64,000 nucleotides of DNA from contig JBBTTO010000002.1 in the NCBI GenBank assembly GCA_038064195.1, forward strand, positions 539,722-603,721. Reading direction: 5' to 3'. The stretch is from Patescibacteria group bacterium (GTDB taxonomy: Bacteria; Patescibacteriota; Microgenomatia; Levybacterales; UBA12049). The notes below the pieces were generated by a model. That model saw nothing but the letters and a program-made list of their open reading frames with translations. It was not told the DNA's origin and did no database searches. Numbering within the stretch: position 1 is the stretch's first letter; each line of letters starts with the position of its first letter. Below, piece after piece: positions 1-64,000 of this stretch. Made by a program: the position numbers and the translations under genes.

Positions 1-1
1 T

Positions 2-1714
2 GAGTATCGTGGTTATGACTCATGGGGAATTGCTGTTCAACATAATAAGAAAATAAGTGTTGGCAAAAGAGTAGGCAAGATTAGCGACTTAACAAATGCA
101 GAGGAGCTTGATCTTCCAACTGGTACTATCGCAGTGGGTCATACGCGCTGGGCAACACATGGTGGTGTGACACAGGTCAATGCCCATCCCCATTTTTCGC
201 AGGACAAGTCCTTTGTTCTTGCCCAAAACGGTATTGTCCAAAACTTTGAAGAGTTGAAAGCGTTACTTGTGAAGAAAAAGTATCCTTTCAAGACCGAAAC
301 AGATACTGAAGTTATTGTTCGCCTGATTGAGGAAAAACTATTGTCTGAGAACAATCTTAAAGACGCAGTGAGAAGTGCTTTTTTGGAGCTTGAGGGTCGA
401 AATACAATTATTCTGTTGTCTGACAATAAAAATGAAATTATTGCAGCCAGAAACGGGTCACCACTTGTTATTGGGCTCAACACAAAAACGGGTGAGGTCT
501 TCTTCTCATCAGATACGCTCTCCTTTGCTCCCAGTGCAGATAAGATGATTGTTATTGAGAATGGTCAACTGGTGCACTTTTTAGACGGGGAGATTACCGT
601 TTTTGCTATTAAAACAGGTAAAAAGATTATTTTTGAGATTGAGGACATCAAGATTACGGACAATAAAGTTGATAAGGAAGGCTTTGCTCATTTTATGTTG
701 AAAGAAATCAATGAGCAGCCACTGGTTATTACCCAAGTCGCTAAGCAGGATAAAATAGCCTATCTTGAGTTTGCCAAAGCAATTAAACAGGCAAAAAATG
801 TCTATACCATAGGCTCTGGAACTACGGGTATAGCCGCCGCCCAAATTGCTTATTACTTGCGCAAATTCGGTAACATTAATGTTATAAGCCTTGTAGGTGC
901 AGATGCTCAAGAGTATATTCCTTTCTTTTCGTCTCAGGATCTTCTCATCGCTCCCTCCCAAAGCGGAGAGACTGCAGATGTTTTGGAAGTTTTAGAGGTA
1001 GCTAAACAAAAAGGAATAAAGATAGCGTCATACGTGAATATGGCAGGGTCAACAATGACACGTATGTCAGATTATCAGTTTATGGCTCAAGCTGGACCGG
1101 AAATTTGTGTGATGTCTACTAAAGTCTTCGTGTCCCAAATTAGCTGGGGGTACTTAGTAGCAAAAGCAGTTGCGGGAAAATATGGTGAAGGAAAGCATAA
1201 TTTAGAAGCATTAGCGAAGTCAACTGAAAGCTACCTTAGAGATAAAAAAACACATACGACGCTTAAAAAATTAGCTACAACACTCAAAGATGTTGACGAT
1301 ATTTTCCTCTTAGGGAAGGGACAGAATTTTCAGATTATGAGAGAGGGGATGGTAAAGCTTATTGAGGGAACATACAAGCACGCACACGCTATCCCAGCAG
1401 GCGATCTGAAACACTACGCTATCACTCTTATTGAAAAGAATGTTCCAGTCATCGTTGGTTCCTCACTGGACGAGTCTTTTCAAGACACCATGAACGCAGC
1501 CAGTGAGGTAAAAGCAAGAGGAGCTTATGTCATTGGGCTAAGTAGTAAAGCACATCAAAGTTTTGACTCATTTATTCAGATTCCCGAGACTGGTGAGACG
1601 AGTGCTATTATGCAGGTTGTTCCTTTGCAACTGTTGTCTTACTATCTGACAGTTCTCCTTGGTAATAACGTTGATAAACCAAGGAATATTGCTAAAAGTG
1701 TAACGGTTAAATAA
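2..1714 (+). CDS. glmS: Glutamine--fructose-6-phosphate aminotransferase, 5'-truncated at the window edge (frame open from nt 2)
   Basis: The open frame from nt 2 reads EYRGYDSWGIAVQ...HTRWATHG (class-II glutamine amidotransferase). Two SIS domains follow, and the protein ends in the characteristic ...DKPRNIAKSVTVK tail. Confidence 0.85.
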   Translation, partial: EYRGYDSWGIAVQHNKKISVGKRVGKISDLTNAEELDLPTGTIAVGHTRWATHGGVTQVNAHPHFSQDKSFVLAQNGIVQNFEELKALLVKKKYPFKTETDTEVIVRLIEEKLLSENNLKDAVRSAFLELEGRNTIILLSDNKNEIIAARNGSPLVIGLNTKTGEVFFSSDTLSFAPSADKMIVIENGQLVHFLDGEITVFAIKTGKKIIFEIEDIKITDNKVDKEGFAHFMLKEINEQPLVITQVAKQDKIAYLEFAKAIKQAKNVYTIGSGTTGIAAAQIAYYLRKFGNINVISLVGADAQEYIPFFSSQDLLIAPSQSGETADVLEVLEVAKQKGIKIASYVNMAGSTMTRMSDYQFMAQAGPEICVMSTKVFVSQISWGYLVAKAVAGKYGEGKHNLEALAKSTESYLRDKKTHTTLKKLATTLKDVDDIFLLGKGQNFQIMREGMVKLIEGTYKHAHAIPAGDLKHYAITLIEKNVPVIVGSSLDESFQDTMNAASEVKARGAYVIGLSSKAHQSFDSFIQIPETGETSAIMQVVPLQLLSYYLTVLLGNNVDKPRNIAKSVTVK

Positions 1715-1740
1715 TTCCCTGTTTTTTCATTCTTATTTGA

Positions 1741-1770
1741 TTGCATCTCCTGCTCACTGCGGAGTATAAT
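1741..1770 (+). promoter_or_regulatory. Candidate sigma70-type promoter (TTGCAT - 18 nt - TATAAT) upstream of mraY
   Basis: Hexamers read directly from the sequence: TTGCAT at 1741-1746 and TATAAT at 1765-1770. Confidence 0.35.
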
Positions 1771-1778
1771 AAACATCT

Positions 1779-2792
1779 ATGGCAGCAATGCTTGGTCTGA
1801 CAATTTTATCTTTCTTTATAAGTATCATTTTATTTATTCCCTTTATCGATTTTCTTTATCGTGCCAGACTTCGCCGGCAACACCAGGAGACGCGTGACAT
1901 GTTCAATCAGCGCACGCCATTTTTTGACAAATTCAACAAATGGAAAGTCGGTACACCGGTAGGCGGGGGAATACTCATTATCATCGTCACTACCATTTTG
2001 ACTCTCTGGTCATATGGCATCCTCTCAATTCCTACCAAGGGGTGGGAACTCTTTGTTGTGTTCTTCGGATTTATCAGTTTTGGGCTTCTCGGACTCTACG
2101 ACGACTGGAAGAAATTAGCTGATCCTAAAAAGACTGCCAGTTTTTTCGGTCTCCGTTTTCGTCATAAATTCATTATTCAATGGGTGTTGGCACTCATTAT
2201 TGCTTCGGTATTTTATTATAAATTAGGTTATTCGTTTCTCTTTATTCACGGCCTGGGTCTCGTTGGAATCGGTATTTTCTTTATCCCCTTTGCCGCTTTT
2301 GTTATTGTTTCATTTGTGAATGCGGTCAATATTACCGATGGGCTTGACGGCCTGACTTCAGGGCTTCTGGTTATCTGTTTGGTAGGTTTTTTGGCAATTA
2401 ACTCTCAGCAAATTGATAAATCACTGGGAGTATTTATTTCGGTTTTGCTGGGTTCGGTTATGGCCTTTCTCTACTTTAATATCTATAAAGCCCGAATTTG
2501 GGTTGGGGATGTCGGAGCGCTTTCTTTGGGAGCGGCTCTGGCTATCATCGGACTTCTGACTGGTAAGACATTAACATTAGCTGTTATCGGTGGGGTATTT
2601 ATTATTGAGATAGCCTCCTCGCTTCTGCAGATTCTCAGTAAAAAAATTATGAAAAAGAAATTATTGCCTGCTGCCCCTTTCCATCTCTATCTTCAATTAC
2701 GCGGCTGGGATGAACCCAAGATTGTCATGCGGGCGTGGCTGGTCGGGATGCTTTTTGCTGTTCTCGGTGTTTATTTAGCCTTTGTTACCTGA
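1779..2792 (+). CDS. mraY: Phospho-N-acetylmuramoyl-pentapeptide transferase
   Basis: Polytopic membrane protein with the MraY signature NAVNITDGLDGL. Sits in the dcw cluster. Confidence 0.9.
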   Translation: MAAMLGLTILSFFISIILFIPFIDFLYRARLRRQHQETRDMFNQRTPFFDKFNKWKVGTPVGGGILIIIVTTILTLWSYGILSIPTKGWELFVVFFGFISFGLLGLYDDWKKLADPKKTASFFGLRFRHKFIIQWVLALIIASVFYYKLGYSFLFIHGLGLVGIGIFFIPFAAFVIVSFVNAVNITDGLDGLTSGLLVICLVGFLAINSQQIDKSLGVFISVLLGSVMAFLYFNIYKARIWVGDVGALSLGAALAIIGLLTGKTLTLAVIGGVFIIEIASSLLQILSKKIMKKKLLPAAPFHLYLQLRGWDEPKIVMRAWLVGMLFAVLGVYLAFVT

Positions 2793-2849
2793 TTTTGCTC
2801 ATCCCTCGCAACAATTCCGCCTTTTAGATACAATATAGAAAGAGGTTCT

Positions 2850-3923
2850 ATGAAAAAACTGGATCTAATCCTTCTCTGCACTATTATCTTTTTGACCGTT
2901 TTCGGCTTATTCATGATTTATGACGCGTCATCGGTTATTGCCTTTCGGGATTTTGCTGATAAATATCATTACATTAAAGAACAATGTGTTAACGCGATTC
3001 TCGGGTTTGTGGCCTTAGGCTTTCTTACTTTTTTTGATTACAAACGTTTTTATAATTTAGCCTTGATTATTCTTATCGGGGCGATGGTGATGCTTATGGG
3101 TGTTTTTTTGCCGGGGATTGGCATCTACGCGCTCGGTGCCCATCGCTGGATTAACTTAGGCATTACCGTGTTTCAGCCCGCTGAATTCGTCAAACTCAGC
3201 CTGGCAATCTATCTGGCTGCCTGGTTTTCACGTAAAGAACGGGGGAGACTGCCGGCTTTTGTACTGCTTCTCGGTTTTGTTCTTTTGCTTATCCTTGCTC
3301 AGCCTGATATGGGAACGGCCTCGATTGTCCTTTTTGAAGCAATTGTCCTTTATTTTTTATCAGGGGCCAACATCATGCAATTTATCGTGATGTTGCCGGT
3401 TATCGGTCTTGGGGGATTGATTCTTATCTTACTTGCTCCTTATCGCTTAGCGCGTTTGACAACCTTTCTTCATTTAGGAGATGATTTAGGAGGTGCTTCC
3501 TATCATGTCAAGCAGATTTTGATCGCGCTTGGTTCGGGAGGTCTTTTTGGAGTGGGAGCCGGCAATTCATTACAGAAATTTGCTTATCTTCCCGAAAACG
3601 TTACCGACTCAATTTTTGCTATTATAGCTGAGGAGTTCGGTTTCTTAGGCTCAGTCGGGCTCATTGCCTTATTTATGATAGTTATGTGGAGAGGATTTGT
3701 TATTGCATCGCGGGCGCGTGATACTTTCGGCAGGCTTCTTGCTGCGGGTATTATTTGTTTTTTAGGAGTACAGGCGGTGGTAAATTTGGCAGCTATGACT
3801 GCGCTGATACCCTTAACCGGTGTTCCGTTACCGTTTATTTCGTATGGAGGCTCGGCTCTTCTTGTCGATTTAGCCGCGATCGGAATTTTACTGAATATAT
3901 CACGTCAGGGGCATAGCGTATGA
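2850..3923 (+). CDS. ftsW: SEDS-family peptidoglycan glycosyltransferase, FtsW by context
   Basis: SEDS motifs (PAEFVKL, PDMGTA, FAIIAEEFGFLG). Located between mraY and murG. Confidence 0.8.
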   Translation: MKKLDLILLCTIIFLTVFGLFMIYDASSVIAFRDFADKYHYIKEQCVNAILGFVALGFLTFFDYKRFYNLALIILIGAMVMLMGVFLPGIGIYALGAHRWINLGITVFQPAEFVKLSLAIYLAAWFSRKERGRLPAFVLLLGFVLLLILAQPDMGTASIVLFEAIVLYFLSGANIMQFIVMLPVIGLGGLILILLAPYRLARLTTFLHLGDDLGGASYHVKQILIALGSGGLFGVGAGNSLQKFAYLPENVTDSIFAIIAEEFGFLGSVGLIALFMIVMWRGFVIASRARDTFGRLLAAGIICFLGVQAVVNLAAMTALIPLTGVPLPFISYGGSALLVDLAAIGILLNISRQGHSV

Positions 3924-5041
3924 AAATAATGATAGTCGGCGGGCATGTATCACCTGCATTAGCGGTTATTGACTCTTTACCTGAGGCGTGGGAGGTTGTC
4001 TTTATCGGACGCAAGTATGCCTTTGAAGGCGATACGGCTCTTTCTCTTGAGTATCAGGAAATCCACAAAAGAAGTATTCCCTTTCTGCCTTTAACCACCG
4101 CTCGTGTCCAGCGTTCATTATCCAAACATACTTTGCCGTCTTTTGCTAAATTTCCCTATGGATTTTATCAGGCGGTTGCCTATTTGCGCAAAGAAAAACC
4201 TGATGTAGTCCTTTCCTTCGGCGGGTATCTCTCCGTTCCGGTGGGATACGCGGCCAAAATACTCTCAATTCCTCTTGTGATCCATGAACAGACATTGGAA
4301 GCGGGGCTCGCTAACAAGCTTTTAGGAAAAGTTGCGACCAGAATTTGTATTTCATGGCAGCCGTCTGAAAAATTTTTCCCCAAAAATAAAGTTATCCTGA
4401 CCGGCAATCCGGTCAAACGTTTTGCGACAAGTGAGTTGCCGTTTAGTTTTAAGGACAAGAAATTACCTCTTTTGTATATTACAGGCGGAAGTACGGGTTC
4501 GCATGCTATTAACAAGCTCGTCTCAGACACGCTAACTGATCTTCTCACCATTTTCAGAGTTATTCACCAGACAGGCGATGCATCGCCTCATCATGATTTT
4601 GATAAGCTTGCTAACAAACGGGGAAAATTTCCTGAGGAGATAGGGGACAGATACAAAATTGAAAAGTTTATTTCCCCTGCTGTGATTGGTTCGATTATGC
4701 GGGAAGCAACACTTGTCGTCAGCAGGTCCGGGATTAATACTATTTCTGAGCTTCTTTACTTCGGCAAACCCGCCCTCCTCATCCCGCTTCCCTCAGGGCA
4801 GCACAACGAGCAGCTTAAAAATGCACGCTTTCTTAAAGAGGTCGGTTTGGCAGAGATTCTACCTCAGGAAAACGCGACAGGTGAGAAGCTGGTTGCCGGT
4901 CTTCAAAAAATGCTGATCAGACGTCAGGCTTACGCGGCTCGAGCAGCGTACGCTCAACAACTGATTCACTCCGATGCGGCTGAAAATATTATCAAAACAA
5001 TCACCTATGTGGTCAGGAAAACGGGTTCTCAAGAAAAATAA
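3920..5041 (+). CDS. murG: UDP-GlcNAc:lipid I N-acetylglucosaminyltransferase
   Basis: N-terminal GGHVSPALAV and central GGSTGS motifs of MurG. 4-nt overlap with ftsW. Confidence 0.85.
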   Translation: MKIMIVGGHVSPALAVIDSLPEAWEVVFIGRKYAFEGDTALSLEYQEIHKRSIPFLPLTTARVQRSLSKHTLPSFAKFPYGFYQAVAYLRKEKPDVVLSFGGYLSVPVGYAAKILSIPLVIHEQTLEAGLANKLLGKVATRICISWQPSEKFFPKNKVILTGNPVKRFATSELPFSFKDKKLPLLYITGGSTGSHAINKLVSDTLTDLLTIFRVIHQTGDASPHHDFDKLANKRGKFPEEIGDRYKIEKFISPAVIGSIMREATLVVSRSGINTISELLYFGKPALLIPLPSGQHNEQLKNARFLKEVGLAEILPQENATGEKLVAGLQKMLIRRQAYAARAAYAQQLIHSDAAENIIKTITYVVRKTGSQEK

Positions 5042-5441
5042 AAAAAACCTTACCAAAAAACGCATTCTTTTTATAAGCGTTCTGTCAGGGCTTGCGGGTC
5101 TGATTTTGGTGGTGACCGGATTGATAGTTATGCGGCATGAGCCTGCTTTTATCAGCCCGCTCCCGTTTCTGAAATTCCGTACGGAGGCCAGTGATCAAAG
5201 TAAGGCCATAACAAAGATGCTTGAGGAAAAAGGAATCCATCCTCAACAAGTCGTCTCGGCAGGGGGATCAATTTATAAAATTGAATTATCAGACCAAAGC
5301 ACCGTCTACATTAACGGCGCTAAGGATCTCCCTGAGCAAATATCCTCTTTACAAAGAATCGCTTCACGGCTTACAATGGAAGGAAAGAAATTTTTAAGGC
5401 TTGATTTGCGTTACGCCAAGCCTGTTATTGTATTGAAATGA
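4974..5441 (+). CDS. ftsQ: Short FtsQ/DivIB-like cell-division protein (single TM). The start is probably at an internal Met near 5007.
   Basis: Lysine-rich N-terminus followed by one TM and a small periplasmic domain. Positioned between murG and ftsA as in canonical dcw clusters. Assigned mainly by context. Confidence 0.4.
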   Translation: MRLKILSKQSPMWSGKRVLKKNKKNLTKKRILFISVLSGLAGLILVVTGLIVMRHEPAFISPLPFLKFRTEASDQSKAITKMLEEKGIHPQQVVSAGGSIYKIELSDQSTVYINGAKDLPEQISSLQRIASRLTMEGKKFLRLDLRYAKPVIVLK

Positions 5442-6739
5442 AGAATACTATAAATGAGGGTAAAATTGTTGTCGGTATCGACGTCGGAAGTTATAAAATA
5501 GTCACCCTTATTGCTAAAGTTGATGAATTCGTTAACATCCTCGGAGTCTCTGAAGTCAAATCAGCCGGTATTAAAAAAGGGCAAATTGTTGACATCGAAG
5601 AATCAGTCAACGCGATCAATGCCTCACTTGAAGCGGCAGAGCGTATGGCAGGCTATACCGTCTCACATGTTTTTGCCTCAATTGGAGGAAGTCAGATTGA
5701 AAGCCAGAACTCACGAGGTGTTGTCGCGGTATCGACTCCTCAGGGCGAGATTTCGTCCCAGGATCTGAGCCGGGTGATTGACGCGGCTAAAGCAATCTCT
5801 TTGCCTTCAACGAGAGAAATTATTCATGTTCTTCCCCGCAATTACACGGTTGACGGACAGGAAGGGATTAAAGATCCGATCAGCATGTCGGGTGTCCGTC
5901 TTGAGGTCGACACTCACATCATTACAGCCAATAGTATCGCTGTCCGCAACCTGGACCGTGCCTTCTCAGAAGTCGGAGTTGATGTTAATTCATTTGTTTT
6001 TAACGGGTATGCCAGTTCACTTGCGGTCCTCTCAGATACCGAGCGGGAGCTGGGAGTAGTCCTTGTTGACATCGGGGCGGGGACGACCGATATTTCAATC
6101 TATACTGAAGGGTCGGTTGCTTATTCTTCAGTTTTGGCAATCGGTGCCCGTCATATCACCAATGATCTGGCAATTGGTCTTCGAATTTCTTTGGAAAGTG
6201 CCGAAAAGATCAAACTCTTCCTTTCCCAACAAGCCCTCAAGAGGGTCCTTCGTCCCGATGATGAGGAAAAAGCTAGGGAGGCTAAAATTTCAGACGAGAT
6301 AGACCTCTCATCCCTTAACTTACCTGAGGAAGTCCGCAAGGTTTCATACAAAACACTTGTTGATGGGATTATCCGTCCGCGAATGAATGAAATTTTTACC
6401 ATGGTCGGAATTGAAATCAAAAAAAGTGGCTATGGTGGCCAGACACCGGCGGGACTTGTCATAACAGGAGGAGGAGCGATGACTGTGGGTATGAAAGACG
6501 CGGCCAAGAGGATGCTTGCCATGCCTGTGCGTACCGGTATGCCGACAGATTTGAAAGGAATAGTCGATGAAGTACAAAATCCTGCCTACGCGAGTGCGGT
6601 GGGGCTGCTTCTTTATGGAGCCAAAAACGATACCGGTAAATCTTCATCCGGCTTTGGAATGTCTTTCCCTAAAATGCCGGGCAGCTCGGGTAAGACGATG
6701 AGAAAGATTATCGATCTGATCAAATCATTCATCCCCTGA
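5438..6739 (+). CDS. ftsA: Cell-division protein FtsA (actin-like ATPase)
   Basis: N-terminal IVVGIDVGSYKI and DIGAGTTD actin-fold motifs. Immediately upstream of ftsZ. Confidence 0.9.
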   Translation: MKNTINEGKIVVGIDVGSYKIVTLIAKVDEFVNILGVSEVKSAGIKKGQIVDIEESVNAINASLEAAERMAGYTVSHVFASIGGSQIESQNSRGVVAVSTPQGEISSQDLSRVIDAAKAISLPSTREIIHVLPRNYTVDGQEGIKDPISMSGVRLEVDTHIITANSIAVRNLDRAFSEVGVDVNSFVFNGYASSLAVLSDTERELGVVLVDIGAGTTDISIYTEGSVAYSSVLAIGARHITNDLAIGLRISLESAEKIKLFLSQQALKRVLRPDDEEKAREAKISDEIDLSSLNLPEEVRKVSYKTLVDGIIRPRMNEIFTMVGIEIKKSGYGGQTPAGLVITGGGAMTVGMKDAAKRMLAMPVRTGMPTDLKGIVDEVQNPAYASAVGLLLYGAKNDTGKSSSGFGMSFPKMPGSSGKTMRKIIDLIKSFIP

Positions 6740-6766
6740 CGCCGTGTTGCTTGCAAATACTATAAT
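6737..6766 (+). promoter_or_regulatory. Candidate promoter (TGACGC - 18 nt - TATAAT) upstream of ftsZ
   Basis: TATAAT at 6761-6766, which is 24 nt before the ftsZ ATG. Confidence 0.3.
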
Positions 6767-6789
6767 CTTCTGCTAGGATTTACCCACGT

Positions 6790-7968
6790 ATGCTTATACG
6801 TCCTCAGACGTCAAATTTCGCCAAAATCCGTGTCATTGGAGTTGGTGGTGGAGGCGGAAATGCCGTCACTTCGATGATCACCCATAACAACATTCAAGGT
6901 GTTGATTTTGTCTCAATCAATACTGACGCCCAGGCTCTCCTTCGTAACCCCGCCATGACCAAGGTCCAAATCGGTGAAAACCTCACCAAAGGTTTGGGTT
7001 CAGGTGGAGATCCTGAGATAGGTCGTCAGGCTGCTGAGGAGTCGGCTGAGAAGATCAAAGATATGCTGGAGGGATCAGACATGGTCTTTTTGACAGCCGG
7101 GATGGGCGGAGGATCAGGTACAGGGGCCACATCTATTATTGCCAAAATTGCCAAAGAGGTAGGAGCTCTGACTGTCGCAGTTGTTACCAAGCCGTTCTCT
7201 TTTGAAGGCACTCGACGCATGGTCGCGGCTGAGGAGGGAATTGAAAGTCTTAAAGATAAAGTAGATACACTCATTGTTATCCCCAACCAGCGCATCATGG
7301 ATGTCGTTGACCGCAAGCTCTCACTTCTTGAGGCCTTCAAAGTTGCGGATTCTGTTCTCTCCCAGGGAGTCCAGGGTATCTCTGAAATCATTACGCTTCC
7401 CGGGTTAATCAATGTTGATTTTGCCGATATTCGGACCATTATGTCTAACGCCGGCTCGGCGCTCATGGGTATTGGGACGGGGATAGGCGAGAACAGGGCG
7501 CAAGCTGCCGCCAGAGCGGCCATTGCTTCACCTCTTTTGGAGGTAACGATGGATGGTGCTCGGGGAGTACTGTTCAATATAGTTGGCGGTAACGACCTGA
7601 CAATGACTGAGGTCGATGAAGCAGCCAAGATCATCTCAACCTCAGCCGACCCCGATGCCAACATTATTTTCGGCGCGACCATCGATGAATCGATGCATGA
7701 TCAGATCCGTATTACTGTAGTCGCAACTGGTTTTGATCAGACCAAGCAACGCCTGCAGCAGTTCGTCGCACCCCATTATGCGCCGCAAAAGCCTGTCAGT
7801 GAATACAACCCGCTTGTTGTGAACAGCGGCACGATGAGTAGTAACGGATCGGGTATTACCCGGGAGGAAGAGAGAATAGAGCCTGAGCCTCAGTCATCTG
7901 AGCCAGCACCCAAAGAATCAGATGAAGATAAATGGGACATCCCTGCATTCCTCAGGCAGAGAAATTGA
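6790..7968 (+). CDS. ftsZ: Cell-division GTPase FtsZ
   Basis: [10 protein letters not shown] tubulin signature and the conserved C-terminal tail ...[10 protein letters not shown]-stop. Confidence 0.95.
7939..7966 (+). repeat. Copy A of the 28-nt core ATCCCTGCATTCCTCAGGCAGAGAAATT. This is the genuine ftsZ 3' end, encoding IPAFLRQRN.
   Basis: Identical 28-mer recurs at 9715-9742. Diverged copies at 38118, 40030 and 41987. Confidence 0.9.
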
Positions 7969-8068
7969 CTTTCAGTTTTCATATTGCCTCCCTATTAACC
8001 CGCGGCTAAACGATTAGCAAGAGCATAAAACATATCGAATCATCTCATCCTTTTGATATACTGCAGTA

Positions 8069-8725
8069 GTGAATGAATATTTTAATACAGAAGTTGTAAC
8101 CTCCACCTTACGAAAGATGGTAGATGTTCTTGAAGAAAACAATATCGAATATCGTTTTTTAGGTTCTGTTGTTATTGCTGCTATTAATGGTCGTTTACAT
8201 CGAAATTTGGGGGATTTAGACTTCGTGATTGATTCTGAGGGGCGGGAGGTATTATATAAACACCTAAAACATTTCGGATTTAAACCCGCTCCTGGAATGT
8301 TTGCATTTGCTCGTAAATACCTGTGCTTAGAGCAGTTTACTCATGATGACTTTCTTGGGGTAGGGTACTTTTATGGGAAGTTTCAGCAAGATGGCTCATT
8401 CATTATGGGTAATAAGCAGTCGAATGTAAGAGTAGATGCTTTTGCACTAGAAAAGACGAAGTATACTCTTGGTGGGGTAAGTTTTATGGGTATTCCTCAA
8501 AGAGCAGCTGCTGCAGGTGTAAAAGAATCTGAATCAAACCCAAAGAGAAAATTTGAGAAGAAGATTCTAAAAGAGAAGGGCATAGAACCTTTCAAGAACA
8601 ATTACATTCACGTAACTATCTATGGAATAAATGCAGATTGGGTATACCATTTGTCTATGGCAATTCTTAATGTTATAGGAGCAGTAAGAGTAAAATTTGG
8701 TTTGGCATTTGACCCCTGGAGATAG
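8069..8725 (+). CDS. Pol-beta-fold nucleotidyltransferase, Lnu/ANT-like (lincosamide/aminoglycoside nucleotidyltransferase-like)
   Basis: GS-x14-DLDF with HRNLGDLDFVID, which resembles the LnuA-type ...GGWGVDVLTGKQQREHRDIDIDF core. The size (218 aa) fits that family. Confidence 0.45.
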   Translation: MNEYFNTEVVTSTLRKMVDVLEENNIEYRFLGSVVIAAINGRLHRNLGDLDFVIDSEGREVLYKHLKHFGFKPAPGMFAFARKYLCLEQFTHDDFLGVGYFYGKFQQDGSFIMGNKQSNVRVDAFALEKTKYTLGGVSFMGIPQRAAAAGVKESESNPKRKFEKKILKEKGIEPFKNNYIHVTIYGINADWVYHLSMAILNVIGAVRVKFGLAFDPWR

Positions 8726-8783
8726 ATGTAAATAACCTCACCTATGTCGCATTTTCCACTATTGTGCGACGTAATAATAAAAT

Positions 8784-8812
8784 TTGACAAATCAAGAATT
8801 TTAACGTATGCT
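8784..8812 (+). promoter_or_regulatory. Candidate promoter (TTGACA - 17 nt - TATGCT), preceded by the shared motif ATTGTGCGACGT at 8761-8772
   Basis: Hexamers read directly. The same 12-mer occurs at 38380-38391, upstream of another island promoter. Confidence 0.35.
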
Positions 8813-8839
8813 TACCTGAACATAAAGAAGAAAGCTTAG

Positions 8840-9589
8840 ATGAAAGATTACCCATTTAAAACACAAGAGGAAGCAATTAAATATATACAAAAACTATTCA
8901 GACGAATAGGCACTACTCCAGGAGAGAAAGTTTTTTACAAAGAAAGTGGCATGAAATTATACCCACTTCAAAAACTTGGCTTCTCCAATTATGGTCAATT
9001 AGTAAGGGAAGCAGAATTGCCTCCTAATAAGTTTGATAAAACTAAATATACCGAGGATTTTTTAATTAAAGAATTTATAAAAATGATTAGAAAGAATAAA
9101 AAATGGCCTACAAAAGCTGAATTGGATATTAAACACTTTAATGATCCAAATTTTCCTACCTCAGCAACATTCTATAAAAAATTTGGCTTAGTTAAGGGTA
9201 TGGCTGAAAATATCTTAGATTATACCTATGGGAAAAAAGGTTATAAAGACGTGAGAGACATATGCAATGAGATACTCATGAAATATGATAATTCAATGTC
9301 AAATGAAGAAGGAGATTCAAGAAGTGGTTATGTTTATATCCTTAAAAACGGAGGTCGACAAGAATATAAAATCGGGATTAGCGATAGTATACCCAAAAGA
9401 GGAATGCAATTGTCAACATTATCTCCTGAAAATTTAGAATTAATACATTCCATAAAGGCAACTAGTCCTAAAGCTGTTGAAAGATTTCTTCATGACAAAT
9501 TTAATAGCAAAAGAATACAAGGAGAATGGTTTAATCTATCAACGTCCGACATAAAATGGATTAAGAAATGGAACGGAAATGTTCTATAG
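8840..9589 (+). CDS. T5orf172 (GIY-YIG-superfamily) domain protein with two N-terminal homing-endonuclease-associated-type repeats
   Basis: C-terminal GYVYILKNGGRQEYKIGIS...R...L...W motif of the T5orf172/MUG113-like GIY-YIG family. Duplicated ...P..(F/Y)...F..YG repeat units in the N-terminal half. Confidence 0.5.
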   Translation: MKDYPFKTQEEAIKYIQKLFRRIGTTPGEKVFYKESGMKLYPLQKLGFSNYGQLVREAELPPNKFDKTKYTEDFLIKEFIKMIRKNKKWPTKAELDIKHFNDPNFPTSATFYKKFGLVKGMAENILDYTYGKKGYKDVRDICNEILMKYDNSMSNEEGDSRSGYVYILKNGGRQEYKIGISDSIPKRGMQLSTLSPENLELIHSIKATSPKAVERFLHDKFNSKRIQGEWFNLSTSDIKWIKKWNGNVL

Positions 9590-9714
9590 TCCCATACATA
9601 ATTGATCATTGACCTTTCAACTAAAACATCGTAATTTTCCTTAGGTTTTTTTAGTCCATTCGGCAGGCTCAGGATAAATAAGAATTGAAGCTAAAATGAC
9701 TGGATGTCTATAAA

Positions 9715-9742
9715 ATCCCTGCATTCCTCAGGCAGAGAAATT
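9715..9742 (+). repeat. Copy B of the 28-nt ftsZ-tail core (exact repeat of 7939-7966)
   Basis: 28/28 identity with copy A. The upstream context in-frame encodes [14 protein letters not shown]-stop. Confidence 0.9.
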
Positions 9743-10016
9743 AATCTAAAAAATTCCTTACGTAGTTTTTGCAAAGAATGCTATACATAAGCGCGTCTTC
9801 TGCTTTTTTATCAATATCAGAATTAGAAAGAACATTTGGAATGTTATCTAAAATTTTTGCGAAATAAGGTTTGACTTTAGATCTGTTTACCTCCGTAATC
9901 CTTTTCAAAGATTCTTCAGAAAAACGTTCTGCCATCTTTATTGATCTCCTGTGATACCCTATAGCAACACGCATAAGATCCATAGATAGTGATTCTATAG
10001 CTATTTTATTATTCAT
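9741..10016 (-). CDS. Hypothetical small protein (91 aa). Second gene of a two-gene minus-strand pair.
   Basis: ORF only. 4-nt overlap with the upstream 71-aa ORF suggests translational coupling. Its stop abuts repeat copy B. Confidence 0.35.
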   Translation of the reverse strand: MNNKIAIESLSMDLMRVAIGYHRRSIKMAERFSEESLKRITEVNRSKVKPYFAKILDNIPNVLSNSDIDKKAEDALMYSILCKNYVRNFLD

Positions 10017-10228
10017 AATATTTCCTGAAAGAAGAATCGGGTTAATGCATCATATCGTTTTCTAATTTCAGGATCAAGAATCTCATTTCCAGCGTTATTA
10101 TCTGTGGGTCTGATGTTAATAAAGGAATTGAAGTCAATATCTATTACTGTTTTGATGTACGAATCGAACTGTTCTTTTAGATTTTCAATTTCTTTTTTTG
10201 AATAAGGTTCAGCTTTAGTAATAATCAC
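10013..10228 (-). CDS. Hypothetical small protein (71 aa)
   Basis: ORF only, coupled to the 91-aa ORF. Divergent from the 10384 gene. Confidence 0.35.
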   Translation of the reverse strand: MIITKAEPYSKKEIENLKEQFDSYIKTVIDIDFNSFINIRPTDNNAGNEILDPEIRKRYDALTRFFFQEIL

Positions 10229-10337
10229 TCAGATAGTTTAGCATATTATCCTCGTAATTTTAAAAATGATTATGAGTAAAGTACTCTACCACAAATTCAA
10301 TCCTGCGCGACATGGATGAGCTAATAACGTTGAGTTA

Positions 10338-10366
10338 TTGAATTATTACCCCAGCCACTATATAAT
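10338..10366 (+). promoter_or_regulatory. Candidate promoter (TTGAAT - 17 nt - TATAAT)
   Basis: Consensus-like hexamers 18 nt before the ATG at 10384. Confidence 0.35.
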
Positions 10367-10383
10367 TGCCGAAAAGAACATAT

Positions 10384-11157
10384 ATGGAAAGATTTAGAAG
10401 GTTGGTCACAAGAAGAGTTCCTACAGTTGGAGAACCACCCTTAAGCATCGCAGAAGTACCTCCATCGGTTTCAGCTACTACAGCCGCACAATCGGAAACC
10501 AGAGCAAGTGAAGTTTTAGACCAAGAAAGGAAGCAATGGGAGGCTGCGTATATCGGTAGAGACTTCTTGGGTAAACGGGAATATCTGTTATCACTTGCTT
10601 TGCGGGATGACCCTTTAAAAAGAATTTACGCAGCTCTTGGAATTAATGATTTAGGGGCAGAGATTGACATTCCTCTTACTGACCTTACTCCCCAAGAAGA
10701 GTTAGCTCGGGATGCATACTTAAAAGCAACTTTTTTCGGTGAGGTTGATCCAGATAAATACCATGAATTTGCGACTGACTCATTTACAAAAGATCACTTA
10801 CTAGCGCTATTAAATAGAAATGCGGCAGGTGTCCAACCAGGCGATGTTACTGATTGGTTCCACACAACTTTTGGAGTAACCCATCTTGAACGATATGGAT
10901 CTGTTTATATTGGCTCGCATGGTGGATTAGGTGAATATGGGTATGACCACAATGCAACGATTAGCCCTTTAAAACGAGATCATGATTCTAGGCAGAGAGA
11001 TGAGACTGAGGAAATGTCGATGGGGAAAGCTATTGATTTTGCTCATGTTGTTCGTAAATCACTGCCGCATATAGATATGGTACCCTTAGCAATTCCTACC
11101 TACCTCCAAGACGCACAGGATGCTTTACAATTCCTTCCCCGAGATTGGGCAGCATAA
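10384..11157 (+). CDS. Hypothetical protein (the ORF track starts at a TTG at 10366 inside the -10; the ATG at 10384 is preferred)
   Basis: ORF with unusual composition (higher GC, Ala/Pro/Glu-rich N-terminus). No recognisable domain. Confidence 0.5.
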   Translation: MERFRRLVTRRVPTVGEPPLSIAEVPPSVSATTAAQSETRASEVLDQERKQWEAAYIGRDFLGKREYLLSLALRDDPLKRIYAALGINDLGAEIDIPLTDLTPQEELARDAYLKATFFGEVDPDKYHEFATDSFTKDHLLALLNRNAAGVQPGDVTDWFHTTFGVTHLERYGSVYIGSHGGLGEYGYDHNATISPLKRDHDSRQRDETEEMSMGKAIDFAHVVRKSLPHIDMVPLAIPTYLQDAQDALQFLPRDWAA

Positions 11158-11310
11158 GTTCTGATCTTAATACCTCTTGTCATCCTTTTTCAAAGAGCAC
11201 AAAACTTGTTGACTTTGCTTCTTGTTATTGTTACATTCAAGATGTCATAAGATGACAAAGAAATGCCATAAGAAATTTACGGTATTTCTTAAGGGCATGA
11301 AGCTAAAAAG

Positions 11311-11340
11311 CGGGCTCGCTAAGCAGGCGGCCCGTGTTTT
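11311..11340 (+). terminator. Weak rho-independent terminator candidate (CGGGC - 14-nt loop - GCCCG followed by TGTTTT)
   Basis: Hairpin plus T-run read from the sequence. Confidence 0.25.
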
Positions 11341-11365
11341 AAGACAAAGGAATTAAATCTTCTCC

Positions 11366-11394
11366 TTGTTCCCTCATTATCTTTTCAATATAAT
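11366..11394 (+). promoter_or_regulatory. Candidate promoter (TTGTTC - 17 nt - TATAAT). The ATG at 11402 is 7 nt after the -10, so the transcript would be leaderless.
   Basis: Hexamers read directly. Confidence 0.3.
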
Positions 11395-11401
11395 CCAACT
11401 C

Positions 11402-12334
11402 ATGCGTGAGAGAGATGGAAATGGTGTGTCCAGACGGGCAATTCTTGGCGCTGCTCTTGATAAAACAATTTCTCAAGACCCCCTTATCGGAAGAGCCGCG
11501 GATATACTTGCGCCTGAGACCAGACCTCAAGTTCAAAGACTCCGCGAGTTGCAAGAAGGTGTAGAGAATATCCCAACACAGATAATTGCTTCAGCTATAG
11601 GAGATGTTATTAAACTTTATCCGATAGTTTATCAAGTCGATAGTTTGGGGCCAGGTATGAACTATGTCATTGGCGCGGTTCTTCTTCCCTTAGGCTCTGT
11701 AGATGTAGAATTGCAAAATATTTATTGGCACGGAATAATTTACAGCGGTATTGAAAAATCTTCAGTCCATTTCAATCCAGATTCACAGAGTCTTGCAGAA
11801 GTACATATAAATTTTGATGGAAGTGGTGAGGATACAGGTATGTCAAATTATGGAGCAGCTGAGGATTTTAATCCTTTAATACAAATGAGCAGAGAAGAGT
11901 CTGATCTCTATGGTGAGGAGCTTGATAACCAAGGATTTCTGAACTTTGACCAGAGTATTATTTTAGAAGCTATTTATCAAGCAGTCGTCTATGGCGAGAG
12001 AAGTACCTATTGGCAAGATACTGTTGTGCCGATGCTCAGGATGGATGAATTAACCGCATTTAATAGGGCATGGCACGAGGGGTTATTGCGCTCGCGTAAT
12101 ATTGATCCCGAGTTATTTGAAGTTGTTAGTCGGCAGCTACCTATAAGAGAAAGTATGGAGCTTATTAAATCTGGAGGTAGAATAAAAAGATTGGATGCCA
12201 TGAGATATCTGGGTCGTGAAGCAACAAGGCGAGCTCGGGATTTGCTTGTGCCAAGGAATGAAGCTGGAGATTCACTGAGGCAGCTTAATGGTAGAATCAT
12301 TTTTAATGAAACTGATTTTGAAATTGATGAGTAG
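11402..12334 (+). CDS. Hypothetical protein (310 aa from the ATG at 11402)
   Basis: ORF with higher GC than surroundings. No recognisable domain. Confidence 0.5.
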   Translation: MRERDGNGVSRRAILGAALDKTISQDPLIGRAADILAPETRPQVQRLRELQEGVENIPTQIIASAIGDVIKLYPIVYQVDSLGPGMNYVIGAVLLPLGSVDVELQNIYWHGIIYSGIEKSSVHFNPDSQSLAEVHINFDGSGEDTGMSNYGAAEDFNPLIQMSREESDLYGEELDNQGFLNFDQSIILEAIYQAVVYGERSTYWQDTVVPMLRMDELTAFNRAWHEGLLRSRNIDPELFEVVSRQLPIRESMELIKSGGRIKRLDAMRYLGREATRRARDLLVPRNEAGDSLRQLNGRIIFNETDFEIDE

Positions 12335-12400
12335 TTTTTTTATATACTATCGCGTATTTCTACGGCAGAGGAACTAGCTTCAGATTAATCCCGGCAATTA

Positions 12401-13426
12401 CTATTTTGTAAATAGGAGCTGTAAGAATTCTTTATATCCTCTTTTAAATCTTCTTCGCGTCGCTACTTCAAGCATAAGTTCAATCATTGCTACAAATAAC
12501 AACCAGTAAACAAAAATAGCTATTTTCTGACTGATATATATATTACCAGATATATACGCTGCAAAGGACAAAAATATTAATACACCTGATACTAAAAAAG
12601 TTACCTCACTTCGTAAACGATAGATTAAAATACCCATCATCCAAATTATTCCAAATATACGGAAATCCTGCAGCACAAGCGAATTAAATTCAGGTGAAAA
12701 CGTCATAAAGATAATAAGAAGTGAAAGATAAAAATAATTTACTTTGGCACCGAGATTTTTATTAAACAGAGCGAAAAATACATAAAAAATGAAAGGAGTG
12801 AGATGAAGTAATTGTTGAGCTGAATCTGCTACATTTGAAGAGGGTTTTGTTGTTTTTCTTTCAATAAAATTAACTGTATCACCAATATTTAGTAGGGCAT
12901 ATTTTATGGAGTATTTGTATTTAGTGACAAAAATTTGTTCATGTGGAGAAACATAGATTGCATCATCCTTTTTACCCAGCGTTGATTCGATCTGAAAATC
13001 ATACGTTTTCCCTTTTGAGTTGACAATTACCGGAAAGCCGAAGGTAAAAAGTTGATTATCCTGGAATTGGTCAACTTTATAATTTGCTTGATAATACCAG
13101 TCTCTTTCACCTTTTTCTTTTATCTTAAAAATAAGGATGTCATTACCTGCTCGTTTATAAGTGCCAAACCTTATCGCGAGGATTCCCAAATTGTTTGAGT
13201 GTGCGACGAACTCTCCGGTTATTATTTCCCCTTTCATAAGAGGTGTTTTAATCGGAGCAATTATATCTTTTTGAGTTTTTGGGTAAGCAATTATTGAAAC
13301 TGGCTCGCTTGTATCGAAGTTACGAAAAAAATAAAGAAAAAAACCAAATAGGAGAAGAGCACAAGGAATAATGAGCCATTTTAAGAGCAGATAAAAGAAA
13401 TGATGTGTTTTCATAACAAGTAACAA
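12401..13426 (-). CDS. Hypothetical integral membrane protein
   Basis: Multiple hydrophobic segments. No motif recognised. Confidence 0.45.
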   Translation of the reverse strand: MLLVMKTHHFFYLLLKWLIIPCALLLFGFFLYFFRNFDTSEPVSIIAYPKTQKDIIAPIKTPLMKGEIITGEFVAHSNNLGILAIRFGTYKRAGNDILIFKIKEKGERDWYYQANYKVDQFQDNQLFTFGFPVIVNSKGKTYDFQIESTLGKKDDAIYVSPHEQIFVTKYKYSIKYALLNIGDTVNFIERKTTKPSSNVADSAQQLLHLTPFIFYVFFALFNKNLGAKVNYFYLSLLIIFMTFSPEFNSLVLQDFRIFGIIWMMGILIYRLRSEVTFLVSGVLIFLSFAAYISGNIYISQKIAIFVYWLLFVAMIELMLEVATRRRFKRGYKEFLQLLFTK

Positions 13427-13469
13427 TTATTCTAATCTAAATCGGTAAAATGATAAAATATCATTTTTC

Positions 13470-15014
13470 TTGTTTGCTGGGCTTTGGCATTATGTTACTA
13501 TGTTATTATGCTACCATAATGCCATAAAAATGTTTATCAACTTTCTTAAGAAAAATTTTCATATTCTTTTACTTCTCACTATCCTTTCCAGTATATTCAG
13601 AATTTTCTTTATGGACAACATTCAGTTCGCGGCTGATCAATCTTTCAGTTTTTGGACTGTATATTCCTTAGTTGTTAATCACCAGGTTCCATTTATTGGA
13701 ATGATGTCAAGTGCTGGATACTATAATTTCCCGTTATTTGTCTATTTTTTGTCCTTTCTTTCTCTTATATACACTGAGATACGATTCTTAACTTTTGAGA
13801 TCGCTCTGTTGAATGTTCTAGCTGTCCTGGGCTTCTATTATTTTGCCAGAAAATTTTATTCTCAGTTTGTGGCAGTTTCATCGTCATTATTGCTCTCCCT
13901 TGCGCCGTGGCCTATTCTTTTTTCACGTGTTATTTGGCAACAGGATGTCATTATAGTATTTCTTCTTCCTTTTCTCTATTTTCTCCATCGCCTCATCTAT
14001 CTTAAGGACAAAAATTCTTCCTTTGGCTTATTTCTTTTCGGAACACTACTTATGCAAATTCACACTTCGGGTATATTCTTTGTCGTGATAACCGCAGTCT
14101 ACGCTTACTCCCAAAAAGTTTCGATCAAAAAAATACATGCGATTTTAGGAACTGTTCTTGGACTCATACCGGCTCTTCCTTACTTCAGATATCAATTTTT
14201 CTCAGGTATCCTTTGTGCTGATTGCTCCCGCTTAGCCCATACCCGTTCAAATACATTTACCCTTGATATATTTAATTTTTTACGACCCTTAGAACTGTTA
14301 ACAACTTCTAACTTTGATTTCCAGCTAGGGAAAAGTTATCAGGAGTTTGTTAACTCCAGTTTTTTGGTAACCCCCATACAAATTGTTACGTTATTTAGTA
14401 GCATTTTGGTACTCATTGGTATCTATGTTGTTCTTAAGAAAAAGAGAAAGTATAACTTGTTAGCAGTCTACGTCATATTTTTACCAATTTTATATTTTTT
14501 TACTGGGAACGTTGCCTATATGCATTACTACGCTGTTATTGTTCCAATTGTGGCCTTACTTGCCGGTCTCGGGTTCCAGTATTTGCTGCAGCTAACCAAA
14601 AACAAAAGAATACGGAGATCTCTTTACGTTCTGTTTTCACTTGTTTTGATAAGTTTTTTTCTTTTTGAAGTTCTGTTTAATTCATTTCTCTCGACCAAAA
14701 AGATAGTGTTAGGAGATTATGCTCGTATCTGGGAAGTCGGAGAAAATATAATGAATCGCCGGCTACAACCGTATAGGCATGAACCTTATTATACAGAGTT
14801 AAAATACCTTTCATCTATTTATATCTATAGTACTCTGTTTCATTTAGTAGCAGGAGATTATTTAGTAACAAAAAACAATGTAAAAGGAGCCATCTTTGAA
14901 TATTCACAGTACTTAGATGGTACACCTGACATACCAGGTACACCTGGCGATATTCAAGTAAGACAAAAACTGGAAAACCTTAAAGGCTTACTGCAAAATG
15001 AAAAGCAGAAGTAA
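13470..15014 (+). CDS. Polytopic membrane protein, possible GT-C-type (ArnT/PMT-like) glycosyltransferase. Start may be at 13530.
   Basis: At least 10 predicted TM segments and a composition similar to the GT39/83-like proteins elsewhere in this window. Confidence 0.35.
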   Translation: MFAGLWHYVTMLLCYHNAIKMFINFLKKNFHILLLLTILSSIFRIFFMDNIQFAADQSFSFWTVYSLVVNHQVPFIGMMSSAGYYNFPLFVYFLSFLSLIYTEIRFLTFEIALLNVLAVLGFYYFARKFYSQFVAVSSSLLLSLAPWPILFSRVIWQQDVIIVFLLPFLYFLHRLIYLKDKNSSFGLFLFGTLLMQIHTSGIFFVVITAVYAYSQKVSIKKIHAILGTVLGLIPALPYFRYQFFSGILCADCSRLAHTRSNTFTLDIFNFLRPLELLTTSNFDFQLGKSYQEFVNSSFLVTPIQIVTLFSSILVLIGIYVVLKKKRKYNLLAVYVIFLPILYFFTGNVAYMHYYAVIVPIVALLAGLGFQYLLQLTKNKRIRRSLYVLFSLVLISFFLFEVLFNSFLSTKKIVLGDYARIWEVGENIMNRRLQPYRHEPYYTELKYLSSIYIYSTLFHLVAGDYLVTKNNVKGAIFEYSQYLDGTPDIPGTPGDIQVRQKLENLKGLLQNEKQK

Positions 15015-15067
15015 CTATTACTAAATCTGCTGGACCTCTGAAATCCCTAAAGTCGTATAATACGTAA

Positions 15068-17383
15068 GTGTACATGAATTTCTTAAGATTTCTCGGAATA
15101 TTTTCTTGTTGCCTCTTACTCGTTAGTTTTATAATCTACCTTTTCCCTAAATTTAACAATATAGCCACTTTTTCAGCAGCTATCCAGTCTGCACATAACT
15201 CAGGTTCCGTCAAATTATTTCCCATTGAGTCATTTGTTTATTTCTTGATGTTAAGCGGGGACTGGCTTTTTGCAAGAATAGATAACCTCATTCCGTTCTT
15301 TCCATCGTTTATCCGAGTTGTCTGGTGGAATACTCAGGTAATTTCTTTCGTTTCGTTAATACCGGTGATCGGATTATTTGCCTTCGGGATCTTGAGAAAA
15401 CCCAAAGTTTCACTATTTCTTTTCTGTCTCTTTTTTCTCTGGCTACTTTCTCCCGGCAAATTGATGACCAATAGCTGGAATTCCTATGTTATTACCCATA
15501 GATTTGACATCAAATTTCCCTGGTCAGAAAGATATATTTGGATGAATGACGGCAATGATCATAACAATGAGTATGTACAGTACAACTATTCCTGGCTTCA
15601 GAAAAATAGAATACAAAAGTCAGAGATTACTATTTCTTGCCTCGGACATTATCGTCTCTCAGTCAATAATAAGCGAGTTTATCATGGTCCAGCATTTGCT
15701 GTTTTACCGAAAGTCTATACTGATACGCTGAATATCGCTCCATTTATACATCTAGGGGAGAATGAGATCGAAATTGTCTGTCTTCATATTGATGGTATAA
15801 ATCATGAATATCCTGCTTATCTTACAAGCGGTCTTTTGGTCGGAGGTCAAATTCAGGATGGGATTTTGGCTCATAATTTGGCTGACAATCGGCTGTGGAA
15901 GCACACCATTACGCAAACAGTCAAACCTGTAGAGCGGATATTTGATGCTGGGTATAAAGAGGCATATGACCTTACCAAGTCAGAAGTATTTTCTCATATT
16001 CCTTATAAAATCGAACCAAAATATATAATTCTTCCTCGTCCAATACCTCTTTTGAACTATCAGTTTGCTAAGTTAAATGAGATAGCCCCAGGTATCTATG
16101 ATTTAGGTACTTTCTCAACCGGTTATTTACGTATACAGTCAAAGCAAATCAAACCGTGTAGCGAAAATATTATATACGGAGTAAGTCTCGATCAGACCGG
16201 CTTTCCTCTGATCTATATGGGACAAAAAGATTCGTTAGTTTTTCCGGCAAAAAGTATAGACTGGGAACAAATGTCACGTCGATCGGGAAGGTATATCGGA
16301 TTTAAAGGTAATTGTGATATGAATAAAATGAAGGTTTCCTTCACACGGGTTTTAAATAACTTATCTCTCCCCAATGCTCCGAAAAGTTTAACAGCCGAGG
16401 ACAAATCAATTTTTGAGATCAGTCTTAATTCTCTGCGAAATAATGTTCAGGATCATATCGAAGATTCTGTTGATCGGGAGAGAGCGACTTATTTGGGGGA
16501 CGCTCTTGCCGTCTCACGCTGTCTTCTTGTTGAAAGCGGCAATGAGGATATGGTCAAACAAACGATTTTACAATTTGCGGAGAGTCAAAAGAGCAATGGT
16601 TCTTTCCCGTCAATGGCTCCCTCAGGCCTTGATCAGTTCATACCATCGTACTCACTCCAGTGGTCTGAGCTTTTGGATTTGTATATGGTTAAAACCAATG
16701 ATAAGCAGTTTGCTAAGGCAATGTGGCCCCATCTTCAAAAATTGGCAGGTTGGGCTAAAGACAATACTTCTCCGGAGGGGTTTTTTACAAACATTCATCA
16801 TGAAAAAAACTGGTGGAATTTTTTTGACTGGACACCCACCTCGACATCACTTGCGTATCAAACCCAAAATCAGTTGTTGTACCTGCGCACGCTGGAAATT
16901 ACAGCGGAAGTAACAAAAACACTTGGTAGGGATTCAGATCAATATCAAAAACAAGCACTAACACTTAAGAAAAATCTTTTGGTCTATGCCTTTGACTCAA
17001 ATAAAAAAGTGTTTTTTGATAGTTTTGATTTGACAAAGAGAGATGGAATTAGCTTGGTAACCAACGCTCTGGCAGGATCATTGGGAATTTTTCCAACCAG
17101 TCTGGCCAATGATTCAGCAATCGAGTATTTTAAGGATGACTACACAACGCAAAGTCCATATTCCGAATCTTGGGTAGTAGACTGGATGATCCGTTCCGGT
17201 AAAAAAGATTTGGCTTTACATACAATACGTGACTACTGGGGAGGTATGGTCAGAGACGGAGCCACAAATGTTTACGAGGTTTATAAGCCCGGGGTACTGA
17301 GGCCTGACGAGCTCAACCAAAGCTATTCTCATGCCTGGGGCTGTGGCCCTGTATATCAATATAAAAAGATAGTTACGGAGTAA
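15068..17383 (+). CDS. Membrane-anchored six-hairpin glycosidase-like protein (GH78 alpha-L-rhamnosidase-like C-terminal domain)
   Basis: N-terminal TM segments. The C-terminal region has DRERATYLGDA, which resembles the RDER.GW.GD motif of GH78, and W/F-rich (alpha/alpha)6-type sequence. Confidence 0.35.
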   Translation: MYMNFLRFLGIFSCCLLLVSFIIYLFPKFNNIATFSAAIQSAHNSGSVKLFPIESFVYFLMLSGDWLFARIDNLIPFFPSFIRVVWWNTQVISFVSLIPVIGLFAFGILRKPKVSLFLFCLFFLWLLSPGKLMTNSWNSYVITHRFDIKFPWSERYIWMNDGNDHNNEYVQYNYSWLQKNRIQKSEITISCLGHYRLSVNNKRVYHGPAFAVLPKVYTDTLNIAPFIHLGENEIEIVCLHIDGINHEYPAYLTSGLLVGGQIQDGILAHNLADNRLWKHTITQTVKPVERIFDAGYKEAYDLTKSEVFSHIPYKIEPKYIILPRPIPLLNYQFAKLNEIAPGIYDLGTFSTGYLRIQSKQIKPCSENIIYGVSLDQTGFPLIYMGQKDSLVFPAKSIDWEQMSRRSGRYIGFKGNCDMNKMKVSFTRVLNNLSLPNAPKSLTAEDKSIFEISLNSLRNNVQDHIEDSVDRERATYLGDALAVSRCLLVESGNEDMVKQTILQFAESQKSNGSFPSMAPSGLDQFIPSYSLQWSELLDLYMVKTNDKQFAKAMWPHLQKLAGWAKDNTSPEGFFTNIHHEKNWWNFFDWTPTSTSLAYQTQNQLLYLRTLEITAEVTKTLGRDSDQYQKQALTLKKNLLVYAFDSNKKVFFDSFDLTKRDGISLVTNALAGSLGIFPTSLANDSAIEYFKDDYTTQSPYSESWVVDWMIRSGKKDLALHTIRDYWGGMVRDGATNVYEVYKPGVLRPDELNQSYSHAWGCGPVYQYKKIVTE

Positions 17384-17436
17384 CTGCGAGAATTTAAGCC
17401 TGTTTTTTCTTCTCCAGACAGGTATACTGGAGAGAG

Positions 17437-18780
17437 ATGAAGAGAATCGCTTTTTACGGTGCTTCCGGTGAGGTTACGGGATCTTCATATTTGGTTACCA
17501 ACGCGAATGATTCCCAATTTCTTATAGATTTTGGTATGTTCCAGGGTCCCAAAGAAGTCGTTGATCTCAACTACAAACCCCTGCCCTTCAAACCCTCAAG
17601 TATTGCTGCTGTTTTTCTGACGCATGCTCATTTAGATCATTGCGGGAGACTGCCCTTACTTGTTTTTAACGGATTCAACGGCAAAATCTACATGACCGCT
17701 CCGACCAGAGCTTTTGTCGAGATCATCCTGAATGATTCCGCCAAAATTGCCATGGAGAGTACGGACTATGCTCCGCTTTATGGTATGGAGGAAGTAGAGA
17801 AAGTCATGCGAATGATTGAGGTAGTCAGTTACGAAAAAGAGTTCTCGGTTGGCAATTCATCAATTATCTACCATGATGCAGGTCATATTCTCGGTTCCGC
17901 AAGCATTGAAATTCATGACCGGGGGGATAATAAGCGGATGGTTTTCAGCGGTGATCTGGGTAACAGCCCCGAAGACATTGTCAGGCCAACAACCTTTATT
18001 GATCAGGCAGATTACGTCGTCATGGAGTCAACGTATGGTGATAAATCCCACCCTAGAGAGGATGTTTCAGTAATTATTAAAGAGGAAATTAACGCCACTG
18101 AAAAAAACAGCGGCGTTCTTCTCATTCCTGCCTTTTCACTTGAGCGGACACAGGAACTTTTGCACCGGATCCATCATTTAAAAAAAGACGGCAGCATTAA
18201 CGCCGATACGCCGGTTTTTCTGGATAGTCCCATGGGTATTCATGCCACAGTCATTTTCAGGGACTTCAAAGAGTTTTATAACGACGAGCTTAGATCACAT
18301 ACCGATGATCCTTTTGATTTTCCGGGACTGGTCATCACTGAAGAGGCTCGGGATAGTAAAGAGATTATTAAAGCCATGGCTCCTAAAGTCATCATTGCCG
18401 GATCGGGAATGCTCTCAGGCGGCCGCATCATGCATCACGCGGTTAATTATTTGAGTGATAAATATACGCGGGTGCTTTTTGTAGGCTATCAGTCAGAAGA
18501 GACGTTGGGGCGAAAAGTCAGTGAGGGGGCTAAGCATATCCAGATTGATCGTCATCAGATCAACGTAAAAGCAACAATTAATTCGATTCAGTCACTTAGT
18601 TCACATGCCGACCAGCCAAAGCTGATTACCTGGATAGGTCATATAAAAGGCGTGCAAAAGCTTTTTCTTACCCATGGAGAAATCACTCAGCGGGAAGTCC
18701 TTGCCCAAAAGATTAAAGATACTCTCCACTCACCAAGCATCATACTTCCGCTCAACGGTCAGGAGGAAGTCTTAGAATAA
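17437..18780 (+). CDS. MBL-fold beta-CASP metallo-hydrolase (RNase J / CPSF-like RNA-metabolising nuclease)
   Basis: HAHLDHCGRLP metallo-beta-lactamase motif plus a beta-CASP-like C-terminal half. Confidence 0.7.
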   Translation: MKRIAFYGASGEVTGSSYLVTNANDSQFLIDFGMFQGPKEVVDLNYKPLPFKPSSIAAVFLTHAHLDHCGRLPLLVFNGFNGKIYMTAPTRAFVEIILNDSAKIAMESTDYAPLYGMEEVEKVMRMIEVVSYEKEFSVGNSSIIYHDAGHILGSASIEIHDRGDNKRMVFSGDLGNSPEDIVRPTTFIDQADYVVMESTYGDKSHPREDVSVIIKEEINATEKNSGVLLIPAFSLERTQELLHRIHHLKKDGSINADTPVFLDSPMGIHATVIFRDFKEFYNDELRSHTDDPFDFPGLVITEEARDSKEIIKAMAPKVIIAGSGMLSGGRIMHHAVNYLSDKYTRVLFVGYQSEETLGRKVSEGAKHIQIDRHQINVKATINSIQSLSSHADQPKLITWIGHIKGVQKLFLTHGEITQREVLAQKIKDTLHSPSIILPLNGQEEVLE

Positions 18781-18799
18781 GTTAATAGTAATTATCCTC

Positions 18800-18828
18800 T
18801 TGACAGTGTTATTAGCAAGGAGTATATA
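18800..18828 (+). promoter_or_regulatory. Candidate strong promoter (TTGACA - 17 nt - TATATA) for the RHS/Tc-like operon
   Basis: Consensus -35 at 18800-18805 and -10 at 18823-18828. Confidence 0.4.
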
Positions 18829-18857
18829 GTGAGGGTAAGGTAGAGATCCTACCATAT

Positions 18858-20168
18858 ATGGGTAAGCTAACACACAAAGTTGCCCTGTTATCATTAACAA
18901 TTCTTTTCTTCTTTTCCACCTCGGTTGCTCCTGCGCTGGCTGCAATTACTTACCTTTATGATGCCAACGGTAATCTGACATCCGACGGGAGCAAATGTTA
19001 TGAGTACAATCAGGAAAATCAATTGGTCAAAGTTAAGACGTGTGGCAACAGTCAGACTATCGCCGAGTATGTCTATGATTATCAAGGTCAGCGATTAGTC
19101 AAAAAAGAATACAGTAACGGTACGCTGCAAAAGACCACTTTTTCTCCCGGCGATTCATATGAAACCGTAAAGTTAGTAAGCGGTACGACGCAAAACACTT
19201 CATATTATTTTGCCAATGATGAGCTCATCGCTAAGAAAAATCCCGATGGCTCAAAAAATTATTTCCTCACTGATCACTTAGGCTCTGATTCCGTCCAGAC
19301 AAATCAAACCGGGACATCGGTTGAGTCTACTCAATACGATCCGTGGGGAGAAGTATTGGCTGGAGGAACGAAAAATAAATTCCAGTACACAGGTCAGGAA
19401 AAAGACAGTGAGACAGGGCTCAACTACTACAACGCGCGCTACTACGATCCCCACACCCGCCATTTTACCCAGGCAGATGGGTTAGTGCAGGACATTTATG
19501 ATCCACAACTACTTAACAGATACGCTTACGTACGTAATAATCCGATCAAATATTCAGATCCAAGTGGAAACTTTGTTTTCTTGGCTGTACCTCTAACAAT
19601 GTGGGTGGTAGCAGCATTCTTAGGTGGTTCAGCAGTCTATACTGCAACTCCTCAGGGACAAAAAACAGTTCAGAGTGCACTTAGATCGGCTTATCAAGGA
19701 GCCAATAGTTTAGTATCACAGTCTAGGAACGCTGTATCGAATGTATCAAAAGCAATAGCTAATTCTACAAAAACTGGATCTCAATCTACCAACCCGTCCA
19801 ACTCTTCTCCAAAGAATAACTCACCATATGGGAAGAGTCCAAACTTAGGGCCAATTCAAAAAATAGCACCACTCGCTCCAGCAGCAGAACAGGCAATCGA
19901 AAAAATCCATGGTAACGATCTCAGAAATTCTTTGAATACAATTGGTTACACCTTGAGAGATACAGGTTCCGGGGTCATTCAAAAATTCGGTATAACCTCA
20001 AATCAAGCGAGTAGATATTCCCAAACTTATCTCAATTCAAATAAGCTTGAGCTTGTACAAGAGGTTGAGGGCTCCAGGCATGATGTTTATGTCTGGGAGC
20101 ATGAGCAAATAGGAGAGTACTTAATGAAGAATTTAGAATTACCTTCACTTAATAAGTCATTGCATTAG
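18858..20168 (+). CDS. Secreted short RHS protein: signal peptide, a few YD repeats, RHS repeat-associated core, and a variable C-terminal toxin domain
   Basis: Signal peptide. YD repeats (YLYDANGNLTSDG...). Rhs core ...GLNYYNARYYDPHTRHFTQADGL...NRYAYVRNNPIKYSDPSGN (TIGR03696-type). This is followed by a ~200-aa unrelated C-terminal domain with a hydrophobic helix. Confidence 0.7.
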   Translation: MGKLTHKVALLSLTILFFFSTSVAPALAAITYLYDANGNLTSDGSKCYEYNQENQLVKVKTCGNSQTIAEYVYDYQGQRLVKKEYSNGTLQKTTFSPGDSYETVKLVSGTTQNTSYYFANDELIAKKNPDGSKNYFLTDHLGSDSVQTNQTGTSVESTQYDPWGEVLAGGTKNKFQYTGQEKDSETGLNYYNARYYDPHTRHFTQADGLVQDIYDPQLLNRYAYVRNNPIKYSDPSGNFVFLAVPLTMWVVAAFLGGSAVYTATPQGQKTVQSALRSAYQGANSLVSQSRNAVSNVSKAIANSTKTGSQSTNPSNSSPKNNSPYGKSPNLGPIQKIAPLAPAAEQAIEKIHGNDLRNSLNTIGYTLRDTGSGVIQKFGITSNQASRYSQTYLNSNKLELVQEVEGSRHDVYVWEHEQIGEYLMKNLELPSLNKSLH

Positions 20169-20170
20169 TT

Positions 20171-20581
20171 ATGAGATTTTTTATTACATCAGAAAACCAT
20201 ACAACTATAGCAGATAAGGTGAGATCTGTTCGTAATTCGATTGGACAGAAAATTAGTAAAATGGCTGAAATGAAAGATTATGGACAAAGCGTTAGTTATT
20301 GGGGCCATATCTCAATTGTAAATCCTTCTAGTGTATATGATAAGGGTTTCTATCCTGAAGTTAAAAAATATTCTGGTAGTAAAAAAGAGGTCGAGCTTCG
20401 ATTGAAAATAGACTATGATGATGTCGTTAATGGTGACGAGAAAAAGTTATATACACTTTTTACGGATTCAATTCTTAGAGGAGTTCATATCGCAGAATCT
20501 GAATTAAAAATTGATGACTTTGATTTCAAAAGATTTAGAGCAGATTTAAATGAACTGTTTAGTAAGGAGGGATGGCTATGA
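20171..20581 (+). CDS. Putative cognate immunity protein of the RHS C-terminal toxin
   Basis: Small cytoplasmic ORF starting 3 nt after the toxin gene. It overlaps the next gene by 10 nt. Assigned by position only. Confidence 0.3.
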   Translation: MRFFITSENHTTIADKVRSVRNSIGQKISKMAEMKDYGQSVSYWGHISIVNPSSVYDKGFYPEVKKYSGSKKEVELRLKIDYDDVVNGDEKKLYTLFTDSILRGVHIAESELKIDDFDFKRFRADLNELFSKEGWL

Positions 20582-23500
20582 GAATATCTTTTGGGATCAT
20601 TAAAGTATTAGTTATAGTATTATTATTCGTAATTGCTAGTGTAACTACGACTTCAGCTGCGATGCAGGTGATTCCGCAAAATAATCCCCCGCAACAACCG
20701 AGGGATAAATTCCAGACAGATCTTTTTACCGGATCAGCTACCTATAGCTATCCTATTAACGTGCCAAAGGGCACCAATGATCTTACCCCCGAAGTTAGCT
20801 TTTCATACAACAATCAAGGCGCACACGACACAACAATGCAAAATGGTCTGGGGTGGCAGTTGGAGCGTGATTATATCCAAAGAGATGTTAATTACTCACC
20901 CTGGAATATTACAGATGACAAGTATAAACTGCATTTCAAAGGCCAGACCTATGATCTTGTCTATAACCCAACCGACAGTCTCTTCCATACAAAACAGGAG
21001 TCATTTCTTAAAATTCAACAATTCTTAACCGGCGGACAAGGGACAACCGGTATGTACTGGCAGGTGACTACTCCCGATGGAACGCTCTACCGTTTCGGTT
21101 ATACTACAAACTCAGCTCTTATTTGTGGCGGTCAGACATATGATGGATCCTGGAATGTGGATCAGGTAACTGATACGCATAACAATCATATCTATTTTAG
21201 CTATTTGCAGACTAATGGTGTTGCCTATCTCAGTCAGATCAAATACAACAACGATCAGCTTAGGGAAGTCAACTTTACCTACACTTCCAACTCTTACCAA
21301 AAGCCTGTCTCAGTCCAGGGATGTAGTATTAACGAGACATCAAAATTGTCTGCTATTTCAATCAAAGCAAGCGGAAGTGTCGTCAGAGGCTATGATCTTA
21401 CATATACAAATGCTTCAAATGGTCAGCCGTTGCTCTCCTCAATAACTGAAAAAGGTTCTGACAGCTCCTCTCCCCCCCCAACCACATTTACCTATAACCC
21501 TTCAAGCTCAGGGAATGGTTCAGGTATTGATTTCACAGGTGGAACAAATATAGATGCGGAGCTCAATCATTCAGATGTTGGTCTTTGTGATATGAACGGT
21601 GATGGGTACGTCGATCTTATAAAAACAACAGGAGGAGGGAATTTCAATTGGAATGTTAAACCAGGCAGTGGTACTGCTTTTGCAGCCACCTGGGTAACTA
21701 TGGCCTCAATTCCTGTTCAGTTAGGCGCTTCCAATATGAGACTTACTGATGTGACAGGGGACGGGAAATGTGATGTGGTTCAGACCGTCTATCGGGGAGG
21801 ACCAAATCCTAATTATGACTGGTTTGTCTGGACCAACACATCCGACAAACAGGCCGGGACACTTTCTTTTAGTGGTCAGACCAAATGGGAAGACAATATT
21901 AACTTTGATCAGGCAGCCGGCCTCACTGATACGAGCCTCACGCTTATCGATATGAATGGTGATGGGCTTTCTGATATTGTGCATGTCGGACAAAACAATG
22001 ACTGGGCAGTCTATCTTAACTTACCGGGACAAAATACCTGGAACAATGACAATACTAACTGGGCGCATGGGGTCTCATCTTTCAATAATCCGAGTACCAG
22101 ACTTGCTGATGTGAATGGTGATGGATTCCCTGATGTCATTATCTCAAGTAGTAACGGGGGGCCAAATGAAACCTATGAGGTTCTTCTTAATAGTGGTGGC
22201 TCACTCATGCCTTCTAAGAAATGGATTGATAATGCGAGTGTTGATGCCATTGATTTCAGTAATCACAACGTAGTTATTGCCGATGTCAATGGAGATGGAC
22301 TCCCTGATATTGTGCGGGGCAATGGCTTTAATTCAAGTAATACCAGTGCCCATTGGCAGGTATTACTTAATATGGGAGATCATTTTTCTACAACTATTAC
22401 TACCTGGTTTGATGCGACTATGAATGGGAGTAATGACTTTGACTTAGTTAAAGTTGTCGATCTCAATGGTGATGGTCTGACAGATGTTCTCAATCAGGCT
22501 TTTGGTTCATGGCAGGGTTATATTTCCCAGGGTTTTGCTCCTAATGCTCTTTATGAAATTACCACATCACAAGGGGGGTATATCGCCTTCGATTATACTC
22601 CGTCCACACGGTATTCTAATGGCAGTAATTTATCGTTCCCTCTTTGGCTGGTTAATAGGATGACTGTGCGGAATGGGCTTCCGGCACCGCACAGTACATC
22701 TGATGTTACAAACTATTTCTATGGAAATGGTAAATACAATGTCCAGCAGAGAGAGTTCCGAGGCTTTGGCAGCGTCAATGAAATATTAGCTAGTGGGACT
22801 AAGAGAGCATATAATTTTAATCAAGACGACGCACTGAAAGGAAGGCTTGCGTTGGAGGCTACCAGGGACACTAATGATAACCTCTACGCACGAACCGATT
22901 ATAGCTGGAGTAATTCACAAAGCAATAGTATTTATACTGTCTTGCTACAGTCTCAGCAAAAGTTTACCTATGATGGTGCGGGTGCAAATGCAAAGATCAT
23001 CCAGACTGATTATACGTATGATATCTTCGGGAATATTACCAAAACCTCAGAACTCGGTGATACGAGTTTAACAGGAGATGAGCGCTTCACTTACTCAGAG
23101 TATGCCTCAAATCCGACTCTTTGGCTGGTTAGCACTCCGAAACATACGTATAAAAGAGCAGCCGACGACACGACTAAACTCTCAGAGTCATGGTTTTACT
23201 ATGACGGTCATACAGGTCTTGATGACGCACCGACGAGAGGTGATGTCACGAAAGAAGTTAAATGGCTTAATACAGCCTCCGTAAATCCGACTATTCTTTC
23301 TGAGTATGATGCGTTTGGTAATCTTATTAAAGTAACTGATGCCAATAGTCACATTACGGGGTATCACTATGGTACGAGTGATACCACCTCAACATACCCT
23401 GACAATTCAACCAACGCCAAAAATCAAATAACTTCATACCTGTATGATCTCGGGACTGGCAACCTCCTTTCATCGTCTGATCCGAACGGATTTATCACTT

Positions 23501-26500
23501 CTTATCTGTATGATACTTTCGGCAGACTCAGCAAGGAGATCAAACCATATGATACCGCCAGCTTCCCAACGACTAGTTATCAATATTTTACTGATGGAGT
23601 AGCTCCTGAGGGTATCCTGGTTGCCAAACGTCAGACCAGCGGAGCTGCAGGAACACTTGATACCTATACCTGGGCTGATGGACTCGGAAGGGTTCTTCAG
23701 ACACGTGCACCTGCAGAGAATACTTCTCAGCAGATCGTAGTTGATTCATTCTATGGGCCAAGTAGTAAGGTAATTAAGCAAACAGTGCCTTATTTGACGA
23801 CGCTGAGTGCTGCGTATGCAACGCCTGTGAGTGGAGTAAGGGCGACAACAACGGTCTATGATCCGCTTGATCGGCCGACACTTGTAACCAATCCCAACGG
23901 GACGACTCGCACTACAGCGTATGATCACTGGAAAGTCAGTACAACTGATGAGAATAGTCATGTCGTGAATAAGATTTTCAACGCTTTTGACAAAATAATC
24001 AGAATTGAAGAGATTGTGGCCTCACTCCCACAAGTCACCACGTATGCTTACAATGGGTTAGACAATTTGATCGCGATTACCGATAGCGCGGGTAACAATT
24101 TTTCACTCTCCTATGACTCATTGGGTAGACGAGTTACTCAAGTCGATCCGGATTTGGGTACATGGCGCTATGAATATGATAGTGTCGGAAATCTGACGAA
24201 AAGAACAGATAATCGTAATATAGCGATTGTGAAAAACTATGATGAGTTAGATCGCTTGACTAAAGTAGATTATCCAACTGATACCGATATCACGTATACC
24301 TATGATGGTAATACGAGGATTGGGAGCCTGACATCTGTCATCGATACAGCCGGGACGATCAACTATACTTATGACAACCGTCTCCGCAAATTATCAGAGC
24401 AACGCACGATCGATGGTACGAGCTGGACGACACAATACGCCTACGATGCGCTTGATCGGATAATGAGCCAAACAAATCCGGATGGCGAGGTGGTAGGGTA
24501 TACCTTTAACTCCCAAGGCGAGATAGATAAAGTGACCGGAATTCTCAACAATATCGACTACAGTGCTTTGGGAAAGATTACTAAAAAAGATTTTGCCAAT
24601 GCTTTGTCTACAGTATATTCGTACAACTCCGATGACTTCCGGCTGCATAACATCAAAACAGGTTCGCTGCAGGATCTGACCTATACATACGATAATGTGG
24701 GGAATATAACAAGTATTGCTAATGCAGTAACGAGTAAGACTCAAAATTTCGGTTACGATGATCTGAACAGGTTGCTTACAGCTTCGCTCACCGGAGGCTA
24801 TAATTATGCTTACAGCTACAACGCAATCGGTAATTTACTGACATTCAATAATGGTTCAGCCACTATTAATTACACATATGGCCAGAATGTCGGGGTACAT
24901 GCCCTGACCACCTCTTCCGAAACTGCAGTAGCTACACCGACGCCGACTCCAACGTCCACCCAACCTACGCCCACTCCGACACCATTACCTGGGGGCGGGA
25001 CTGAACTCCTGGGTACGATCTGGACGCTCTCAGGCAATAATAGTGACGCACAGAATGATAAAGTAATTACTTCCAATTCTCTTAACGGGATGACATCGGC
25101 TCAGGTTACGTTCAATTTACATGGCAAGACATTCGGCACAGGAGACGATGAAGCATCAATTATCTTTATTCAAAATGGAGTATGGCTGGCAGCAAATGTC
25201 ACCAAATTCGGTGCTCAAAATGGTTTGGATGGTTTACAAACGGTAACGATCCCCTTGACAAGCTTCCATAAGGTTAATGATGCAAGTGTAACCCTCGATC
25301 CGAGTCAGCCAGTCTCAAATCTGCATGCCAGGTTCTGGAATAGTTTTTCATTCACAGTCGATATTACGAGCGTTAAAGTCACAGCAGTGACGAGTACTCT
25401 TCAGTCTCAGGGTAAACCAATCGTCGCATCGACACAAAAGACGGGATATGAGGCCACAAAAGCCAATGATGGCAATATTGGTTCGTACTGGGAAGGAGTG
25501 GATCATGCCTTTCCAGCTTCGCTTACGGTGGATTTGGGAGCAGTCTATTCAGTAGACAAAGTGGTTATGAAGCTTAACTGGGGCGCGAGAACGGAAAATG
25601 TTACGATTTTAGGGAGCACGGATAACACTACTTTCACCACTATCGTTGGAGCTACTAATTATTCTATAGGCAATGTTCCTGTTACCTTTACGTCGCGAAA
25701 TATACGTTATGTACGGATTATGGTTAATGCCAATAGTGTAACGCCTGCTGGACAAATGGCAGAGTTTGAAGTATGGGGACAAGGTTCAGGTGGACCGACT
25801 CCAACCCCTACAGTTCAGCCAACGCCTACACCAACTGCTACACCCACTCCAACACCAACGCCTGCAAGTGGTTATACTGGTCAGTACTATTCAAATAAAA
25901 CACTCTCTGGTTCACCTACGTTGACGAGAAATGATACTGCCATTAATTTTGACTGGGGATCTGGAAGACCCGATCCATTGCTGCCTGTTGATAACTTTTC
26001 CGTACGTTGGAACAGAACCATTAATTTCACAGCCGGTTCATATAAATTCTCGATGACCGGGGATGATGGAGTAAGACTTAAGATAGACGGAGTCACAGTA
26101 ATCGATAAATGGATTGACCAGGGACCAACTACCTATACAACCACCCAACAGTTAACAGCAGGTAACCATACGATAGTTATGGAGTATTACGAAAGTGGTG
26201 GTGGAGCTGTGGCTAAACTCTCCTATCTGGAAGTTCAGGCGCCGACCCCAACGCCTACGCCCTCTGGTAGTGGCACAGAGATACTCGGAACTATCTGGAC
26301 GCTTATCGGCAATAATGGTGCTGCTGAGAGAGACAAAACACTTGCGGCCAATACCTTAAATGGTAAAACATCCGCACAAATTACCTTTGATCTGCATGGT
26401 GCAACTTTCGGCGGGGGAGATGATGAGGCCTCAATTGTTTTCGTCCAAAGCGGCGATTGGCGGGCAGCCAACGTCACTAAGTTCGGGGCGCAAAACGGCT

Positions 26501-26664
26501 TGAATGGGAGTCAGACAGTGACGATCCCATTGACGAGCTTTCACAAAGTAGGCAATGCGGGTATTACTCTTAATCCTGCGCTGTCAGTTTCCAACCTCCA
26601 TGCCAGGTTCTGGAGGAGCTCTTCATTTACTGTTGATATAACCAGCGTCAAGCTCCTCCCCTAA
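20572..26664 (+). CDS. Giant secreted SpvB/TcB-like YD(RHS)-repeat protein. It has FG-GAP-type beta-propeller repeats and C-terminal PT-linkers, a discoidin-like domain, a PA14 domain and two copies of a ~130-aa lectin-like domain. It has no RHS core or toxin tip.
   Basis: Signal peptide. SpvB N-terminal motif DLFTGSATYSYPINVPKG...LGWQL. Repeated D(V/M/L)NGDG(L/Y)(P/T)D units. Many YD repeats (YTYDIFGNITKT, YDSLGRRVTQ..., and others). PA14-like segment (GYTGQYYSN...NFSVRW...). Discoidin-like segment (ANDGNIGSYWEG). Two ~65%-identical C-terminal modules. Confidence 0.8.
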   Translation: MAMRISFGIIKVLVIVLLFVIASVTTTSAAMQVIPQNNPPQQPRDKFQTDLFTGSATYSYPINVPKGTNDLTPEVSFSYNNQGAHDTTMQNGLGWQLERDYIQRDVNYSPWNITDDKYKLHFKGQTYDLVYNPTDSLFHTKQESFLKIQQFLTGGQGTTGMYWQVTTPDGTLYRFGYTTNSALICGGQTYDGSWNVDQVTDTHNNHIYFSYLQTNGVAYLSQIKYNNDQLREVNFTYTSNSYQKPVSVQGCSINETSKLSAISIKASGSVVRGYDLTYTNASNGQPLLSSITEKGSDSSSPPPTTFTYNPSSSGNGSGIDFTGGTNIDAELNHSDVGLCDMNGDGYVDLIKTTGGGNFNWNVKPGSGTAFAATWVTMASIPVQLGASNMRLTDVTGDGKCDVVQTVYRGGPNPNYDWFVWTNTSDKQAGTLSFSGQTKWEDNINFDQAAGLTDTSLTLIDMNGDGLSDIVHVGQNNDWAVYLNLPGQNTWNNDNTNWAHGVSSFNNPSTRLADVNGDGFPDVIISSSNGGPNETYEVLLNSGGSLMPSKKWIDNASVDAIDFSNHNVVIADVNGDGLPDIVRGNGFNSSNTSAHWQVLLNMGDHFSTTITTWFDATMNGSNDFDLVKVVDLNGDGLTDVLNQAFGSWQGYISQGFAPNALYEITTSQGGYIAFDYTPSTRYSNGSNLSFPLWLVNRMTVRNGLPAPHSTSDVTNYFYGNGKYNVQQREFRGFGSVNEILASGTKRAYNFNQDDALKGRLALEATRDTNDNLYARTDYSWSNSQSNSIYTVLLQSQQKFTYDGAGANAKIIQTDYTYDIFGNITKTSELGDTSLTGDERFTYSEYASNPTLWLVSTPKHTYKRAADDTTKLSESWFYYDGHTGLDDAPTRGDVTKEVKWLNTASVNPTILSEYDAFGNLIKVTDANSHITGYHYGTSDTTSTYPDNSTNAKNQITSYLYDLGTGNLLSSSDPNGFITSYLYDTFGRLSKEIKPYDTASFPTTSYQYFTDGVAPEGILVAKRQTSGAAGTLDTYTWADGLGRVLQTRAPAENTSQQIVVDSFYGPSSKVIKQTVPYLTTLSAAYATPVSGVRATTTVYDPLDRPTLVTNPNGTTRTTAYDHWKVSTTDENSHVVNKIFNAFDKIIRIEEIVASLPQVTTYAYNGLDNLIAITDSAGNNFSLSYDSLGRRVTQVDPDLGTWRYEYDSVGNLTKRTDNRNIAIVKNYDELDRLTKVDYPTDTDITYTYDGNTRIGSLTSVIDTAGTINYTYDNRLRKLSEQRTIDGTSWTTQYAYDALDRIMSQTNPDGEVVGYTFNSQGEIDKVTGILNNIDYSALGKITKKDFANALSTVYSYNSDDFRLHNIKTGSLQDLTYTYDNVGNITSIANAVTSKTQNFGYDDLNRLLTASLTGGYNYAYSYNAIGNLLTFNNGSATINYTYGQNVGVHALTTSSETAVATPTPTPTSTQPTPTPTPLPGGGTELLGTIWTLSGNNSDAQNDKVITSNSLNGMTSAQVTFNLHGKTFGTGDDEASIIFIQNGVWLAANVTKFGAQNGLDGLQTVTIPLTSFHKVNDASVTLDPSQPVSNLHARFWNSFSFTVDITSVKVTAVTSTLQSQGKPIVASTQKTGYEATKANDGNIGSYWEGVDHAFPASLTVDLGAVYSVDKVVMKLNWGARTENVTILGSTDNTTFTTIVGATNYSIGNVPVTFTSRNIRYVRIMVNANSVTPAGQMAEFEVWGQGSGGPTPTPTVQPTPTPTATPTPTPTPASGYTGQYYSNKTLSGSPTLTRNDTAINFDWGSGRPDPLLPVDNFSVRWNRTINFTAGSYKFSMTGDDGVRLKIDGVTVIDKWIDQGPTTYTTTQQLTAGNHTIVMEYYESGGGAVAKLSYLEVQAPTPTPTPSGSGTEILGTIWTLIGNNGAAERDKTLAANTLNGKTSAQITFDLHGATFGGGDDEASIVFVQSGDWRAANVTKFGAQNGLNGSQTVTIPLTSFHKVGNAGITLNPALSVSNLHARFWRSSSFTVDITSVKLLP
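24999..25392 (+). repeat. Internal coding repeat unit 1 (~130-aa module GTELLGTIWTLSGNN...FTVDITSVKV)
   Basis: Paralogous to 26266-26661 at both DNA (~75%) and protein level. Confidence 0.7.
26266..26661 (+). repeat. Internal coding repeat unit 2 (GTEILGTIWTLIGNN...FTVDITSVKL)
   Basis: Paralogous to 24999-25392. Confidence 0.7.
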
Positions 26665-26695
26665 CTGCAATTTATTTTTATTTAGAGTTCCTCCC

Positions 26696-26743
26696 TTGAC
26701 AGTATGGTCTTTCGGGTGTTTAATATCCCTGTAGGGGGGATAT
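26696..26743 (+). promoter_or_regulatory. cop operon promoter (TTGACA - 17 nt - TTTAAT) overlapped by a CsoR-type operator palindrome ATATCCCTGTAGGGGGGATAT (26723-26743)
   Basis: Perfect 7-bp inverted arms ATATCCC/GGGATAT of the GC-rich type described for CsoR operators, over the -10 and immediately upstream of csoR. Confidence 0.55.
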
Positions 26744-26762
26744 TCTTGAGAAAAGGACACAT

Positions 26763-27038
26763 ATGTCATACCGACCGAAAAATACTGACGAACGCATCTT
26801 GCACCGCTTGAAAATTGCCCGGGGGCACTTGGAGAAGGTTATTTCTATGGTTGAGAACGATACATATTGTATTGACGTCATGCATCAAATGCAGGCTGTT
26901 GAGAAAGGACTTAATCAAACAGGAAATCTTATTCTTGAAAATCACTTAAAGACATGTGTCGCGGATGCTATCAGTAAGGGGCGAAAGGACGAAGCGATAA
27001 CTGAGATAATGAGCGTCTTTAAGCAAAAAAACAGCTAG
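26763..27038 (+). CDS. csoR: CsoR/RcnR-family copper-sensing transcriptional repressor
   Basis: About 90 aa. HRLKIARGHL...YCIDVMHQ...AV...C pattern with the Cys-His-Cys metal ligands. Confidence 0.75.
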   Translation: MSYRPKNTDERILHRLKIARGHLEKVISMVENDTYCIDVMHQMQAVEKGLNQTGNLILENHLKTCVADAISKGRKDEAITEIMSVFKQKNS

Positions 27039-27052
27039 AAAGTAAGCTAACT

Positions 27053-27412
27053 ATGGAAATTGATAAGATAATTATTTTGCTGTCAGGATTAGGCGGAATT
27101 GCACTTACCTATTGGTTTTTTCTCATGAAAAAAGATGAAATCGTAAAGGCCAGAGGGGAAATAAAAATACTTGTGAAAGGCGGCTATAAGCCAAGCGTCA
27201 TTGAGGTTCCACGAGGGGAGAGGACGACACTCACATTCCTGCGAGAAGACCCCAGCACGTGCCTTGAAGAGGTTATCTTAGGGGATTTTAAGGTTAAAAA
27301 GTATTTACCCCTTAATGAGGAAGTAAAGATCGAAATAATTCCGCAAAAAAAGGGTGTCTTTCATTTCTCATGTGGAATGAACATGTTTCATGGAAAGGTA
27401 TTAGTAAAGTGA
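27053..27412 (+). CDS. Membrane-anchored cupredoxin-like (cupredoxin_1-type) copper-binding protein
   Basis: N-terminal TM. C-terminal [18 protein letters not shown] matches the G.Y.F.C...GH..M.G.L.V cupredoxin pattern. Confidence 0.5.
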
Positions 27413-27413
27413 T

Positions 27414-29636
27414 ATGACACAGGTCACCAAAACATACCCGTTACTCGGCATGCATTGTGCTTCATGTGTACGGGTGACAGAACGTGCGTTAAAGAAAGTT
27501 CCTGGTGTGAAAGACGCTGTCGTGAATCTCTCATCAGAAAAAGCCACTGTTATCTATGATGAAGAAGAGTGCTCTCCTGAAAATCTCTCAGCGTCAGTTG
27601 CTAAGACTGGCTACACACTCTCAATTGACGAAAAAAGTGAGGAGCGAATAAAAGCCACCAAAGAAAAAGAACTCCGAGATCTTCGAATCAAGACTACTTT
27701 TAGCCTCGTAGGAGGGTTATTTATCTTCTGGGGAAGTTTTCCAGGGCTGATGGACTTTGCCCCTGAGTTTTTGAAGAGTTTTCTTATCCAGTTTTTGATC
27801 GCTCTTCCGATTCAGTTTTGGGCTGGTTCAACGTTCTATCGCGCAGCAGTCCCAGCGCTTAAGAACCGTCTGGCAAATATGGACACGCTTGTGGCGCTTG
27901 GGACGACAGTGGCTTTTGTCTACTCAGCTTTTGTGACCTTTTTCCCAACTCTTATTGAACAAATTGGACTGGAGGCTAGTCCATATTTTGACGTTGCAAC
28001 CATTGTCATCGGCCTTATTCTTTTAGGTCGGTACTTTGAGGCACGAGCAAAGAGCCGGACCTCAGAAGCCATTAAAAAATTGATTGGAATGCAAGCGAAA
28101 ACAGCTCGCGTTGTGCGCGATAATAAGGAAATTGATCTACCTATCGAACAGGTAATTATTGGGGATGTAATTAGGGTCAGGCCCGGAGAGAAGATCCCAG
28201 TTGATGGAGAGATTATCGAAGGCAATTCAGCTATCGATGAATCAATGGTGACGGGTGAGAGTATGCCTGTAGAAAAGACTCCGGGTGATGAGGTTATCGG
28301 TGCAACACTAAATAAATCTGGCTCATTCCTCTATAAAGCAACTAAAGTAGGTGATGAAACCATGCTCGCACAGATTATTAAGCTGGTCCAGGAAGCGCAA
28401 GGGAGCAAAGCCCCCATCCAGCGAATTGCCGATACGATTTCATCATATTTCGTTCCGATCGTTATTATGCTCGCGATCCTAACCTTTGTAATCTGGTATT
28501 TGTTTGGTACATCACCGGCATTTCTTTATGCAATGCTAAATACTGTTGCTGTACTGATTATCGCCTGTCCATGTGCGATGGGACTTGCTACACCCACAGC
28601 GATAATGGTTGGGACAGGGAAGGGAGCTGAACATGGGATTCTGATAAAAGATGCAGGGAGCCTTGAGATTGCCGGGAAAATAAAAACAGTGATTTTTGAT
28701 AAGACAGGAACGCTCACTAGAGGCGAGCCGGAGGTGACCGATGTAGAGTCACACAATGGATTTTCTGAAGAGCAGGTCCTTCAAATAGCAGCCTCTTTAG
28801 AGAAAGGCTCAGAACATCCATTAGCAAGTGCAATTTTAAAATACGCTGAAACGAAAAAAATTGAGGAGAAAAAAATTGATAATTTTAGCGCGATTGCAGG
28901 GCATGGCATCACGGGAAAAGTTGGCGAGAAGCAGCTGCTCCTTGGCAACAAGCGCCTTATGGAAAAAGAAAAGGTTGATATGAATGTATTTACCGATAGT
29001 ATTAAACGTTTAGAGGGTGAAGCGAAGACGGTTATATTAGTTGCTGTTGATACTAAGATCGCAGGTATCATTGCAGTTGCAGATACTATAAAAGACTCGG
29101 CAAAGGAGGGAGTAAAACTCCTACAAAAGATGGGTATTGAGGTTATCATGCTTACAGGTGACAACACGGCCACAGCACAAGCGATAGCAGAACAGTTAGG
29201 TATATCACGCGTGATCGCTGAAGTTCTACCGGGTGATAAAGAACGTCAGGTGCGAACGGTTCAACATGAGGGGAAAGTAGTTGCCATGGTGGGAGACGGT
29301 ATCAATGATGCACCGGCGCTGGCGGCTGCAGATGTTGGCATAGCCATGGGCAGTGGGACAGATATAGCAATTGAGGCTGCTGATATTACTCTCATTAACA
29401 AAGATCTTCAAACAGTAGGTCAGGCTATCAAGCTCTCCCGTAGTACGATGCGAACCATCAAACAAAATTTATTTTGGGCATTTGCTTACAATGTGATCCT
29501 TATTCCGGTAGCGATGGGAGCTTTATACCCATTGTTCGGGTTGCTTCTTAGTCCAATTTTTGCTTCAATAGCCATGGCTTCCAGCTCAATTTCAGTTGTT
29601 TCTAACTCATTATTGCTTAAAAGGACGAGGTTATAA
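27414..29636 (+). CDS. copA: Copper-translocating P1B-type ATPase
   Basis: N-terminal HMA domain [11 protein letters not shown] motif ([11 protein letters not shown]), DKTGTLT and GDGINDAP. Confidence 0.9.
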
Positions 29637-29637
29637 T

Positions 29638-30759
29638 ATGCGGATAAAAATCTCAAAAAAGGTTCTCAAAATTTTTATGGGGCTTGGAGGAGTGATTCTC
29701 TTTTTCCTTGCGCTCAATATATTTATTAAAGCACCAAGCACGGGGAGTGGAACACAGGTAAATCTGATAAGTGTATTCTTAACGGGACTGCTCACCGGTG
29801 GACTCACCTGTCTGGCAGTTCAAGGTGGGTTATTAGCAGCCACTCTTGCTCAGCGTGAGGAGCAAAAATTAAAAGAAAAAACAGTGAGCTCCGGTAACGC
29901 CATCCCGATTCTTTCTTTTCTCCTGTCAAAACTTCTGGCTTATACCATACTCGGAATGTTGCTTGGCTGGCTTGGTTCGCTCTTTACTCTTTCACTTTCA
30001 GCCATGGGAATTATCACGATCGTGGTTGGGGTATTCATGATAGGTACTGCTCTCAATATGCTGAACGTCCACCCCATCTTTAGATACTTTGTTATCCAAC
30101 CTCCGCGTTTTTTGACACGATTTGTCCGTAAACAGTCAAAGAGTAGTGATCTCTTTGCTCCGGCTATTGTTGGTTCTTTGACTGTCTTTATTCCTTGTGG
30201 CACGACACAGGCCATGATGGCTTTGGCAATTGCGTCTGCTAATCCGTGGCTTGGGACGCTTATTATGTTTTCATTCGTGTTGGGGACATCACCTGTCTTT
30301 TTTACTCTCGGGTACTTTACAACAAAACTCACCGAGTCCTTACACGGAAAATTTCTTAAGTTCGCGGCCGTTATGATTATCCTGATTTCTCTTTACACGA
30401 TGAATAATGCCTTATTTCTGACAGGGAGTAGATTCGCAGCGCAAAATTTTCTCTCTTTAGCTAAGGAAGGCACTCCTTCTGATCAACAAGTCGTGACTGA
30501 AGCAACAATAACAATTAATGATAAAGGTTATTCACCTCAGGAAATCTCAATGAGAGCAGGTGAGAAAGTAAAGATCACCTTCGTTAATACAAATGGTCTT
30601 GGCTGTCAGCAAGCCTTCAGTATCCCGCAGCTTAATTTTCAAAAAATCATAAGAGTAGGAGAGACATCAACAGCTGAAGTAGTTATGCCGAAGGAGAGCG
30701 GGGATATTGCTTTTACTTGTAGTATGGGTATGTATACGGGGGTGATACACGTTATATGA
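29638..30759 (+). CDS. Polytopic membrane protein (TauE/CcdA-like permease fold) fused to a C-terminal cupredoxin-like domain. The ORF track start 29596 overlaps copA; the ATG at 29638 is preferred.
   Basis: Multiple TM segments with conserved Cys. The C-terminal ...GDIAFTCSMGMYTGVIHVI is paralogous to the 27053 cupredoxin domain. Confidence 0.45.
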   Translation: MRIKISKKVLKIFMGLGGVILFFLALNIFIKAPSTGSGTQVNLISVFLTGLLTGGLTCLAVQGGLLAATLAQREEQKLKEKTVSSGNAIPILSFLLSKLLAYTILGMLLGWLGSLFTLSLSAMGIITIVVGVFMIGTALNMLNVHPIFRYFVIQPPRFLTRFVRKQSKSSDLFAPAIVGSLTVFIPCGTTQAMMALAIASANPWLGTLIMFSFVLGTSPVFFTLGYFTTKLTESLHGKFLKFAAVMIILISLYTMNNALFLTGSRFAAQNFLSLAKEGTPSDQQVVTEATITINDKGYSPQEISMRAGEKVKITFVNTNGLGCQQAFSIPQLNFQKIIRVGETSTAEVVMPKESGDIAFTCSMGMYTGVIHVI

Positions 30760-30971
30760 TGACGATAACTCTTAAAATAAATGGCATGCATTGCACAAGC
30801 TGTGCTTTCAATATTGACGGCGAATTGGAAGATATGGATGGAGTGAAGGAGGCTTCAACTAACTATGCCAAGCAGGTGACACGTGTCACCTTTGATGAGC
30901 AAAAAGTATCCCCCGATAAATTCCAAATGATTATTTCCGGACTCGGTTACTCTGCATCTGTTGAAAATTAG
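30756..30971 (+). CDS. copZ: HMA-domain copper chaperone
   Basis: GMHCTSCAFNI heavy-metal-associated motif. 71 aa. Confidence 0.7.
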   Translation: MMTITLKINGMHCTSCAFNIDGELEDMDGVKEASTNYAKQVTRVTFDEQKVSPDKFQMIISGLGYSASVEN

Positions 30972-31060
30972 TTGAATTGAAGACTTCGGTATGGCCTTAT
31001 TGGCATTGTTATTACTCTTGATCTAATTGACTTATTTTATTTTTCTGATATAAGAAGAAC

Positions 31061-31522
31061 ATGCGTCTAAGTAAAGACAGTGGGTACCTGTTTGTTGATG
31101 TTTCAGTAGGAGAAGCCTATAGGTTGATGGAGGGAAGAGGTTGTGGAGAACGTGGTGGTCTGACTCCTGATGCAAAAGTAGAAGTATATCCTCTAAGTAT
31201 GAGAGATCCTGAAGCCGCAGTAGTAAATCCCTACACTGAGAGTAGTTTATATCTTACTGCTTTGAAAACAAGCCAAGAGCCAAAACCACAAGCAGAGCTC
31301 CTCGGAAATGAAGACTTGCTCGTTTTTGTCCCCGATATTGTTCCTCACAGACAAGATATAGGAGGGGTGCATGTCCCAAGAAGCACTATTCAGACTCCGG
31401 GGGTTGAAGAAGATGCAAGAGAACATCGATTAGGAATAGTGCCAAGAGGAGGAGTTATCGTTAATTTTGACGATTCGATAGTCAGGATCGCTCCGACGTA
31501 CCGTTTCCCTGACGAGAAGTAG
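31061..31522 (+). CDS. Doubtful ORF with GC-rich, atypical composition. Possibly a foreign fragment or non-coding leader.
   Basis: ORF only. Composition (Gly/Glu/Pro/Val-rich, GC about 48%) is unlike neighbouring genes. An overlapping antisense ORF also exists. Confidence 0.2.
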   Translation: MRLSKDSGYLFVDVSVGEAYRLMEGRGCGERGGLTPDAKVEVYPLSMRDPEAAVVNPYTESSLYLTALKTSQEPKPQAELLGNEDLLVFVPDIVPHRQDIGGVHVPRSTIQTPGVEEDAREHRLGIVPRGGVIVNFDDSIVRIAPTYRFPDEK

Positions 31523-31529
31523 TACCTCA

Positions 31530-34436
31530 TTGAACAATCTGCTTATTTCAGCTAGAATTGAGGCTATGGTAACGCAGTTCAAATCCGTCAGTCCCAAAGT
31601 CAATTTCCCTGAACTTGAGCAGGACATACTCACATTCTGGAAAGATAAAAAGATTTTTGAAAAGTCGATCGAGTCTCGCCCCGTAGACAAAAAATGGACC
31701 TTTTTAGACGGTCCGCCATTTGTCACCGGTATGCCTCATTATGGTTCATTACTTTCTAGTATCCCCAAGGACGTTTTCGGCCGTTATTTCACCATGAAAG
31801 GTTATCGTGTCAGGCGTGTCTGGGGTTGGGACGGGCATGGTCTGCCGATTGAGAATAAAGTTGAGAATAAATTAGAGATCAAACGTAAAAAAGATATTGA
31901 AGATGTCGTCGGAGTCAAGCGATTTATTGAGGAATGTAAAAAATACGTTACTGAGATCTCAGGGGAGTGGGAATGGTATGTCGATCATATCGGACGTTGG
32001 GTAGATTTTCAAAACGCCTACAAGACGTGGGATACGCCATACATGGAGTCGGTGATGTGGGTTTTCAGGCAGCTGTATGATAAAGGCCATATCTATAAAG
32101 GACTCAAGGTTACTCTTTACTGTCCCCACTGTGCCACCCCTATCTCCAACTTTGAAGTTGCGATGGATGCGGATAACTATAAAGAAGTCCCGGATGCAGC
32201 CACAACATACAAATACCAACTACGATCTACCAACTACGATCTACCAACTTATATTCTGGCCTGGTCGACCACTCCCTGGAACAAAATTGTGACACCGGCA
32301 CTAGCTGTCAATCCTGAGCTCACCTACGTCAAAGTAAAGCAAAACAATGAGTTTTATATTCTGGCCAAGCCGACACTCAAGATACTCGGAGAGACACCTT
32401 ACGAAATTGTTGAGGAAATGAAAGGTGAGGATTTGATCGGTACTAAATTTGTCCCGCACTATGATTACTATAAAATAAAAGAAGGGGAGAAAGCTTTTGT
32501 GGTCATCGGCGGTGACTTCGTGACAGCCGAAGAGGGGACAGGTGTCGTGACTATAGCAGCATATGGCGAGGAAGACTTGGTCGTTATGCTCAAAGAAAAC
32601 ATCCACATCGAAATGCATGTCGATGAGGAGGGTATTATAAAATCTGACGTGCCTAAATTTGGCGGGATGTATTATTTAAAGGCCAATAAAGCCGTTAATG
32701 AAGATTTGGCCTCTCGTGGACTGATTTACAAAGACGAAGAAGTACCCCACAATGTTCCCCTCTGTTGGCGTTGTCATACCCGGCTTTACTATGCGCCGAT
32801 TGACGCCTGGTATGTCAATATTCAGAACATGAAAGAACTTCTCAAAAAGACCAATGAAGACGTCAACTGGTTTCCTAAGCATTTTAAAACTGGCCGCTTT
32901 CTTAAAAGTCTTGAGAATGCGCCTGACTGGAATATCTCACGCAACCGCTACTGGGGATCGCCTGTTCCGGTCTGGGAATGTGAGTGCGGAGAGCGTTTTG
33001 TTCCCGGATCGATCAAAGAGCTTGAAGAAAAATCCGGGAAAGAAATAAAGGATTTACACAAACCCGAAATTGATGAAGTCACAGTTCCCTGTAGCAAATG
33101 CGGTAAGGATATGCATCGTGTATCTGAGGTTTTGGATAGTTGGATCGAAGCAGGGAGCGCGTCATTTGCCGAGAGACATTTCCCCTTTAATTCGACTGAA
33201 AAGCTGGAAGACTTTTTCCCGCCTGACTATATTGCTGAGTATACAGGACAGATCAGAGCCTGGTTTTATGTCCTCCATGTTATAGGTGGCGCGCTGTATG
33301 ATTCTCCCGCTTTCAAAAATGTTTCGGTAAGCGGTGTTATTTTAGGTACTGACGGGCGTAAGATGAGTAAGAATTTCAAAAACTACCCAGATCCGAAAGA
33401 AATGCTCGAGAAATTCGGGGGAGATGCTCTCAGGCTTTATCTCATGGGAAGTCCTGTGATGAACGGGGAAGATATCCTTATTTCTGAGGAGCAATATCGC
33501 AATCAAGTGCGTGGCATGATGCTTATTTTATGGAATGTCTATAATTTCTTTATTCAAAACGCGTTGATTGACGACTGGACACCGGGTGAGGAGGTAGCAT
33601 CAGAAAATGTTTTAGATCAGTGGTTGGTGTCTCTTCTTCATGGATTGGTCCGTGATGTAACAAAAGCGCTTGACTCCTATGACACGGTTGTCGCTATCGA
33701 TCAGATTAAAGTTTTTGTCGATAATTTTTCGACCTGGTATCTCAGACGAAGTCGTGATCGGGTCGGACCTAACGCAGATGATGACTCAGATAAAAATGCC
33801 TTTTATGCTACCTCCTACGAGGTGCTTGTTACACTGACTAAGCTTTTAGCCCCTATAGCGCCTTTTATTTCAGAGTCAATATATAAGAATTTGACTGATG
33901 AAGAGTCAGTGCATCTCTCAGATTGGCCTGCATTTGATGACTCAAAAATCAATAGAGAGCTGGAAGAGCAGATGGAGTTGGCACGTAGGCTAGTTGAGGT
34001 TGGACATTCACTTAGGAAAGAATTAGGCATTAAATTGCGTCAGCCTTTAGAGAGGGCATGGCATGATGAACCTAAAAAGAAAATCAGCAATATAGATGTT
34101 TTACATCTTGTTCTTGGGGAAGTGAATGTTAAATATTGGATCAATAACGAAGCTTATGATGAGTTTGAAAAAAAAGATGGGGTTAAGTTTAAAAATATTG
34201 ACGGGTTTACATTTTATCTTGATACGACTTTGACACCCGAACTTGAGGCTGAAGGACAAGCTCGAGAGATTATCAGAAAAATTCAGGATGAGCGAAAAAG
34301 GCTCGAAACCAGCCCAACTGAAGAGATAATCGTTACTCTTGAAGAGTGGCCTGAACAATTTGAGTCAGAGATAAAAAAGAAAACGCTAAGTAAAACTCTT
34401 TCCAAAGGACCTTTTAGTGTTACCCGTTTAACATGA
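31530..34436 (+). CDS. ileS: Isoleucyl-tRNA synthetase, eukaryote/archaeal-like type 2 (start may be the Met at 31566)
   Basis: PPFVTGMPHYGSLL variant HIGH region, KMSKNFKNYPDP (KMSKS), editing-domain and anticodon-binding regions. Type-2-like signature and length. Confidence 0.9.
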   Translation: MNNLLISARIEAMVTQFKSVSPKVNFPELEQDILTFWKDKKIFEKSIESRPVDKKWTFLDGPPFVTGMPHYGSLLSSIPKDVFGRYFTMKGYRVRRVWGWDGHGLPIENKVENKLEIKRKKDIEDVVGVKRFIEECKKYVTEISGEWEWYVDHIGRWVDFQNAYKTWDTPYMESVMWVFRQLYDKGHIYKGLKVTLYCPHCATPISNFEVAMDADNYKEVPDAATTYKYQLRSTNYDLPTYILAWSTTPWNKIVTPALAVNPELTYVKVKQNNEFYILAKPTLKILGETPYEIVEEMKGEDLIGTKFVPHYDYYKIKEGEKAFVVIGGDFVTAEEGTGVVTIAAYGEEDLVVMLKENIHIEMHVDEEGIIKSDVPKFGGMYYLKANKAVNEDLASRGLIYKDEEVPHNVPLCWRCHTRLYYAPIDAWYVNIQNMKELLKKTNEDVNWFPKHFKTGRFLKSLENAPDWNISRNRYWGSPVPVWECECGERFVPGSIKELEEKSGKEIKDLHKPEIDEVTVPCSKCGKDMHRVSEVLDSWIEAGSASFAERHFPFNSTEKLEDFFPPDYIAEYTGQIRAWFYVLHVIGGALYDSPAFKNVSVSGVILGTDGRKMSKNFKNYPDPKEMLEKFGGDALRLYLMGSPVMNGEDILISEEQYRNQVRGMMLILWNVYNFFIQNALIDDWTPGEEVASENVLDQWLVSLLHGLVRDVTKALDSYDTVVAIDQIKVFVDNFSTWYLRRSRDRVGPNADDDSDKNAFYATSYEVLVTLTKLLAPIAPFISESIYKNLTDEESVHLSDWPAFDDSKINRELEEQMELARRLVEVGHSLRKELGIKLRQPLERAWHDEPKKKISNIDVLHLVLGEVNVKYWINNEAYDEFEKKDGVKFKNIDGFTFYLDTTLTPELEAEGQAREIIRKIQDERKRLETSPTEEIIVTLEEWPEQFESEIKKKTLSKTLSKGPFSVTRLT

Positions 34437-35515
34437 GGAAAAAAAGTCTGCTCGGAATTGACTGGTGGCTATTTACTCCTGTTATAGCACTCATTGCTAT
34501 TAGCCTGGTGACACTTTTGTCACTGAATAAAGCTCTTTTCTTCAATCAGTTATTTACACTCTGTGTCGGTCTGGTGGGATTTTATCTTATCTCACGTCTT
34601 CGTATTGAGACGCTTCAGCAGCTAGCAGTTCCGATCTATATCGTCTCACTTATTTTACTCTTTATTGTTCTTATCATAGGCTTTGAAAGCCACGGAGCAG
34701 TACGCTGGATCTCACTCTTTGGATTTCCCATCCAGTTCTCAGAGGTTCTTAAGCCTTTTCTGGCCTTGGCTCTCGCGTCACATCTGAGCAAAGTCGACAA
34801 ATCATCATTCAAAAGTTTTTTAATGATAATAGTGCTATTATTGCCTGTATTTCTACTCATCGCTTTTCAGCCTGATTTGGGTAACGCGGTCATCTATGCC
34901 GGAGTCGTTTTGTTGGTACTTGTTGTGTACGGGTTTCCCTGGCGCTGGTTTTTGCTCCTTTTGTTACCTTTTCTTTTGGTTTCACCGGTTCTCTGGAGTA
35001 TCCTCCACGATTATCAAAGAAGACGCCTTTTGACTTTTCTTAATCCGACCAGTGATCCTTTGGGCGCGTCTTACAACGTTATTCAAGCCACGATAGCCGT
35101 CGGTTCGGGGATGTTTTTGGGCAAAGGACTAACGCAGGGCACTCAGTCCGGACTTCGTTTTTTGCCTGAACGCCATACCGACTTTATTTTTGCTACTCTG
35201 TCAGAAGGCCTGGGTTTTGTCGGAGGTTTTATCGTGCTTATTGCTTTTTTTGCTCTTAGTTTGAGGATTTATATGATTTTTAAAGAAATAGATGACTCAT
35301 TTGCCAAGCTTTTCAGCGTAATAATGTTTTTCTTTTTTGTGTCACATTTTTTTATCAATATAGGGATGAATGTGGGTTTGCTGCCTATTGTCGGTGTCAC
35401 CTTGCCGTTTGTTTCGTATGGAGGCAACTCATTGTTATCTAATTTTATTTTTCTGGGTATCCTGTCCGCGACAGCCGCTACTTATTCACGGCGTAATGTG
35501 CTGGAAATCAAGTAA
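34433..35515 (+). CDS. rodA: SEDS-family protein, RodA-type
   Basis: PDLGNAVIY, FIFATLSEGLGF and VSYGGNSLL SEDS motifs. Second SEDS gene, outside the dcw cluster. Confidence 0.7.
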   Translation: MRKKSLLGIDWWLFTPVIALIAISLVTLLSLNKALFFNQLFTLCVGLVGFYLISRLRIETLQQLAVPIYIVSLILLFIVLIIGFESHGAVRWISLFGFPIQFSEVLKPFLALALASHLSKVDKSSFKSFLMIIVLLLPVFLLIAFQPDLGNAVIYAGVVLLVLVVYGFPWRWFLLLLLPFLLVSPVLWSILHDYQRRRLLTFLNPTSDPLGASYNVIQATIAVGSGMFLGKGLTQGTQSGLRFLPERHTDFIFATLSEGLGFVGGFIVLIAFFALSLRIYMIFKEIDDSFAKLFSVIMFFFFVSHFFINIGMNVGLLPIVGVTLPFVSYGGNSLLSNFIFLGILSATAATYSRRNVLEIK

Positions 35516-35530
35516 ACTTTCTGCTATAAT
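35502..35530 (+). promoter_or_regulatory. Candidate promoter (TGGAAA - 17 nt - TATAAT) for rplU, inside the rodA 3' end
   Basis: Hexamers read directly. Confidence 0.3.
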
Positions 35531-35533
35531 GTC

Positions 35534-35935
35534 GTGACAACTATGAACTACGCAGTCATCCGCACGGGTGGTAAACAATATAAGGTTTCAGAGGGTGATA
35601 TTATCACTATTGAGCGTGTATCTAACCCTGCTCAGGATCAGATCACGTTCACCGATGTATTGATGACCGCTCAGGACGGTCAGGCTAATTTTGGCCAGCC
35701 GCTTATTACAGGCATGACAGTTACCGGTAAAGTGCTTGAGCACATCCGCGGAGAGAAAATCCGTGTTGCGAAATACAAAGCTAAAGTACGCTACCGACGT
35801 GTTACAGGTCACAGGCAGGAGCTCTCTCAGGTTCAAATTGAATCTATCGGGGGAGCGAAAAAAACGTCTGTAAAAGCAGCAACTGAAGCCAAAACACCTA
35901 GCGAGAAAAAGACACGAAAATCTTCTCAAAAATAG
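35534..35935 (+). CDS. rplU: 50S ribosomal protein L21 (with Lys-rich C-terminal extension)
   Basis: MNYAVIRTGGKQYKVSEGD... L21 signature. Confidence 0.9.
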   Translation: MTTMNYAVIRTGGKQYKVSEGDIITIERVSNPAQDQITFTDVLMTAQDGQANFGQPLITGMTVTGKVLEHIRGEKIRVAKYKAKVRYRRVTGHRQELSQVQIESIGGAKKTSVKAATEAKTPSEKKTRKSSQK

Positions 35936-35938
35936 CTA

Positions 35939-35967
35939 TTGACATCTGTGAAAACAAGGTCTATGAT
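35939..35967 (+). promoter_or_regulatory. Candidate promoter (TTGACA - 17 nt - TATGAT) upstream of rpmA
   Basis: Consensus -35. AAGGAG ribosome-binding site before the ATG at 36018. Confidence 0.35.
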
Positions 35968-36017
35968 AATCTTGTTTTCACAACGTCAAACGTTGCCGAG
36001 GTAAAGGAGAATAAAAA

Positions 36018-36269
36018 ATGGCACATACAAAATCACAAGGGGCAGTCAAAGGTAATAGAGATTCCATAGCCAAAAGACTCGGTGTCAAGGTATACGGCAA
36101 TGGTGTTGTCAAACCCGGTAGTATTCTCGTTCGTCAACGCGGGACACAGTTCCGCGCGGGTGAAGGAGTCGAAATGGGTAAGGACTTCACACTCTTTGCC
36201 ATTAAAAATGGTAACGTTAATTTTAAGACCCGTAAGGGAAAGAAAATCATTGAAGTAACCAATGGATAG
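36018..36269 (+). CDS. rpmA: 50S ribosomal protein L27
   Basis: [16 protein letters not shown]...[11 protein letters not shown]27 signature. Confidence 0.9.
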
Positions 36270-37143
36270 TACAGTCGGTCAACTAACAGAACTCGAACCA
36301 GCCCAACTCCAGTCCAACCCTCTTCAGCCCCGTGGTGTCATTCTCCAGGACTCACTCACTGATCTCGTCGAGTCAATTCGTGAACAGGGAATCCTCGAGC
36401 CGATCGTCGTTGCCAAAACACCGGCAGGTTTTCAAATCATCGCAGGCGAGAGACGTTGGCGGGCAGCCAAGATTTTGGGTCTTCCCAAAGTACCGGTTGT
36501 GATCAGAGAGACGACTCCACAGGGGATGCTGGAGATGTCAATTGTGGAGAATGTGCAGCGGGAAGATCTTAACCCCATCGAAAGAGCTCTCTCATATAGA
36601 AGATTGATTGATGAATTCGGACTCGGTACCAATGAGGTCGCTAAGAGAATCGGTAAAAGTGCACCAACCGTCTCCAATACCATTCGTTTGCTTTCACTCC
36701 CCGATGCTATTAAAGATGCACTCGTTGCGGGTGTTATCACCGAGGGGCATGTACGTCCTCTCATATCACTTGGTGATCCTAAATTAATGCTTGAGCTTTT
36801 TAAGAGAATTCTACGGGACAATCTGACGGTTAGACAGACTGAGGACATATCACGCAAAGTAAAAGGTGAAGTCCAGCAAAAAGAGCCGATCACGAAAAAA
36901 GATCGACTTTGGGTACCTGAACAAGATACCATGGCCCAGCAACTTCAGGAAAAGTATCGGGTTGACGATGTAAAAATATTTCAGTCCAGCAAATTGGCCC
37001 GCATGACGATTGTTATTAAAGGGGATGTCGATGTCACGACCAAAAAACTCAAACAGCTTCATGAAATACTCAGCGGGGCGGATGTTAATGAAGAAAATCT
37101 TCAAGAAGAGCCGGCAGCTCCTGAAACCCTCACAGCTCAATAA
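36262..37143 (+). CDS. parB: ParB/Spo0J chromosome-partitioning protein
   Basis: [26 protein letters not shown] and HTH region. Confidence 0.85.
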
Positions 37144-37148
37144 CTAAG

Positions 37149-37718
37149 CTATTTATAAGGATTTGAGATGGCGTGTGCTTCACTTATCGGCCAATAGACA
37201 AAGAAAGATTTACCGATCACCTCAGACTTTTTCAAAAATCCCCACTCCCGTGAATCAGAACTGTTAGCTCTGTTATCGCCCATAACAAAGATCTCGCCTG
37301 TAGGCACTTTTTTGGGTGCATTTTCAGGTAAAAATGTCCCACCAAACGTTTTGACATCAGAGCTGAGATAACTCTGTTCATTCAGTCTTTCACCATTGAC
37401 ATAGACGCTGCCTTCTTTGATCTCTACAGTGTCACCATTCATACCGATAACTCTTTTTATGAAATCCTTACTGCTATCAACCGGAGCCTTAAAGACGATC
37501 ACGTCCCCCTTATTAAGATGTCCCATTTTAAGTCCGATAATATTAGTGAAAATATATTCTTTATCTTTGTAGGTCGGGAACATCGAATCACCTGAGACCT
37601 GAAAAGGTCTAGCGATGATAAAATAAATCACCAAAAAGACGGCCAGTGCCATGCCGAAAGTCTGCAGAGTGTCTGAAAAAAATCCCAGGGCTTTTTTGTG
37701 AACAGGTTGTTGTTCCAT
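37149..37718 (-). CDS. lepB: Signal peptidase I
   Basis: GDSMFPTY (catalytic Ser box) and GDNRANSSDSREWG (box E). Convergent with parB, stops 5 nt apart. Confidence 0.85.
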   Translation of the reverse strand: MEQQPVHKKALGFFSDTLQTFGMALAVFLVIYFIIARPFQVSGDSMFPTYKDKEYIFTNIIGLKMGHLNKGDVIVFKAPVDSSKDFIKRVIGMNGDTVEIKEGSVYVNGERLNEQSYLSSDVKTFGGTFLPENAPKKVPTGEIFVMGDNRANSSDSREWGFLKKSEVIGKSFFVYWPISEAHAISNPYK

Positions 37719-37752
37719 AATGATTGGTCTATTATTCAGGACTACGCACGAT

Positions 37753-37781
37753 TTGTCAACCGCAATTCAATTTGCTAAGAT
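37753..37781 (+). promoter_or_regulatory. Candidate promoter (TTGTCA - 17 nt - TAAGAT) for the tRNA transcript
   Basis: Hexamers read directly. Confidence 0.3.
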
Positions 37782-37850
37782 TCCTGTACGGTTGCATAGC
37801 TCAGCCCCGATTTAATCGGGGTCAGCAGGTTAGACCTGTCCGACATGTCT

Positions 37851-37924
37851 GGATCCTTAGCTCAGTTGGTTAGAGCGTTGCATTCACATTGCAAAGGTCG
37901 GAAGTTCGAGTCTTCTAGGATCCA
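37851..37924 (+). tRNA. tRNA-Val (anticodon CAC), CCA not encoded
   Basis: Folded by hand. 7-bp acceptor GGATCCT/AGGATCC. D-arm TAGCTCAGTTGGTTAGAGC. Anticodon stem TTGCA/TGCAA with loop TTCACAT. T-arm GGAAGTTCGAGTCTTCT. Discriminator A. Confidence 0.85.
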
Positions 37925-37944
37925 CATTCCGCGTTGGTTCCCTG

Positions 37945-37979
37945 CCCGCCATAGCTATCGCTAGGCGATTGCAGGCGGG
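37945..37979 (+). other. Branched GC-rich stem-loop immediately 3' of tRNA-Val (CCCGCC...GGCGGG with inner hairpin ATCGC-TAG-GCGAT). Possible processing or terminator structure.
   Basis: Inverted repeats read from the sequence. No adjacent U-run, so a terminator call is weak. Confidence 0.25.
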
Positions 37980-38117
37980 GAGTCCAGCTGCGACCACAGA
38001 TTATTTTCTCAGAAAATAGGTATTCCAATAGTAACATTCGGGTTAATGAAGGCTACTTATGCGCTTTCTTCTGGACTTTCTTGAATTTCCCGACGTTCAG
38101 GCATACGAGCTGATTAT

Positions 38118-38138
38118 ACATTCCTCAGGCATAAATGA
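38118..38138 (+). repeat. Copy E: degenerate ftsZ-tail core (ACATTCCTCAGGCATAAATGA), 200 nt after tRNA-Val
   Basis: 13/13 match to CATTCCTCAGGCA of the core. Flanks diverged. Confidence 0.5.
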
Positions 38139-38404
38139 AAATAGAGGGCTATTAATCCATAACTGGTTTGTGGATAGGTTAATAGACTTAAATAAATACC
38201 ATAAATATCTTGAATTCAAGTCCTTTTCATCACAATGAGATATGGTTCATAAGGTTGTGGTAGAGATGAGATCTTAGCCTTACTCTTTTCGAGGATTAGC
38301 CACAAATTGTGATAAAGTAGCCTCAAAAATTTCCGATCCACAACCCACAACTTGTGGTGTTTTAATACAGACAACAATCATTGTGCGACGTTAAAGCTTA
38401 CTTT

Positions 38405-38433
38405 TTGATAAACTTAAAGTTTTGATGTATAAT
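38405..38433 (+). promoter_or_regulatory. Candidate promoter (TTGATA - 17 nt - TATAAT). The ATG at 38440 lies 7 nt after the -10 (leaderless). Shared 12-mer ATTGTGCGACGT at 38380-38391.
   Basis: Hexamers read directly. The 12-mer is identical to 8761-8772. Confidence 0.4.
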
Positions 38434-38439
38434 TTCACT

Positions 38440-38856
38440 ATGAATCAATCTAAGGTGAACTTTATTCATTTATGTGATGCTGCAACTATTGACGGGTCAG
38501 GTAAATTAAATATGCTTGGAATATTTAGCATAATTTATCTACAAGAAATCCCTGGTAAGTTTCCAAAGTTCACTGCAGTTGTGAGTATCGGAATTGAGGG
38601 GAAAGAAGGCTCAAAAAATATTTTAGATATTAAAATTGTTGCGCCAGATAATAAAGATTTGACTGTTAACCCTCCCATAAAAACTGAATTTACTACACCT
38701 AAAATACCTTTTAAAAAAACACCAACGCTTAATTTAATTCTTGATATAGGCAATCTCGGATTTAACACTGGTGGGAAACACACCCTAAATGTTTTTTTAA
38801 ATGGGAAGAATATTGGTTCTAAAAGTTTCGATGTTGAAAAAAGAGAGGTTAAATAA
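38440..38856 (+). CDS. Hypothetical protein, gene 1 of a tightly coupled three-gene cassette (the ORF track starts at a TTG at 38422 inside the -10)
   Basis: ORF with no recognisable domain. 2-nt gap to the next gene. Confidence 0.5.
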   Translation: MNQSKVNFIHLCDAATIDGSGKLNMLGIFSIIYLQEIPGKFPKFTAVVSIGIEGKEGSKNILDIKIVAPDNKDLTVNPPIKTEFTTPKIPFKKTPTLNLILDIGNLGFNTGGKHTLNVFLNGKNIGSKSFDVEKREVK

Positions 38857-38858
38857 AT

Positions 38859-39359
38859 ATGTGGGTAACACCTATACCAGCAACTCAAACAGCCGTTAAT
38901 GATTTTTCAGAAAGAAACCAATTAACAAGTGGCTTCGTTAGCAATGCTTTGAAAGTGGAAAGCTTGAAACCATTGCAAAACCTAACATCGGTATACGTGT
39001 CTGGAGCAACAATTATTGAAGGCATCATAGCTTTCCGACCCCAGCCTATACAAAACATGCTCAGTTCTGGTGTGGTAACACTTGCGGGTAATTATCCTGA
39101 GGAACAGGGGTTGAAGGCATTAGATTTTGTCGATATGACAACTCAGACTATGTTAAATTATTTTGACCCAAGTATTCAAAGGGGTCTTCCTGCTCCTAGC
39201 GAAACTTTAGTAAAAGACGAACAAGATGAGCTTATAGATTATATGTTAAAAAATGAAAATGTAGAATTTCACCCTCATGCGAAAACCATGCAGATTACTG
39301 TAAAAATTGGCAAAGCAGAGCACATCGTCCCTCAAATATCTATAGATGATGACGAATAA
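38859..39359 (+). CDS. Hypothetical protein, gene 2 of the cassette
   Basis: ORF with no recognisable domain. Its stop overlaps the next start (ATAATG). Confidence 0.5.
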   Translation: MWVTPIPATQTAVNDFSERNQLTSGFVSNALKVESLKPLQNLTSVYVSGATIIEGIIAFRPQPIQNMLSSGVVTLAGNYPEEQGLKALDFVDMTTQTMLNYFDPSIQRGLPAPSETLVKDEQDELIDYMLKNENVEFHPHAKTMQITVKIGKAEHIVPQISIDDDE

Positions 39360-39910
39360 TGAGTCAAAGATTCAAATGGTATAAGCGAGTATCAAGTGCT
39401 TCAGATTTGGAGCAAGGGGATTTTATTTATGGGTGTCCAATTATTGTTCCCCCAGACGAATATCCTGAACGTTTAGAAAATGCAACCATAAATACCACAG
39501 TTAAATCAAATAACGTTATAATTCTGACTCAATCATGCGACTTAATTGGAACCAGAGATAAACCAGAAGTTATTTTGGTCTGTCCGTATTGGGAGTTTCA
39601 TGAAGTTAAAGAGTCAAATCCCACATTATTAAGTAAGAGCTTTATAGAATCTGTAAAAAAGGGCTATCGGCCACGCTTCCACATTCTTAATAAATGCGAT
39701 ATAAATGGACACAAAAAGGAATATATGCTAGTAGACTTTACATATGTCTACGCTATCCCTACAGTTTCGCTCCCTAAGATTTTAACTCGGAATAAGACTA
39801 GGTTAAGAATGCTTCCTCCATACAGAGAACAGTTTGCCCAATCTTTTGCACACTTTTATAGTAGAATAGGGTTGCCAGAAAATTTGCCTGCCGGAATCGG
39901 TAGCATATAA
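39359..39910 (+). CDS. Hypothetical protein, gene 3 of the cassette (four conserved-looking Cys, including a QSCDL motif)
   Basis: ORF with no recognisable domain. Confidence 0.5.
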   Translation: MSQRFKWYKRVSSASDLEQGDFIYGCPIIVPPDEYPERLENATINTTVKSNNVIILTQSCDLIGTRDKPEVILVCPYWEFHEVKESNPTLLSKSFIESVKKGYRPRFHILNKCDINGHKKEYMLVDFTYVYAIPTVSLPKILTRNKTRLRMLPPYREQFAQSFAHFYSRIGLPENLPAGIGSI

Positions 39911-40007
39911 ATCTGTTGGTTGACTTCTTAGAGCTTCTTTGTTAAATTCATCTTGTAGACTTAAAAAGCAAACTTTATTTTCAGGTGTTTTACTTGAATT
40001 TAGCTTC

Positions 40008-40059
40008 AAAAGTAGGGGATGACTCATGAATCCCCGCATTCCTCAGACAGCGTAATTAA
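40008..40059 (+). repeat. Copy C: AAAAGTAGGGGATGACTCATGA + ATCCCCGCATTCCTCAGACAGCGTAATTAA. The core still encodes IPAFLRQRN-stop via synonymous changes.
   Basis: 25/30 nt identity to the ftsZ end, with all differences synonymous in the FtsZ reading frame. The 5' flank is shared with copy D. Confidence 0.7.
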
Positions 40060-40125
40060 CTAGTTTTAGCTTCAACTTTCTAGTAAGCACCTTAGGGTGC
40101 TTTTTTAATTGTCATAGTTTCAGCA

Positions 40126-40798
40126 CTACCAATATACAATGTCGCCTTTAGCTGTGTATAAAACGATTTTAAAAAATCTACTTTGATCAACAATAACTTT
40201 TCTTATATATGAAGGTTTTATTGATATTTTCGAGATGGATTCATCGAGATTGAAAAGGTCTCTGTTGGCAAGAACGAACTTTCTCACTTTTGTCTCTTCA
40301 TTGTTAATAACACCATCTCTATGGACAAGAATGTTTCTGATCTCAATATAACGTTGAAGTGTAGTAAGAAGCTCATCTGAAAGTGAAGTTATATTTGGGT
40401 GATTGGATTTCTGTAGAAGCTCTCTAAACCATTTTTCGAAGAGGCTCATTTTATGTTCATGTTTAGGATTGTATGTTATTGAAGGGTTATTTTTCGAAAT
40501 TGTTCTGGAGATAAGATCAATATGCTTTTCAAATGCAGTGTTGAGTGTAATTCCCAAACCACTTAGCAAATTCCTTTCCAGCTCAGATATCATAAATGAG
40601 TCGTCTGAAAAGGAGTCGATTCGTGATTGGTAATACTCTTCGTTCTTAATTCGTTCATGCTCGTTTTCATTTATCCACTGTTGTGCAGAAACTTCGAGCT
40701 CGTCCTTTTTTTTTAGATATTAGTTCTTCAATTTCTCCAAGAACAAAAATACTTGTTTCAAAGTCAAAGTGAGGGTCAATAAATGATATTATTGGCAT
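40126..40798 (-). pseudogene. HEPN-like (R-x4-H) protein gene, apparently frameshifted at an A9 tract (plus-strand T9 at 40712-40720). The annotated 155-aa ORF (40126-40593) is the downstream frame. An ATG at 40798 opens the upstream frame 8 nt after the PIN gene stop.
   Basis: Frames traced by hand. MPIISFIDPHFDFETSIFVLGEIEELISKKK then shifts +1 into ...DELEVSAQQWINENEHE...MISELERNLL.... With 8 rather than 9 A the two frames fuse into a ~225-aa protein. EIRNILVHRDG matches the HEPN Rx4-6H motif. Confidence 0.45.
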
Positions 40799-40804
40799 TT
40801 TCTT

Positions 40805-41929
40805 CTAAAATATAGTGTAGATTTCCTCACAATTAGGACAAACTTCACCAAATTTTACTTCTCCAGAAGCACAATACCCGCAAGTTTTATCAATTTTTAT
40901 GTCAGGTTTATAGAATGAGCTATATTTTGCTAATAGTTCTTCGGGTATTATCTCCTGATATTTCTCAATAAGATGACTAAAGAATGTTTTGACGTCATCA
41001 TCTTCTATAATCAGCAGTATTTGGTCATTATCTAGGCCAGCTTGAAGCATCTTACATACTTCATTATCGGAAAAGTTAGTAAATAATGATAATCTTCTAA
41101 GAACAGCATGTGTTGTTGCGAATGATGGGCTTTCTACTAAGATTTGAACATAAGGCTCATGTTCTAATTCACTTGCGAGTTTTATATTTGGGAAGTGCTG
41201 ACTGAAAAATGCAGAGAGGGTAGTGTAAAAGAAGATTTGAGAGTTTTTTTCTTGATTCCATTCTTCTTGTAGGAAATCTGAAATTGCTTCAGCACTAATC
41301 TTAGAAATATAGTCTTTATCTTTTGCAATCAAATGTAATCCTTCCTCGTCTGGAACTGCGCTTAGAAGGCTTTCCCAATTTATTGAATCACCATAAGAGC
41401 CATCTTTGCCAGGTGGGTTTCCTATTTCATATCTACGTCTTGCTTGGTTTAGCAACTCAGAAGTAGTAGGGATAACCTTAGCAAGATTAAACAAGTTAAG
41501 AATTAGCTTGTCAGCATCTAAAGACTTATTTTCTATATCTACATGAACTTTTTGAAGGAGTTGATCTTTTGTCCGTATATAATCCCCAATGAGCGATTTT
41601 AGTTTGGAGTATTCTTGATAATCGTGGACGAACCTAGGAAATGAGTCAGGAATTGATTGAACACTCATTACTTTGAGAGAACTGGCAATCTTTGCCTCCC
41701 TATTTCTCCGATACTCGCCTATTGTTTGTTGAGGAACAAAAAGATTTATTTTCTTAGCTTTGATAGCTACCTCTAGTTTTCTAAGTTCTTCAATATCATC
41801 TTTAGAAAAATCATAGAATGTTAAATAAATATTTGTGTCGATAAACAAATTCATGAGCTCTATTATATCACTTGATTGACTTTCATTAGCTTTGCTGTTA
41901 AATTCTTTTCTAAGACATAAGAAAGTCAT
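40805..41929 (-). CDS. PIN-like nuclease domain protein with a C-terminal CxxC...CxxC zinc ribbon
   Basis: N-terminal LFIDTNIYL (PIN first-Asp motif), downstream acidic residues including GKDGSYGDSINW, and C-terminal CGYCASGEVKFGEVCPNCEE. Confidence 0.45.
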   Translation of the reverse strand: MTFLCLRKEFNSKANESQSSDIIELMNLFIDTNIYLTFYDFSKDDIEELRKLEVAIKAKKINLFVPQQTIGEYRRNREAKIASSLKVMSVQSIPDSFPRFVHDYQEYSKLKSLIGDYIRTKDQLLQKVHVDIENKSLDADKLILNLFNLAKVIPTTSELLNQARRRYEIGNPPGKDGSYGDSINWESLLSAVPDEEGLHLIAKDKDYISKISAEAISDFLQEEWNQEKNSQIFFYTTLSAFFSQHFPNIKLASELEHEPYVQILVESPSFATTHAVLRRLSLFTNFSDNEVCKMLQAGLDNDQILLIIEDDDVKTFFSHLIEKYQEIIPEELLAKYSSFYKPDIKIDKTCGYCASGEVKFGEVCPNCEEIYTIF

Positions 41930-41964
41930 TTCTTAATAGGTGTCTTTTAGGAGTTTTTAAGGCT

Positions 41965-42006
41965 AAAAGTAGGGGACAACTAATGAATTCCCGCATTTCT
42001 AAGACG
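41965..42006 (+). repeat. Copy D: AAAAGTAGGGGACAACTAATGA + ATTCCCGCATTTCTAAGACG. The core encodes IPAFLRR.. (synonymous changes plus loss of one codon).
   Basis: Aligns with copy C over ~45 nt. Overlaps the stop of the 41999-42745 gene. Confidence 0.6.
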
Positions 42007-42745
42007 TTTTTACTGCGACAATTGAAATATTGGATTCGCCAAACATTGGGATTGTATAGGAGTCAAGTGTTGTAACCAGATTGGATAAATGTCCCCGAAT
42101 AAATCTGACTGACTGTCCAAGAATTTTACTTGTAAATAAAAAATTCCTAAGAACACCTTCATGCCTACCTGACTGAATTACCTTATAGCCATTATTCTCT
42201 ACAAGAGATATAAGATTAGATAATGTATAACGTCGTAAGTGTCCGACCTCTTTATCAAACCTGTTTAACAATCCGAGACGGTACAAGGGCGCATTTAAAG
42301 AAGGAGTTGTAATAACAAGTAATCCATTTGGTTTGAGAACACTTCTGATATCACGTAAAGCTTTTGCATCATCCTCAAGGTGTTCGATAACTTCCGAGAA
42401 TATGACTAGGTCATAGTTTTTTGTTGGAATTTTAGATGGAAATGCAGCATTAATAAAAGTTATCTTTTTATTAAGATTAAATAATTCAGCATTTTTTCTT
42501 GCAAGTTCCACAGCACTTTTAGAAATTTCTATTCCAGTAACTTCTTTACCTTTTGAAGCAAGGTAAAAATCTATCGTACCAACTCCGGAACCTATATCTA
42601 ATATCTTTTTGACTTTTGGAAGGTAGGGTTTTAAAATTCTTATCAAATGACGATATGTAAAATCATTTTCATTGATGATTCTTTTCTGTAGACGTCGATC
42701 TTGATGAAATGCTTGATAGAGAGCTAAATCTTTTTTCATAGTCAT
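41999..42745 (-). CDS. Class I SAM-dependent methyltransferase
   Basis: Motif I ILDIGSGVGTIDF and post-I acidic residue (EISKSA). DLVIFSEVIEHL motif. Confidence 0.7.
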   Translation of the reverse strand: MTMKKDLALYQAFHQDRRLQKRIINENDFTYRHLIRILKPYLPKVKKILDIGSGVGTIDFYLASKGKEVTGIEISKSAVELARKNAELFNLNKKITFINAAFPSKIPTKNYDLVIFSEVIEHLEDDAKALRDIRSVLKPNGLLVITTPSLNAPLYRLGLLNRFDKEVGHLRRYTLSNLISLVENNGYKVIQSGRHEGVLRNFLFTSKILGQSVRFIRGHLSNLVTTLDSYTIPMFGESNISIVAVKTS

Positions 42746-42791
42746 CTTGCAAAGTAGTATATCAGATGAGCCAATCTAGTATAATATTATC

Positions 42792-43808
42792 ATGAAAAAA
42801 TTGAACATAGTTTTCCTTACTCGGTCGTATTATCCCAATGTAGGTGGGGTGGAGAAGCATGTTTATGAGATTTCCAAAAGATTAGCTGCTTTAGGTCATC
42901 ACGTTACTATCATTACCGAGGATACAAAGAGGGAAAAAGGAGTAGATTTTGATTTCCGGCTAAAAAATGTTGATGTCATTGAGATTCCTGTAGGAGGGGA
43001 TGATTGGTTTAAAAAGTTTCGTATCTGGAAATGGGTGTGGCAACATAAAAATATTTTTCTCAAATCAGATATCATCCATTGCCATGATGTCTTTTTCTGG
43101 TATTTACCTTTAGCATTTCTTTATCCTTTGAAAAATGTTTATACCACTTTTCATGGCTACGAAAGTTATCCAATTAAAAAAAAGGCAATTATTTATCGCA
43201 AGATATTTGAATACATGTCCAATCGCACGATCTGCGTAGGCGCCTTTATGACGAAGTGGTATCACGCTCATCCGGCCAAAATGATCTATGGAGCAGCTGA
43301 GATTCCTAAAAAAACTACTGCTCCTAAGAAAAATTCAGCGATTTTTATTGGTCGCTTGGATGAACATACCGGAATTGATGTCTATCTAAAGGCAACAGAG
43401 TTAATCAGAAAAAAAATAAAGAACTTCACCCTCACAGTATATGGTGACGGGCCATATACTGAGCAATTAAAAGGTCAGAAAGGCATCATTTTCAAAGGGT
43501 ACGATCTCTCAGCTGAGAAGGAAATTATTAAATATGAATATGCCTTCGTCTCGCGCTATTTGGCAATTCTTGAAGCGCTGGCAGCTAAACGTCGAGTTGT
43601 CGCAGTCTATGATAATCCAGTAAAGAAAGATTATTTAACGATGACCCCCTTTAAGGACTGGATCGATATTTGTCGCGATGAAGAAGATGTTGCAAAAATT
43701 GTCACAGAAAAAACCGGTAATGAAGCGATAACCAAGGCGTACACCTGGGTTAGCGAGCAGACCTGGGTCCGACTCGCCGAGGTTTATCTTTCTCTTTGGC
43801 AGAAATAA
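42792..43808 (+). CDS. Glycosyltransferase family 4 (GT-B)
   Basis: N-terminal YYPNVGGVEKHVYEISKRLAALGHHVTII and C-terminal LAILEALAAKRRVVA regions typical of GT4. Confidence 0.65.
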   Translation: MKKLNIVFLTRSYYPNVGGVEKHVYEISKRLAALGHHVTIITEDTKREKGVDFDFRLKNVDVIEIPVGGDDWFKKFRIWKWVWQHKNIFLKSDIIHCHDVFFWYLPLAFLYPLKNVYTTFHGYESYPIKKKAIIYRKIFEYMSNRTICVGAFMTKWYHAHPAKMIYGAAEIPKKTTAPKKNSAIFIGRLDEHTGIDVYLKATELIRKKIKNFTLTVYGDGPYTEQLKGQKGIIFKGYDLSAEKEIIKYEYAFVSRYLAILEALAAKRRVVAVYDNPVKKDYLTMTPFKDWIDICRDEEDVAKIVTEKTGNEAITKAYTWVSEQTWVRLAEVYLSLWQK

Positions 43809-45558
43809 TTATATTTTTAGAATGTTTAGTTTTTAGACAAAGATTGAGCAATCCAAAAATTCCTAATGCTATTGCTGTCAAAAGACTCACCATCTTAGCT
43901 ATCCACCGATCAGGAGTATCCCTAAATATCACATCAATTTTTGCAAGCCCTTCCGGAACTCTAAAAGTTATCACACCAGAATATTTTTTATTTTTAAAAT
44001 CAATTGGGGTGGGCTTATTGTTGATCAATACTTGCCAACCAGGATAGTAGTATGTATTCTCTTTCAGAAGCAGTGGAGTAGTCGCGTCGATAAGATACTG
44101 ATGTCGGGTCATGTCATGACGTAGGGTTTTGATCTGGGTCTTGGGCCCTGATAGAACTTCGATTGATTGATTTGGTATAGTTCCAATCCACGACTGGCTT
44201 CTGTCAACTGAGTGGGGAGTTGTGATGTCCACCCAGTTTGGTCGCTCATCAAAGAGTTTTTGCGAATATATCATTGCGTCGGTCATGGGATAGACTGTTT
44301 TGCGATTACCCCAATTTAAAATAGTATAGAGGGAGGTTATCAAGCATAAGAGAACTATAAAATATTTATTTTTGAAAACTTTGACTACAATCCCTGCCAT
44401 TACGGAGATAAGGAAAATATTTTCAAGCATCAGTCTCCAGGTGAACTGAAAATTCTTAAGAAAAGGCAAAATATTCCAAACCGGTCGGGTAACTTCTTGC
44501 ATAAGAGCAAAAAATATTACAAATAACCCTACGACTGCCCCAAGCAAGTAGAACTCTTTATGCTTTACTTTATGTTTAAGAAGAATATATATTGCTAGCG
44601 CAACGATGATCCATTCTGTGTATCCGACATTAAAATATAATTCACCGAAATGCCCCTGAAACAATAAGCCATAACGATTAGGTGAAAAAAGAAAACTCGT
44701 AATAGGGTGGAACTCTATCTTATTATCAGCTACATACCATGTGAGTTTGCCTTCAAAAAGAATTGGTAGCCAATAAAATGCGGTAAGGAGCATACCGATC
44801 AGTAGGCTTATTCCTAAAAGTATAAGAGGTAATATTTTTTTCCTTTTGCTTCTCAACCACACCAAAAATCCATAGCCAACCAACAATGGTAGAGAAACCA
44901 GGGATGAAACTTGATGCGAGAGGATCATTGAGCCAAAAATAAGAGCCTGTATTAGTACAGCATTGAATTCTTTTGTTTCAACAATTTTTTTGGTGAAGTA
45001 AAAAGCAAAAGGAAGAAAAGTCATAGAAAGAAGTTCTCCGATGCTTACTCTAAAATGAAGATCGATGAGATGAAAAGGAGCAAAAAGGTAGAAAATACTG
45101 GCGACAAAAGCAGATTTTTCTCCTAACTCATTTTTTATCCAGATATACATTCCTACCCCTGAGATGATAAATGAAGATGCGATCAGAAGTTTGACACTAT
45201 CGACAAAAGAAAAACCGATAAGGTGGAAGATAGAAGCAATATAATAAGGTAAGAAAAAAATAAAGATATAAACAGGACAACCATACGTCGCGCAGTGCCT
45301 ACCCATCCATTCAGGTATGATATTCCCTTGCATGATGTTATCAAAAAATTGAGCAGTAAATTTAGCATGGAGAGTCAGATCACCGCTTTCATAGGATCCC
45401 TTTCGCAGGATGCTGATAAGTGGCAGTAATGAAATAATAATAAGTAAAGCTAACAAATTTACTTTACGCTTAAAAATTTGCGTGTAGATAAAAAGTCCTG
45501 TCAGTAGTATCCCTGAGGCAATAATGTTGATGACTACCATTTTGTAAGGTTCAAGCAT
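43750..45558 (-). CDS. Large polytopic membrane protein, possible GT-C-type glycosyltransferase/polymerase
   Basis: At least 12 hydrophobic segments. Context is a glycan locus. No definitive motif. Confidence 0.35.
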   Translation of the reverse strand: MLEPYKMVVINIIASGILLTGLFIYTQIFKRKVNLLALLIIISLLPLISILRKGSYESGDLTLHAKFTAQFFDNIMQGNIIPEWMGRHCATYGCPVYIFIFFLPYYIASIFHLIGFSFVDSVKLLIASSFIISGVGMYIWIKNELGEKSAFVASIFYLFAPFHLIDLHFRVSIGELLSMTFLPFAFYFTKKIVETKEFNAVLIQALIFGSMILSHQVSSLVSLPLLVGYGFLVWLRSKRKKILPLILLGISLLIGMLLTAFYWLPILFEGKLTWYVADNKIEFHPITSFLFSPNRYGLLFQGHFGELYFNVGYTEWIIVALAIYILLKHKVKHKEFYLLGAVVGLFVIFFALMQEVTRPVWNILPFLKNFQFTWRLMLENIFLISVMAGIVVKVFKNKYFIVLLCLITSLYTILNWGNRKTVYPMTDAMIYSQKLFDERPNWVDITTPHSVDRSQSWIGTIPNQSIEVLSGPKTQIKTLRHDMTRHQYLIDATTPLLLKENTYYYPGWQVLINNKPTPIDFKNKKYSGVITFRVPEGLAKIDVIFRDTPDRWIAKMVSLLTAIALGIFGLLNLCLKTKHSKNIIISAKEKDKPRRVGPRSAR

Positions 45559-45644
45559 ATATAATTATCATTATAAGCTTTGGGGTTGGTTATGCAAAGG
45601 GCTTGATTTTCCGACCACAATTAACTAGTATGTGATTATTATTA

Positions 45645-46865
45645 ATGAAAAAAAGTAACTCCTCTCTCCGCGTCACTTATGCCAAAGCTGTCCATGATGA
45701 AAAAGAAGAAGCGGCAGTTATTAAGGTCCTCCGCGAACATAGAACAATTCTTGGCCAGGAAACCAAGAAATTTGAAGAAGGTGTTGCTAAAGAATTTGGT
45801 AAAAAATTTGGCATCATGACCAATTCCGGTTCAAGTGCTAATTTATTGGCAGTGGAGCTCCTTAGTCTCCCTAAAGGTTCTGAGGTTATTACTCCTATGC
45901 TTACCTTTTCAACTACAGTTGCACCTCTTATCATGAAAGGGCTGATACCTGTTTTTATTGATGTAGTGCCTCAGACCTATCAGATTGACGTCAGCAAAGT
46001 TGAAAAAGCCATCACCAAAAAGACTAAAGCCCTTTTCATTCCTAATCTCTTGGGAAATATTCCTGATATGGCAGCGCTGAGTCGGATTGCCAAAAAATAC
46101 AAATTATTTTATATCGAGGATTCATGTGACACATTAGGTGCAACGTTTAACGGAAAGCCGACCGGGGTATATTCCGATATTTCTACGACCAGTTTTTACG
46201 GGTCACATATTATTACAGCAGGAGGAGGCGGTGGAATGCTTATGGTTAATAAAGAGACATGGCGAGACAGAGCGAAAGTCTTGCGTGGATGGGGGAGAGG
46301 ATCTGCCTCACTCAATGAATCCGAAGATTTAGATTTACGGTTTGCAACTAAAATTGGCAAAATGCCTTATGACGCCAAATTTATCTTTGGTGAGATTGGT
46401 TATAACTTTTTGCCGATAGAAATGGGAGCTGCCTTTGGTAATGTTCAGCTACAAAAGCTACCAAGATTTCGCCGCAGCAGGGAGCGAAATTATGCCAGGC
46501 TCTCTAAATTCTTTGCCAAATATACTGATTACTTTGCACTGCCAATTCAGGATTCCAAAGTTATTACCCAGTGGCTGTCGTTTCCTTTGACTATTAAAAA
46601 GAGTGCTCCATTCACCAGATTAGATATAGTAACCTATCTTGAACAGCATAATATTCAGACACGACCCATCTTTACCGGAGTTATTACCAAGCAACCCGGT
46701 TTCAAAAGCATAAAACATAGAAATGGTCAAAGATCATTTCCCGCTTCCGAGGAGATTATGGAGAGAGGCTTTGTCGTGGGTGTCCATCATGGCATGGAGC
46801 CCGAACATCTGAAAAAACTTGAAGAGACTATTACAGAATTTGTTACACGTTTCCCCAAGGAATAA
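45645..46865 (+). CDS. DegT/DnrJ/EryC1/StrS-family PLP/PMP enzyme. Likely CDP-4-keto-6-deoxyglucose 3-dehydrase (E1/DdhC-like) by context.
   Basis: DegT-family N-terminal region ...LGQETKKFEEGVAKEFGKKFGIMTNSGSSANLLAVELL. Length ~406 aa. Neighbouring rfbF, dehydratase and RfbJ-like genes. Confidence 0.5.
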   Translation: MKKSNSSLRVTYAKAVHDEKEEAAVIKVLREHRTILGQETKKFEEGVAKEFGKKFGIMTNSGSSANLLAVELLSLPKGSEVITPMLTFSTTVAPLIMKGLIPVFIDVVPQTYQIDVSKVEKAITKKTKALFIPNLLGNIPDMAALSRIAKKYKLFYIEDSCDTLGATFNGKPTGVYSDISTTSFYGSHIITAGGGGGMLMVNKETWRDRAKVLRGWGRGSASLNESEDLDLRFATKIGKMPYDAKFIFGEIGYNFLPIEMGAAFGNVQLQKLPRFRRSRERNYARLSKFFAKYTDYFALPIQDSKVITQWLSFPLTIKKSAPFTRLDIVTYLEQHNIQTRPIFTGVITKQPGFKSIKHRNGQRSFPASEEIMERGFVVGVHHGMEPEHLKKLEETITEFVTRFPKE

Positions 46866-46867
46866 AT

Positions 46868-47755
46868 CTAGAATTTCTCCAAACTACTCATATCAATTAT
46901 ACTTTTGTTTTGCTCGTAGTAACTGTAAAGTTTTTTCAGAGCTTCATCAAGTGGAGTAAAATAAAGTTCTTTGATCTCATTTTTTAGCCGTTCGATATTA
47001 CACGTATATTCTTTCCCTAAGTTTTTATTTTTGATGACTATTGGTTTATTACTTTTTGAGATTGCGATGATTTTTTGAGCAATAGTATAAAGATCGACTT
47101 TTTGTCCGACTCCGATATTGTAGACTCTATACTTTGGAGTATGAGTGAGGAAATATTCAAGTATTTTCATAAAGTCGTCGATATAGAGATAATCAAAATA
47201 TACGTTTTGATTGATAGTTATTGGGACTCCAACGATGCTTTTACAAATTGATTGCGATATAAAACGGATGTCGTAATCTTCGTATTTACCATAAAGCCCA
47301 AAAATTCTCAGGATTACTGCATCTTTATCATTTTCCAATAATTTTGAGCATAAAAATTTATATAAGCCATAATCGTCTTTTGGTATTGATCGTCCGAAAT
47401 TCTCTTCCTTGATATCAATAAGTGGGAATTCTTTATTATACTCAGCTCCGGAACCAAAAAATATAATTTTTTTAAAGTATTTCCGACACCTCAGGAGATT
47501 AACAAACATTCTCAAATTGGGATTTAGATAATTCAGAGTCGGATCGGATTTGCGGGTCCCTCCAACGTTTGCAGCGTGAATGAGAACATCCGATGGATGA
47601 GCTTTAAGAAACTCTCCGACTTTCTCTATATCAAGTAAGTCCAGTTCCCGATGTGTTGGGGCGATGATAGTATATCGGTCAGAAAATGCTTCTTGGATAT
47701 TACGGCCGATAAAACCATTTCCACCGGTAAGGAAAAGAGTAGTTGTTTTCATCAA
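46868..47755 (-). CDS. Extended-SDR NAD(P)-dependent reductase/epimerase, CDP-abequose/paratose synthase (RfbJ/RfbS)- or YerF-like
   Basis: TGGNGFIGRNI Rossmann motif. ~295 aa. Context. Confidence 0.5.
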   Translation of the reverse strand: MMKTTTLFLTGGNGFIGRNIQEAFSDRYTIIAPTHRELDLLDIEKVGEFLKAHPSDVLIHAANVGGTRKSDPTLNYLNPNLRMFVNLLRCRKYFKKIIFFGSGAEYNKEFPLIDIKEENFGRSIPKDDYGLYKFLCSKLLENDKDAVILRIFGLYGKYEDYDIRFISQSICKSIVGVPITINQNVYFDYLYIDDFMKILEYFLTHTPKYRVYNIGVGQKVDLYTIAQKIIAISKSNKPIVIKNKNLGKEYTCNIERLKNEIKELYFTPLDEALKKLYSYYEQNKSIIDMSSLEKF

Positions 47756-47758
47756 GGG

Positions 47759-49552
47759 TTAGTCTTCTTTGGGAGGAACTCCTAGCTCATTTTCCATTAA
47801 CTCTTTACGAGAAAGGAAAGGGAACATATCCTCATAGGTCTTAGAGACCATGGTCCCATCCGGCTTTTTGTAGGAGGAAATTCGGGGGACAATTGGTTGC
47901 CAGAGAGGTGTCATCACATCGCAAATGACAGGGCCATCGTAGTCCAAAACTGCTTTTAATTTGCTGGCTAAGTTACGAGATGAAGAGATACGTACACCTT
48001 TTATCTTGTACGTTTTTGCAATCTCAAGCATGTCGGGAAGCCAGAGACCCGTCTCAGGGCTTTCTCCCATAAATCTACCCTCCATATGCGTTTTCTGGGT
48101 ATGGCGGATCAGAAGGTAGCCGTTATTATTAAAGATAAACAATTTGATCGGAAGATTATTTTGTTTTATTGTTGCCAGTTCCTGAATATTCATTGATAGA
48201 CTGCCGTCCCCCGTGATGACAATAGTTCGTTTTTTAGGACTGGTCATCGCTAGCCCAAGGCCTGCGGGCCAGTAACCTAGCGTTGAGAGTCCGCCTGTAG
48301 TCATGAAGCGCTGGCCCTTTTTGATTTTCCATGCCTGACAAACGACATGAAAGCACGAACTTGTATCGATAAGTATGCTATCGTCGTTGCTCGCGATATC
48401 TGAAAGAACATCGCTGAAATAATAGGTATTTACTAATTTTTCCTGTCTGTATTCAGGTAAAGTAGTGGGATATTTTTCTTTCCACTGATTGCAAATTTTA
48501 ACCCATTCACTAAAGCTTGGGAAAATAATTTTCTTTCCTTGTTTGAGTACTTCTGCTATAAATACTTTTGCATCACTCTGAATTTTGAGGTCGATGGAAA
48601 CACCTGGTTTTGCGAGCTCACTTGATTCCAGGTCGACAACAACTTTTTTTGCATTACGTCCCCAGTCTTTCGGATCATAGCCGACAAGTCCGGTATCGAG
48701 TCTTGCACCAATTGCGATGATAAGATCGGCATTCTGAACAGCAAAATTTGCATAACGATCACCATAAAGCCCCGGCCTACCGGCAAAAAGCCTGTTATTG
48801 CTATCGATCAGATCAATGCCGAGTCGTGTAGTGATCACCGGAGCTTTCAAGAGTTTCAGGAGCTCATCAAGTTCTTTTTCTGCATGCGCAATTTTTATAC
48901 CCTGCCCTGCAAGGAGAAGGGGGCGTTTAGCTTTTTTAAGCATATTCAGGAGTTGATTGATGTCGCTTGATCTTGGTTGAGGCGTCGTCTCTTTGGGTGG
49001 CTGAAAATGTGTAAGCAGCTTTTCCGGGACTTGCATACGTTGAATATCAAGCGGGACATCAATCCAGACGGGACCGGTTCTCCCACTCATTGCCAGATAG
49101 TAAGCTTCTTCGAGGTAATAGGCAATTTTTGAAGGATCATCGACTCGTTTAAAGTATTTAGTACTTGCTTTACCAAAGGGGGCCATATTGATGCCTTGAA
49201 TACCGTACTGCCTTATATCATTTTGTTCCATATATTCAATGACTGAGGAATTAGACTGGCCAGAAATGACCATCATTGGGGCAGAGTCAACAAGTGCTCC
49301 GACTACACCGTTGAGAATATTCAGACCGGCCGGGCCAGCAGTTACCATGGCTACACCCAATTCTCCGTAGGCTCTTCCGTATGCTTCCGCAGCCATTCCT
49401 GCTGCTTGTTCATGGTGCGTAAAGATTGGGGTAATTGTTTTGTGTCGGTATACAGAGTCGTTAAGAAACATTGCTTGCCCACCAGTTAGCATAAAGATAG
49501 TTTTAACGCCTTTTTTGACGAGAAAGTTGACGATGTAATCCGCTACATTCAT
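47759..49552 (-). CDS. Thiamine-diphosphate-dependent acetolactate-synthase-like enzyme (YerE-like C2-branching enzyme candidate)
   Basis: Three-domain TPP enzyme architecture (N-terminal Pyr domain GGQAMFLND..., central domain, C-terminal PP domain with GDG...N motif region). ~597 aa. Confidence 0.55.
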   Translation of the reverse strand: MNVADYIVNFLVKKGVKTIFMLTGGQAMFLNDSVYRHKTITPIFTHHEQAAGMAAEAYGRAYGELGVAMVTAGPAGLNILNGVVGALVDSAPMMVISGQSNSSVIEYMEQNDIRQYGIQGINMAPFGKASTKYFKRVDDPSKIAYYLEEAYYLAMSGRTGPVWIDVPLDIQRMQVPEKLLTHFQPPKETTPQPRSSDINQLLNMLKKAKRPLLLAGQGIKIAHAEKELDELLKLLKAPVITTRLGIDLIDSNNRLFAGRPGLYGDRYANFAVQNADLIIAIGARLDTGLVGYDPKDWGRNAKKVVVDLESSELAKPGVSIDLKIQSDAKVFIAEVLKQGKKIIFPSFSEWVKICNQWKEKYPTTLPEYRQEKLVNTYYFSDVLSDIASNDDSILIDTSSCFHVVCQAWKIKKGQRFMTTGGLSTLGYWPAGLGLAMTSPKKRTIVITGDGSLSMNIQELATIKQNNLPIKLFIFNNNGYLLIRHTQKTHMEGRFMGESPETGLWLPDMLEIAKTYKIKGVRISSSRNLASKLKAVLDYDGPVICDVMTPLWQPIVPRISSYKKPDGTMVSKTYEDMFPFLSRKELMENELGVPPKED

Positions 49553-49553
49553 A

Positions 49554-50648
49554 TTAGATCAGGGCTTCTATTTCTGCATTTTTATTTTTAACATTTTTTT
49601 TATTTTTTAGATAGAGGGCGACGTCAATGATAATTCCTTCTTGTCCGGCAATTATTTCTCGTTTGCCAAGCTCTACCAGAATATCACGTGGATCTACATC
49701 AAACCTCTTGCCTGCTTTGACCGCATGTCTGCCAAAACCTGAGAAAACACCAGCCAGGCCGCTTGTAAGCCCGATTCCGTCAATGACCTGAGGTTTGGTC
49801 ATAATAGGTGCAATGATTTTGTCACTATTATCCATAAGCGTATAGAGATCAAGCCCTGTTTTAAATCCCATTTTTTCAATAACAGCTACAAAAACTTCCA
49901 GTTGACAGTTCCCGGCACCAGCTCCCATTCCTCGAGAAGTAGTGTCGATGATAGTTGCACCAGCTTCAACTGCCGCCACTGAATTCATTACAGCCAGACT
50001 CAAATTATTATGAGCATGAAAACCCACCTCAACTGAAAGACCATTGACGAGTATTCCGACTTTCTCTGTTACATCCTCTGGGAGATAAGCTCCTGCAGAG
50101 TCCATTAAAAGTACACCTTTTACACCATATGCTTGCATTAAGAGTGCTTGCGCGAGAAGTTCTTTGCTGGAGATCATATGCGACATCATCAGTACACCAT
50201 ATGTGGTGAGCTCTTTTTTTTTGGCATGGAGGAGATGCTCTTTGGTGACATTGGCTTCTGTACAATGTGTCGCTACCATTAGGGTCTCAAGGCCTGCTTC
50301 TATTGCCGGGTCAAGATCATCTGTAATCGTACCAAACCCAGGAATCAAAAAAGCACCCAGCTTGGTGTTTTTAAGTTCTTTTTTTGCTGTCATGAGCATC
50401 TCCTTATCACTCAGTAAAGATTTACCTAGTTGAATAGAAGAAGCGCCAAGTCCGTTACCATGCCCGACGATAAGTAGCTCTATCCCTGCTTTCTCAGCCC
50501 CTCTGGCATAGTCTTTGATATGTTCTTTACTAAATTGATGGGCAATTGCATGTGATCCGTCTCGAAGCGTTGAGTCCACTACTAAAAGTTTTTTTCCTGA
50601 TGTGTTATTTTTGTTTTGCATATGCTTCAGCTGCTGCGATTGCAGCAC
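49554..50648 (-). CDS. DmpG/HMGL-like aldolase (4-hydroxy-2-oxovalerate aldolase family)
   Basis: LVVDSTLRDGSHAIAHQFS pyruvate-carboxyltransferase (DRE-TIM) motif as in DmpG/BphI. Confidence 0.6.
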   Translation of the reverse strand: MLQSQQLKHMQNKNNTSGKKLLVVDSTLRDGSHAIAHQFSKEHIKDYARGAEKAGIELLIVGHGNGLGASSIQLGKSLLSDKEMLMTAKKELKNTKLGAFLIPGFGTITDDLDPAIEAGLETLMVATHCTEANVTKEHLLHAKKKELTTYGVLMMSHMISSKELLAQALLMQAYGVKGVLLMDSAGAYLPEDVTEKVGILVNGLSVEVGFHAHNNLSLAVMNSVAAVEAGATIIDTTSRGMGAGAGNCQLEVFVAVIEKMGFKTGLDLYTLMDNSDKIIAPIMTKPQVIDGIGLTSGLAGVFSGFGRHAVKAGKRFDVDPRDILVELGKREIIAGQEGIIIDVALYLKNKKNVKNKNAEIEALI

Positions 50649-51474
50649 AATTGATAATATCTAGATTACCTGCATAGGGTGGCAGATAATCTCCTCGTCC
50701 GACGACCTCACTAATCATAGTGATGACCCCGTTATCATAGAGAGGTGCGACAGTGAGTTTGTAGCCGGGGACATATTTTTTGATTGCTATAACTGTTTTA
50801 TCGATCGCTTTACTAATTGTATCGATTTTGGCATTCTTGACTTGAGTATAGACCATGTTGTGCATGATGATAGGGGGATCAGCGGGATTGAGGATAATGA
50901 TAGCTTTGGCTTTGGGTACATTCGTAAAGCTTTTAATACCCTCACTGGTTGTCTGAGTATACTCATCAATATTGTTACGCGTTCCAATGCCTGCTGATTT
51001 AGAGGAAATACTCCCTACAATTTCTGCATATTCTGTCTGGGGTTCAAGTTCTATGAGCGTTTTGATCAGTGGAATAGTGGCCTGACCTCCACAAGTTATC
51101 ATATTGATATTGTCTTCTTTAAGACATTCATCCATATTCAGAAAAGGGATGCACATTTTGCCGATACGAGAGGGTGTAAGATCGATAGTAAATTTCTTAA
51201 GCTTTTTAAGGATAGGCGCATGGATTACATGTGCGTCAGCAGTTGTAGCATCAAAGACGATATCACAACATTCAGGATTGTTTTCTATTGCTTGAATGGA
51301 AAGGTGAGAGGTAGGGACTCCAAGCTTTTTGGCTCTGGCAATATTTTCTGATTCTGGGTTTTGTCCGGCAAACATTCCCACCTCCAAGTATTCAGATTTG
51401 AGGGCTTTCATCAAAAGATCAGAACCAAGATTTCCGGTTCCAATGATACCAACTTTTACTTTCTTTTTTGTCAT
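50605..51474 (-). CDS. Acetaldehyde dehydrogenase (acetylating), DmpF-like
   Basis: KVGIIGTGNLGSDLLMKALKS...DIVFDATTADAHV... closely parallels the DmpF N-terminus (KVAIIGSGNIGTDLMIK...DFVFDATSA). Directly upstream of the DmpG-like gene, as in dmpFG. Confidence 0.6.
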   Translation of the reverse strand: MTKKKVKVGIIGTGNLGSDLLMKALKSEYLEVGMFAGQNPESENIARAKKLGVPTSHLSIQAIENNPECCDIVFDATTADAHVIHAPILKKLKKFTIDLTPSRIGKMCIPFLNMDECLKEDNINMITCGGQATIPLIKTLIELEPQTEYAEIVGSISSKSAGIGTRNNIDEYTQTTSEGIKSFTNVPKAKAIIILNPADPPIIMHNMVYTQVKNAKIDTISKAIDKTVIAIKKYVPGYKLTVAPLYDNGVITMISEVVGRGDYLPPYAGNLDIINCAAIAAAEAYAKQK

Positions 51475-51524
51475 GGATCTAAGCTTCGGCTATTGTAACA
51501 TACCAAAGAACGAGTAAGGGTAGG

Positions 51525-52427
51525 TTATTTTTTGGCGGAGAGTCCAAATGTTTTATCAACAATGAATTTTGGCCGATTTCGAGTTTCGTCCATAATTCGT
51601 TTGATATATTCATTTTGTATACCAAGAATGATGCAAATGAGCGTGAAGCCAAAAAGAACAACCGCGAGTTCAAGTCTTAGAAATGCAAAGGCAATAAGTG
51701 TCGCAATCCCAAAAAATCCTCCAAACATCCAGGGTGAGAGGAGAGTAATATAGGAAAATGAGTAAATACCGTTCAGCGCAACTCTAAACATTGTGACATA
51801 ATCAGCCTTTGACTTGCCAGCAAATCGTTCAGGACGGTCAAAGGGGATGCCAATTTGCTTAAATCCTACCCAGACGGCTATCCCTCTAAAAAATTGATTA
51901 TGTTCAGGAATTTTTGTTATAACGCTATAGACACGTCGGTCGAGAAGGCGAAAGTCACTAACATTTTCAGGGAGTGAACCTTTGGTAGTAAAGTCCATAA
52001 GGCGATAGAACGCTAAACTTCCGATAATCTTGAGAAATGGAACTTTTTTTCGTTTTTTTACTATTCCATATACGATATCGTAGCCTTCCTCCCATTTTTC
52101 AGTAAATTGAGGAATCAGTTCGGGAGGCTCTTGCAGGTCAGCCATCATGATGACTGCTGCGTCGCCTGAGGCGAAATTAAGCCCAGCGATAATTCCTCCA
52201 TCACATCCTTCATTTTTCGCCAGTTTAAGGATTTTAATACGTTTATCTTTTTTGTGAGCTTTGATGAGTTCACTCAGTGTTTTATCTTTGGAGCCATGCT
52301 CAACTACTACAACTTCAAAGTTGTATGTTGTAAACGTGTCCATGAATTTACTGAGTCTCTTCGTAAGCTCCGGTACAACTTCTTCCTCATTATAGGCGGG
52401 GATGACAATGGATATGAGCTTCTTCAT
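51525..52427 (-). CDS. GT2 polyprenyl-phosphate glycosyltransferase (GtrB/ArnC/DPM1-like) with C-terminal TM helices
   Basis: ISIVIPAYNEEE and ADLQEPPE (DxDLQDPPE-type) motifs. Two C-terminal TM segments. Confidence 0.7.
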   Translation of the reverse strand: MKKLISIVIPAYNEEEVVPELTKRLSKFMDTFTTYNFEVVVVEHGSKDKTLSELIKAHKKDKRIKILKLAKNEGCDGGIIAGLNFASGDAAVIMMADLQEPPELIPQFTEKWEEGYDIVYGIVKKRKKVPFLKIIGSLAFYRLMDFTTKGSLPENVSDFRLLDRRVYSVITKIPEHNQFFRGIAVWVGFKQIGIPFDRPERFAGKSKADYVTMFRVALNGIYSFSYITLLSPWMFGGFFGIATLIAFAFLRLELAVVLFGFTLICIILGIQNEYIKRIMDETRNRPKFIVDKTFGLSAKK

Positions 52428-52443
52428 GTGTAGCTATTGTACA

Positions 52444-53478
52444 CTAAAATATCCGTTTCCAGTAGAGGTGCTTAGTGAGGCTTTTTGTCTTTAGATGTTT
52501 TTTGAGAGCTGTAAGACGCGCATATCGCTTTGAGAGAAAGTCATCACTGCTAAAGTTAGTCTTTTTAAGACCTGAGACGAGATCTGCTACCGACTTCTCG
52601 ATGTCCCACTCCTGCTTGATATGAGGCATGATCTTCTGAAATCTCTGGAAATTCACTTTATAACTGCGTGAGTCTGGTTGAGTACCGGTATAACTGATTT
52701 TAGTATCCGGGAGTTTTTGATGAACTATCTTTACGAGTTCATTGACCTGGAAATTATTTTCAGGATAACCGATATTGATAATTTGCTTATTCACTTTTCG
52801 GGAGTCAATCTTCAGGAAGTGGATAAAGATACTACTAAGGTCACGCACGTCAATCAAAGGTCTCCATGGGCTTCCATCGCTTTCAATTCTAATTTCACCC
52901 ATTGAATATGCACAGGTGGTAAAGTTGTTGACGACCAAATCGTTGCGGAAAGCAGGGGAGAAGCCATAGACAGTTGAGTTCCTCAGTGATATCACACAGA
53001 AAGACCGATCTGCAAGCTCCTTAAGACTTTTTTCGGAAGCGATTTTTGAGCGGGCGTACTCAGTAAGTGGGTGGGGAATCGATTCCTCTGTGACAGTGTC
53101 TTGATCAGCGATTCCATAGATACTACAAGATGAGGAGAAAATAAAACGTTTAACACCGGCTTTTTTACTTAATGAAGCTAATCGTTTAGTTGCTTTGAAA
53201 TTAATTGAGCGAGTTAATTTTGATTCCAGTTCACCCAACGCGTCATTTGAAAGCGCTGCTAAATGGATGACGGCGTCAATCCCTTGAAGATCGCTCAACG
53301 TAACTTTCCTGACGTCCTTGCGTAGGAGTCTGTATTGAGCTTGAGGGCTGACTTTCGTATCTTGAAAAAAAAGCGTATCCAGTCCGACGACATCGTACTC
53401 TTCCTCCAGAAGCTTATCAATGAGTACCGAGCCAATATATCCTTCAGAACCGGTTACCAATACTTTTTTTATGGCCAT
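52444..53478 (-). CDS. NAD-dependent epimerase/dehydratase (extended SDR); candidate CDP-glucose 4,6-dehydratase by context
   Basis: VTGSEGYIGSVL Rossmann motif and YxxxK region. ~344 aa. Overlaps rfbF by 10 nt. Confidence 0.5.
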   Translation of the reverse strand: MAIKKVLVTGSEGYIGSVLIDKLLEEEYDVVGLDTLFFQDTKVSPQAQYRLLRKDVRKVTLSDLQGIDAVIHLAALSNDALGELESKLTRSINFKATKRLASLSKKAGVKRFIFSSSCSIYGIADQDTVTEESIPHPLTEYARSKIASEKSLKELADRSFCVISLRNSTVYGFSPAFRNDLVVNNFTTCAYSMGEIRIESDGSPWRPLIDVRDLSSIFIHFLKIDSRKVNKQIINIGYPENNFQVNELVKIVHQKLPDTKISYTGTQPDSRSYKVNFQRFQKIMPHIKQEWDIEKSVADLVSGLKKTNFSSDDFLSKRYARLTALKKHLKTKSLTKHLYWKRIF

Positions 53479-54287
53479 AATTTCCAGGGTGGATTATCAC
53501 TATTCCAGATTTTATTAAGATCTTCAAGTTCTTTGTATGTATCTACTGCAAACCAAAAGCCACTGTGCTTATAGACAGATAGGGTTTTCTCTTCTGCCAT
53601 TTTAGTAAGTAACTCAATTTCTGAATTATAATCCTTGAATTTTCTGAGCACACTTCTATTAAATACCATATAGCCACCATTCACCCAATCTGATAAAGTA
53701 GGTTTTTCCTGAAATCCCGTGACCGCGTTATCGACACTTATTTTAATATGGCCATATTTGGACCTCGGATGCACACCTGTGATCGTCCCCAAGCGTTTAT
53801 TCTTCTTATGGAAGCGGAGGAGTTCTTTCATGTTTAGATTGGTTACTCCATCTCCGTACGTCACCATAAAGTACGGATCGTTTGTCGGAACGTACTTACT
53901 ACAGCGAAAAATCCTCTCTCCTGGAAGACTTTCAAGTCCAGTATCGACAAATGTGATTTTGAAGTCATCAGTACCGCGTTGTTTTTTGATATGGTAGGTC
54001 GTTTTATGATTTTTTGTTTCGATTGTAAAGTCTGAAGTAAATGCTTTTTGGTTAAGGAAAAAGTCTTTTATATAATTTGCTTTGTAGCCGAGAGCGAGGA
54101 TAAAATCATTATACCCATAGGAGGAGTAGATTTTCATGATGTGCCAAACGATTGGCTGATTGCCTACCAAGACCATGGGTTTTGGCTTGAACTCGGTCTC
54201 CTCTTTGAGTCTGGTGCCCGCCCCTCCACAGAGAATAATAACTTTCATCTCGAAAATTATTCTAAGCAAAAGAGATTGAAATAGCAA
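53469..54287 (-). CDS. rfbF: Glucose-1-phosphate cytidylyltransferase
   Basis: VIILCGGAGTRLKEETEFKPKPMVLVGNQPIVWHIMKIYSSYGYNDFILALGYK parallels RfbF/DdhA (AVILAGGLGTRL...KPKPMVEIGGKPILWHIMK...). Confidence 0.7.
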   Translation of the reverse strand: MLFQSLLLRIIFEMKVIILCGGAGTRLKEETEFKPKPMVLVGNQPIVWHIMKIYSSYGYNDFILALGYKANYIKDFFLNQKAFTSDFTIETKNHKTTYHIKKQRGTDDFKITFVDTGLESLPGERIFRCSKYVPTNDPYFMVTYGDGVTNLNMKELLRFHKKNKRLGTITGVHPRSKYGHIKISVDNAVTGFQEKPTLSDWVNGGYMVFNRSVLRKFKDYNSEIELLTKMAEEKTLSVYKHSGFWFAVDTYKELEDLNKIWNSDNPPWKLWP

Positions 54288-54354
54288 CCATAATATATGA
54301 TCACTCGATTTTCCTGGGCTGGTTTCAAAGCTACCTATACGCTACAATACACAT

Positions 54355-55545
54355 ATGAACTCTATGCGGATCTTCGCATTTGTTGGTCTGGTAGTTTTTC
54401 TCTATTATTGCCTCTATTATCTTTATTTCGGCTTTTTACATCCGATGCCTGGTCTGGGTGATAGCTGGGATTACCATATACCTATTTCTCAAACAATTTT
54501 GCAAGGGACATTTCTCAGCCCGGTACAGGTGAAGCTGCCGCAGTGGTATTATCCAGGCTCGGCTGAAGCTATTAACGGTATTCTTATATTTTTAGGTATC
54601 CCTTTGACAATTTCTAACCTGTTGGCAGTTTTTTGTTTATTTTTTATTTGCTGGAAATTAGGAGGAGTCTTCAAATTGAGTTTTTATGAAAGTCTTTTTT
54701 TTGCTTCCACGATTGTGACTTTAAATGTCTTTGTTCGTTGGTACAATGCCGTCAGTGTTGATGTTTGGTTGGTCAACTTCTTTCTTCTTGGGATTATTTT
54801 GTTTGAGAGGCCCAAAGAGAGTCTGCGTTATGTTCTTTTCCTGGGTTTTATTCTGGGGATGTTAATTGGTACGAAATTAAGTGGGTGGTATTATCTTGTT
54901 ATGCTTAGTCTCATCTATGGAAAATCTTTGCTTGCGCTTATGTCTTTTAAAAAGATTATCATTTTTATGATCCCTTTTTCCATTTTTGGACTCTTTTGGT
55001 ACCTGCGCAATCTGTTACTTTTTGCTAATCCATTTTATCCAATAGCCTTTTTATCTCTTCCTATGAAAATGTATTTTCCTATCAAAATATCAACAATTAT
55101 CGTTTCATCCCCAAAATTTTTCTGTGACGCACTCATTGCCGAATACAAGGTTTGGGTAGTAGTCATTCCGCTAGCAATTTTTACGAGTATCAGACCTATA
55201 TTCAGTCATACAAGGGTTTCTTCTCAGATGATCAAGCTTTTGTTACTTATAACTTTTAGTTTTGGCGTTTTTCTGTTATCACCATCTGAATTTCAAGCTG
55301 AAGTAGTTGTCTCAAGCCTTCGCTATTCATATCCGGCTTTCATTTTGATGATCCTTCTCACATTTATTGTCGCCAAGCATTATCATAAATTGGAAATGCT
55401 CAGTATACTAAGTATTGCCTCGATGATTATGGTGACATCGTTTCTTTATTATCCGAAATTAGTTTTTATCTATGGCTCGTTGAGTCTTTTCGTTGTCTTT
55501 TTACTGGACAAATATCAACGAACACTGGAGAGGATTTTTGCCTAA
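54355..55545 (+). CDS. Hypothetical polytopic membrane protein (possible glycan polymerase/GT-C)
   Basis: Many TM segments. No motif. Confidence 0.4.
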   Translation: MNSMRIFAFVGLVVFLYYCLYYLYFGFLHPMPGLGDSWDYHIPISQTILQGTFLSPVQVKLPQWYYPGSAEAINGILIFLGIPLTISNLLAVFCLFFICWKLGGVFKLSFYESLFFASTIVTLNVFVRWYNAVSVDVWLVNFFLLGIILFERPKESLRYVLFLGFILGMLIGTKLSGWYYLVMLSLIYGKSLLALMSFKKIIIFMIPFSIFGLFWYLRNLLLFANPFYPIAFLSLPMKMYFPIKISTIIVSSPKFFCDALIAEYKVWVVVIPLAIFTSIRPIFSHTRVSSQMIKLLLLITFSFGVFLLSPSEFQAEVVVSSLRYSYPAFILMILLTFIVAKHYHKLEMLSILSIASMIMVTSFLYYPKLVFIYGSLSLFVVFLLDKYQRTLERIFA

Positions 55546-55547
55546 CT

Positions 55548-56486
55548 ATGAAAATCTCACTTATTACTACTATCTTTAATGAAGAGAAATCGATTAAAGA
55601 GTTTCTTGCAGGTTTGTCGGGACTATCGCTGATGCCAGACGAAGTAATTATTGTTGATGGGGGATCAACGGATCAGACATTAGCCAAGATTGCAGAGTTT
55701 AGGGATGATACAAAGTTACCTTTTGATTTTATTATAGCTACTAAAAAAGGGAATCGCTCAGTAGGGAGGAACGAGGGCGTACGAATTGCCAAAGGAGAGA
55801 TTATTGCTTTCACTGACGCTGGTTGTATTTTGGACAAAGACTGGCTTAAAGAGATTACCAAACCATTCGCGGACAGAAGCGTTGATGTTGCAGCCGGCTA
55901 CTATGCAGCCAGGGCGGAGACTATCTTTCAAAAATGTCTGGTTCCGTATGTTCTGGTGATGCCTGACAAAGTCAATCCGGATAGTTTTTTGCCAGCTACT
56001 CGTTCAATGGCTATTCGTAAAAGTGTTTTTGAAAAAATGGGAGGATTTGATCCTAAATATTCTCACAATGAAGATTATGTTTTTGCCCGTAAGTTGCGCT
56101 TTGAGGGAAGGACAATAGTATTTGCCCCCAAAGCAATCGTCAACTGGATCCCGCGCCGAACTCTCAAAGAAGCATATACTATGTTTTGGAGATTCGCCTA
56201 TGGAGATATTGAGGCCGGTATCCTTAGACCAAAGGTCTTATTGATTTTCACAAGGTATGTACTAGGAATTATTCTGGTTATTACTTTTCTCTTAACGTTA
56301 AATTTTTACATTCTTATAATGCTTATTTTGGGTTTAGTTGGTTATGCTATTTGGGCAGTACAGAAAAATTATCTTTATGTAAAGAATAGGCAAGCGATTT
56401 ATGTTCTACCTCTTATTCAATTTACCGCAGATGCTGCTGTTCTTATGGGTTCTACCCAGGGAGTGATAAAACGATATGGGATATAA
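55548..56486 (+). CDS. Glycosyltransferase family 2 with C-terminal TM segments
   Basis: ISLITTIFNEE...IIVDGGSTDQT GT2 N-terminal motifs and DAG (DxD-like). Confidence 0.65.
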   Translation: MKISLITTIFNEEKSIKEFLAGLSGLSLMPDEVIIVDGGSTDQTLAKIAEFRDDTKLPFDFIIATKKGNRSVGRNEGVRIAKGEIIAFTDAGCILDKDWLKEITKPFADRSVDVAAGYYAARAETIFQKCLVPYVLVMPDKVNPDSFLPATRSMAIRKSVFEKMGGFDPKYSHNEDYVFARKLRFEGRTIVFAPKAIVNWIPRRTLKEAYTMFWRFAYGDIEAGILRPKVLLIFTRYVLGIILVITFLLTLNFYILIMLILGLVGYAIWAVQKNYLYVKNRQAIYVLPLIQFTADAAVLMGSTQGVIKRYGI

Positions 56487-57702
56487 AAAAGATGTTATCA
56501 AGGGAATATCCTGGATTGGAATTCTTCGTTTTCTAACGAAAGCAATAGGATTTGCCGAAGCGATAATTTTGGCGAGAATTCTTCTTCCAGAGCAATTCGG
56601 GGCATATGCGGTAGCTCTCCTGGCACTTGGGCTTCTCGAGGTTATAACAGAGACTGGAGTCAATATCGTTTTGATTCAGGAACAAAATGTGGATGACTAT
56701 GTTAGCTCAGCATGGATAGTTTCCATCGTGAGGGGAGTAGGAATTATGCTTATTCTTCTCATTGGATCTCCTTTTATTGCTGGTTTTTTCCACTCTAGCC
56801 AATCACTTCCATTACTCTATATTATCGCCATAGTTCCGCTTTTAAGAGGTTTTATCAATCCGGCGATTGTCAAATTCCAAAAAGACCTGCTTTTTGGTAG
56901 AGATTTTTTGTATCGACTTGCTATTCTCTTAGTTGATACATCAATTTCTTTAACAGTTACTTTATTAACTAAAAGTCCAATTGGTATAGTATGCGGCTTA
57001 GTTTCAGGGGTAATTGTTGAAGTGGTACTTTCTTACATAATTATTAGTCCTCGACCTCATCTTGATTTCAAAAAAGGTTATCTTCATAGACTATTCCATA
57101 GGGGTAAATGGATTACAGGAACGAGTATCTTCAATTATTTGTTTTTTAACGCAGACAATATTGTTGTAGGTAGATTACTGGGTGCGGGATCTTTAGGTAT
57201 ATATCAGCTTGCGTATTCGTTATCTGTCGTTCCACTCACAGAATTAAGCAATGTATTTGTTCACGTTACCTTTCCGATTTTCAGCAAACTTTCTAGTGAT
57301 CATAATCGTCTTAAATCTGGGTTTTTTAAAACAATGCTTCTGCTCTCAATTTTAACTTTGCCGCTAGTATTCGTACTTGTTTTTCTGCCGGGAATATTTA
57401 TTTATATCCTTGGAGAAAAATGGTCGGGGATAGTTTCTGTATTACCTATTCTTGGGATTTTGGGTTTGATAAAAACAGTCTTTGGTTCTTCAACTGCGTT
57501 ATTTTTGAGTGAAAAAAAACAAAGCTATGCTACAGTAACTTCTCTCATTAATATTCTTGGATTAATGATTCCCATTGTCCCACTTGTGAGTCACTATGGA
57601 ATTGTTGGAGCAGGAACGGCTGCTCTTATTGGTTCGTTGGTTGCGACTCCATTTTATATTTACTATATTGCAAAAATATTCCAATTTCATAAGAATATCT
57701 GA
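56476..57702 (+). CDS. MOP-superfamily polysaccharide flippase (Wzx-like)
   Basis: ~408 aa with 12-14 predicted TM helices, typical Wzx-like N-terminal region. Sits in the glycan locus. Confidence 0.55.
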   Translation: MGYKKDVIKGISWIGILRFLTKAIGFAEAIILARILLPEQFGAYAVALLALGLLEVITETGVNIVLIQEQNVDDYVSSAWIVSIVRGVGIMLILLIGSPFIAGFFHSSQSLPLLYIIAIVPLLRGFINPAIVKFQKDLLFGRDFLYRLAILLVDTSISLTVTLLTKSPIGIVCGLVSGVIVEVVLSYIIISPRPHLDFKKGYLHRLFHRGKWITGTSIFNYLFFNADNIVVGRLLGAGSLGIYQLAYSLSVVPLTELSNVFVHVTFPIFSKLSSDHNRLKSGFFKTMLLLSILTLPLVFVLVFLPGIFIYILGEKWSGIVSVLPILGILGLIKTVFGSSTALFLSEKKQSYATVTSLINILGLMIPIVPLVSHYGIVGAGTAALIGSLVATPFYIYYIAKIFQFHKNI

Positions 57703-57704
57703 AT

Positions 57705-59330
57705 ATGAGGCAATTGAAAAAAGTCAACCTGGGTTCTGGCAGAGATTATCTCGAGGGATGGATAAATGTAGATATAGATCCGCACGCTAAGGTTGATGTC
57801 GTTGCTGATTTGAGCTCAACCTTCCCTTTTAAAGACGACACTATTGATGAAGTCAAGGCTTCGGATATACTGGAGCATTTCACAAAAGAGGATGGAGTTA
57901 AGTTCTTGACAGAATGTCATCGTGTACTACGTCACGGAGGTAAAATTTTTATCAGGACTCATGATCTTCAGGCGATCACTAGGAAATTTTCCGGTGATCC
58001 CTTAGTTATGACGCATTTCATCTATGGAGATACTTCAGATACAGGGGTTTTTGGAGCTCACAAGTATGCGTATACTGAAGATTCTCTTCGATTTGTCCTT
58101 AAAAAAACAGGATTTGAAATTGAATCGTATCGTTTGGATGAGACAAATCACGTCGTCGCGGCTGTTAAGAAGCCAATAAAAAAGAAAAATTTGAAGATCG
58201 CAATTATTCAGCAAACCCCCGACATTGGGGGAGCGGAGACTTATATGCATTCCCTCGTTGAAAAATTCCTAAAAAAGGACAATCAGATCTACTTAGTAAC
58301 AAATCTTGACCGATATGTAAAGTTATTTTCGGATCGCGTTGTTATAGATATTGTGCCATACAATTTAGATTTCAATGGAGATTGGAGAGGATTAATAAAA
58401 TCAACATTTATTCTCCCCATGGCTATTATTTACTATTTACGTTTGCTAAATAGGTATAGGAAAGAAGGAGTTGATGTCCTTTTGGCTAGTAATTTTAGCG
58501 ACAAGCTTTTGGTAACATTTCTTTCACTGTTTTATCACCTGCCAATAGTTTGGATTGAATATGGTAGGTTAGGAGCTATCTTTAAGCGTAATTTTTTGAT
58601 TCCTAAAATTCTATATCGCTTATTTAAAAATATTCCGAAAGAAGTAATCGTCCCTAGCAAAAATACACAACAAAGCTTGATTGTTGACGCGAGGGTATCC
58701 TTGGCCAAACTCCGTGTTATTCCATGCGGTACGGAGATTCAGTCAAAAAAAATAAAAAAGTCCAAATTATCAGCAGAGTTTAAAGATAATTTTGTTATCG
58801 GTAACATATCCCGCATGACAAGAGAAAAAGGACAGCAAGTTATTATTAATGCCGCTCCGCTTATTATTAAGAAAGTTCCCAATGCTAAGTTCCTACTTGT
58901 GGGTGATGGGCCTGATAGAGATTATTTTCAGTCGTTAATAAATACACTTGGATTAAAGGAATATTTTATCCTCCCCGGATTTGTTGAAGACACGAACGAA
59001 TATTATTCTTTAATGGATATTTTTATTTTCCCGACTATATGGGAATTAGAAGGATTTGGTGTAGTAGCGATTGAGGCAATGATGAGGGAGATTCCTGTTA
59101 TTGCAAGTAACTTCGGACCTATTCCTGAGATTATCGATGATTGCAGGACCGGGTTACTTTTCAAACCTGGGGACAGTGAGGATTTGTCCCAAAAGGTTAT
59201 AAAATTGGCAGATGACTCGAAATTGAGAACTACGCTGGCCGGGAATGCTCTTAATAAAGCCAGGGAAGAATACGCTATTGATAAGATCAGTGAAAAGGTG
59301 CTTGAGGTGCTTAATGATGCTACGCTTTAA
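57705..59330 (+). CDS. Fusion protein: N-terminal class I SAM methyltransferase and C-terminal GT4 glycosyltransferase
   Basis: N-terminal VNLGSGRDYLEGWINVDID...LRHGGKIFI. C-terminal GT4 motif EGFGVVAIEAMMREIPVIASN. Confidence 0.6.
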   Translation: MRQLKKVNLGSGRDYLEGWINVDIDPHAKVDVVADLSSTFPFKDDTIDEVKASDILEHFTKEDGVKFLTECHRVLRHGGKIFIRTHDLQAITRKFSGDPLVMTHFIYGDTSDTGVFGAHKYAYTEDSLRFVLKKTGFEIESYRLDETNHVVAAVKKPIKKKNLKIAIIQQTPDIGGAETYMHSLVEKFLKKDNQIYLVTNLDRYVKLFSDRVVIDIVPYNLDFNGDWRGLIKSTFILPMAIIYYLRLLNRYRKEGVDVLLASNFSDKLLVTFLSLFYHLPIVWIEYGRLGAIFKRNFLIPKILYRLFKNIPKEVIVPSKNTQQSLIVDARVSLAKLRVIPCGTEIQSKKIKKSKLSAEFKDNFVIGNISRMTREKGQQVIINAAPLIIKKVPNAKFLLVGDGPDRDYFQSLINTLGLKEYFILPGFVEDTNEYYSLMDIFIFPTIWELEGFGVVAIEAMMREIPVIASNFGPIPEIIDDCRTGLLFKPGDSEDLSQKVIKLADDSKLRTTLAGNALNKAREEYAIDKISEKVLEVLNDATL

Positions 59331-60741
59331 TGTTTTTTTTACTAGAAAACCCTTTATTCCTCTGTTAGGTATTCCTCTTTATTTTTTTTATAGTTACAAC
59401 ATAACGCAGTTAATGCCTTTTTACGGAGATATAGGTTGGTTTTATCTTTCAGCGAGGGATTTATTACTAGGGAAGGGGTTTCCTCTCGTAGGTATAACTT
59501 CGAGTCATACTTGGCTTCATCAAGGCCCCCTATGGACATATTTTTTGAGTGTTGCATTGTGGCTCGGTAATTTTGACCCTCTTGCAGGAGGATATCTGTC
59601 AATATTACTGGGAATTTTAACAGTATACTGTATCTACTATATAGGCAAAAGAATGTTCTCAGAAAGGGTGGGTGTGATAGCGGCATTTCTCTATAGCTTG
59701 TCACCTTTGGTTATTCTAAATATCCGTACTCCTTACCATACGACTCCTATTCCGATTTTTGCACTTTTATACTTCATGAGTATCTATCTTTGGGTAAAGG
59801 GTCAAAAGTCATTCTTAGGTTTTAGTCTTTTTTTCCTGGCCATTCTGTATAATTTGGAACTTGCCACTGTCATATTGGTAGTACCAATGGTGGCTTTTCT
59901 CATGTATGGGCTATGGCAAAAAAAGAGCTATACAAAAAAAATAGGGAAGACTGACGCGTTCAAGGCATTCTTACTGGGGCTGATTCCGATGCTTCCTATT
60001 CTTATTTATGACGTGACACACGGATTCAAACAAACTCTCATTTACGGGGGTTGGTTGTTTTATTCCTTTACAAGGGGACTTCTCGGATTTTTATACGGTT
60101 CATCTGACACAACAGAAAAAATTGAAGTTCTGAATTTTCTCTATTCTTCACTGAGAAGCCTTATTTTTTTTGATAACGGTTTGATTGCTCTTTTACTCCT
60201 GGGGATCTCATTTTTATGGGTAGCTTATTTATTATTTAGACAATATAAGCAGTCTAGAATCAACCCTGCATATGTATTAGTTATTTTTTGGTTTTTATTA
60301 ACGGTTAGTATTTTGATTCTTAATGGAGTAGCATCTGATGCTTATCTTCCTCAGCTTTATCCTGCCATTTTTTTAATTTTGGCCTTAGGGGCTGATTCAT
60401 TACATCGCATTTCGCCTAAGTTACCATATTTTATTATAATTGTAGTTTTCATATTTAACATACACTCGGTTATTACTCATAACTACTTTATGGCTGAAGG
60501 TGAAGGTATACCGTTGAGTTCACGTCAAGCAATCGCTAACGAGATGATTAGCAAATCTGACTCCAAAGCCATTATAATAAAAGGTGAGGGGATTGGGAGT
60601 CAATTCAGAAGCTTTACTATGCCTTACGAATATTTAGTCTGGTATTACGATCCGGGTAGGCGTGTCGGCAAGTCCTCTAAATTATTTATAGTAAGCGAAA
60701 GAGAATTTAGGATTAACCTTGATGAGAAATACTATGATTAG
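59314..60741 (+). CDS. GT-C-type membrane glycosyltransferase (ArnT/PMT-like). The ATG at 59314 is preferred over the ORF track start at 59245.
   Basis: Many TM segments. Similar architecture to 61485 and 13470. Confidence 0.4.
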   Translation: MMLRFNVFFTRKPFIPLLGIPLYFFYSYNITQLMPFYGDIGWFYLSARDLLLGKGFPLVGITSSHTWLHQGPLWTYFLSVALWLGNFDPLAGGYLSILLGILTVYCIYYIGKRMFSERVGVIAAFLYSLSPLVILNIRTPYHTTPIPIFALLYFMSIYLWVKGQKSFLGFSLFFLAILYNLELATVILVVPMVAFLMYGLWQKKSYTKKIGKTDAFKAFLLGLIPMLPILIYDVTHGFKQTLIYGGWLFYSFTRGLLGFLYGSSDTTEKIEVLNFLYSSLRSLIFFDNGLIALLLLGISFLWVAYLLFRQYKQSRINPAYVLVIFWFLLTVSILILNGVASDAYLPQLYPAIFLILALGADSLHRISPKLPYFIIIVVFIFNIHSVITHNYFMAEGEGIPLSSRQAIANEMISKSDSKAIIIKGEGIGSQFRSFTMPYEYLVWYYDPGRRVGKSSKLFIVSEREFRINLDEKYYD

Positions 60742-61501
60742 CGCGGTAGTACTCGTAAAAAATCAGGAAGGTCAGCTTAAAGATTGTCTGGACTCATTAA
60801 AATGGTGTGATGAAATTGTGGTGATCGATGATGATTCCACTGATTACTCTGTTGAAGTCGCTAAAAATATGGGGGCTAAAGTATACACACGTTCTCTTCG
60901 AGGCAATTTTTCACAGCAACGCAACTACGCTCTGGAGAAAGTAAAAAATGATTGGGTTCTTTTTGTCGATGCTGATGAGAGAGTGAGTCCGGAGCTTTCA
61001 GAGGAGATCTATCAGCAGACCTCACAGTTTCTGACCTCTGTTAACGGTTTTTTAATACCCAGAGTAGATTACTTATGGGGAAGACGATTGCGTTTTGGTG
61101 AGACTAAGTCCAGCAAATTTTTACGATTGGCGAGAAAGGATAAAGGAGAGTGGGTAGGACAAGTCCATGAACAGTGGAAAGTCATTGGTAATACCGCAAC
61201 CTTTAAGAACTCGCTAAGTCACTATCCGCATCAGACTATCAGAGAGTTTCTCTCAGAGATCAATTTCTACTCTACCTTACGAGCTCAAGAATTGCATTCC
61301 CAAAAGAAATCGGTAACCAAACTTGAAATCTTGTTATACCCATTAGGTAAGCTCTTCTATAATTATTTTCTAAGACTTGGTTTTCTTGACGGTGTGCCCG
61401 GATTACTCGTCTGTTTTATGATGAGTTTTCATTCTTTCTTAGTGAGAGGGAAGTTGTGGCAGTTAAATCAACGAAAAAAAGACTATGATTTCGGGAATTA
61501 A
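60719..61501 (+). CDS. Glycosyltransferase family 2 (WaaE/KdtX-like)
   Basis: ISAVVLVKNQEGQLKDCLDSLKWCDEIVVIDDDSTDYS...FVDADERV motifs. Confidence 0.65.
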   Translation: MMRNTMISAVVLVKNQEGQLKDCLDSLKWCDEIVVIDDDSTDYSVEVAKNMGAKVYTRSLRGNFSQQRNYALEKVKNDWVLFVDADERVSPELSEEIYQQTSQFLTSVNGFLIPRVDYLWGRRLRFGETKSSKFLRLARKDKGEWVGQVHEQWKVIGNTATFKNSLSHYPHQTIREFLSEINFYSTLRAQELHSQKKSVTKLEILLYPLGKLFYNYFLRLGFLDGVPGLLVCFMMSFHSFLVRGKLWQLNQRKKDYDFGN

Positions 61502-62996
61502 ACGATTTAGCCTCAGGCATCCTCTTATTCTCCTGAGTACTTTTTTTCTTTTTTTAAGATTACCATACCTTACAAAACTCCCGATTTTTAACGATGAGGC
61601 TATTTACTTAGATTGGGGCTGGAGAGAAACGCATAATCCCGGTTTTCTTTTTTACTCATTATACGACGCTAAGCAGCCTTTAATTATGTGGGCTTTTGGT
61701 TTGTCACAAGAATTATTCTCCGACACTCTTTTGGCGGGAAGATTGGTATCGGTTCTGATCGGCCTACTGGGAGCTTTGGGATTATATAAGTTACTCAGCC
61801 AAACAATTAATAGACAATATGCATTAATCGGTTCTTTGATCTATAGTCTAATACCTATTTTTCTTTTCTTTGATAGACAGGCCCTTATGGAGAGTGCGAT
61901 GGTGACTGTAGTTTTTTGGGGATGTTTTTACACACTTGAAGTTATCGAAAATCAATCGTTCGGCTCATCTGCCATGCTGGGAGTCGTCTATGGGCTGGGA
62001 TTTTTTAGTAAATCAACTGCTTTATTATTCTTCCTAGTTTCTCTGCTTATTATTTTGTATAGCTTTGTTAAGGAACGCAAAACCGCGTTAACCATAAGAC
62101 ATCTATCCTTGATACTCCTGGTTTTTTTGGGAGTATGCTTGTTACTTCTTATCCAGCCTGAATTCTGGGCTACATTAGGGTCAAATAGTAGGTACACCCT
62201 CTCACTCAAAGAGCTAGTTAATCAGTCATCCTTATATTGGGTAGATAAGGCCAGCAAGAATACTCTTATTCTTTTCTTAAGTTTGACTCCAATAATAGTT
62301 CTGACTGGTATATTTGGGATATACAAGAGCTTAAAAGGTAAGGAGGATCTCCTTAAAAGGGTCGTATATATATTTGCTATTACGTTTTTTTTACAATTTC
62401 TCTTTTCACGCTTCGCTACTCCGCGTTACTTAGTTACCTTTATGGCACTATTTACCCCATTTATCATATTTGGCTACAAATCTTTGACTGAAAATCTCAA
62501 GCGTGTTTTTCTCATCTCGCTTATTATGCCAGTCACAATTTCATTATTATCCATTACTTATCCAATACAATATTTGAACCTTATTGGCTTTGGAGTTGAT
62601 GAGGGATACACGAGAGGGCAGACTTCAGGAATAGGTGTGAAAGAGGCAGGGTACTATGTTCAGTCTCTTACTAAAGGCAAAAGAGCATTCGTGGCAATGG
62701 CATTAAATGCAGGAAATCCGGAAAGCGGTATTATTGATTTTTTTCAAAAAGATGAACTTATTAAGACTGGATTTATGGATAGTCAGGGTTTAGGAGATTT
62801 AAGCTCAATTGAGTGTCTTAAAGCACCTATACCTCTGTATTATCTTACACGCAATGAAGAGATAGGGGAGTTTGCTCGGTATTTCAAGAAAATAAAAACT
62901 ATTCATCAACCCTCAGGGGGATACTCAATCGGCATTTATCAGCTAAATACGGAGTGTAAAGGTAAAAGTATTACACTAAAAACTATTAAAACATGA
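61485..62996 (+). CDS. GT-C-type membrane glycosyltransferase (GT39/GT83 ArnT/PMT-like)
   Basis: N-terminal LPYLTKLPIFNDEAIYLDWGWRE-type first-loop motif with conserved acidic residues. At least 10 TM segments. Confidence 0.45.
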   Translation: MISGIKRFSLRHPLILLSTFFLFLRLPYLTKLPIFNDEAIYLDWGWRETHNPGFLFYSLYDAKQPLIMWAFGLSQELFSDTLLAGRLVSVLIGLLGALGLYKLLSQTINRQYALIGSLIYSLIPIFLFFDRQALMESAMVTVVFWGCFYTLEVIENQSFGSSAMLGVVYGLGFFSKSTALLFFLVSLLIILYSFVKERKTALTIRHLSLILLVFLGVCLLLLIQPEFWATLGSNSRYTLSLKELVNQSSLYWVDKASKNTLILFLSLTPIIVLTGIFGIYKSLKGKEDLLKRVVYIFAITFFLQFLFSRFATPRYLVTFMALFTPFIIFGYKSLTENLKRVFLISLIMPVTISLLSITYPIQYLNLIGFGVDEGYTRGQTSGIGVKEAGYYVQSLTKGKRAFVAMALNAGNPESGIIDFFQKDELIKTGFMDSQGLGDLSSIECLKAPIPLYYLTRNEEIGEFARYFKKIKTIHQPSGGYSIGIYQLNTECKGKSITLKTIKT

Positions 62997-63126
62997 AGAT
63001 CGTTCAGAAAAACAATAAGGACAAATACATGCCCCTTCTCTTCTTAGTATGGACTATAGCTATAATGTTTTTTTTTGTTTATCATTTACTTTGTAAAAAC
63101 AAATTCTGCTTATTAGGAGAGCTATT

Positions 63127-63828
63127 ATGGTGAATTATAGAGGAGTCAAAACATTAGAAGTTCTTGAGGGAGCGAAGAATTATAATCGCTGGATCGCTTC
63201 CGAGATGAGCAAGTATATAACCGCTCCCGTTCTTGAGATAGGAGCTGGTTCTGGAAGCGTTTCTTCCTTAATTATCAAAAAACGTCCATATACTCTTTCA
63301 GATATTGATAGCGGATTAGTGAAGCTTTTAAATGAAAAGTTTAAAGGAAAGATCGGCATAGCAGTTAAAATACTTGATATTGAGAAAAAACCACCTTCTC
63401 ATTTGCAAAATACTTTCAAGTCTATAGTAGGAGTTAATGTCTTTGAACATATTCGCGATGATCGTAGGGCATTTATTCATGCGAACCAGCTTCTTAAAAA
63501 GAGAGGAAGACTGATTATGCTTGTTCCCGCCAAGCAATTTGCCTTTACCAAACTTGATCGGGAGCTAGGACATTTTAGGAGATATGAAAAAGCAGAACTT
63601 GAACAGAAACTTTTAGGTGCGGGATTTATCATTGATCATATATATTTTTTTAATCTCGTAGGTCTTATAAGTTGGCTTATTCGCGATCGTGTCGACAGAA
63701 GTCATATTCAGTTGAAACCGTATCAAATCAAACTTTTTGATAGCATAGTTCCTATACTTCGCTTTGTCGAAACTAAAATTCGTCCGGTCATAGGAATTTC
63801 TCTAATAGTAGTAGCTCGCAAAGTTTGA
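63127..63828 (+). CDS. Class I SAM-dependent methyltransferase
   Basis: VLEIGAGSGSVSSLI motif I. IVGVNVFEHI motif. Confidence 0.65.
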   Translation: MVNYRGVKTLEVLEGAKNYNRWIASEMSKYITAPVLEIGAGSGSVSSLIIKKRPYTLSDIDSGLVKLLNEKFKGKIGIAVKILDIEKKPPSHLQNTFKSIVGVNVFEHIRDDRRAFIHANQLLKKRGRLIMLVPAKQFAFTKLDRELGHFRRYEKAELEQKLLGAGFIIDHIYFFNLVGLISWLIRDRVDRSHIQLKPYQIKLFDSIVPILRFVETKIRPVIGISLIVVARKV

Positions 63829-63829
63829 C

Positions 63830-64000
63830 ATGAAAAAAAATATTGTCGCTCATATAGTTGTTTTTCTCTTATTCTTTTTTTTAGCTGCTTTTATAACCTA
63901 CCCGCTTATTTTTCATCTGGGGGATCTTTCGACTGGTACGGGTGATGAGCTTCTTATTGCGTGGATAAATAAATGGATTATTCACGCGCTTACGTCCCAA
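63830..64000 (+). CDS. 5' part of a membrane protein gene, truncated by the window end
   Basis: ATG at 63830, 2 nt after the previous stop. Hydrophobic N-terminus (IVAHIVVFLLFFFLAAFITYPLIF). Confidence 0.35.
   Translation, partial: MKKNIVAHIVVFLLFFFLAAFITYPLIFHLGDLSTGTGDELLIAWINKWIIHALTSQ

Follow-up and report, generated by a model that had tools for sequence, protein, structure and literature searches.

The closest described system is the erwiniose cluster of Pectobacterium atrosepticum SCRI1043, in which the BphJ/BphI-like proteins ErwJ and ErwI are encoded beside ErwE and ErwF (Steitz et al., Angew. Chem. 2022, PMC9306805). The ErwJ/ErwI pair makes 4-hydroxy-2-oxopentanoate (HOPA), and purified ErwE accepts HOPA with a preference for the 4R enantiomer and rejects pyruvate (PMC9306805); it also rejects acetaldehyde (PMC9306805, PMC12247030). 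ErwE puts a C4 branch on a CDP-4-keto-deoxysugar, as assayed only with a surrogate acceptor (PMC9306805). For sugar preparation, a second precedent comes from Campylobacter jejuni, where Cj1427 and a PLP/glutamate-dependent C3-dehydratase lead to a 3-deoxy-4-keto sugar (PMC10680097).

The locus analysed here lies in a stretch of 64 kb (the window) from a groundwater member of the Patescibacteria (CPR), on contig Hain_H52_01um_R3_1 (ENA ERZ1292617, 1,075,823 bp). Eight tightly packed ORFs occupy positions 45645-54287, as an earlier note on this DNA had listed them, and all have strong family matches. The E-values of these matches run from 1e-79 to 1e-131, which rules out chance matches. Neighbours on the minus strand are spaced from -17 (overlap) to +50 nt (gap). 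The features are as follows.

43750..45558, minus strand: GT-C membrane glycosyltransferase (PMT_2 / PTPS_related; PF10131, PF13231)
45645..46865, plus strand, convergent: E1/ColD-type PMP-dependent sugar 3-dehydrase, no Fe-S cluster (PF01041)
46868..47752 (ORF to 47755), minus strand: 294-295-aa SDR, putative ErwF/YerF-like ketoreductase (PF01370)
47759..49552, minus strand: YerE/ErwE-like ThDP-dependent carboligase (three TPP domains)
49554..50621 (ORF to 50648), minus strand: DmpG/BphI/ErwI-like class II pyruvate aldolase with communication domain (TIGR03217, PF07836)
50605..51474, minus strand: DmpF/BphJ/ErwJ-like acylating acetaldehyde dehydrogenase (TIGR03215)
51525..52427, minus strand: GtrB-like polyprenyl-phosphate GT2 with C-terminal membrane region (PF00535)
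52444..53478, minus strand: 344-aa SDR, Cj1427-like (PDB sequence and fold matches)
53469..54287 (likely start 54248), minus strand: RfbF-like glucose-1-phosphate cytidylyltransferase (TIGR02623, PF00483)
54355..63828, plus strand: remaining surface-glycan locus (Pfam matches)

This last region encodes an unassigned 396-aa membrane protein, a GT2, a Wzx-like flippase, a methyltransferase-GT4 fusion, two further PMT_2 GT-C enzymes, another GT2 and a methyltransferase; by Pfam, all genes flanking the cluster are glycan genes. In two related loci (L081 and L083) the cluster is flanked by the same gene set. We propose, with a probability of about 0.7, that the cluster encodes an erwiniose-type pathway making an acyl-branched deoxy sugar for the cell surface. 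The observed elements of this reading are the gene identities, the kept catalytic residues, the loss of Fe-S cysteines in the dehydrase and the DmpF-DmpG-ThDP gene order.

The proposed donor pair and the ThDP enzyme

The DmpF-like protein exceeds the cut-off of the equivalog model TIGR03215 (360 versus 282 bits), aligns over its full length with 7Z3S, HsaG and DmpF, is 43% identical to E. coli MhpF and keeps the catalytic Cys motif ITCGGQATIP. The DmpG-like aldolase (355 aa from the deposited start at 50621) scores 400 bits against TIGR03217 (cut-off 286), is 44.8% identical to DmpG (1NVM) and carries the DmpG communication domain. Its catalytic Arg/Asp/His/His/His residues are kept, and the positions of BphI Leu87, Leu89 and Tyr290 are Phe, Ile and Phe, respectively. 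Among cluster-linked aldolases of related loci the catalytic residues are invariant throughout, the Tyr290 position is Phe in 74/74, and the Leu87 position is aromatic (Phe, Tyr or His) in all 72 sequences compared. Leu and Tyr at the 87 and 290 positions are kept in DmpG, the T. curvata enzyme, 8IH7 and E. coli MhpE. In BphI, Y290F abolishes stereocontrol and L87W/Y290F is 4R-specific (PMC3962088). The cluster aldolases thus probably make 4R HOPA, by extrapolation from BphI mutants that carry Trp or Asn at position 87 and not Phe or Tyr.

To assess how conserved this arrangement is, 185,579 species genomes were scanned, the only query being the ThDP clade. Eighty loci were kept, of which 67 were evaluable, having 2 kb or more upstream. 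The DmpF, DmpG and ThDP genes are colinear in this order on one strand in 67/67 of them; in 65, the ThDP gene has the aldolase gene as its immediate upstream neighbour. Across related loci the median gaps within this triad are -4 and +14 nt, and about ten phylum-level labels are represented. Clostridium gasigenes DSM 12272 is one cultured carrier. The earlier note had allowed that the pair might stem from unrelated families with no conserved linkage, an option that fails on both counts; its suggestion that the pair may supply the keto-acid unit for the ThDP enzyme is supported by the equivalog scores, the 67/67 linkage and the ErwJ/ErwI precedent.

The ThDP enzyme falls under the cut-off of every acetolactate synthase model (TIGR00118, 358 versus 538 bits). 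Its best PDB match is the YerE-like JanthE (8RPH, 377 bits, 35.5% identity), ahead of AHAS at 257 bits. The structure 5AHK, which we take to be PpYerE, scores 240 bits and is thus no better than plant AHAS (257 bits). Judged from these matches, the protein belongs with the YerE-like enzymes, and its assignment as an acetolactate synthase was rejected. It is probably orthologous to ErwE, a placement made from gene context. Thirty-one related loci encode a member of the 295-aa SDR's family, lying ~1.4 kb (median) past the midpoint of the ThDP gene on its downstream side; the strand is shared with the ThDP gene in 26/31, and in 9 loci it is the immediately downstream gene. The nearest solved relative of this SDR is an RmlD-like 4-ketoreductase (9GPI, 60 bits).

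Proposed acceptor sugar and lipid-carrier delivery

The RfbF-like protein scores 268 bits against TIGR02623, slightly below the cut-off of 300. Translation probably begins at the ATG at 54248, which would give 259 aa as in the called relatives (259-260 aa). These relatives always overlap a gene of the 344-aa SDR family, as happens here by 10 nt, and the pair with its overlapping reading frames is kept in other clusters containing a ThDP enzyme. The SDR itself had been labelled a dehydratase. It gives no TIGR02622 match, lacks the D-K/D-E dyad found in the SSDKAYG SDRs of related loci, and belongs to a family with an invariant SSCS...Y..K motif, including an invariant Cys. Cj1427 is its best PDB match both by sequence (6VO6, 116 bits, 30% identity) and by fold (6VO8/6VO6, TM 0.79/0.89), the first 4,6-dehydratase appearing at rank 31. 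An RfbG-type 4,6-dehydratase was rejected on these grounds, and the protein is proposed to be a C4-dehydrogenase of the Cj1427 type, performing C4 oxidation in place of RfbG. The '3,6-dideoxy' label is consequently unproven for this locus. No canonical CDP-glucose 4,6-dehydratase was found within the 64 kb window, which makes the acceptor sugar uncertain; such an enzyme may lie on another part of the 1.08 Mb contig.

The E1-like dehydrase scores 346 bits against the RfbH model (cut-off 423), and its best PDB match is E1 (3BCX, 243 bits), followed by ColD (172 bits). A His aligns with E1 His220, but the E1 stretch DCYCAPGCDNTC reads GSASLNESEDLD here. The entire protein holds a single Cys, and since every Fe-S cysteine is lost the enzyme is regarded as ColD-like, which would dispense with E3. 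Among E1 homologues of related loci, 6 are of this Fe-S-less type, the window's own being one, versus 47 of the Fe-S type. The absence of E3 from the window was borne out, but E3 is probably unnecessary rather than missing.

The GT2 scores 201 bits with PgfS and 117 bits with ArnC. It matches Synechocystis sll0501 over its full length (5EKP/5EKE, 212 bits), which we take to be the GtrB structure, followed by ArnC and DPMS. It is kept beside the triad at 46-57% identity, mostly in loci labelled CPR. The GT-C family of 43750..45558 adjoins the cluster in one related locus in two copies (L049) and in two others (L081/L082), and the window's member likely uses a lipid-linked sugar. The sugar may be delivered on a lipid carrier, as suggested by the GtrB-like transferase and the GT-C enzymes at the flanks. 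GtrB-type enzymes usually take UDP-sugars, and we know of no demonstration of a CDP-sugar donor for such an enzyme. No GtrA-like flippase was identified.

Proposed pathway and rival explanations

We infer the substrates throughout, the stereochemistry, the direction in which DmpF and DmpG work, and the lipid-carrier route. On the donor side, the DmpF-like enzyme would convert acetyl-CoA and NADH to acetaldehyde and hand it to the DmpG-like aldolase, whose condensation with pyruvate would yield HOPA, probably 4R. On the acceptor side, RfbF would make CDP-glucose, the Cj1427-like SDR would oxidize it at C4, and the Fe-S-free E1/ColD-like dehydrase would remove the 3-OH via PMP, probably regenerated from glutamate, with no E3. 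The product would be a CDP-3-deoxy-4-keto-hexose, with or without deoxygenation at C6. The ThDP enzyme would then decarboxylate HOPA and add a 3-hydroxybutanoyl unit onto C4 of the keto sugar, and the 295-aa SDR would reduce the side-chain ketone. The GtrB-like GT2 would load the sugar onto polyprenyl phosphate, from which a neighbouring GT-C enzyme would pass it to a surface acceptor.

The earlier note had favoured a yersiniose-like C2 branch. In such a reading the ThDP donor would be pyruvate or free acetaldehyde, and DmpF/DmpG would only supply or scavenge acetaldehyde and acetyl-CoA around that reaction. YerE does use pyruvate (PMC9306805, PMC12247030), and the promiscuous JanthE, the closest solved relative, accepts it besides longer keto acids. 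Yet a pyruvate user needs no aldolase, and here one with all catalytic residues and the channel domain retained sits directly upstream in 65/67 loci, always on the same strand. ErwE, the sole characterized enzyme with such a gene context, rejects pyruvate and acetaldehyde. A C2 branch is thus unlikely, and the erwiniose scheme, with its C4 branch from HOPA, is the better model. In another reading, the ThDP enzyme would first add an acetyl branch that the aldolase then extends, a formal alternative raised by Steitz et al. (PMC9306805), or the aldolase would condense pyruvate with an aldehyde other than acetaldehyde, giving a branch that differs from C4. BphI Leu89 sets the length of the aldehyde accepted (PMC3962088), and its position is Ile in 68/72 cluster aldolases. 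Leu to Ile is, however, a conservative change, a dedicated DmpF that keeps the catalytic Cys, alongside a communication domain in DmpG, indicates channelled acetaldehyde, and the rejection of pyruvate by ErwE speaks against the reversed order (PMC9306805). Both variants together are quite improbable.

That a catabolic meta-cleavage module came to lie among the sugar genes fortuitously or through recent transfer, beside an acetolactate synthase of branched-chain amino-acid biosynthesis, is contradicted by the present data and retains almost no probability. DmpF and DmpG do pass NCBIfam equivalog models built on catabolic enzymes, and NCBIfam ranks acetolactate synthases first for the ThDP enzyme, but none of the synthase models reaches its cut-off and the closest solved match is YerE-like. 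The 67/67 linkage spans many phyla, the stereo-determining residues are unlike those of every catabolic reference examined, and the flanking genes are exclusively glycan genes. No hydratase, hydrolase or dioxygenase homologue (MhpD, MhpC, MhpB) was found within the 64 kb window or any of the 80 related loci. The pair was thus rejected as stray catabolism. Taken as a whole, the earlier interpretation keeps its inventory, the absence of E3, the YerE-like ThDP enzyme and the keto-acid supply, and gives up the yersiniose model, the RfbG-type dehydratase and the claim of novelty.

Comparison with known systems

Several glycan systems share parts of this locus. GtrB/ArnC-type transferases work with GT-C enzymes in the Gtr, Arn and PgfS systems, and here too a full-length GtrB match adjoins PMT_2 genes; unlike in those systems, a CDP-activated branched sugar would serve as donor. 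The heptose route of C. jejuni (Cj1427 and a C3-dehydratase) and ColD of colitose synthesis likewise combine an SDR with a His-type, Fe-S-less DegT dehydrase, giving a 3-deoxy-4-keto NDP-sugar with no E3. Here, by contrast, the nucleotide is probably CDP and not GDP and the sugar a hexose and not a heptose; the invariant SSCS of the window's SDR is absent from Cj1427, and the dehydrase is nearer to E1 than to ColD.

With the catabolic pairs of aromatic and steroid meta-cleavage (DmpFG, BphIJ, MhpFE and HsaFG), the window pair shares both families, the catalytic residues and the communication (channel) domain. It differs in lacking hydratase and meta-cleavage genes nearby, in its proposed biosynthetic direction, and in a cluster-linked clade whose changes from BphI (Leu87 to Phe/Tyr, Leu89 to Ile, Tyr290 to Phe) follow the pattern of engineered 4R-specific BphI. 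YerE and YerF of yersiniose A synthesis in Yersinia pseudotuberculosis share ThDP-dependent acyl addition at C4 of a CDP-4-keto-deoxyhexose followed by SDR ketoreduction, but the branch is a C2 unit from pyruvate, and no aldolase/dehydrogenase pair is described with YerE in PMC9306805 and PMC12247030.

The erwiniose cluster combines the same YerE-like ThDP enzyme, reductase, BphI/DmpG-like aldolase and BphJ/DmpF-like dehydrogenase beside CDP-deoxysugar genes, with the same logic of an aldolase providing HOPA as a C4 acyl donor. Both pairs have diverged from their catabolic counterparts to a similar extent, with 45-46% identity here and 43%/41% 'similarity' of ErwI/ErwJ to BphI/BphJ (PMC9306805). 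The host is an enterobacterium there and a member of the Patescibacteria here (contig ~1.08 Mb), and the window differs in its gene order (J-I-E-F), its E1 homologue without Fe-S cysteines, its lack of an E3, its Cj1427-like SDR instead of a canonical CDP-glucose 4,6-dehydratase, and its GtrB-like lipid-phosphate transferase within the operon. The association of DmpFG with a sugar operon, which had been put forward as novel, is not a new principle, because the erwiniose scheme was published in 2022 with in vitro support (PMC9306805); what differs here is the set of enzymes preparing the sugar.

Gene content and conservation of the aldolase-carboligase triad

The cluster at 45645–54287 consists of seven ORFs placed head-to-tail on the minus strand (46868–54287) and of one ORF convergent to them on the plus strand (45645–46865). 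The ORF list and the family scans agree with the operon and the convergent gene as they were listed in the earlier note.

Genes of the cluster, with coordinates, strand and family assignment
53469–54287, minus: RfbF-like cytidylyltransferase (DdhA-like); TIGR02623, 268 bits against a cut-off of 300
52444–53478, minus: extended SDR of 344 aa (SDR344); no match to any dehydratase model
51525–52427, minus: GT2 enzyme; PgfS, 201 bits
50605–51474, minus: acylating acetaldehyde dehydrogenase (DmpF-like); TIGR03215, 360 against a cut-off of 282
49554–50648, minus: 4-hydroxy-2-oxovalerate aldolase with DmpG communication domain; TIGR03217, 400 against a cut-off of 286
47759–49552, minus: ThDP enzyme (three TPP domains); below the cut-off of every acetolactate synthase (ALS) model (TIGR00118, 358 against 538)
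46868–47755, minus: extended SDR of 295 aa; PF01370
45645–46865, plus: DegT-family protein, RfbH nearest; NF011936, 346 against a cut-off of 423

Two deposited gene calls are shorter: that of the DmpG-like protein starts at an internal ATG (50621) and gives 355 aa instead of the 364-aa ORF, and that of the small SDR starts at 47752 (294 aa). The latter gene lies 3 nt 3' of the ThDP gene, and the nearest solved relative of its product is an RmlD-like ketoreductase (60 bits).

The conservation of the DmpF-DmpG pair in homologous operons, a check proposed in the earlier note, was examined in a scan of 185,579 species, each represented by a single genome, with a query alignment of the window ThDP enzyme and 24 homologues (60–66% identity). 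It returned 185 relatives, and the analysis was carried out on the best 80 of these 185 loci (54–63% identity), among which Pectobacterium does not figure. These 80 loci carry labels from about ten phyla, including Patescibacteria lineages, Omnitrophota, Elusimicrobia, Clostridia and Lachnospiraceae, Melainabacteria, Lentisphaerae, Planctomycetes and the PVC group, Desulfobacteraceae and Fibrobacter, among others. Cultured carriers are Clostridium gasigenes DSM 12272 (locus L042) and Lachnotalea glycerini DSM 28816 (L080). In tblastn searches with the eight window proteins, the DmpF, DmpG and ThDP genes were found in this order and on one strand at 67/67 loci with at least 2 kb of upstream sequence, with median intergenic gaps of -4 and +14 nt. 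Loci that lack the pair are without exception ones whose contig breaks off, upstream, less than about 2 kb from the ThDP gene. When colinearity is counted from called ORFs, 61/67 loci show it; the misses are four ORF-calling artefacts and two loci (L050 and L068) with an insert of about 1.1 kb. Since the ThDP enzyme alone served as scan query, the linkage result is not circular. The proviso that the pair might belong to unrelated families lacking linkage to the sugar genes can be set aside, as both proteins pass their equivalog cut-offs and the linkage is strict.

Some related loci carry additional genes. Seven triad clusters (L018:3860-5607, L049:5355-7105 and five more) contain transketolase genes split into an N-terminal and a C-terminal half (183–238 bits with transketolase models), and the two loci with the greatest synteny to the window are among them; none was found in the window itself. 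A soil contig (L083:16550-19976; JGI 3300012209, Ga0137379_10000144) holds an RfbF-SDR345-GT2-DmpF-DmpG-ThDP-SDR cluster as in the window (SDR345 denoting relatives of SDR344), directly followed downstream by genes for an HpcH/HpaI-type aldolase (HpaI/GarL-like, 125–130 bits), a second ThDP enzyme (597 aa) and a 289-aa protein. This operon thus comprises two keto-acid-plus-carboligase modules.

The carboligase and its proposed keto acid

The best solved relative of the window ThDP enzyme is 8RPH (377 bits, E = 1e-111, 35.5% identity), followed by plant AHAS (257 bits) and by 5AHK (240 bits), which we take to be PpYerE; the canonical GDG...NN ThDP motif is present. 8RPH is JanthE, a YerE-like enzyme that takes several keto acids, HOPA (4-hydroxy-2-oxopentanoate) among them (PMC12188165). 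That the enzyme could be a bona fide acetolactate synthase (IlvB) of amino-acid biosynthesis, the reading on which the sugar hypothesis would have foundered, is rejected: the ALS models all score below cut-off, JanthE is the best solved match, and the neighbouring genes encode an aldolase and an SDR instead of ilv products. In plasmid sequences, tblastn retrieved nothing but ilvB-type genes (31–32% identity).

A precedent for this gene association is known from Pectobacterium atrosepticum SCRI1043, where ErwE (a YerE homologue, WP_011093010) and the reductase ErwF adjoin a pyruvate aldolase resembling BphI (ErwI) and an acetaldehyde dehydrogenase resembling BphJ (ErwJ; PMC9306805). Steitz et al. 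(Angew. Chem. 2022) proposed that ErwJ converts acetyl-CoA to acetaldehyde, that ErwI condenses the latter with pyruvate to HOPA, that ErwE couples HOPA to CDP-4-keto-3,6-dideoxyglucose, and that reduction by ErwF yields the C4-branched sugar erwiniose (PMC9306805). Purified ErwE accepts HOPA, with a preference for the 4R enantiomer, and refuses pyruvate (PMC9306805). Because of this work, a DmpFG pair within a nucleotide-sugar operon belongs to an already published kind of system, its principle having been in print since 2022; the earlier note had taken the association as a hint of a novel glycan modification. The accompanying hunch that the pair may supply the keto-acid unit used by the ThDP enzyme was right in outline.

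Alignment to DmpG (1NVM), 8IH7 and 4LRS indicates that the window aldolase keeps Arg17, Asp18, His21, His200 and His202. It carries Phe at DmpG Tyr291 (BphI Tyr290), Phe at BphI Leu87 and Ile at BphI Leu89, the equivalents of Leu87 and Tyr290 being Phe100 and Phe302 in the numbering of the 364-aa ORF. In BphI numbering, positions 87, 89 and 290 are occupied by Leu, Leu and Tyr in each of DmpG, 4LRS, 8IH7 and E. coli MhpE. The catalytic set is unchanged throughout 74 cluster-linked aldolases, all 74 of which have Phe at position 290; 72/72 have Phe, Tyr or His at position 87, and 68 of the 72 have Ile at position 89. Wild-type BphI is strictly 4S, stereocontrol is lost in the Y290F variant, and combining Y290F with L87W or L87N makes the enzyme 4R-specific (PMC3962088). 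By analogy with these variants, the cluster-linked clade probably produces the 4R acid, the enantiomer preferred by ErwE. Phe at Tyr290 together with an aromatic residue at Leu87 provides a sequence signature by which biosynthetic DmpG-type aldolases can be recognized; the enzymes that bear it are presumably 4R-selective and could serve as biocatalysts. Cluster-linked aldolases often end in a short C-terminal extension finishing in SLL or ALI (window 49554–49620), which E. coli MhpE lacks. The DmpF-like dehydrogenase keeps the catalytic Cys motif ITCGGQATIP.

The pair is classically a meta-cleavage catabolic module, and E. coli MhpF and MhpE used as queries do recover it. A catabolic role was rejected in view of the strict linkage to the ThDP gene, the loss of the Leu87/Tyr290 pattern, and the outcome of tblastn searches with E. 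coli MhpB, MhpC and MhpD, which gave no match anywhere in the window or the 80 loci. No catabolic genes were found in the first 36 kb of the window, which hold housekeeping genes and one 2030-aa protein. The latter (20572–26664, plus) is an Rhs/Tc-toxin-like surface protein with SpvB, TcdB middle/N-terminal, FG-GAP, RHS-repeat, F5/8 type C and PA14 domains, and an ORF of 2029 aa lies just 3' of the related cluster at locus L048.

The proposed acceptor sugar and its delivery

The first reading of SDR344 as a dehydratase is not borne out by its sequence or modelled fold. The CDP-glucose 4,6-dehydratase model TIGR02622 gives no match, and the D-K dyad is absent; the SDR beside RfbF in locus L018, by comparison, scores 214 bits. 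SDR344 carries the motif SSSCSIYG, versus SSDKAYG in the RfbF-adjacent SDRs of most related loci. Its top PDB sequence match is 6VO6 (116 bits), and an AlphaFold model (pLDDT 91.9) has 6VO8/6VO6 as top fold match (TM 0.79/0.89, 30% identity), both entries being titled as Cj1427, a C. jejuni NAD-dependent C4-dehydrogenase. Cj1427 is followed in the fold search by MoeE5, TunA and C4-epimerases, with the earliest 4,6-dehydratase at rank 31. A canonical RfbG/DdhB was therefore rejected, and no other dehydratase-type SDR was found within the 64-kb window. Dehydratase-like SDRs were sorted by motif and NCBIfam match, Louvain family 3 being heterogeneous.

The SDR344 family is abundant among genomes labelled CPR, and its invariant residues are Ser116, Ser117, Cys118, Ser119, Tyr141 and Lys145. 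The gene always overlaps that of the RfbF-like protein, a pattern that holds in L081/L082 (an 85%-identical copy of the cluster), in the soil contig L083 and in L085/L086. From its sequence and modelled fold, SDR344 most likely works directly on CDP-glucose, introducing the 4-keto group, with or without deoxygenation at C6. At L085/L086 (7246-16223), the RfbF-SDR345 pair heads a different cluster, which lacks DmpFG and encodes a NeuB-like protein, a DHQ-synthase-like protein, an FGGY kinase, a 613-aa ThDP enzyme and a short-chain dehydrogenase.

The convergent DegT-family protein, which scores below the RfbH equivalog cut-off, is closest among solved structures to E1 (3BCX, 243 bits) and then to ColD (172 bits). 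Its SFYGSH motif aligns to E1 His220, so that His replaces the PLP lysine. The E1 stretch DCYCAPGCDNTC has become GSASLNESEDLD in the window protein, which has one Cys in its whole length; the Fe-S cysteines are thus lost. By alignment to the E1 sequence, the Cys motif is kept in 47 of the His-type dehydrases from the 80 loci and the window and lost in six (the window, L018, L047, L048, L049 and L060). ColD and C. jejuni C3-dehydratases need PLP and glutamate alone (PMC10680097). The remark in the earlier note that the reductase E3 (DdhD) is not visible in the window was accurate: none was found within the 64 kb, as expected since a dehydrase devoid of Fe-S cannot take electrons from E3. At L047 and L060, the triad occurs with an STSEVYG-motif 4,6-dehydratase (352–366 aa) and an Fe-S-less dehydrase but without RfbF; the L047 dehydratase matches the dTDP-glucose dehydratase model with 319 bits, and the L060 copy is assigned from its motif only. 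These two loci suggest that the acceptor nucleotide and sugar may differ between clusters.

The GT2 enzyme is of the GtrB/ArnC type, with a catalytic domain and a C-terminal membrane region. Its residues 5–297 align, over its full length, to residues 28–333 of Synechocystis sll0501 (5EKP/5EKE, 212 bits), presumably the GtrB structure; further PDB matches are ArnC (108 bits) and DPMS. Similar GT2 enzymes (46–57% identity) lie beside the triad mainly in CPR-labelled loci. A GT-C enzyme (43750–45558; PMT_2/PTPS_related, Pfam), two further PMT_2 proteins, a Wzx-like flippase, GT2 and GT4 enzymes, and methyltransferases are encoded in the flanks, a setting compatible with assembly of a surface glycoconjugate by way of a lipid-phosphate carrier. 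Divergent from rfbF, a 396-aa polytopic membrane protein (54355–55545, plus; no Pfam match at E <= 1e-4) could be a glycan-processing or flippase component. A PIN_12-domain protein (40805–41929, minus) and a ParB-like protein (36262–37143, plus) are encoded just upstream of the glycan locus.

Proposed pathway and known systems

Starting from the observed gene families, residues kept or lost and synteny, we infer all substrates, the reaction directions, the stereochemistry and the final acceptor of the following scheme. The DmpF-like enzyme would reduce acetyl-CoA to acetaldehyde, which the DmpG-like aldolase would join to pyruvate to give (4R)-HOPA. RfbF would provide CDP-glucose, SDR344 the 4-keto sugar, and the Fe-S-free dehydrase the 3-deoxy-4-keto sugar, on whose C4 the ThDP enzyme would place a 3-hydroxybutanoyl unit. 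The 295-aa SDR, a putative ErwF/YerF-like reductase, would then reduce the side-chain ketone, the GtrB-like GT2 would transfer the sugar to polyprenyl phosphate, and a GT-C enzyme would hand it to its acceptor.

We tentatively propose, at a probability of about 0.3, an undescribed sugar in an ultra-small groundwater bacterium. The Cj1427-like SDR, translationally coupled to RfbF, and the Fe-S-free dehydrase would make CDP-3-deoxy-4-keto-glucose without E3 and with the 6-OH kept; the product would be a 3-deoxy-4-C-(1,3-dihydroxybutyl)hexose and not erwiniose, which is a 3,6-dideoxy sugar. The GtrB-like enzyme would load this product onto polyprenyl phosphate, and GT-C enzymes would attach it on the outer side of the membrane. 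The same proposal takes the aldolases as natural 4R-specific DmpG variants, with Phe/Tyr in place of Leu87 and Phe in place of Tyr290. The rival is a yersiniose-like pathway, in which the YerE-like carboligase would draw a C2 branch from pyruvate; it leaves unexplained why an aldolase is kept upstream of the ThDP gene at every evaluable locus. Possible, at low probability, are also that the aldolase extends the branch afterwards or that another aldehyde is used. With HOPA as the grafted unit, the presence of the seemingly odd catabolic pair is accounted for: the aldolase would build a keto acid and the ThDP enzyme would graft it onto a sugar.

New here are the host lineage, the wide and strict conservation of the DmpF-DmpG-ThDP triad, the natural Phe/aromatic signature of the aldolase clade, the variant acceptor module (Cj1427-like SDR and Fe-S-free dehydrase without E3), and the GtrB-like transferase inside the operon. 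The erwiniose-type logic reaches far beyond Pectobacterium and mycobacteria to Patescibacteria, Omnitrophota, Elusimicrobia, Clostridia, Melainabacteria, the PVC group and Fibrobacter, and minimal-genome organisms would have an alternative route to the keto-sugar acceptor that dispenses with E3 and perhaps also with 6-deoxygenation. The cultured carriers render the prediction testable.

Compared with known systems, the window pair differs from the catabolic DmpFG/BphIJ module, for which linked genes for the 2-hydroxypentadienoate hydratase and other meta-cleavage enzymes and the 4S-determining residues would be expected; neither was found with it. Of the full gene set for CDP-4-keto-3,6-dideoxyglucose that an erwiniose-type cluster would be expected to have (DdhA, DdhB, DdhC with Fe-S and DdhD/E3), the window has a DdhA-like enzyme only, its DdhC-like protein lacking the Fe-S cysteines. 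ErwI and ErwJ show 43% and 41% 'similarity' to BphI and BphJ (PMC9306805), and the window pair is comparably distant from the catabolic enzymes (45–46% identity). Likened through its published description, the erwiniose cluster shares with the window its core, a YerE-like ThDP carboligase with a BphI/DmpG-like aldolase and a BphJ/DmpF-like dehydrogenase beside it.
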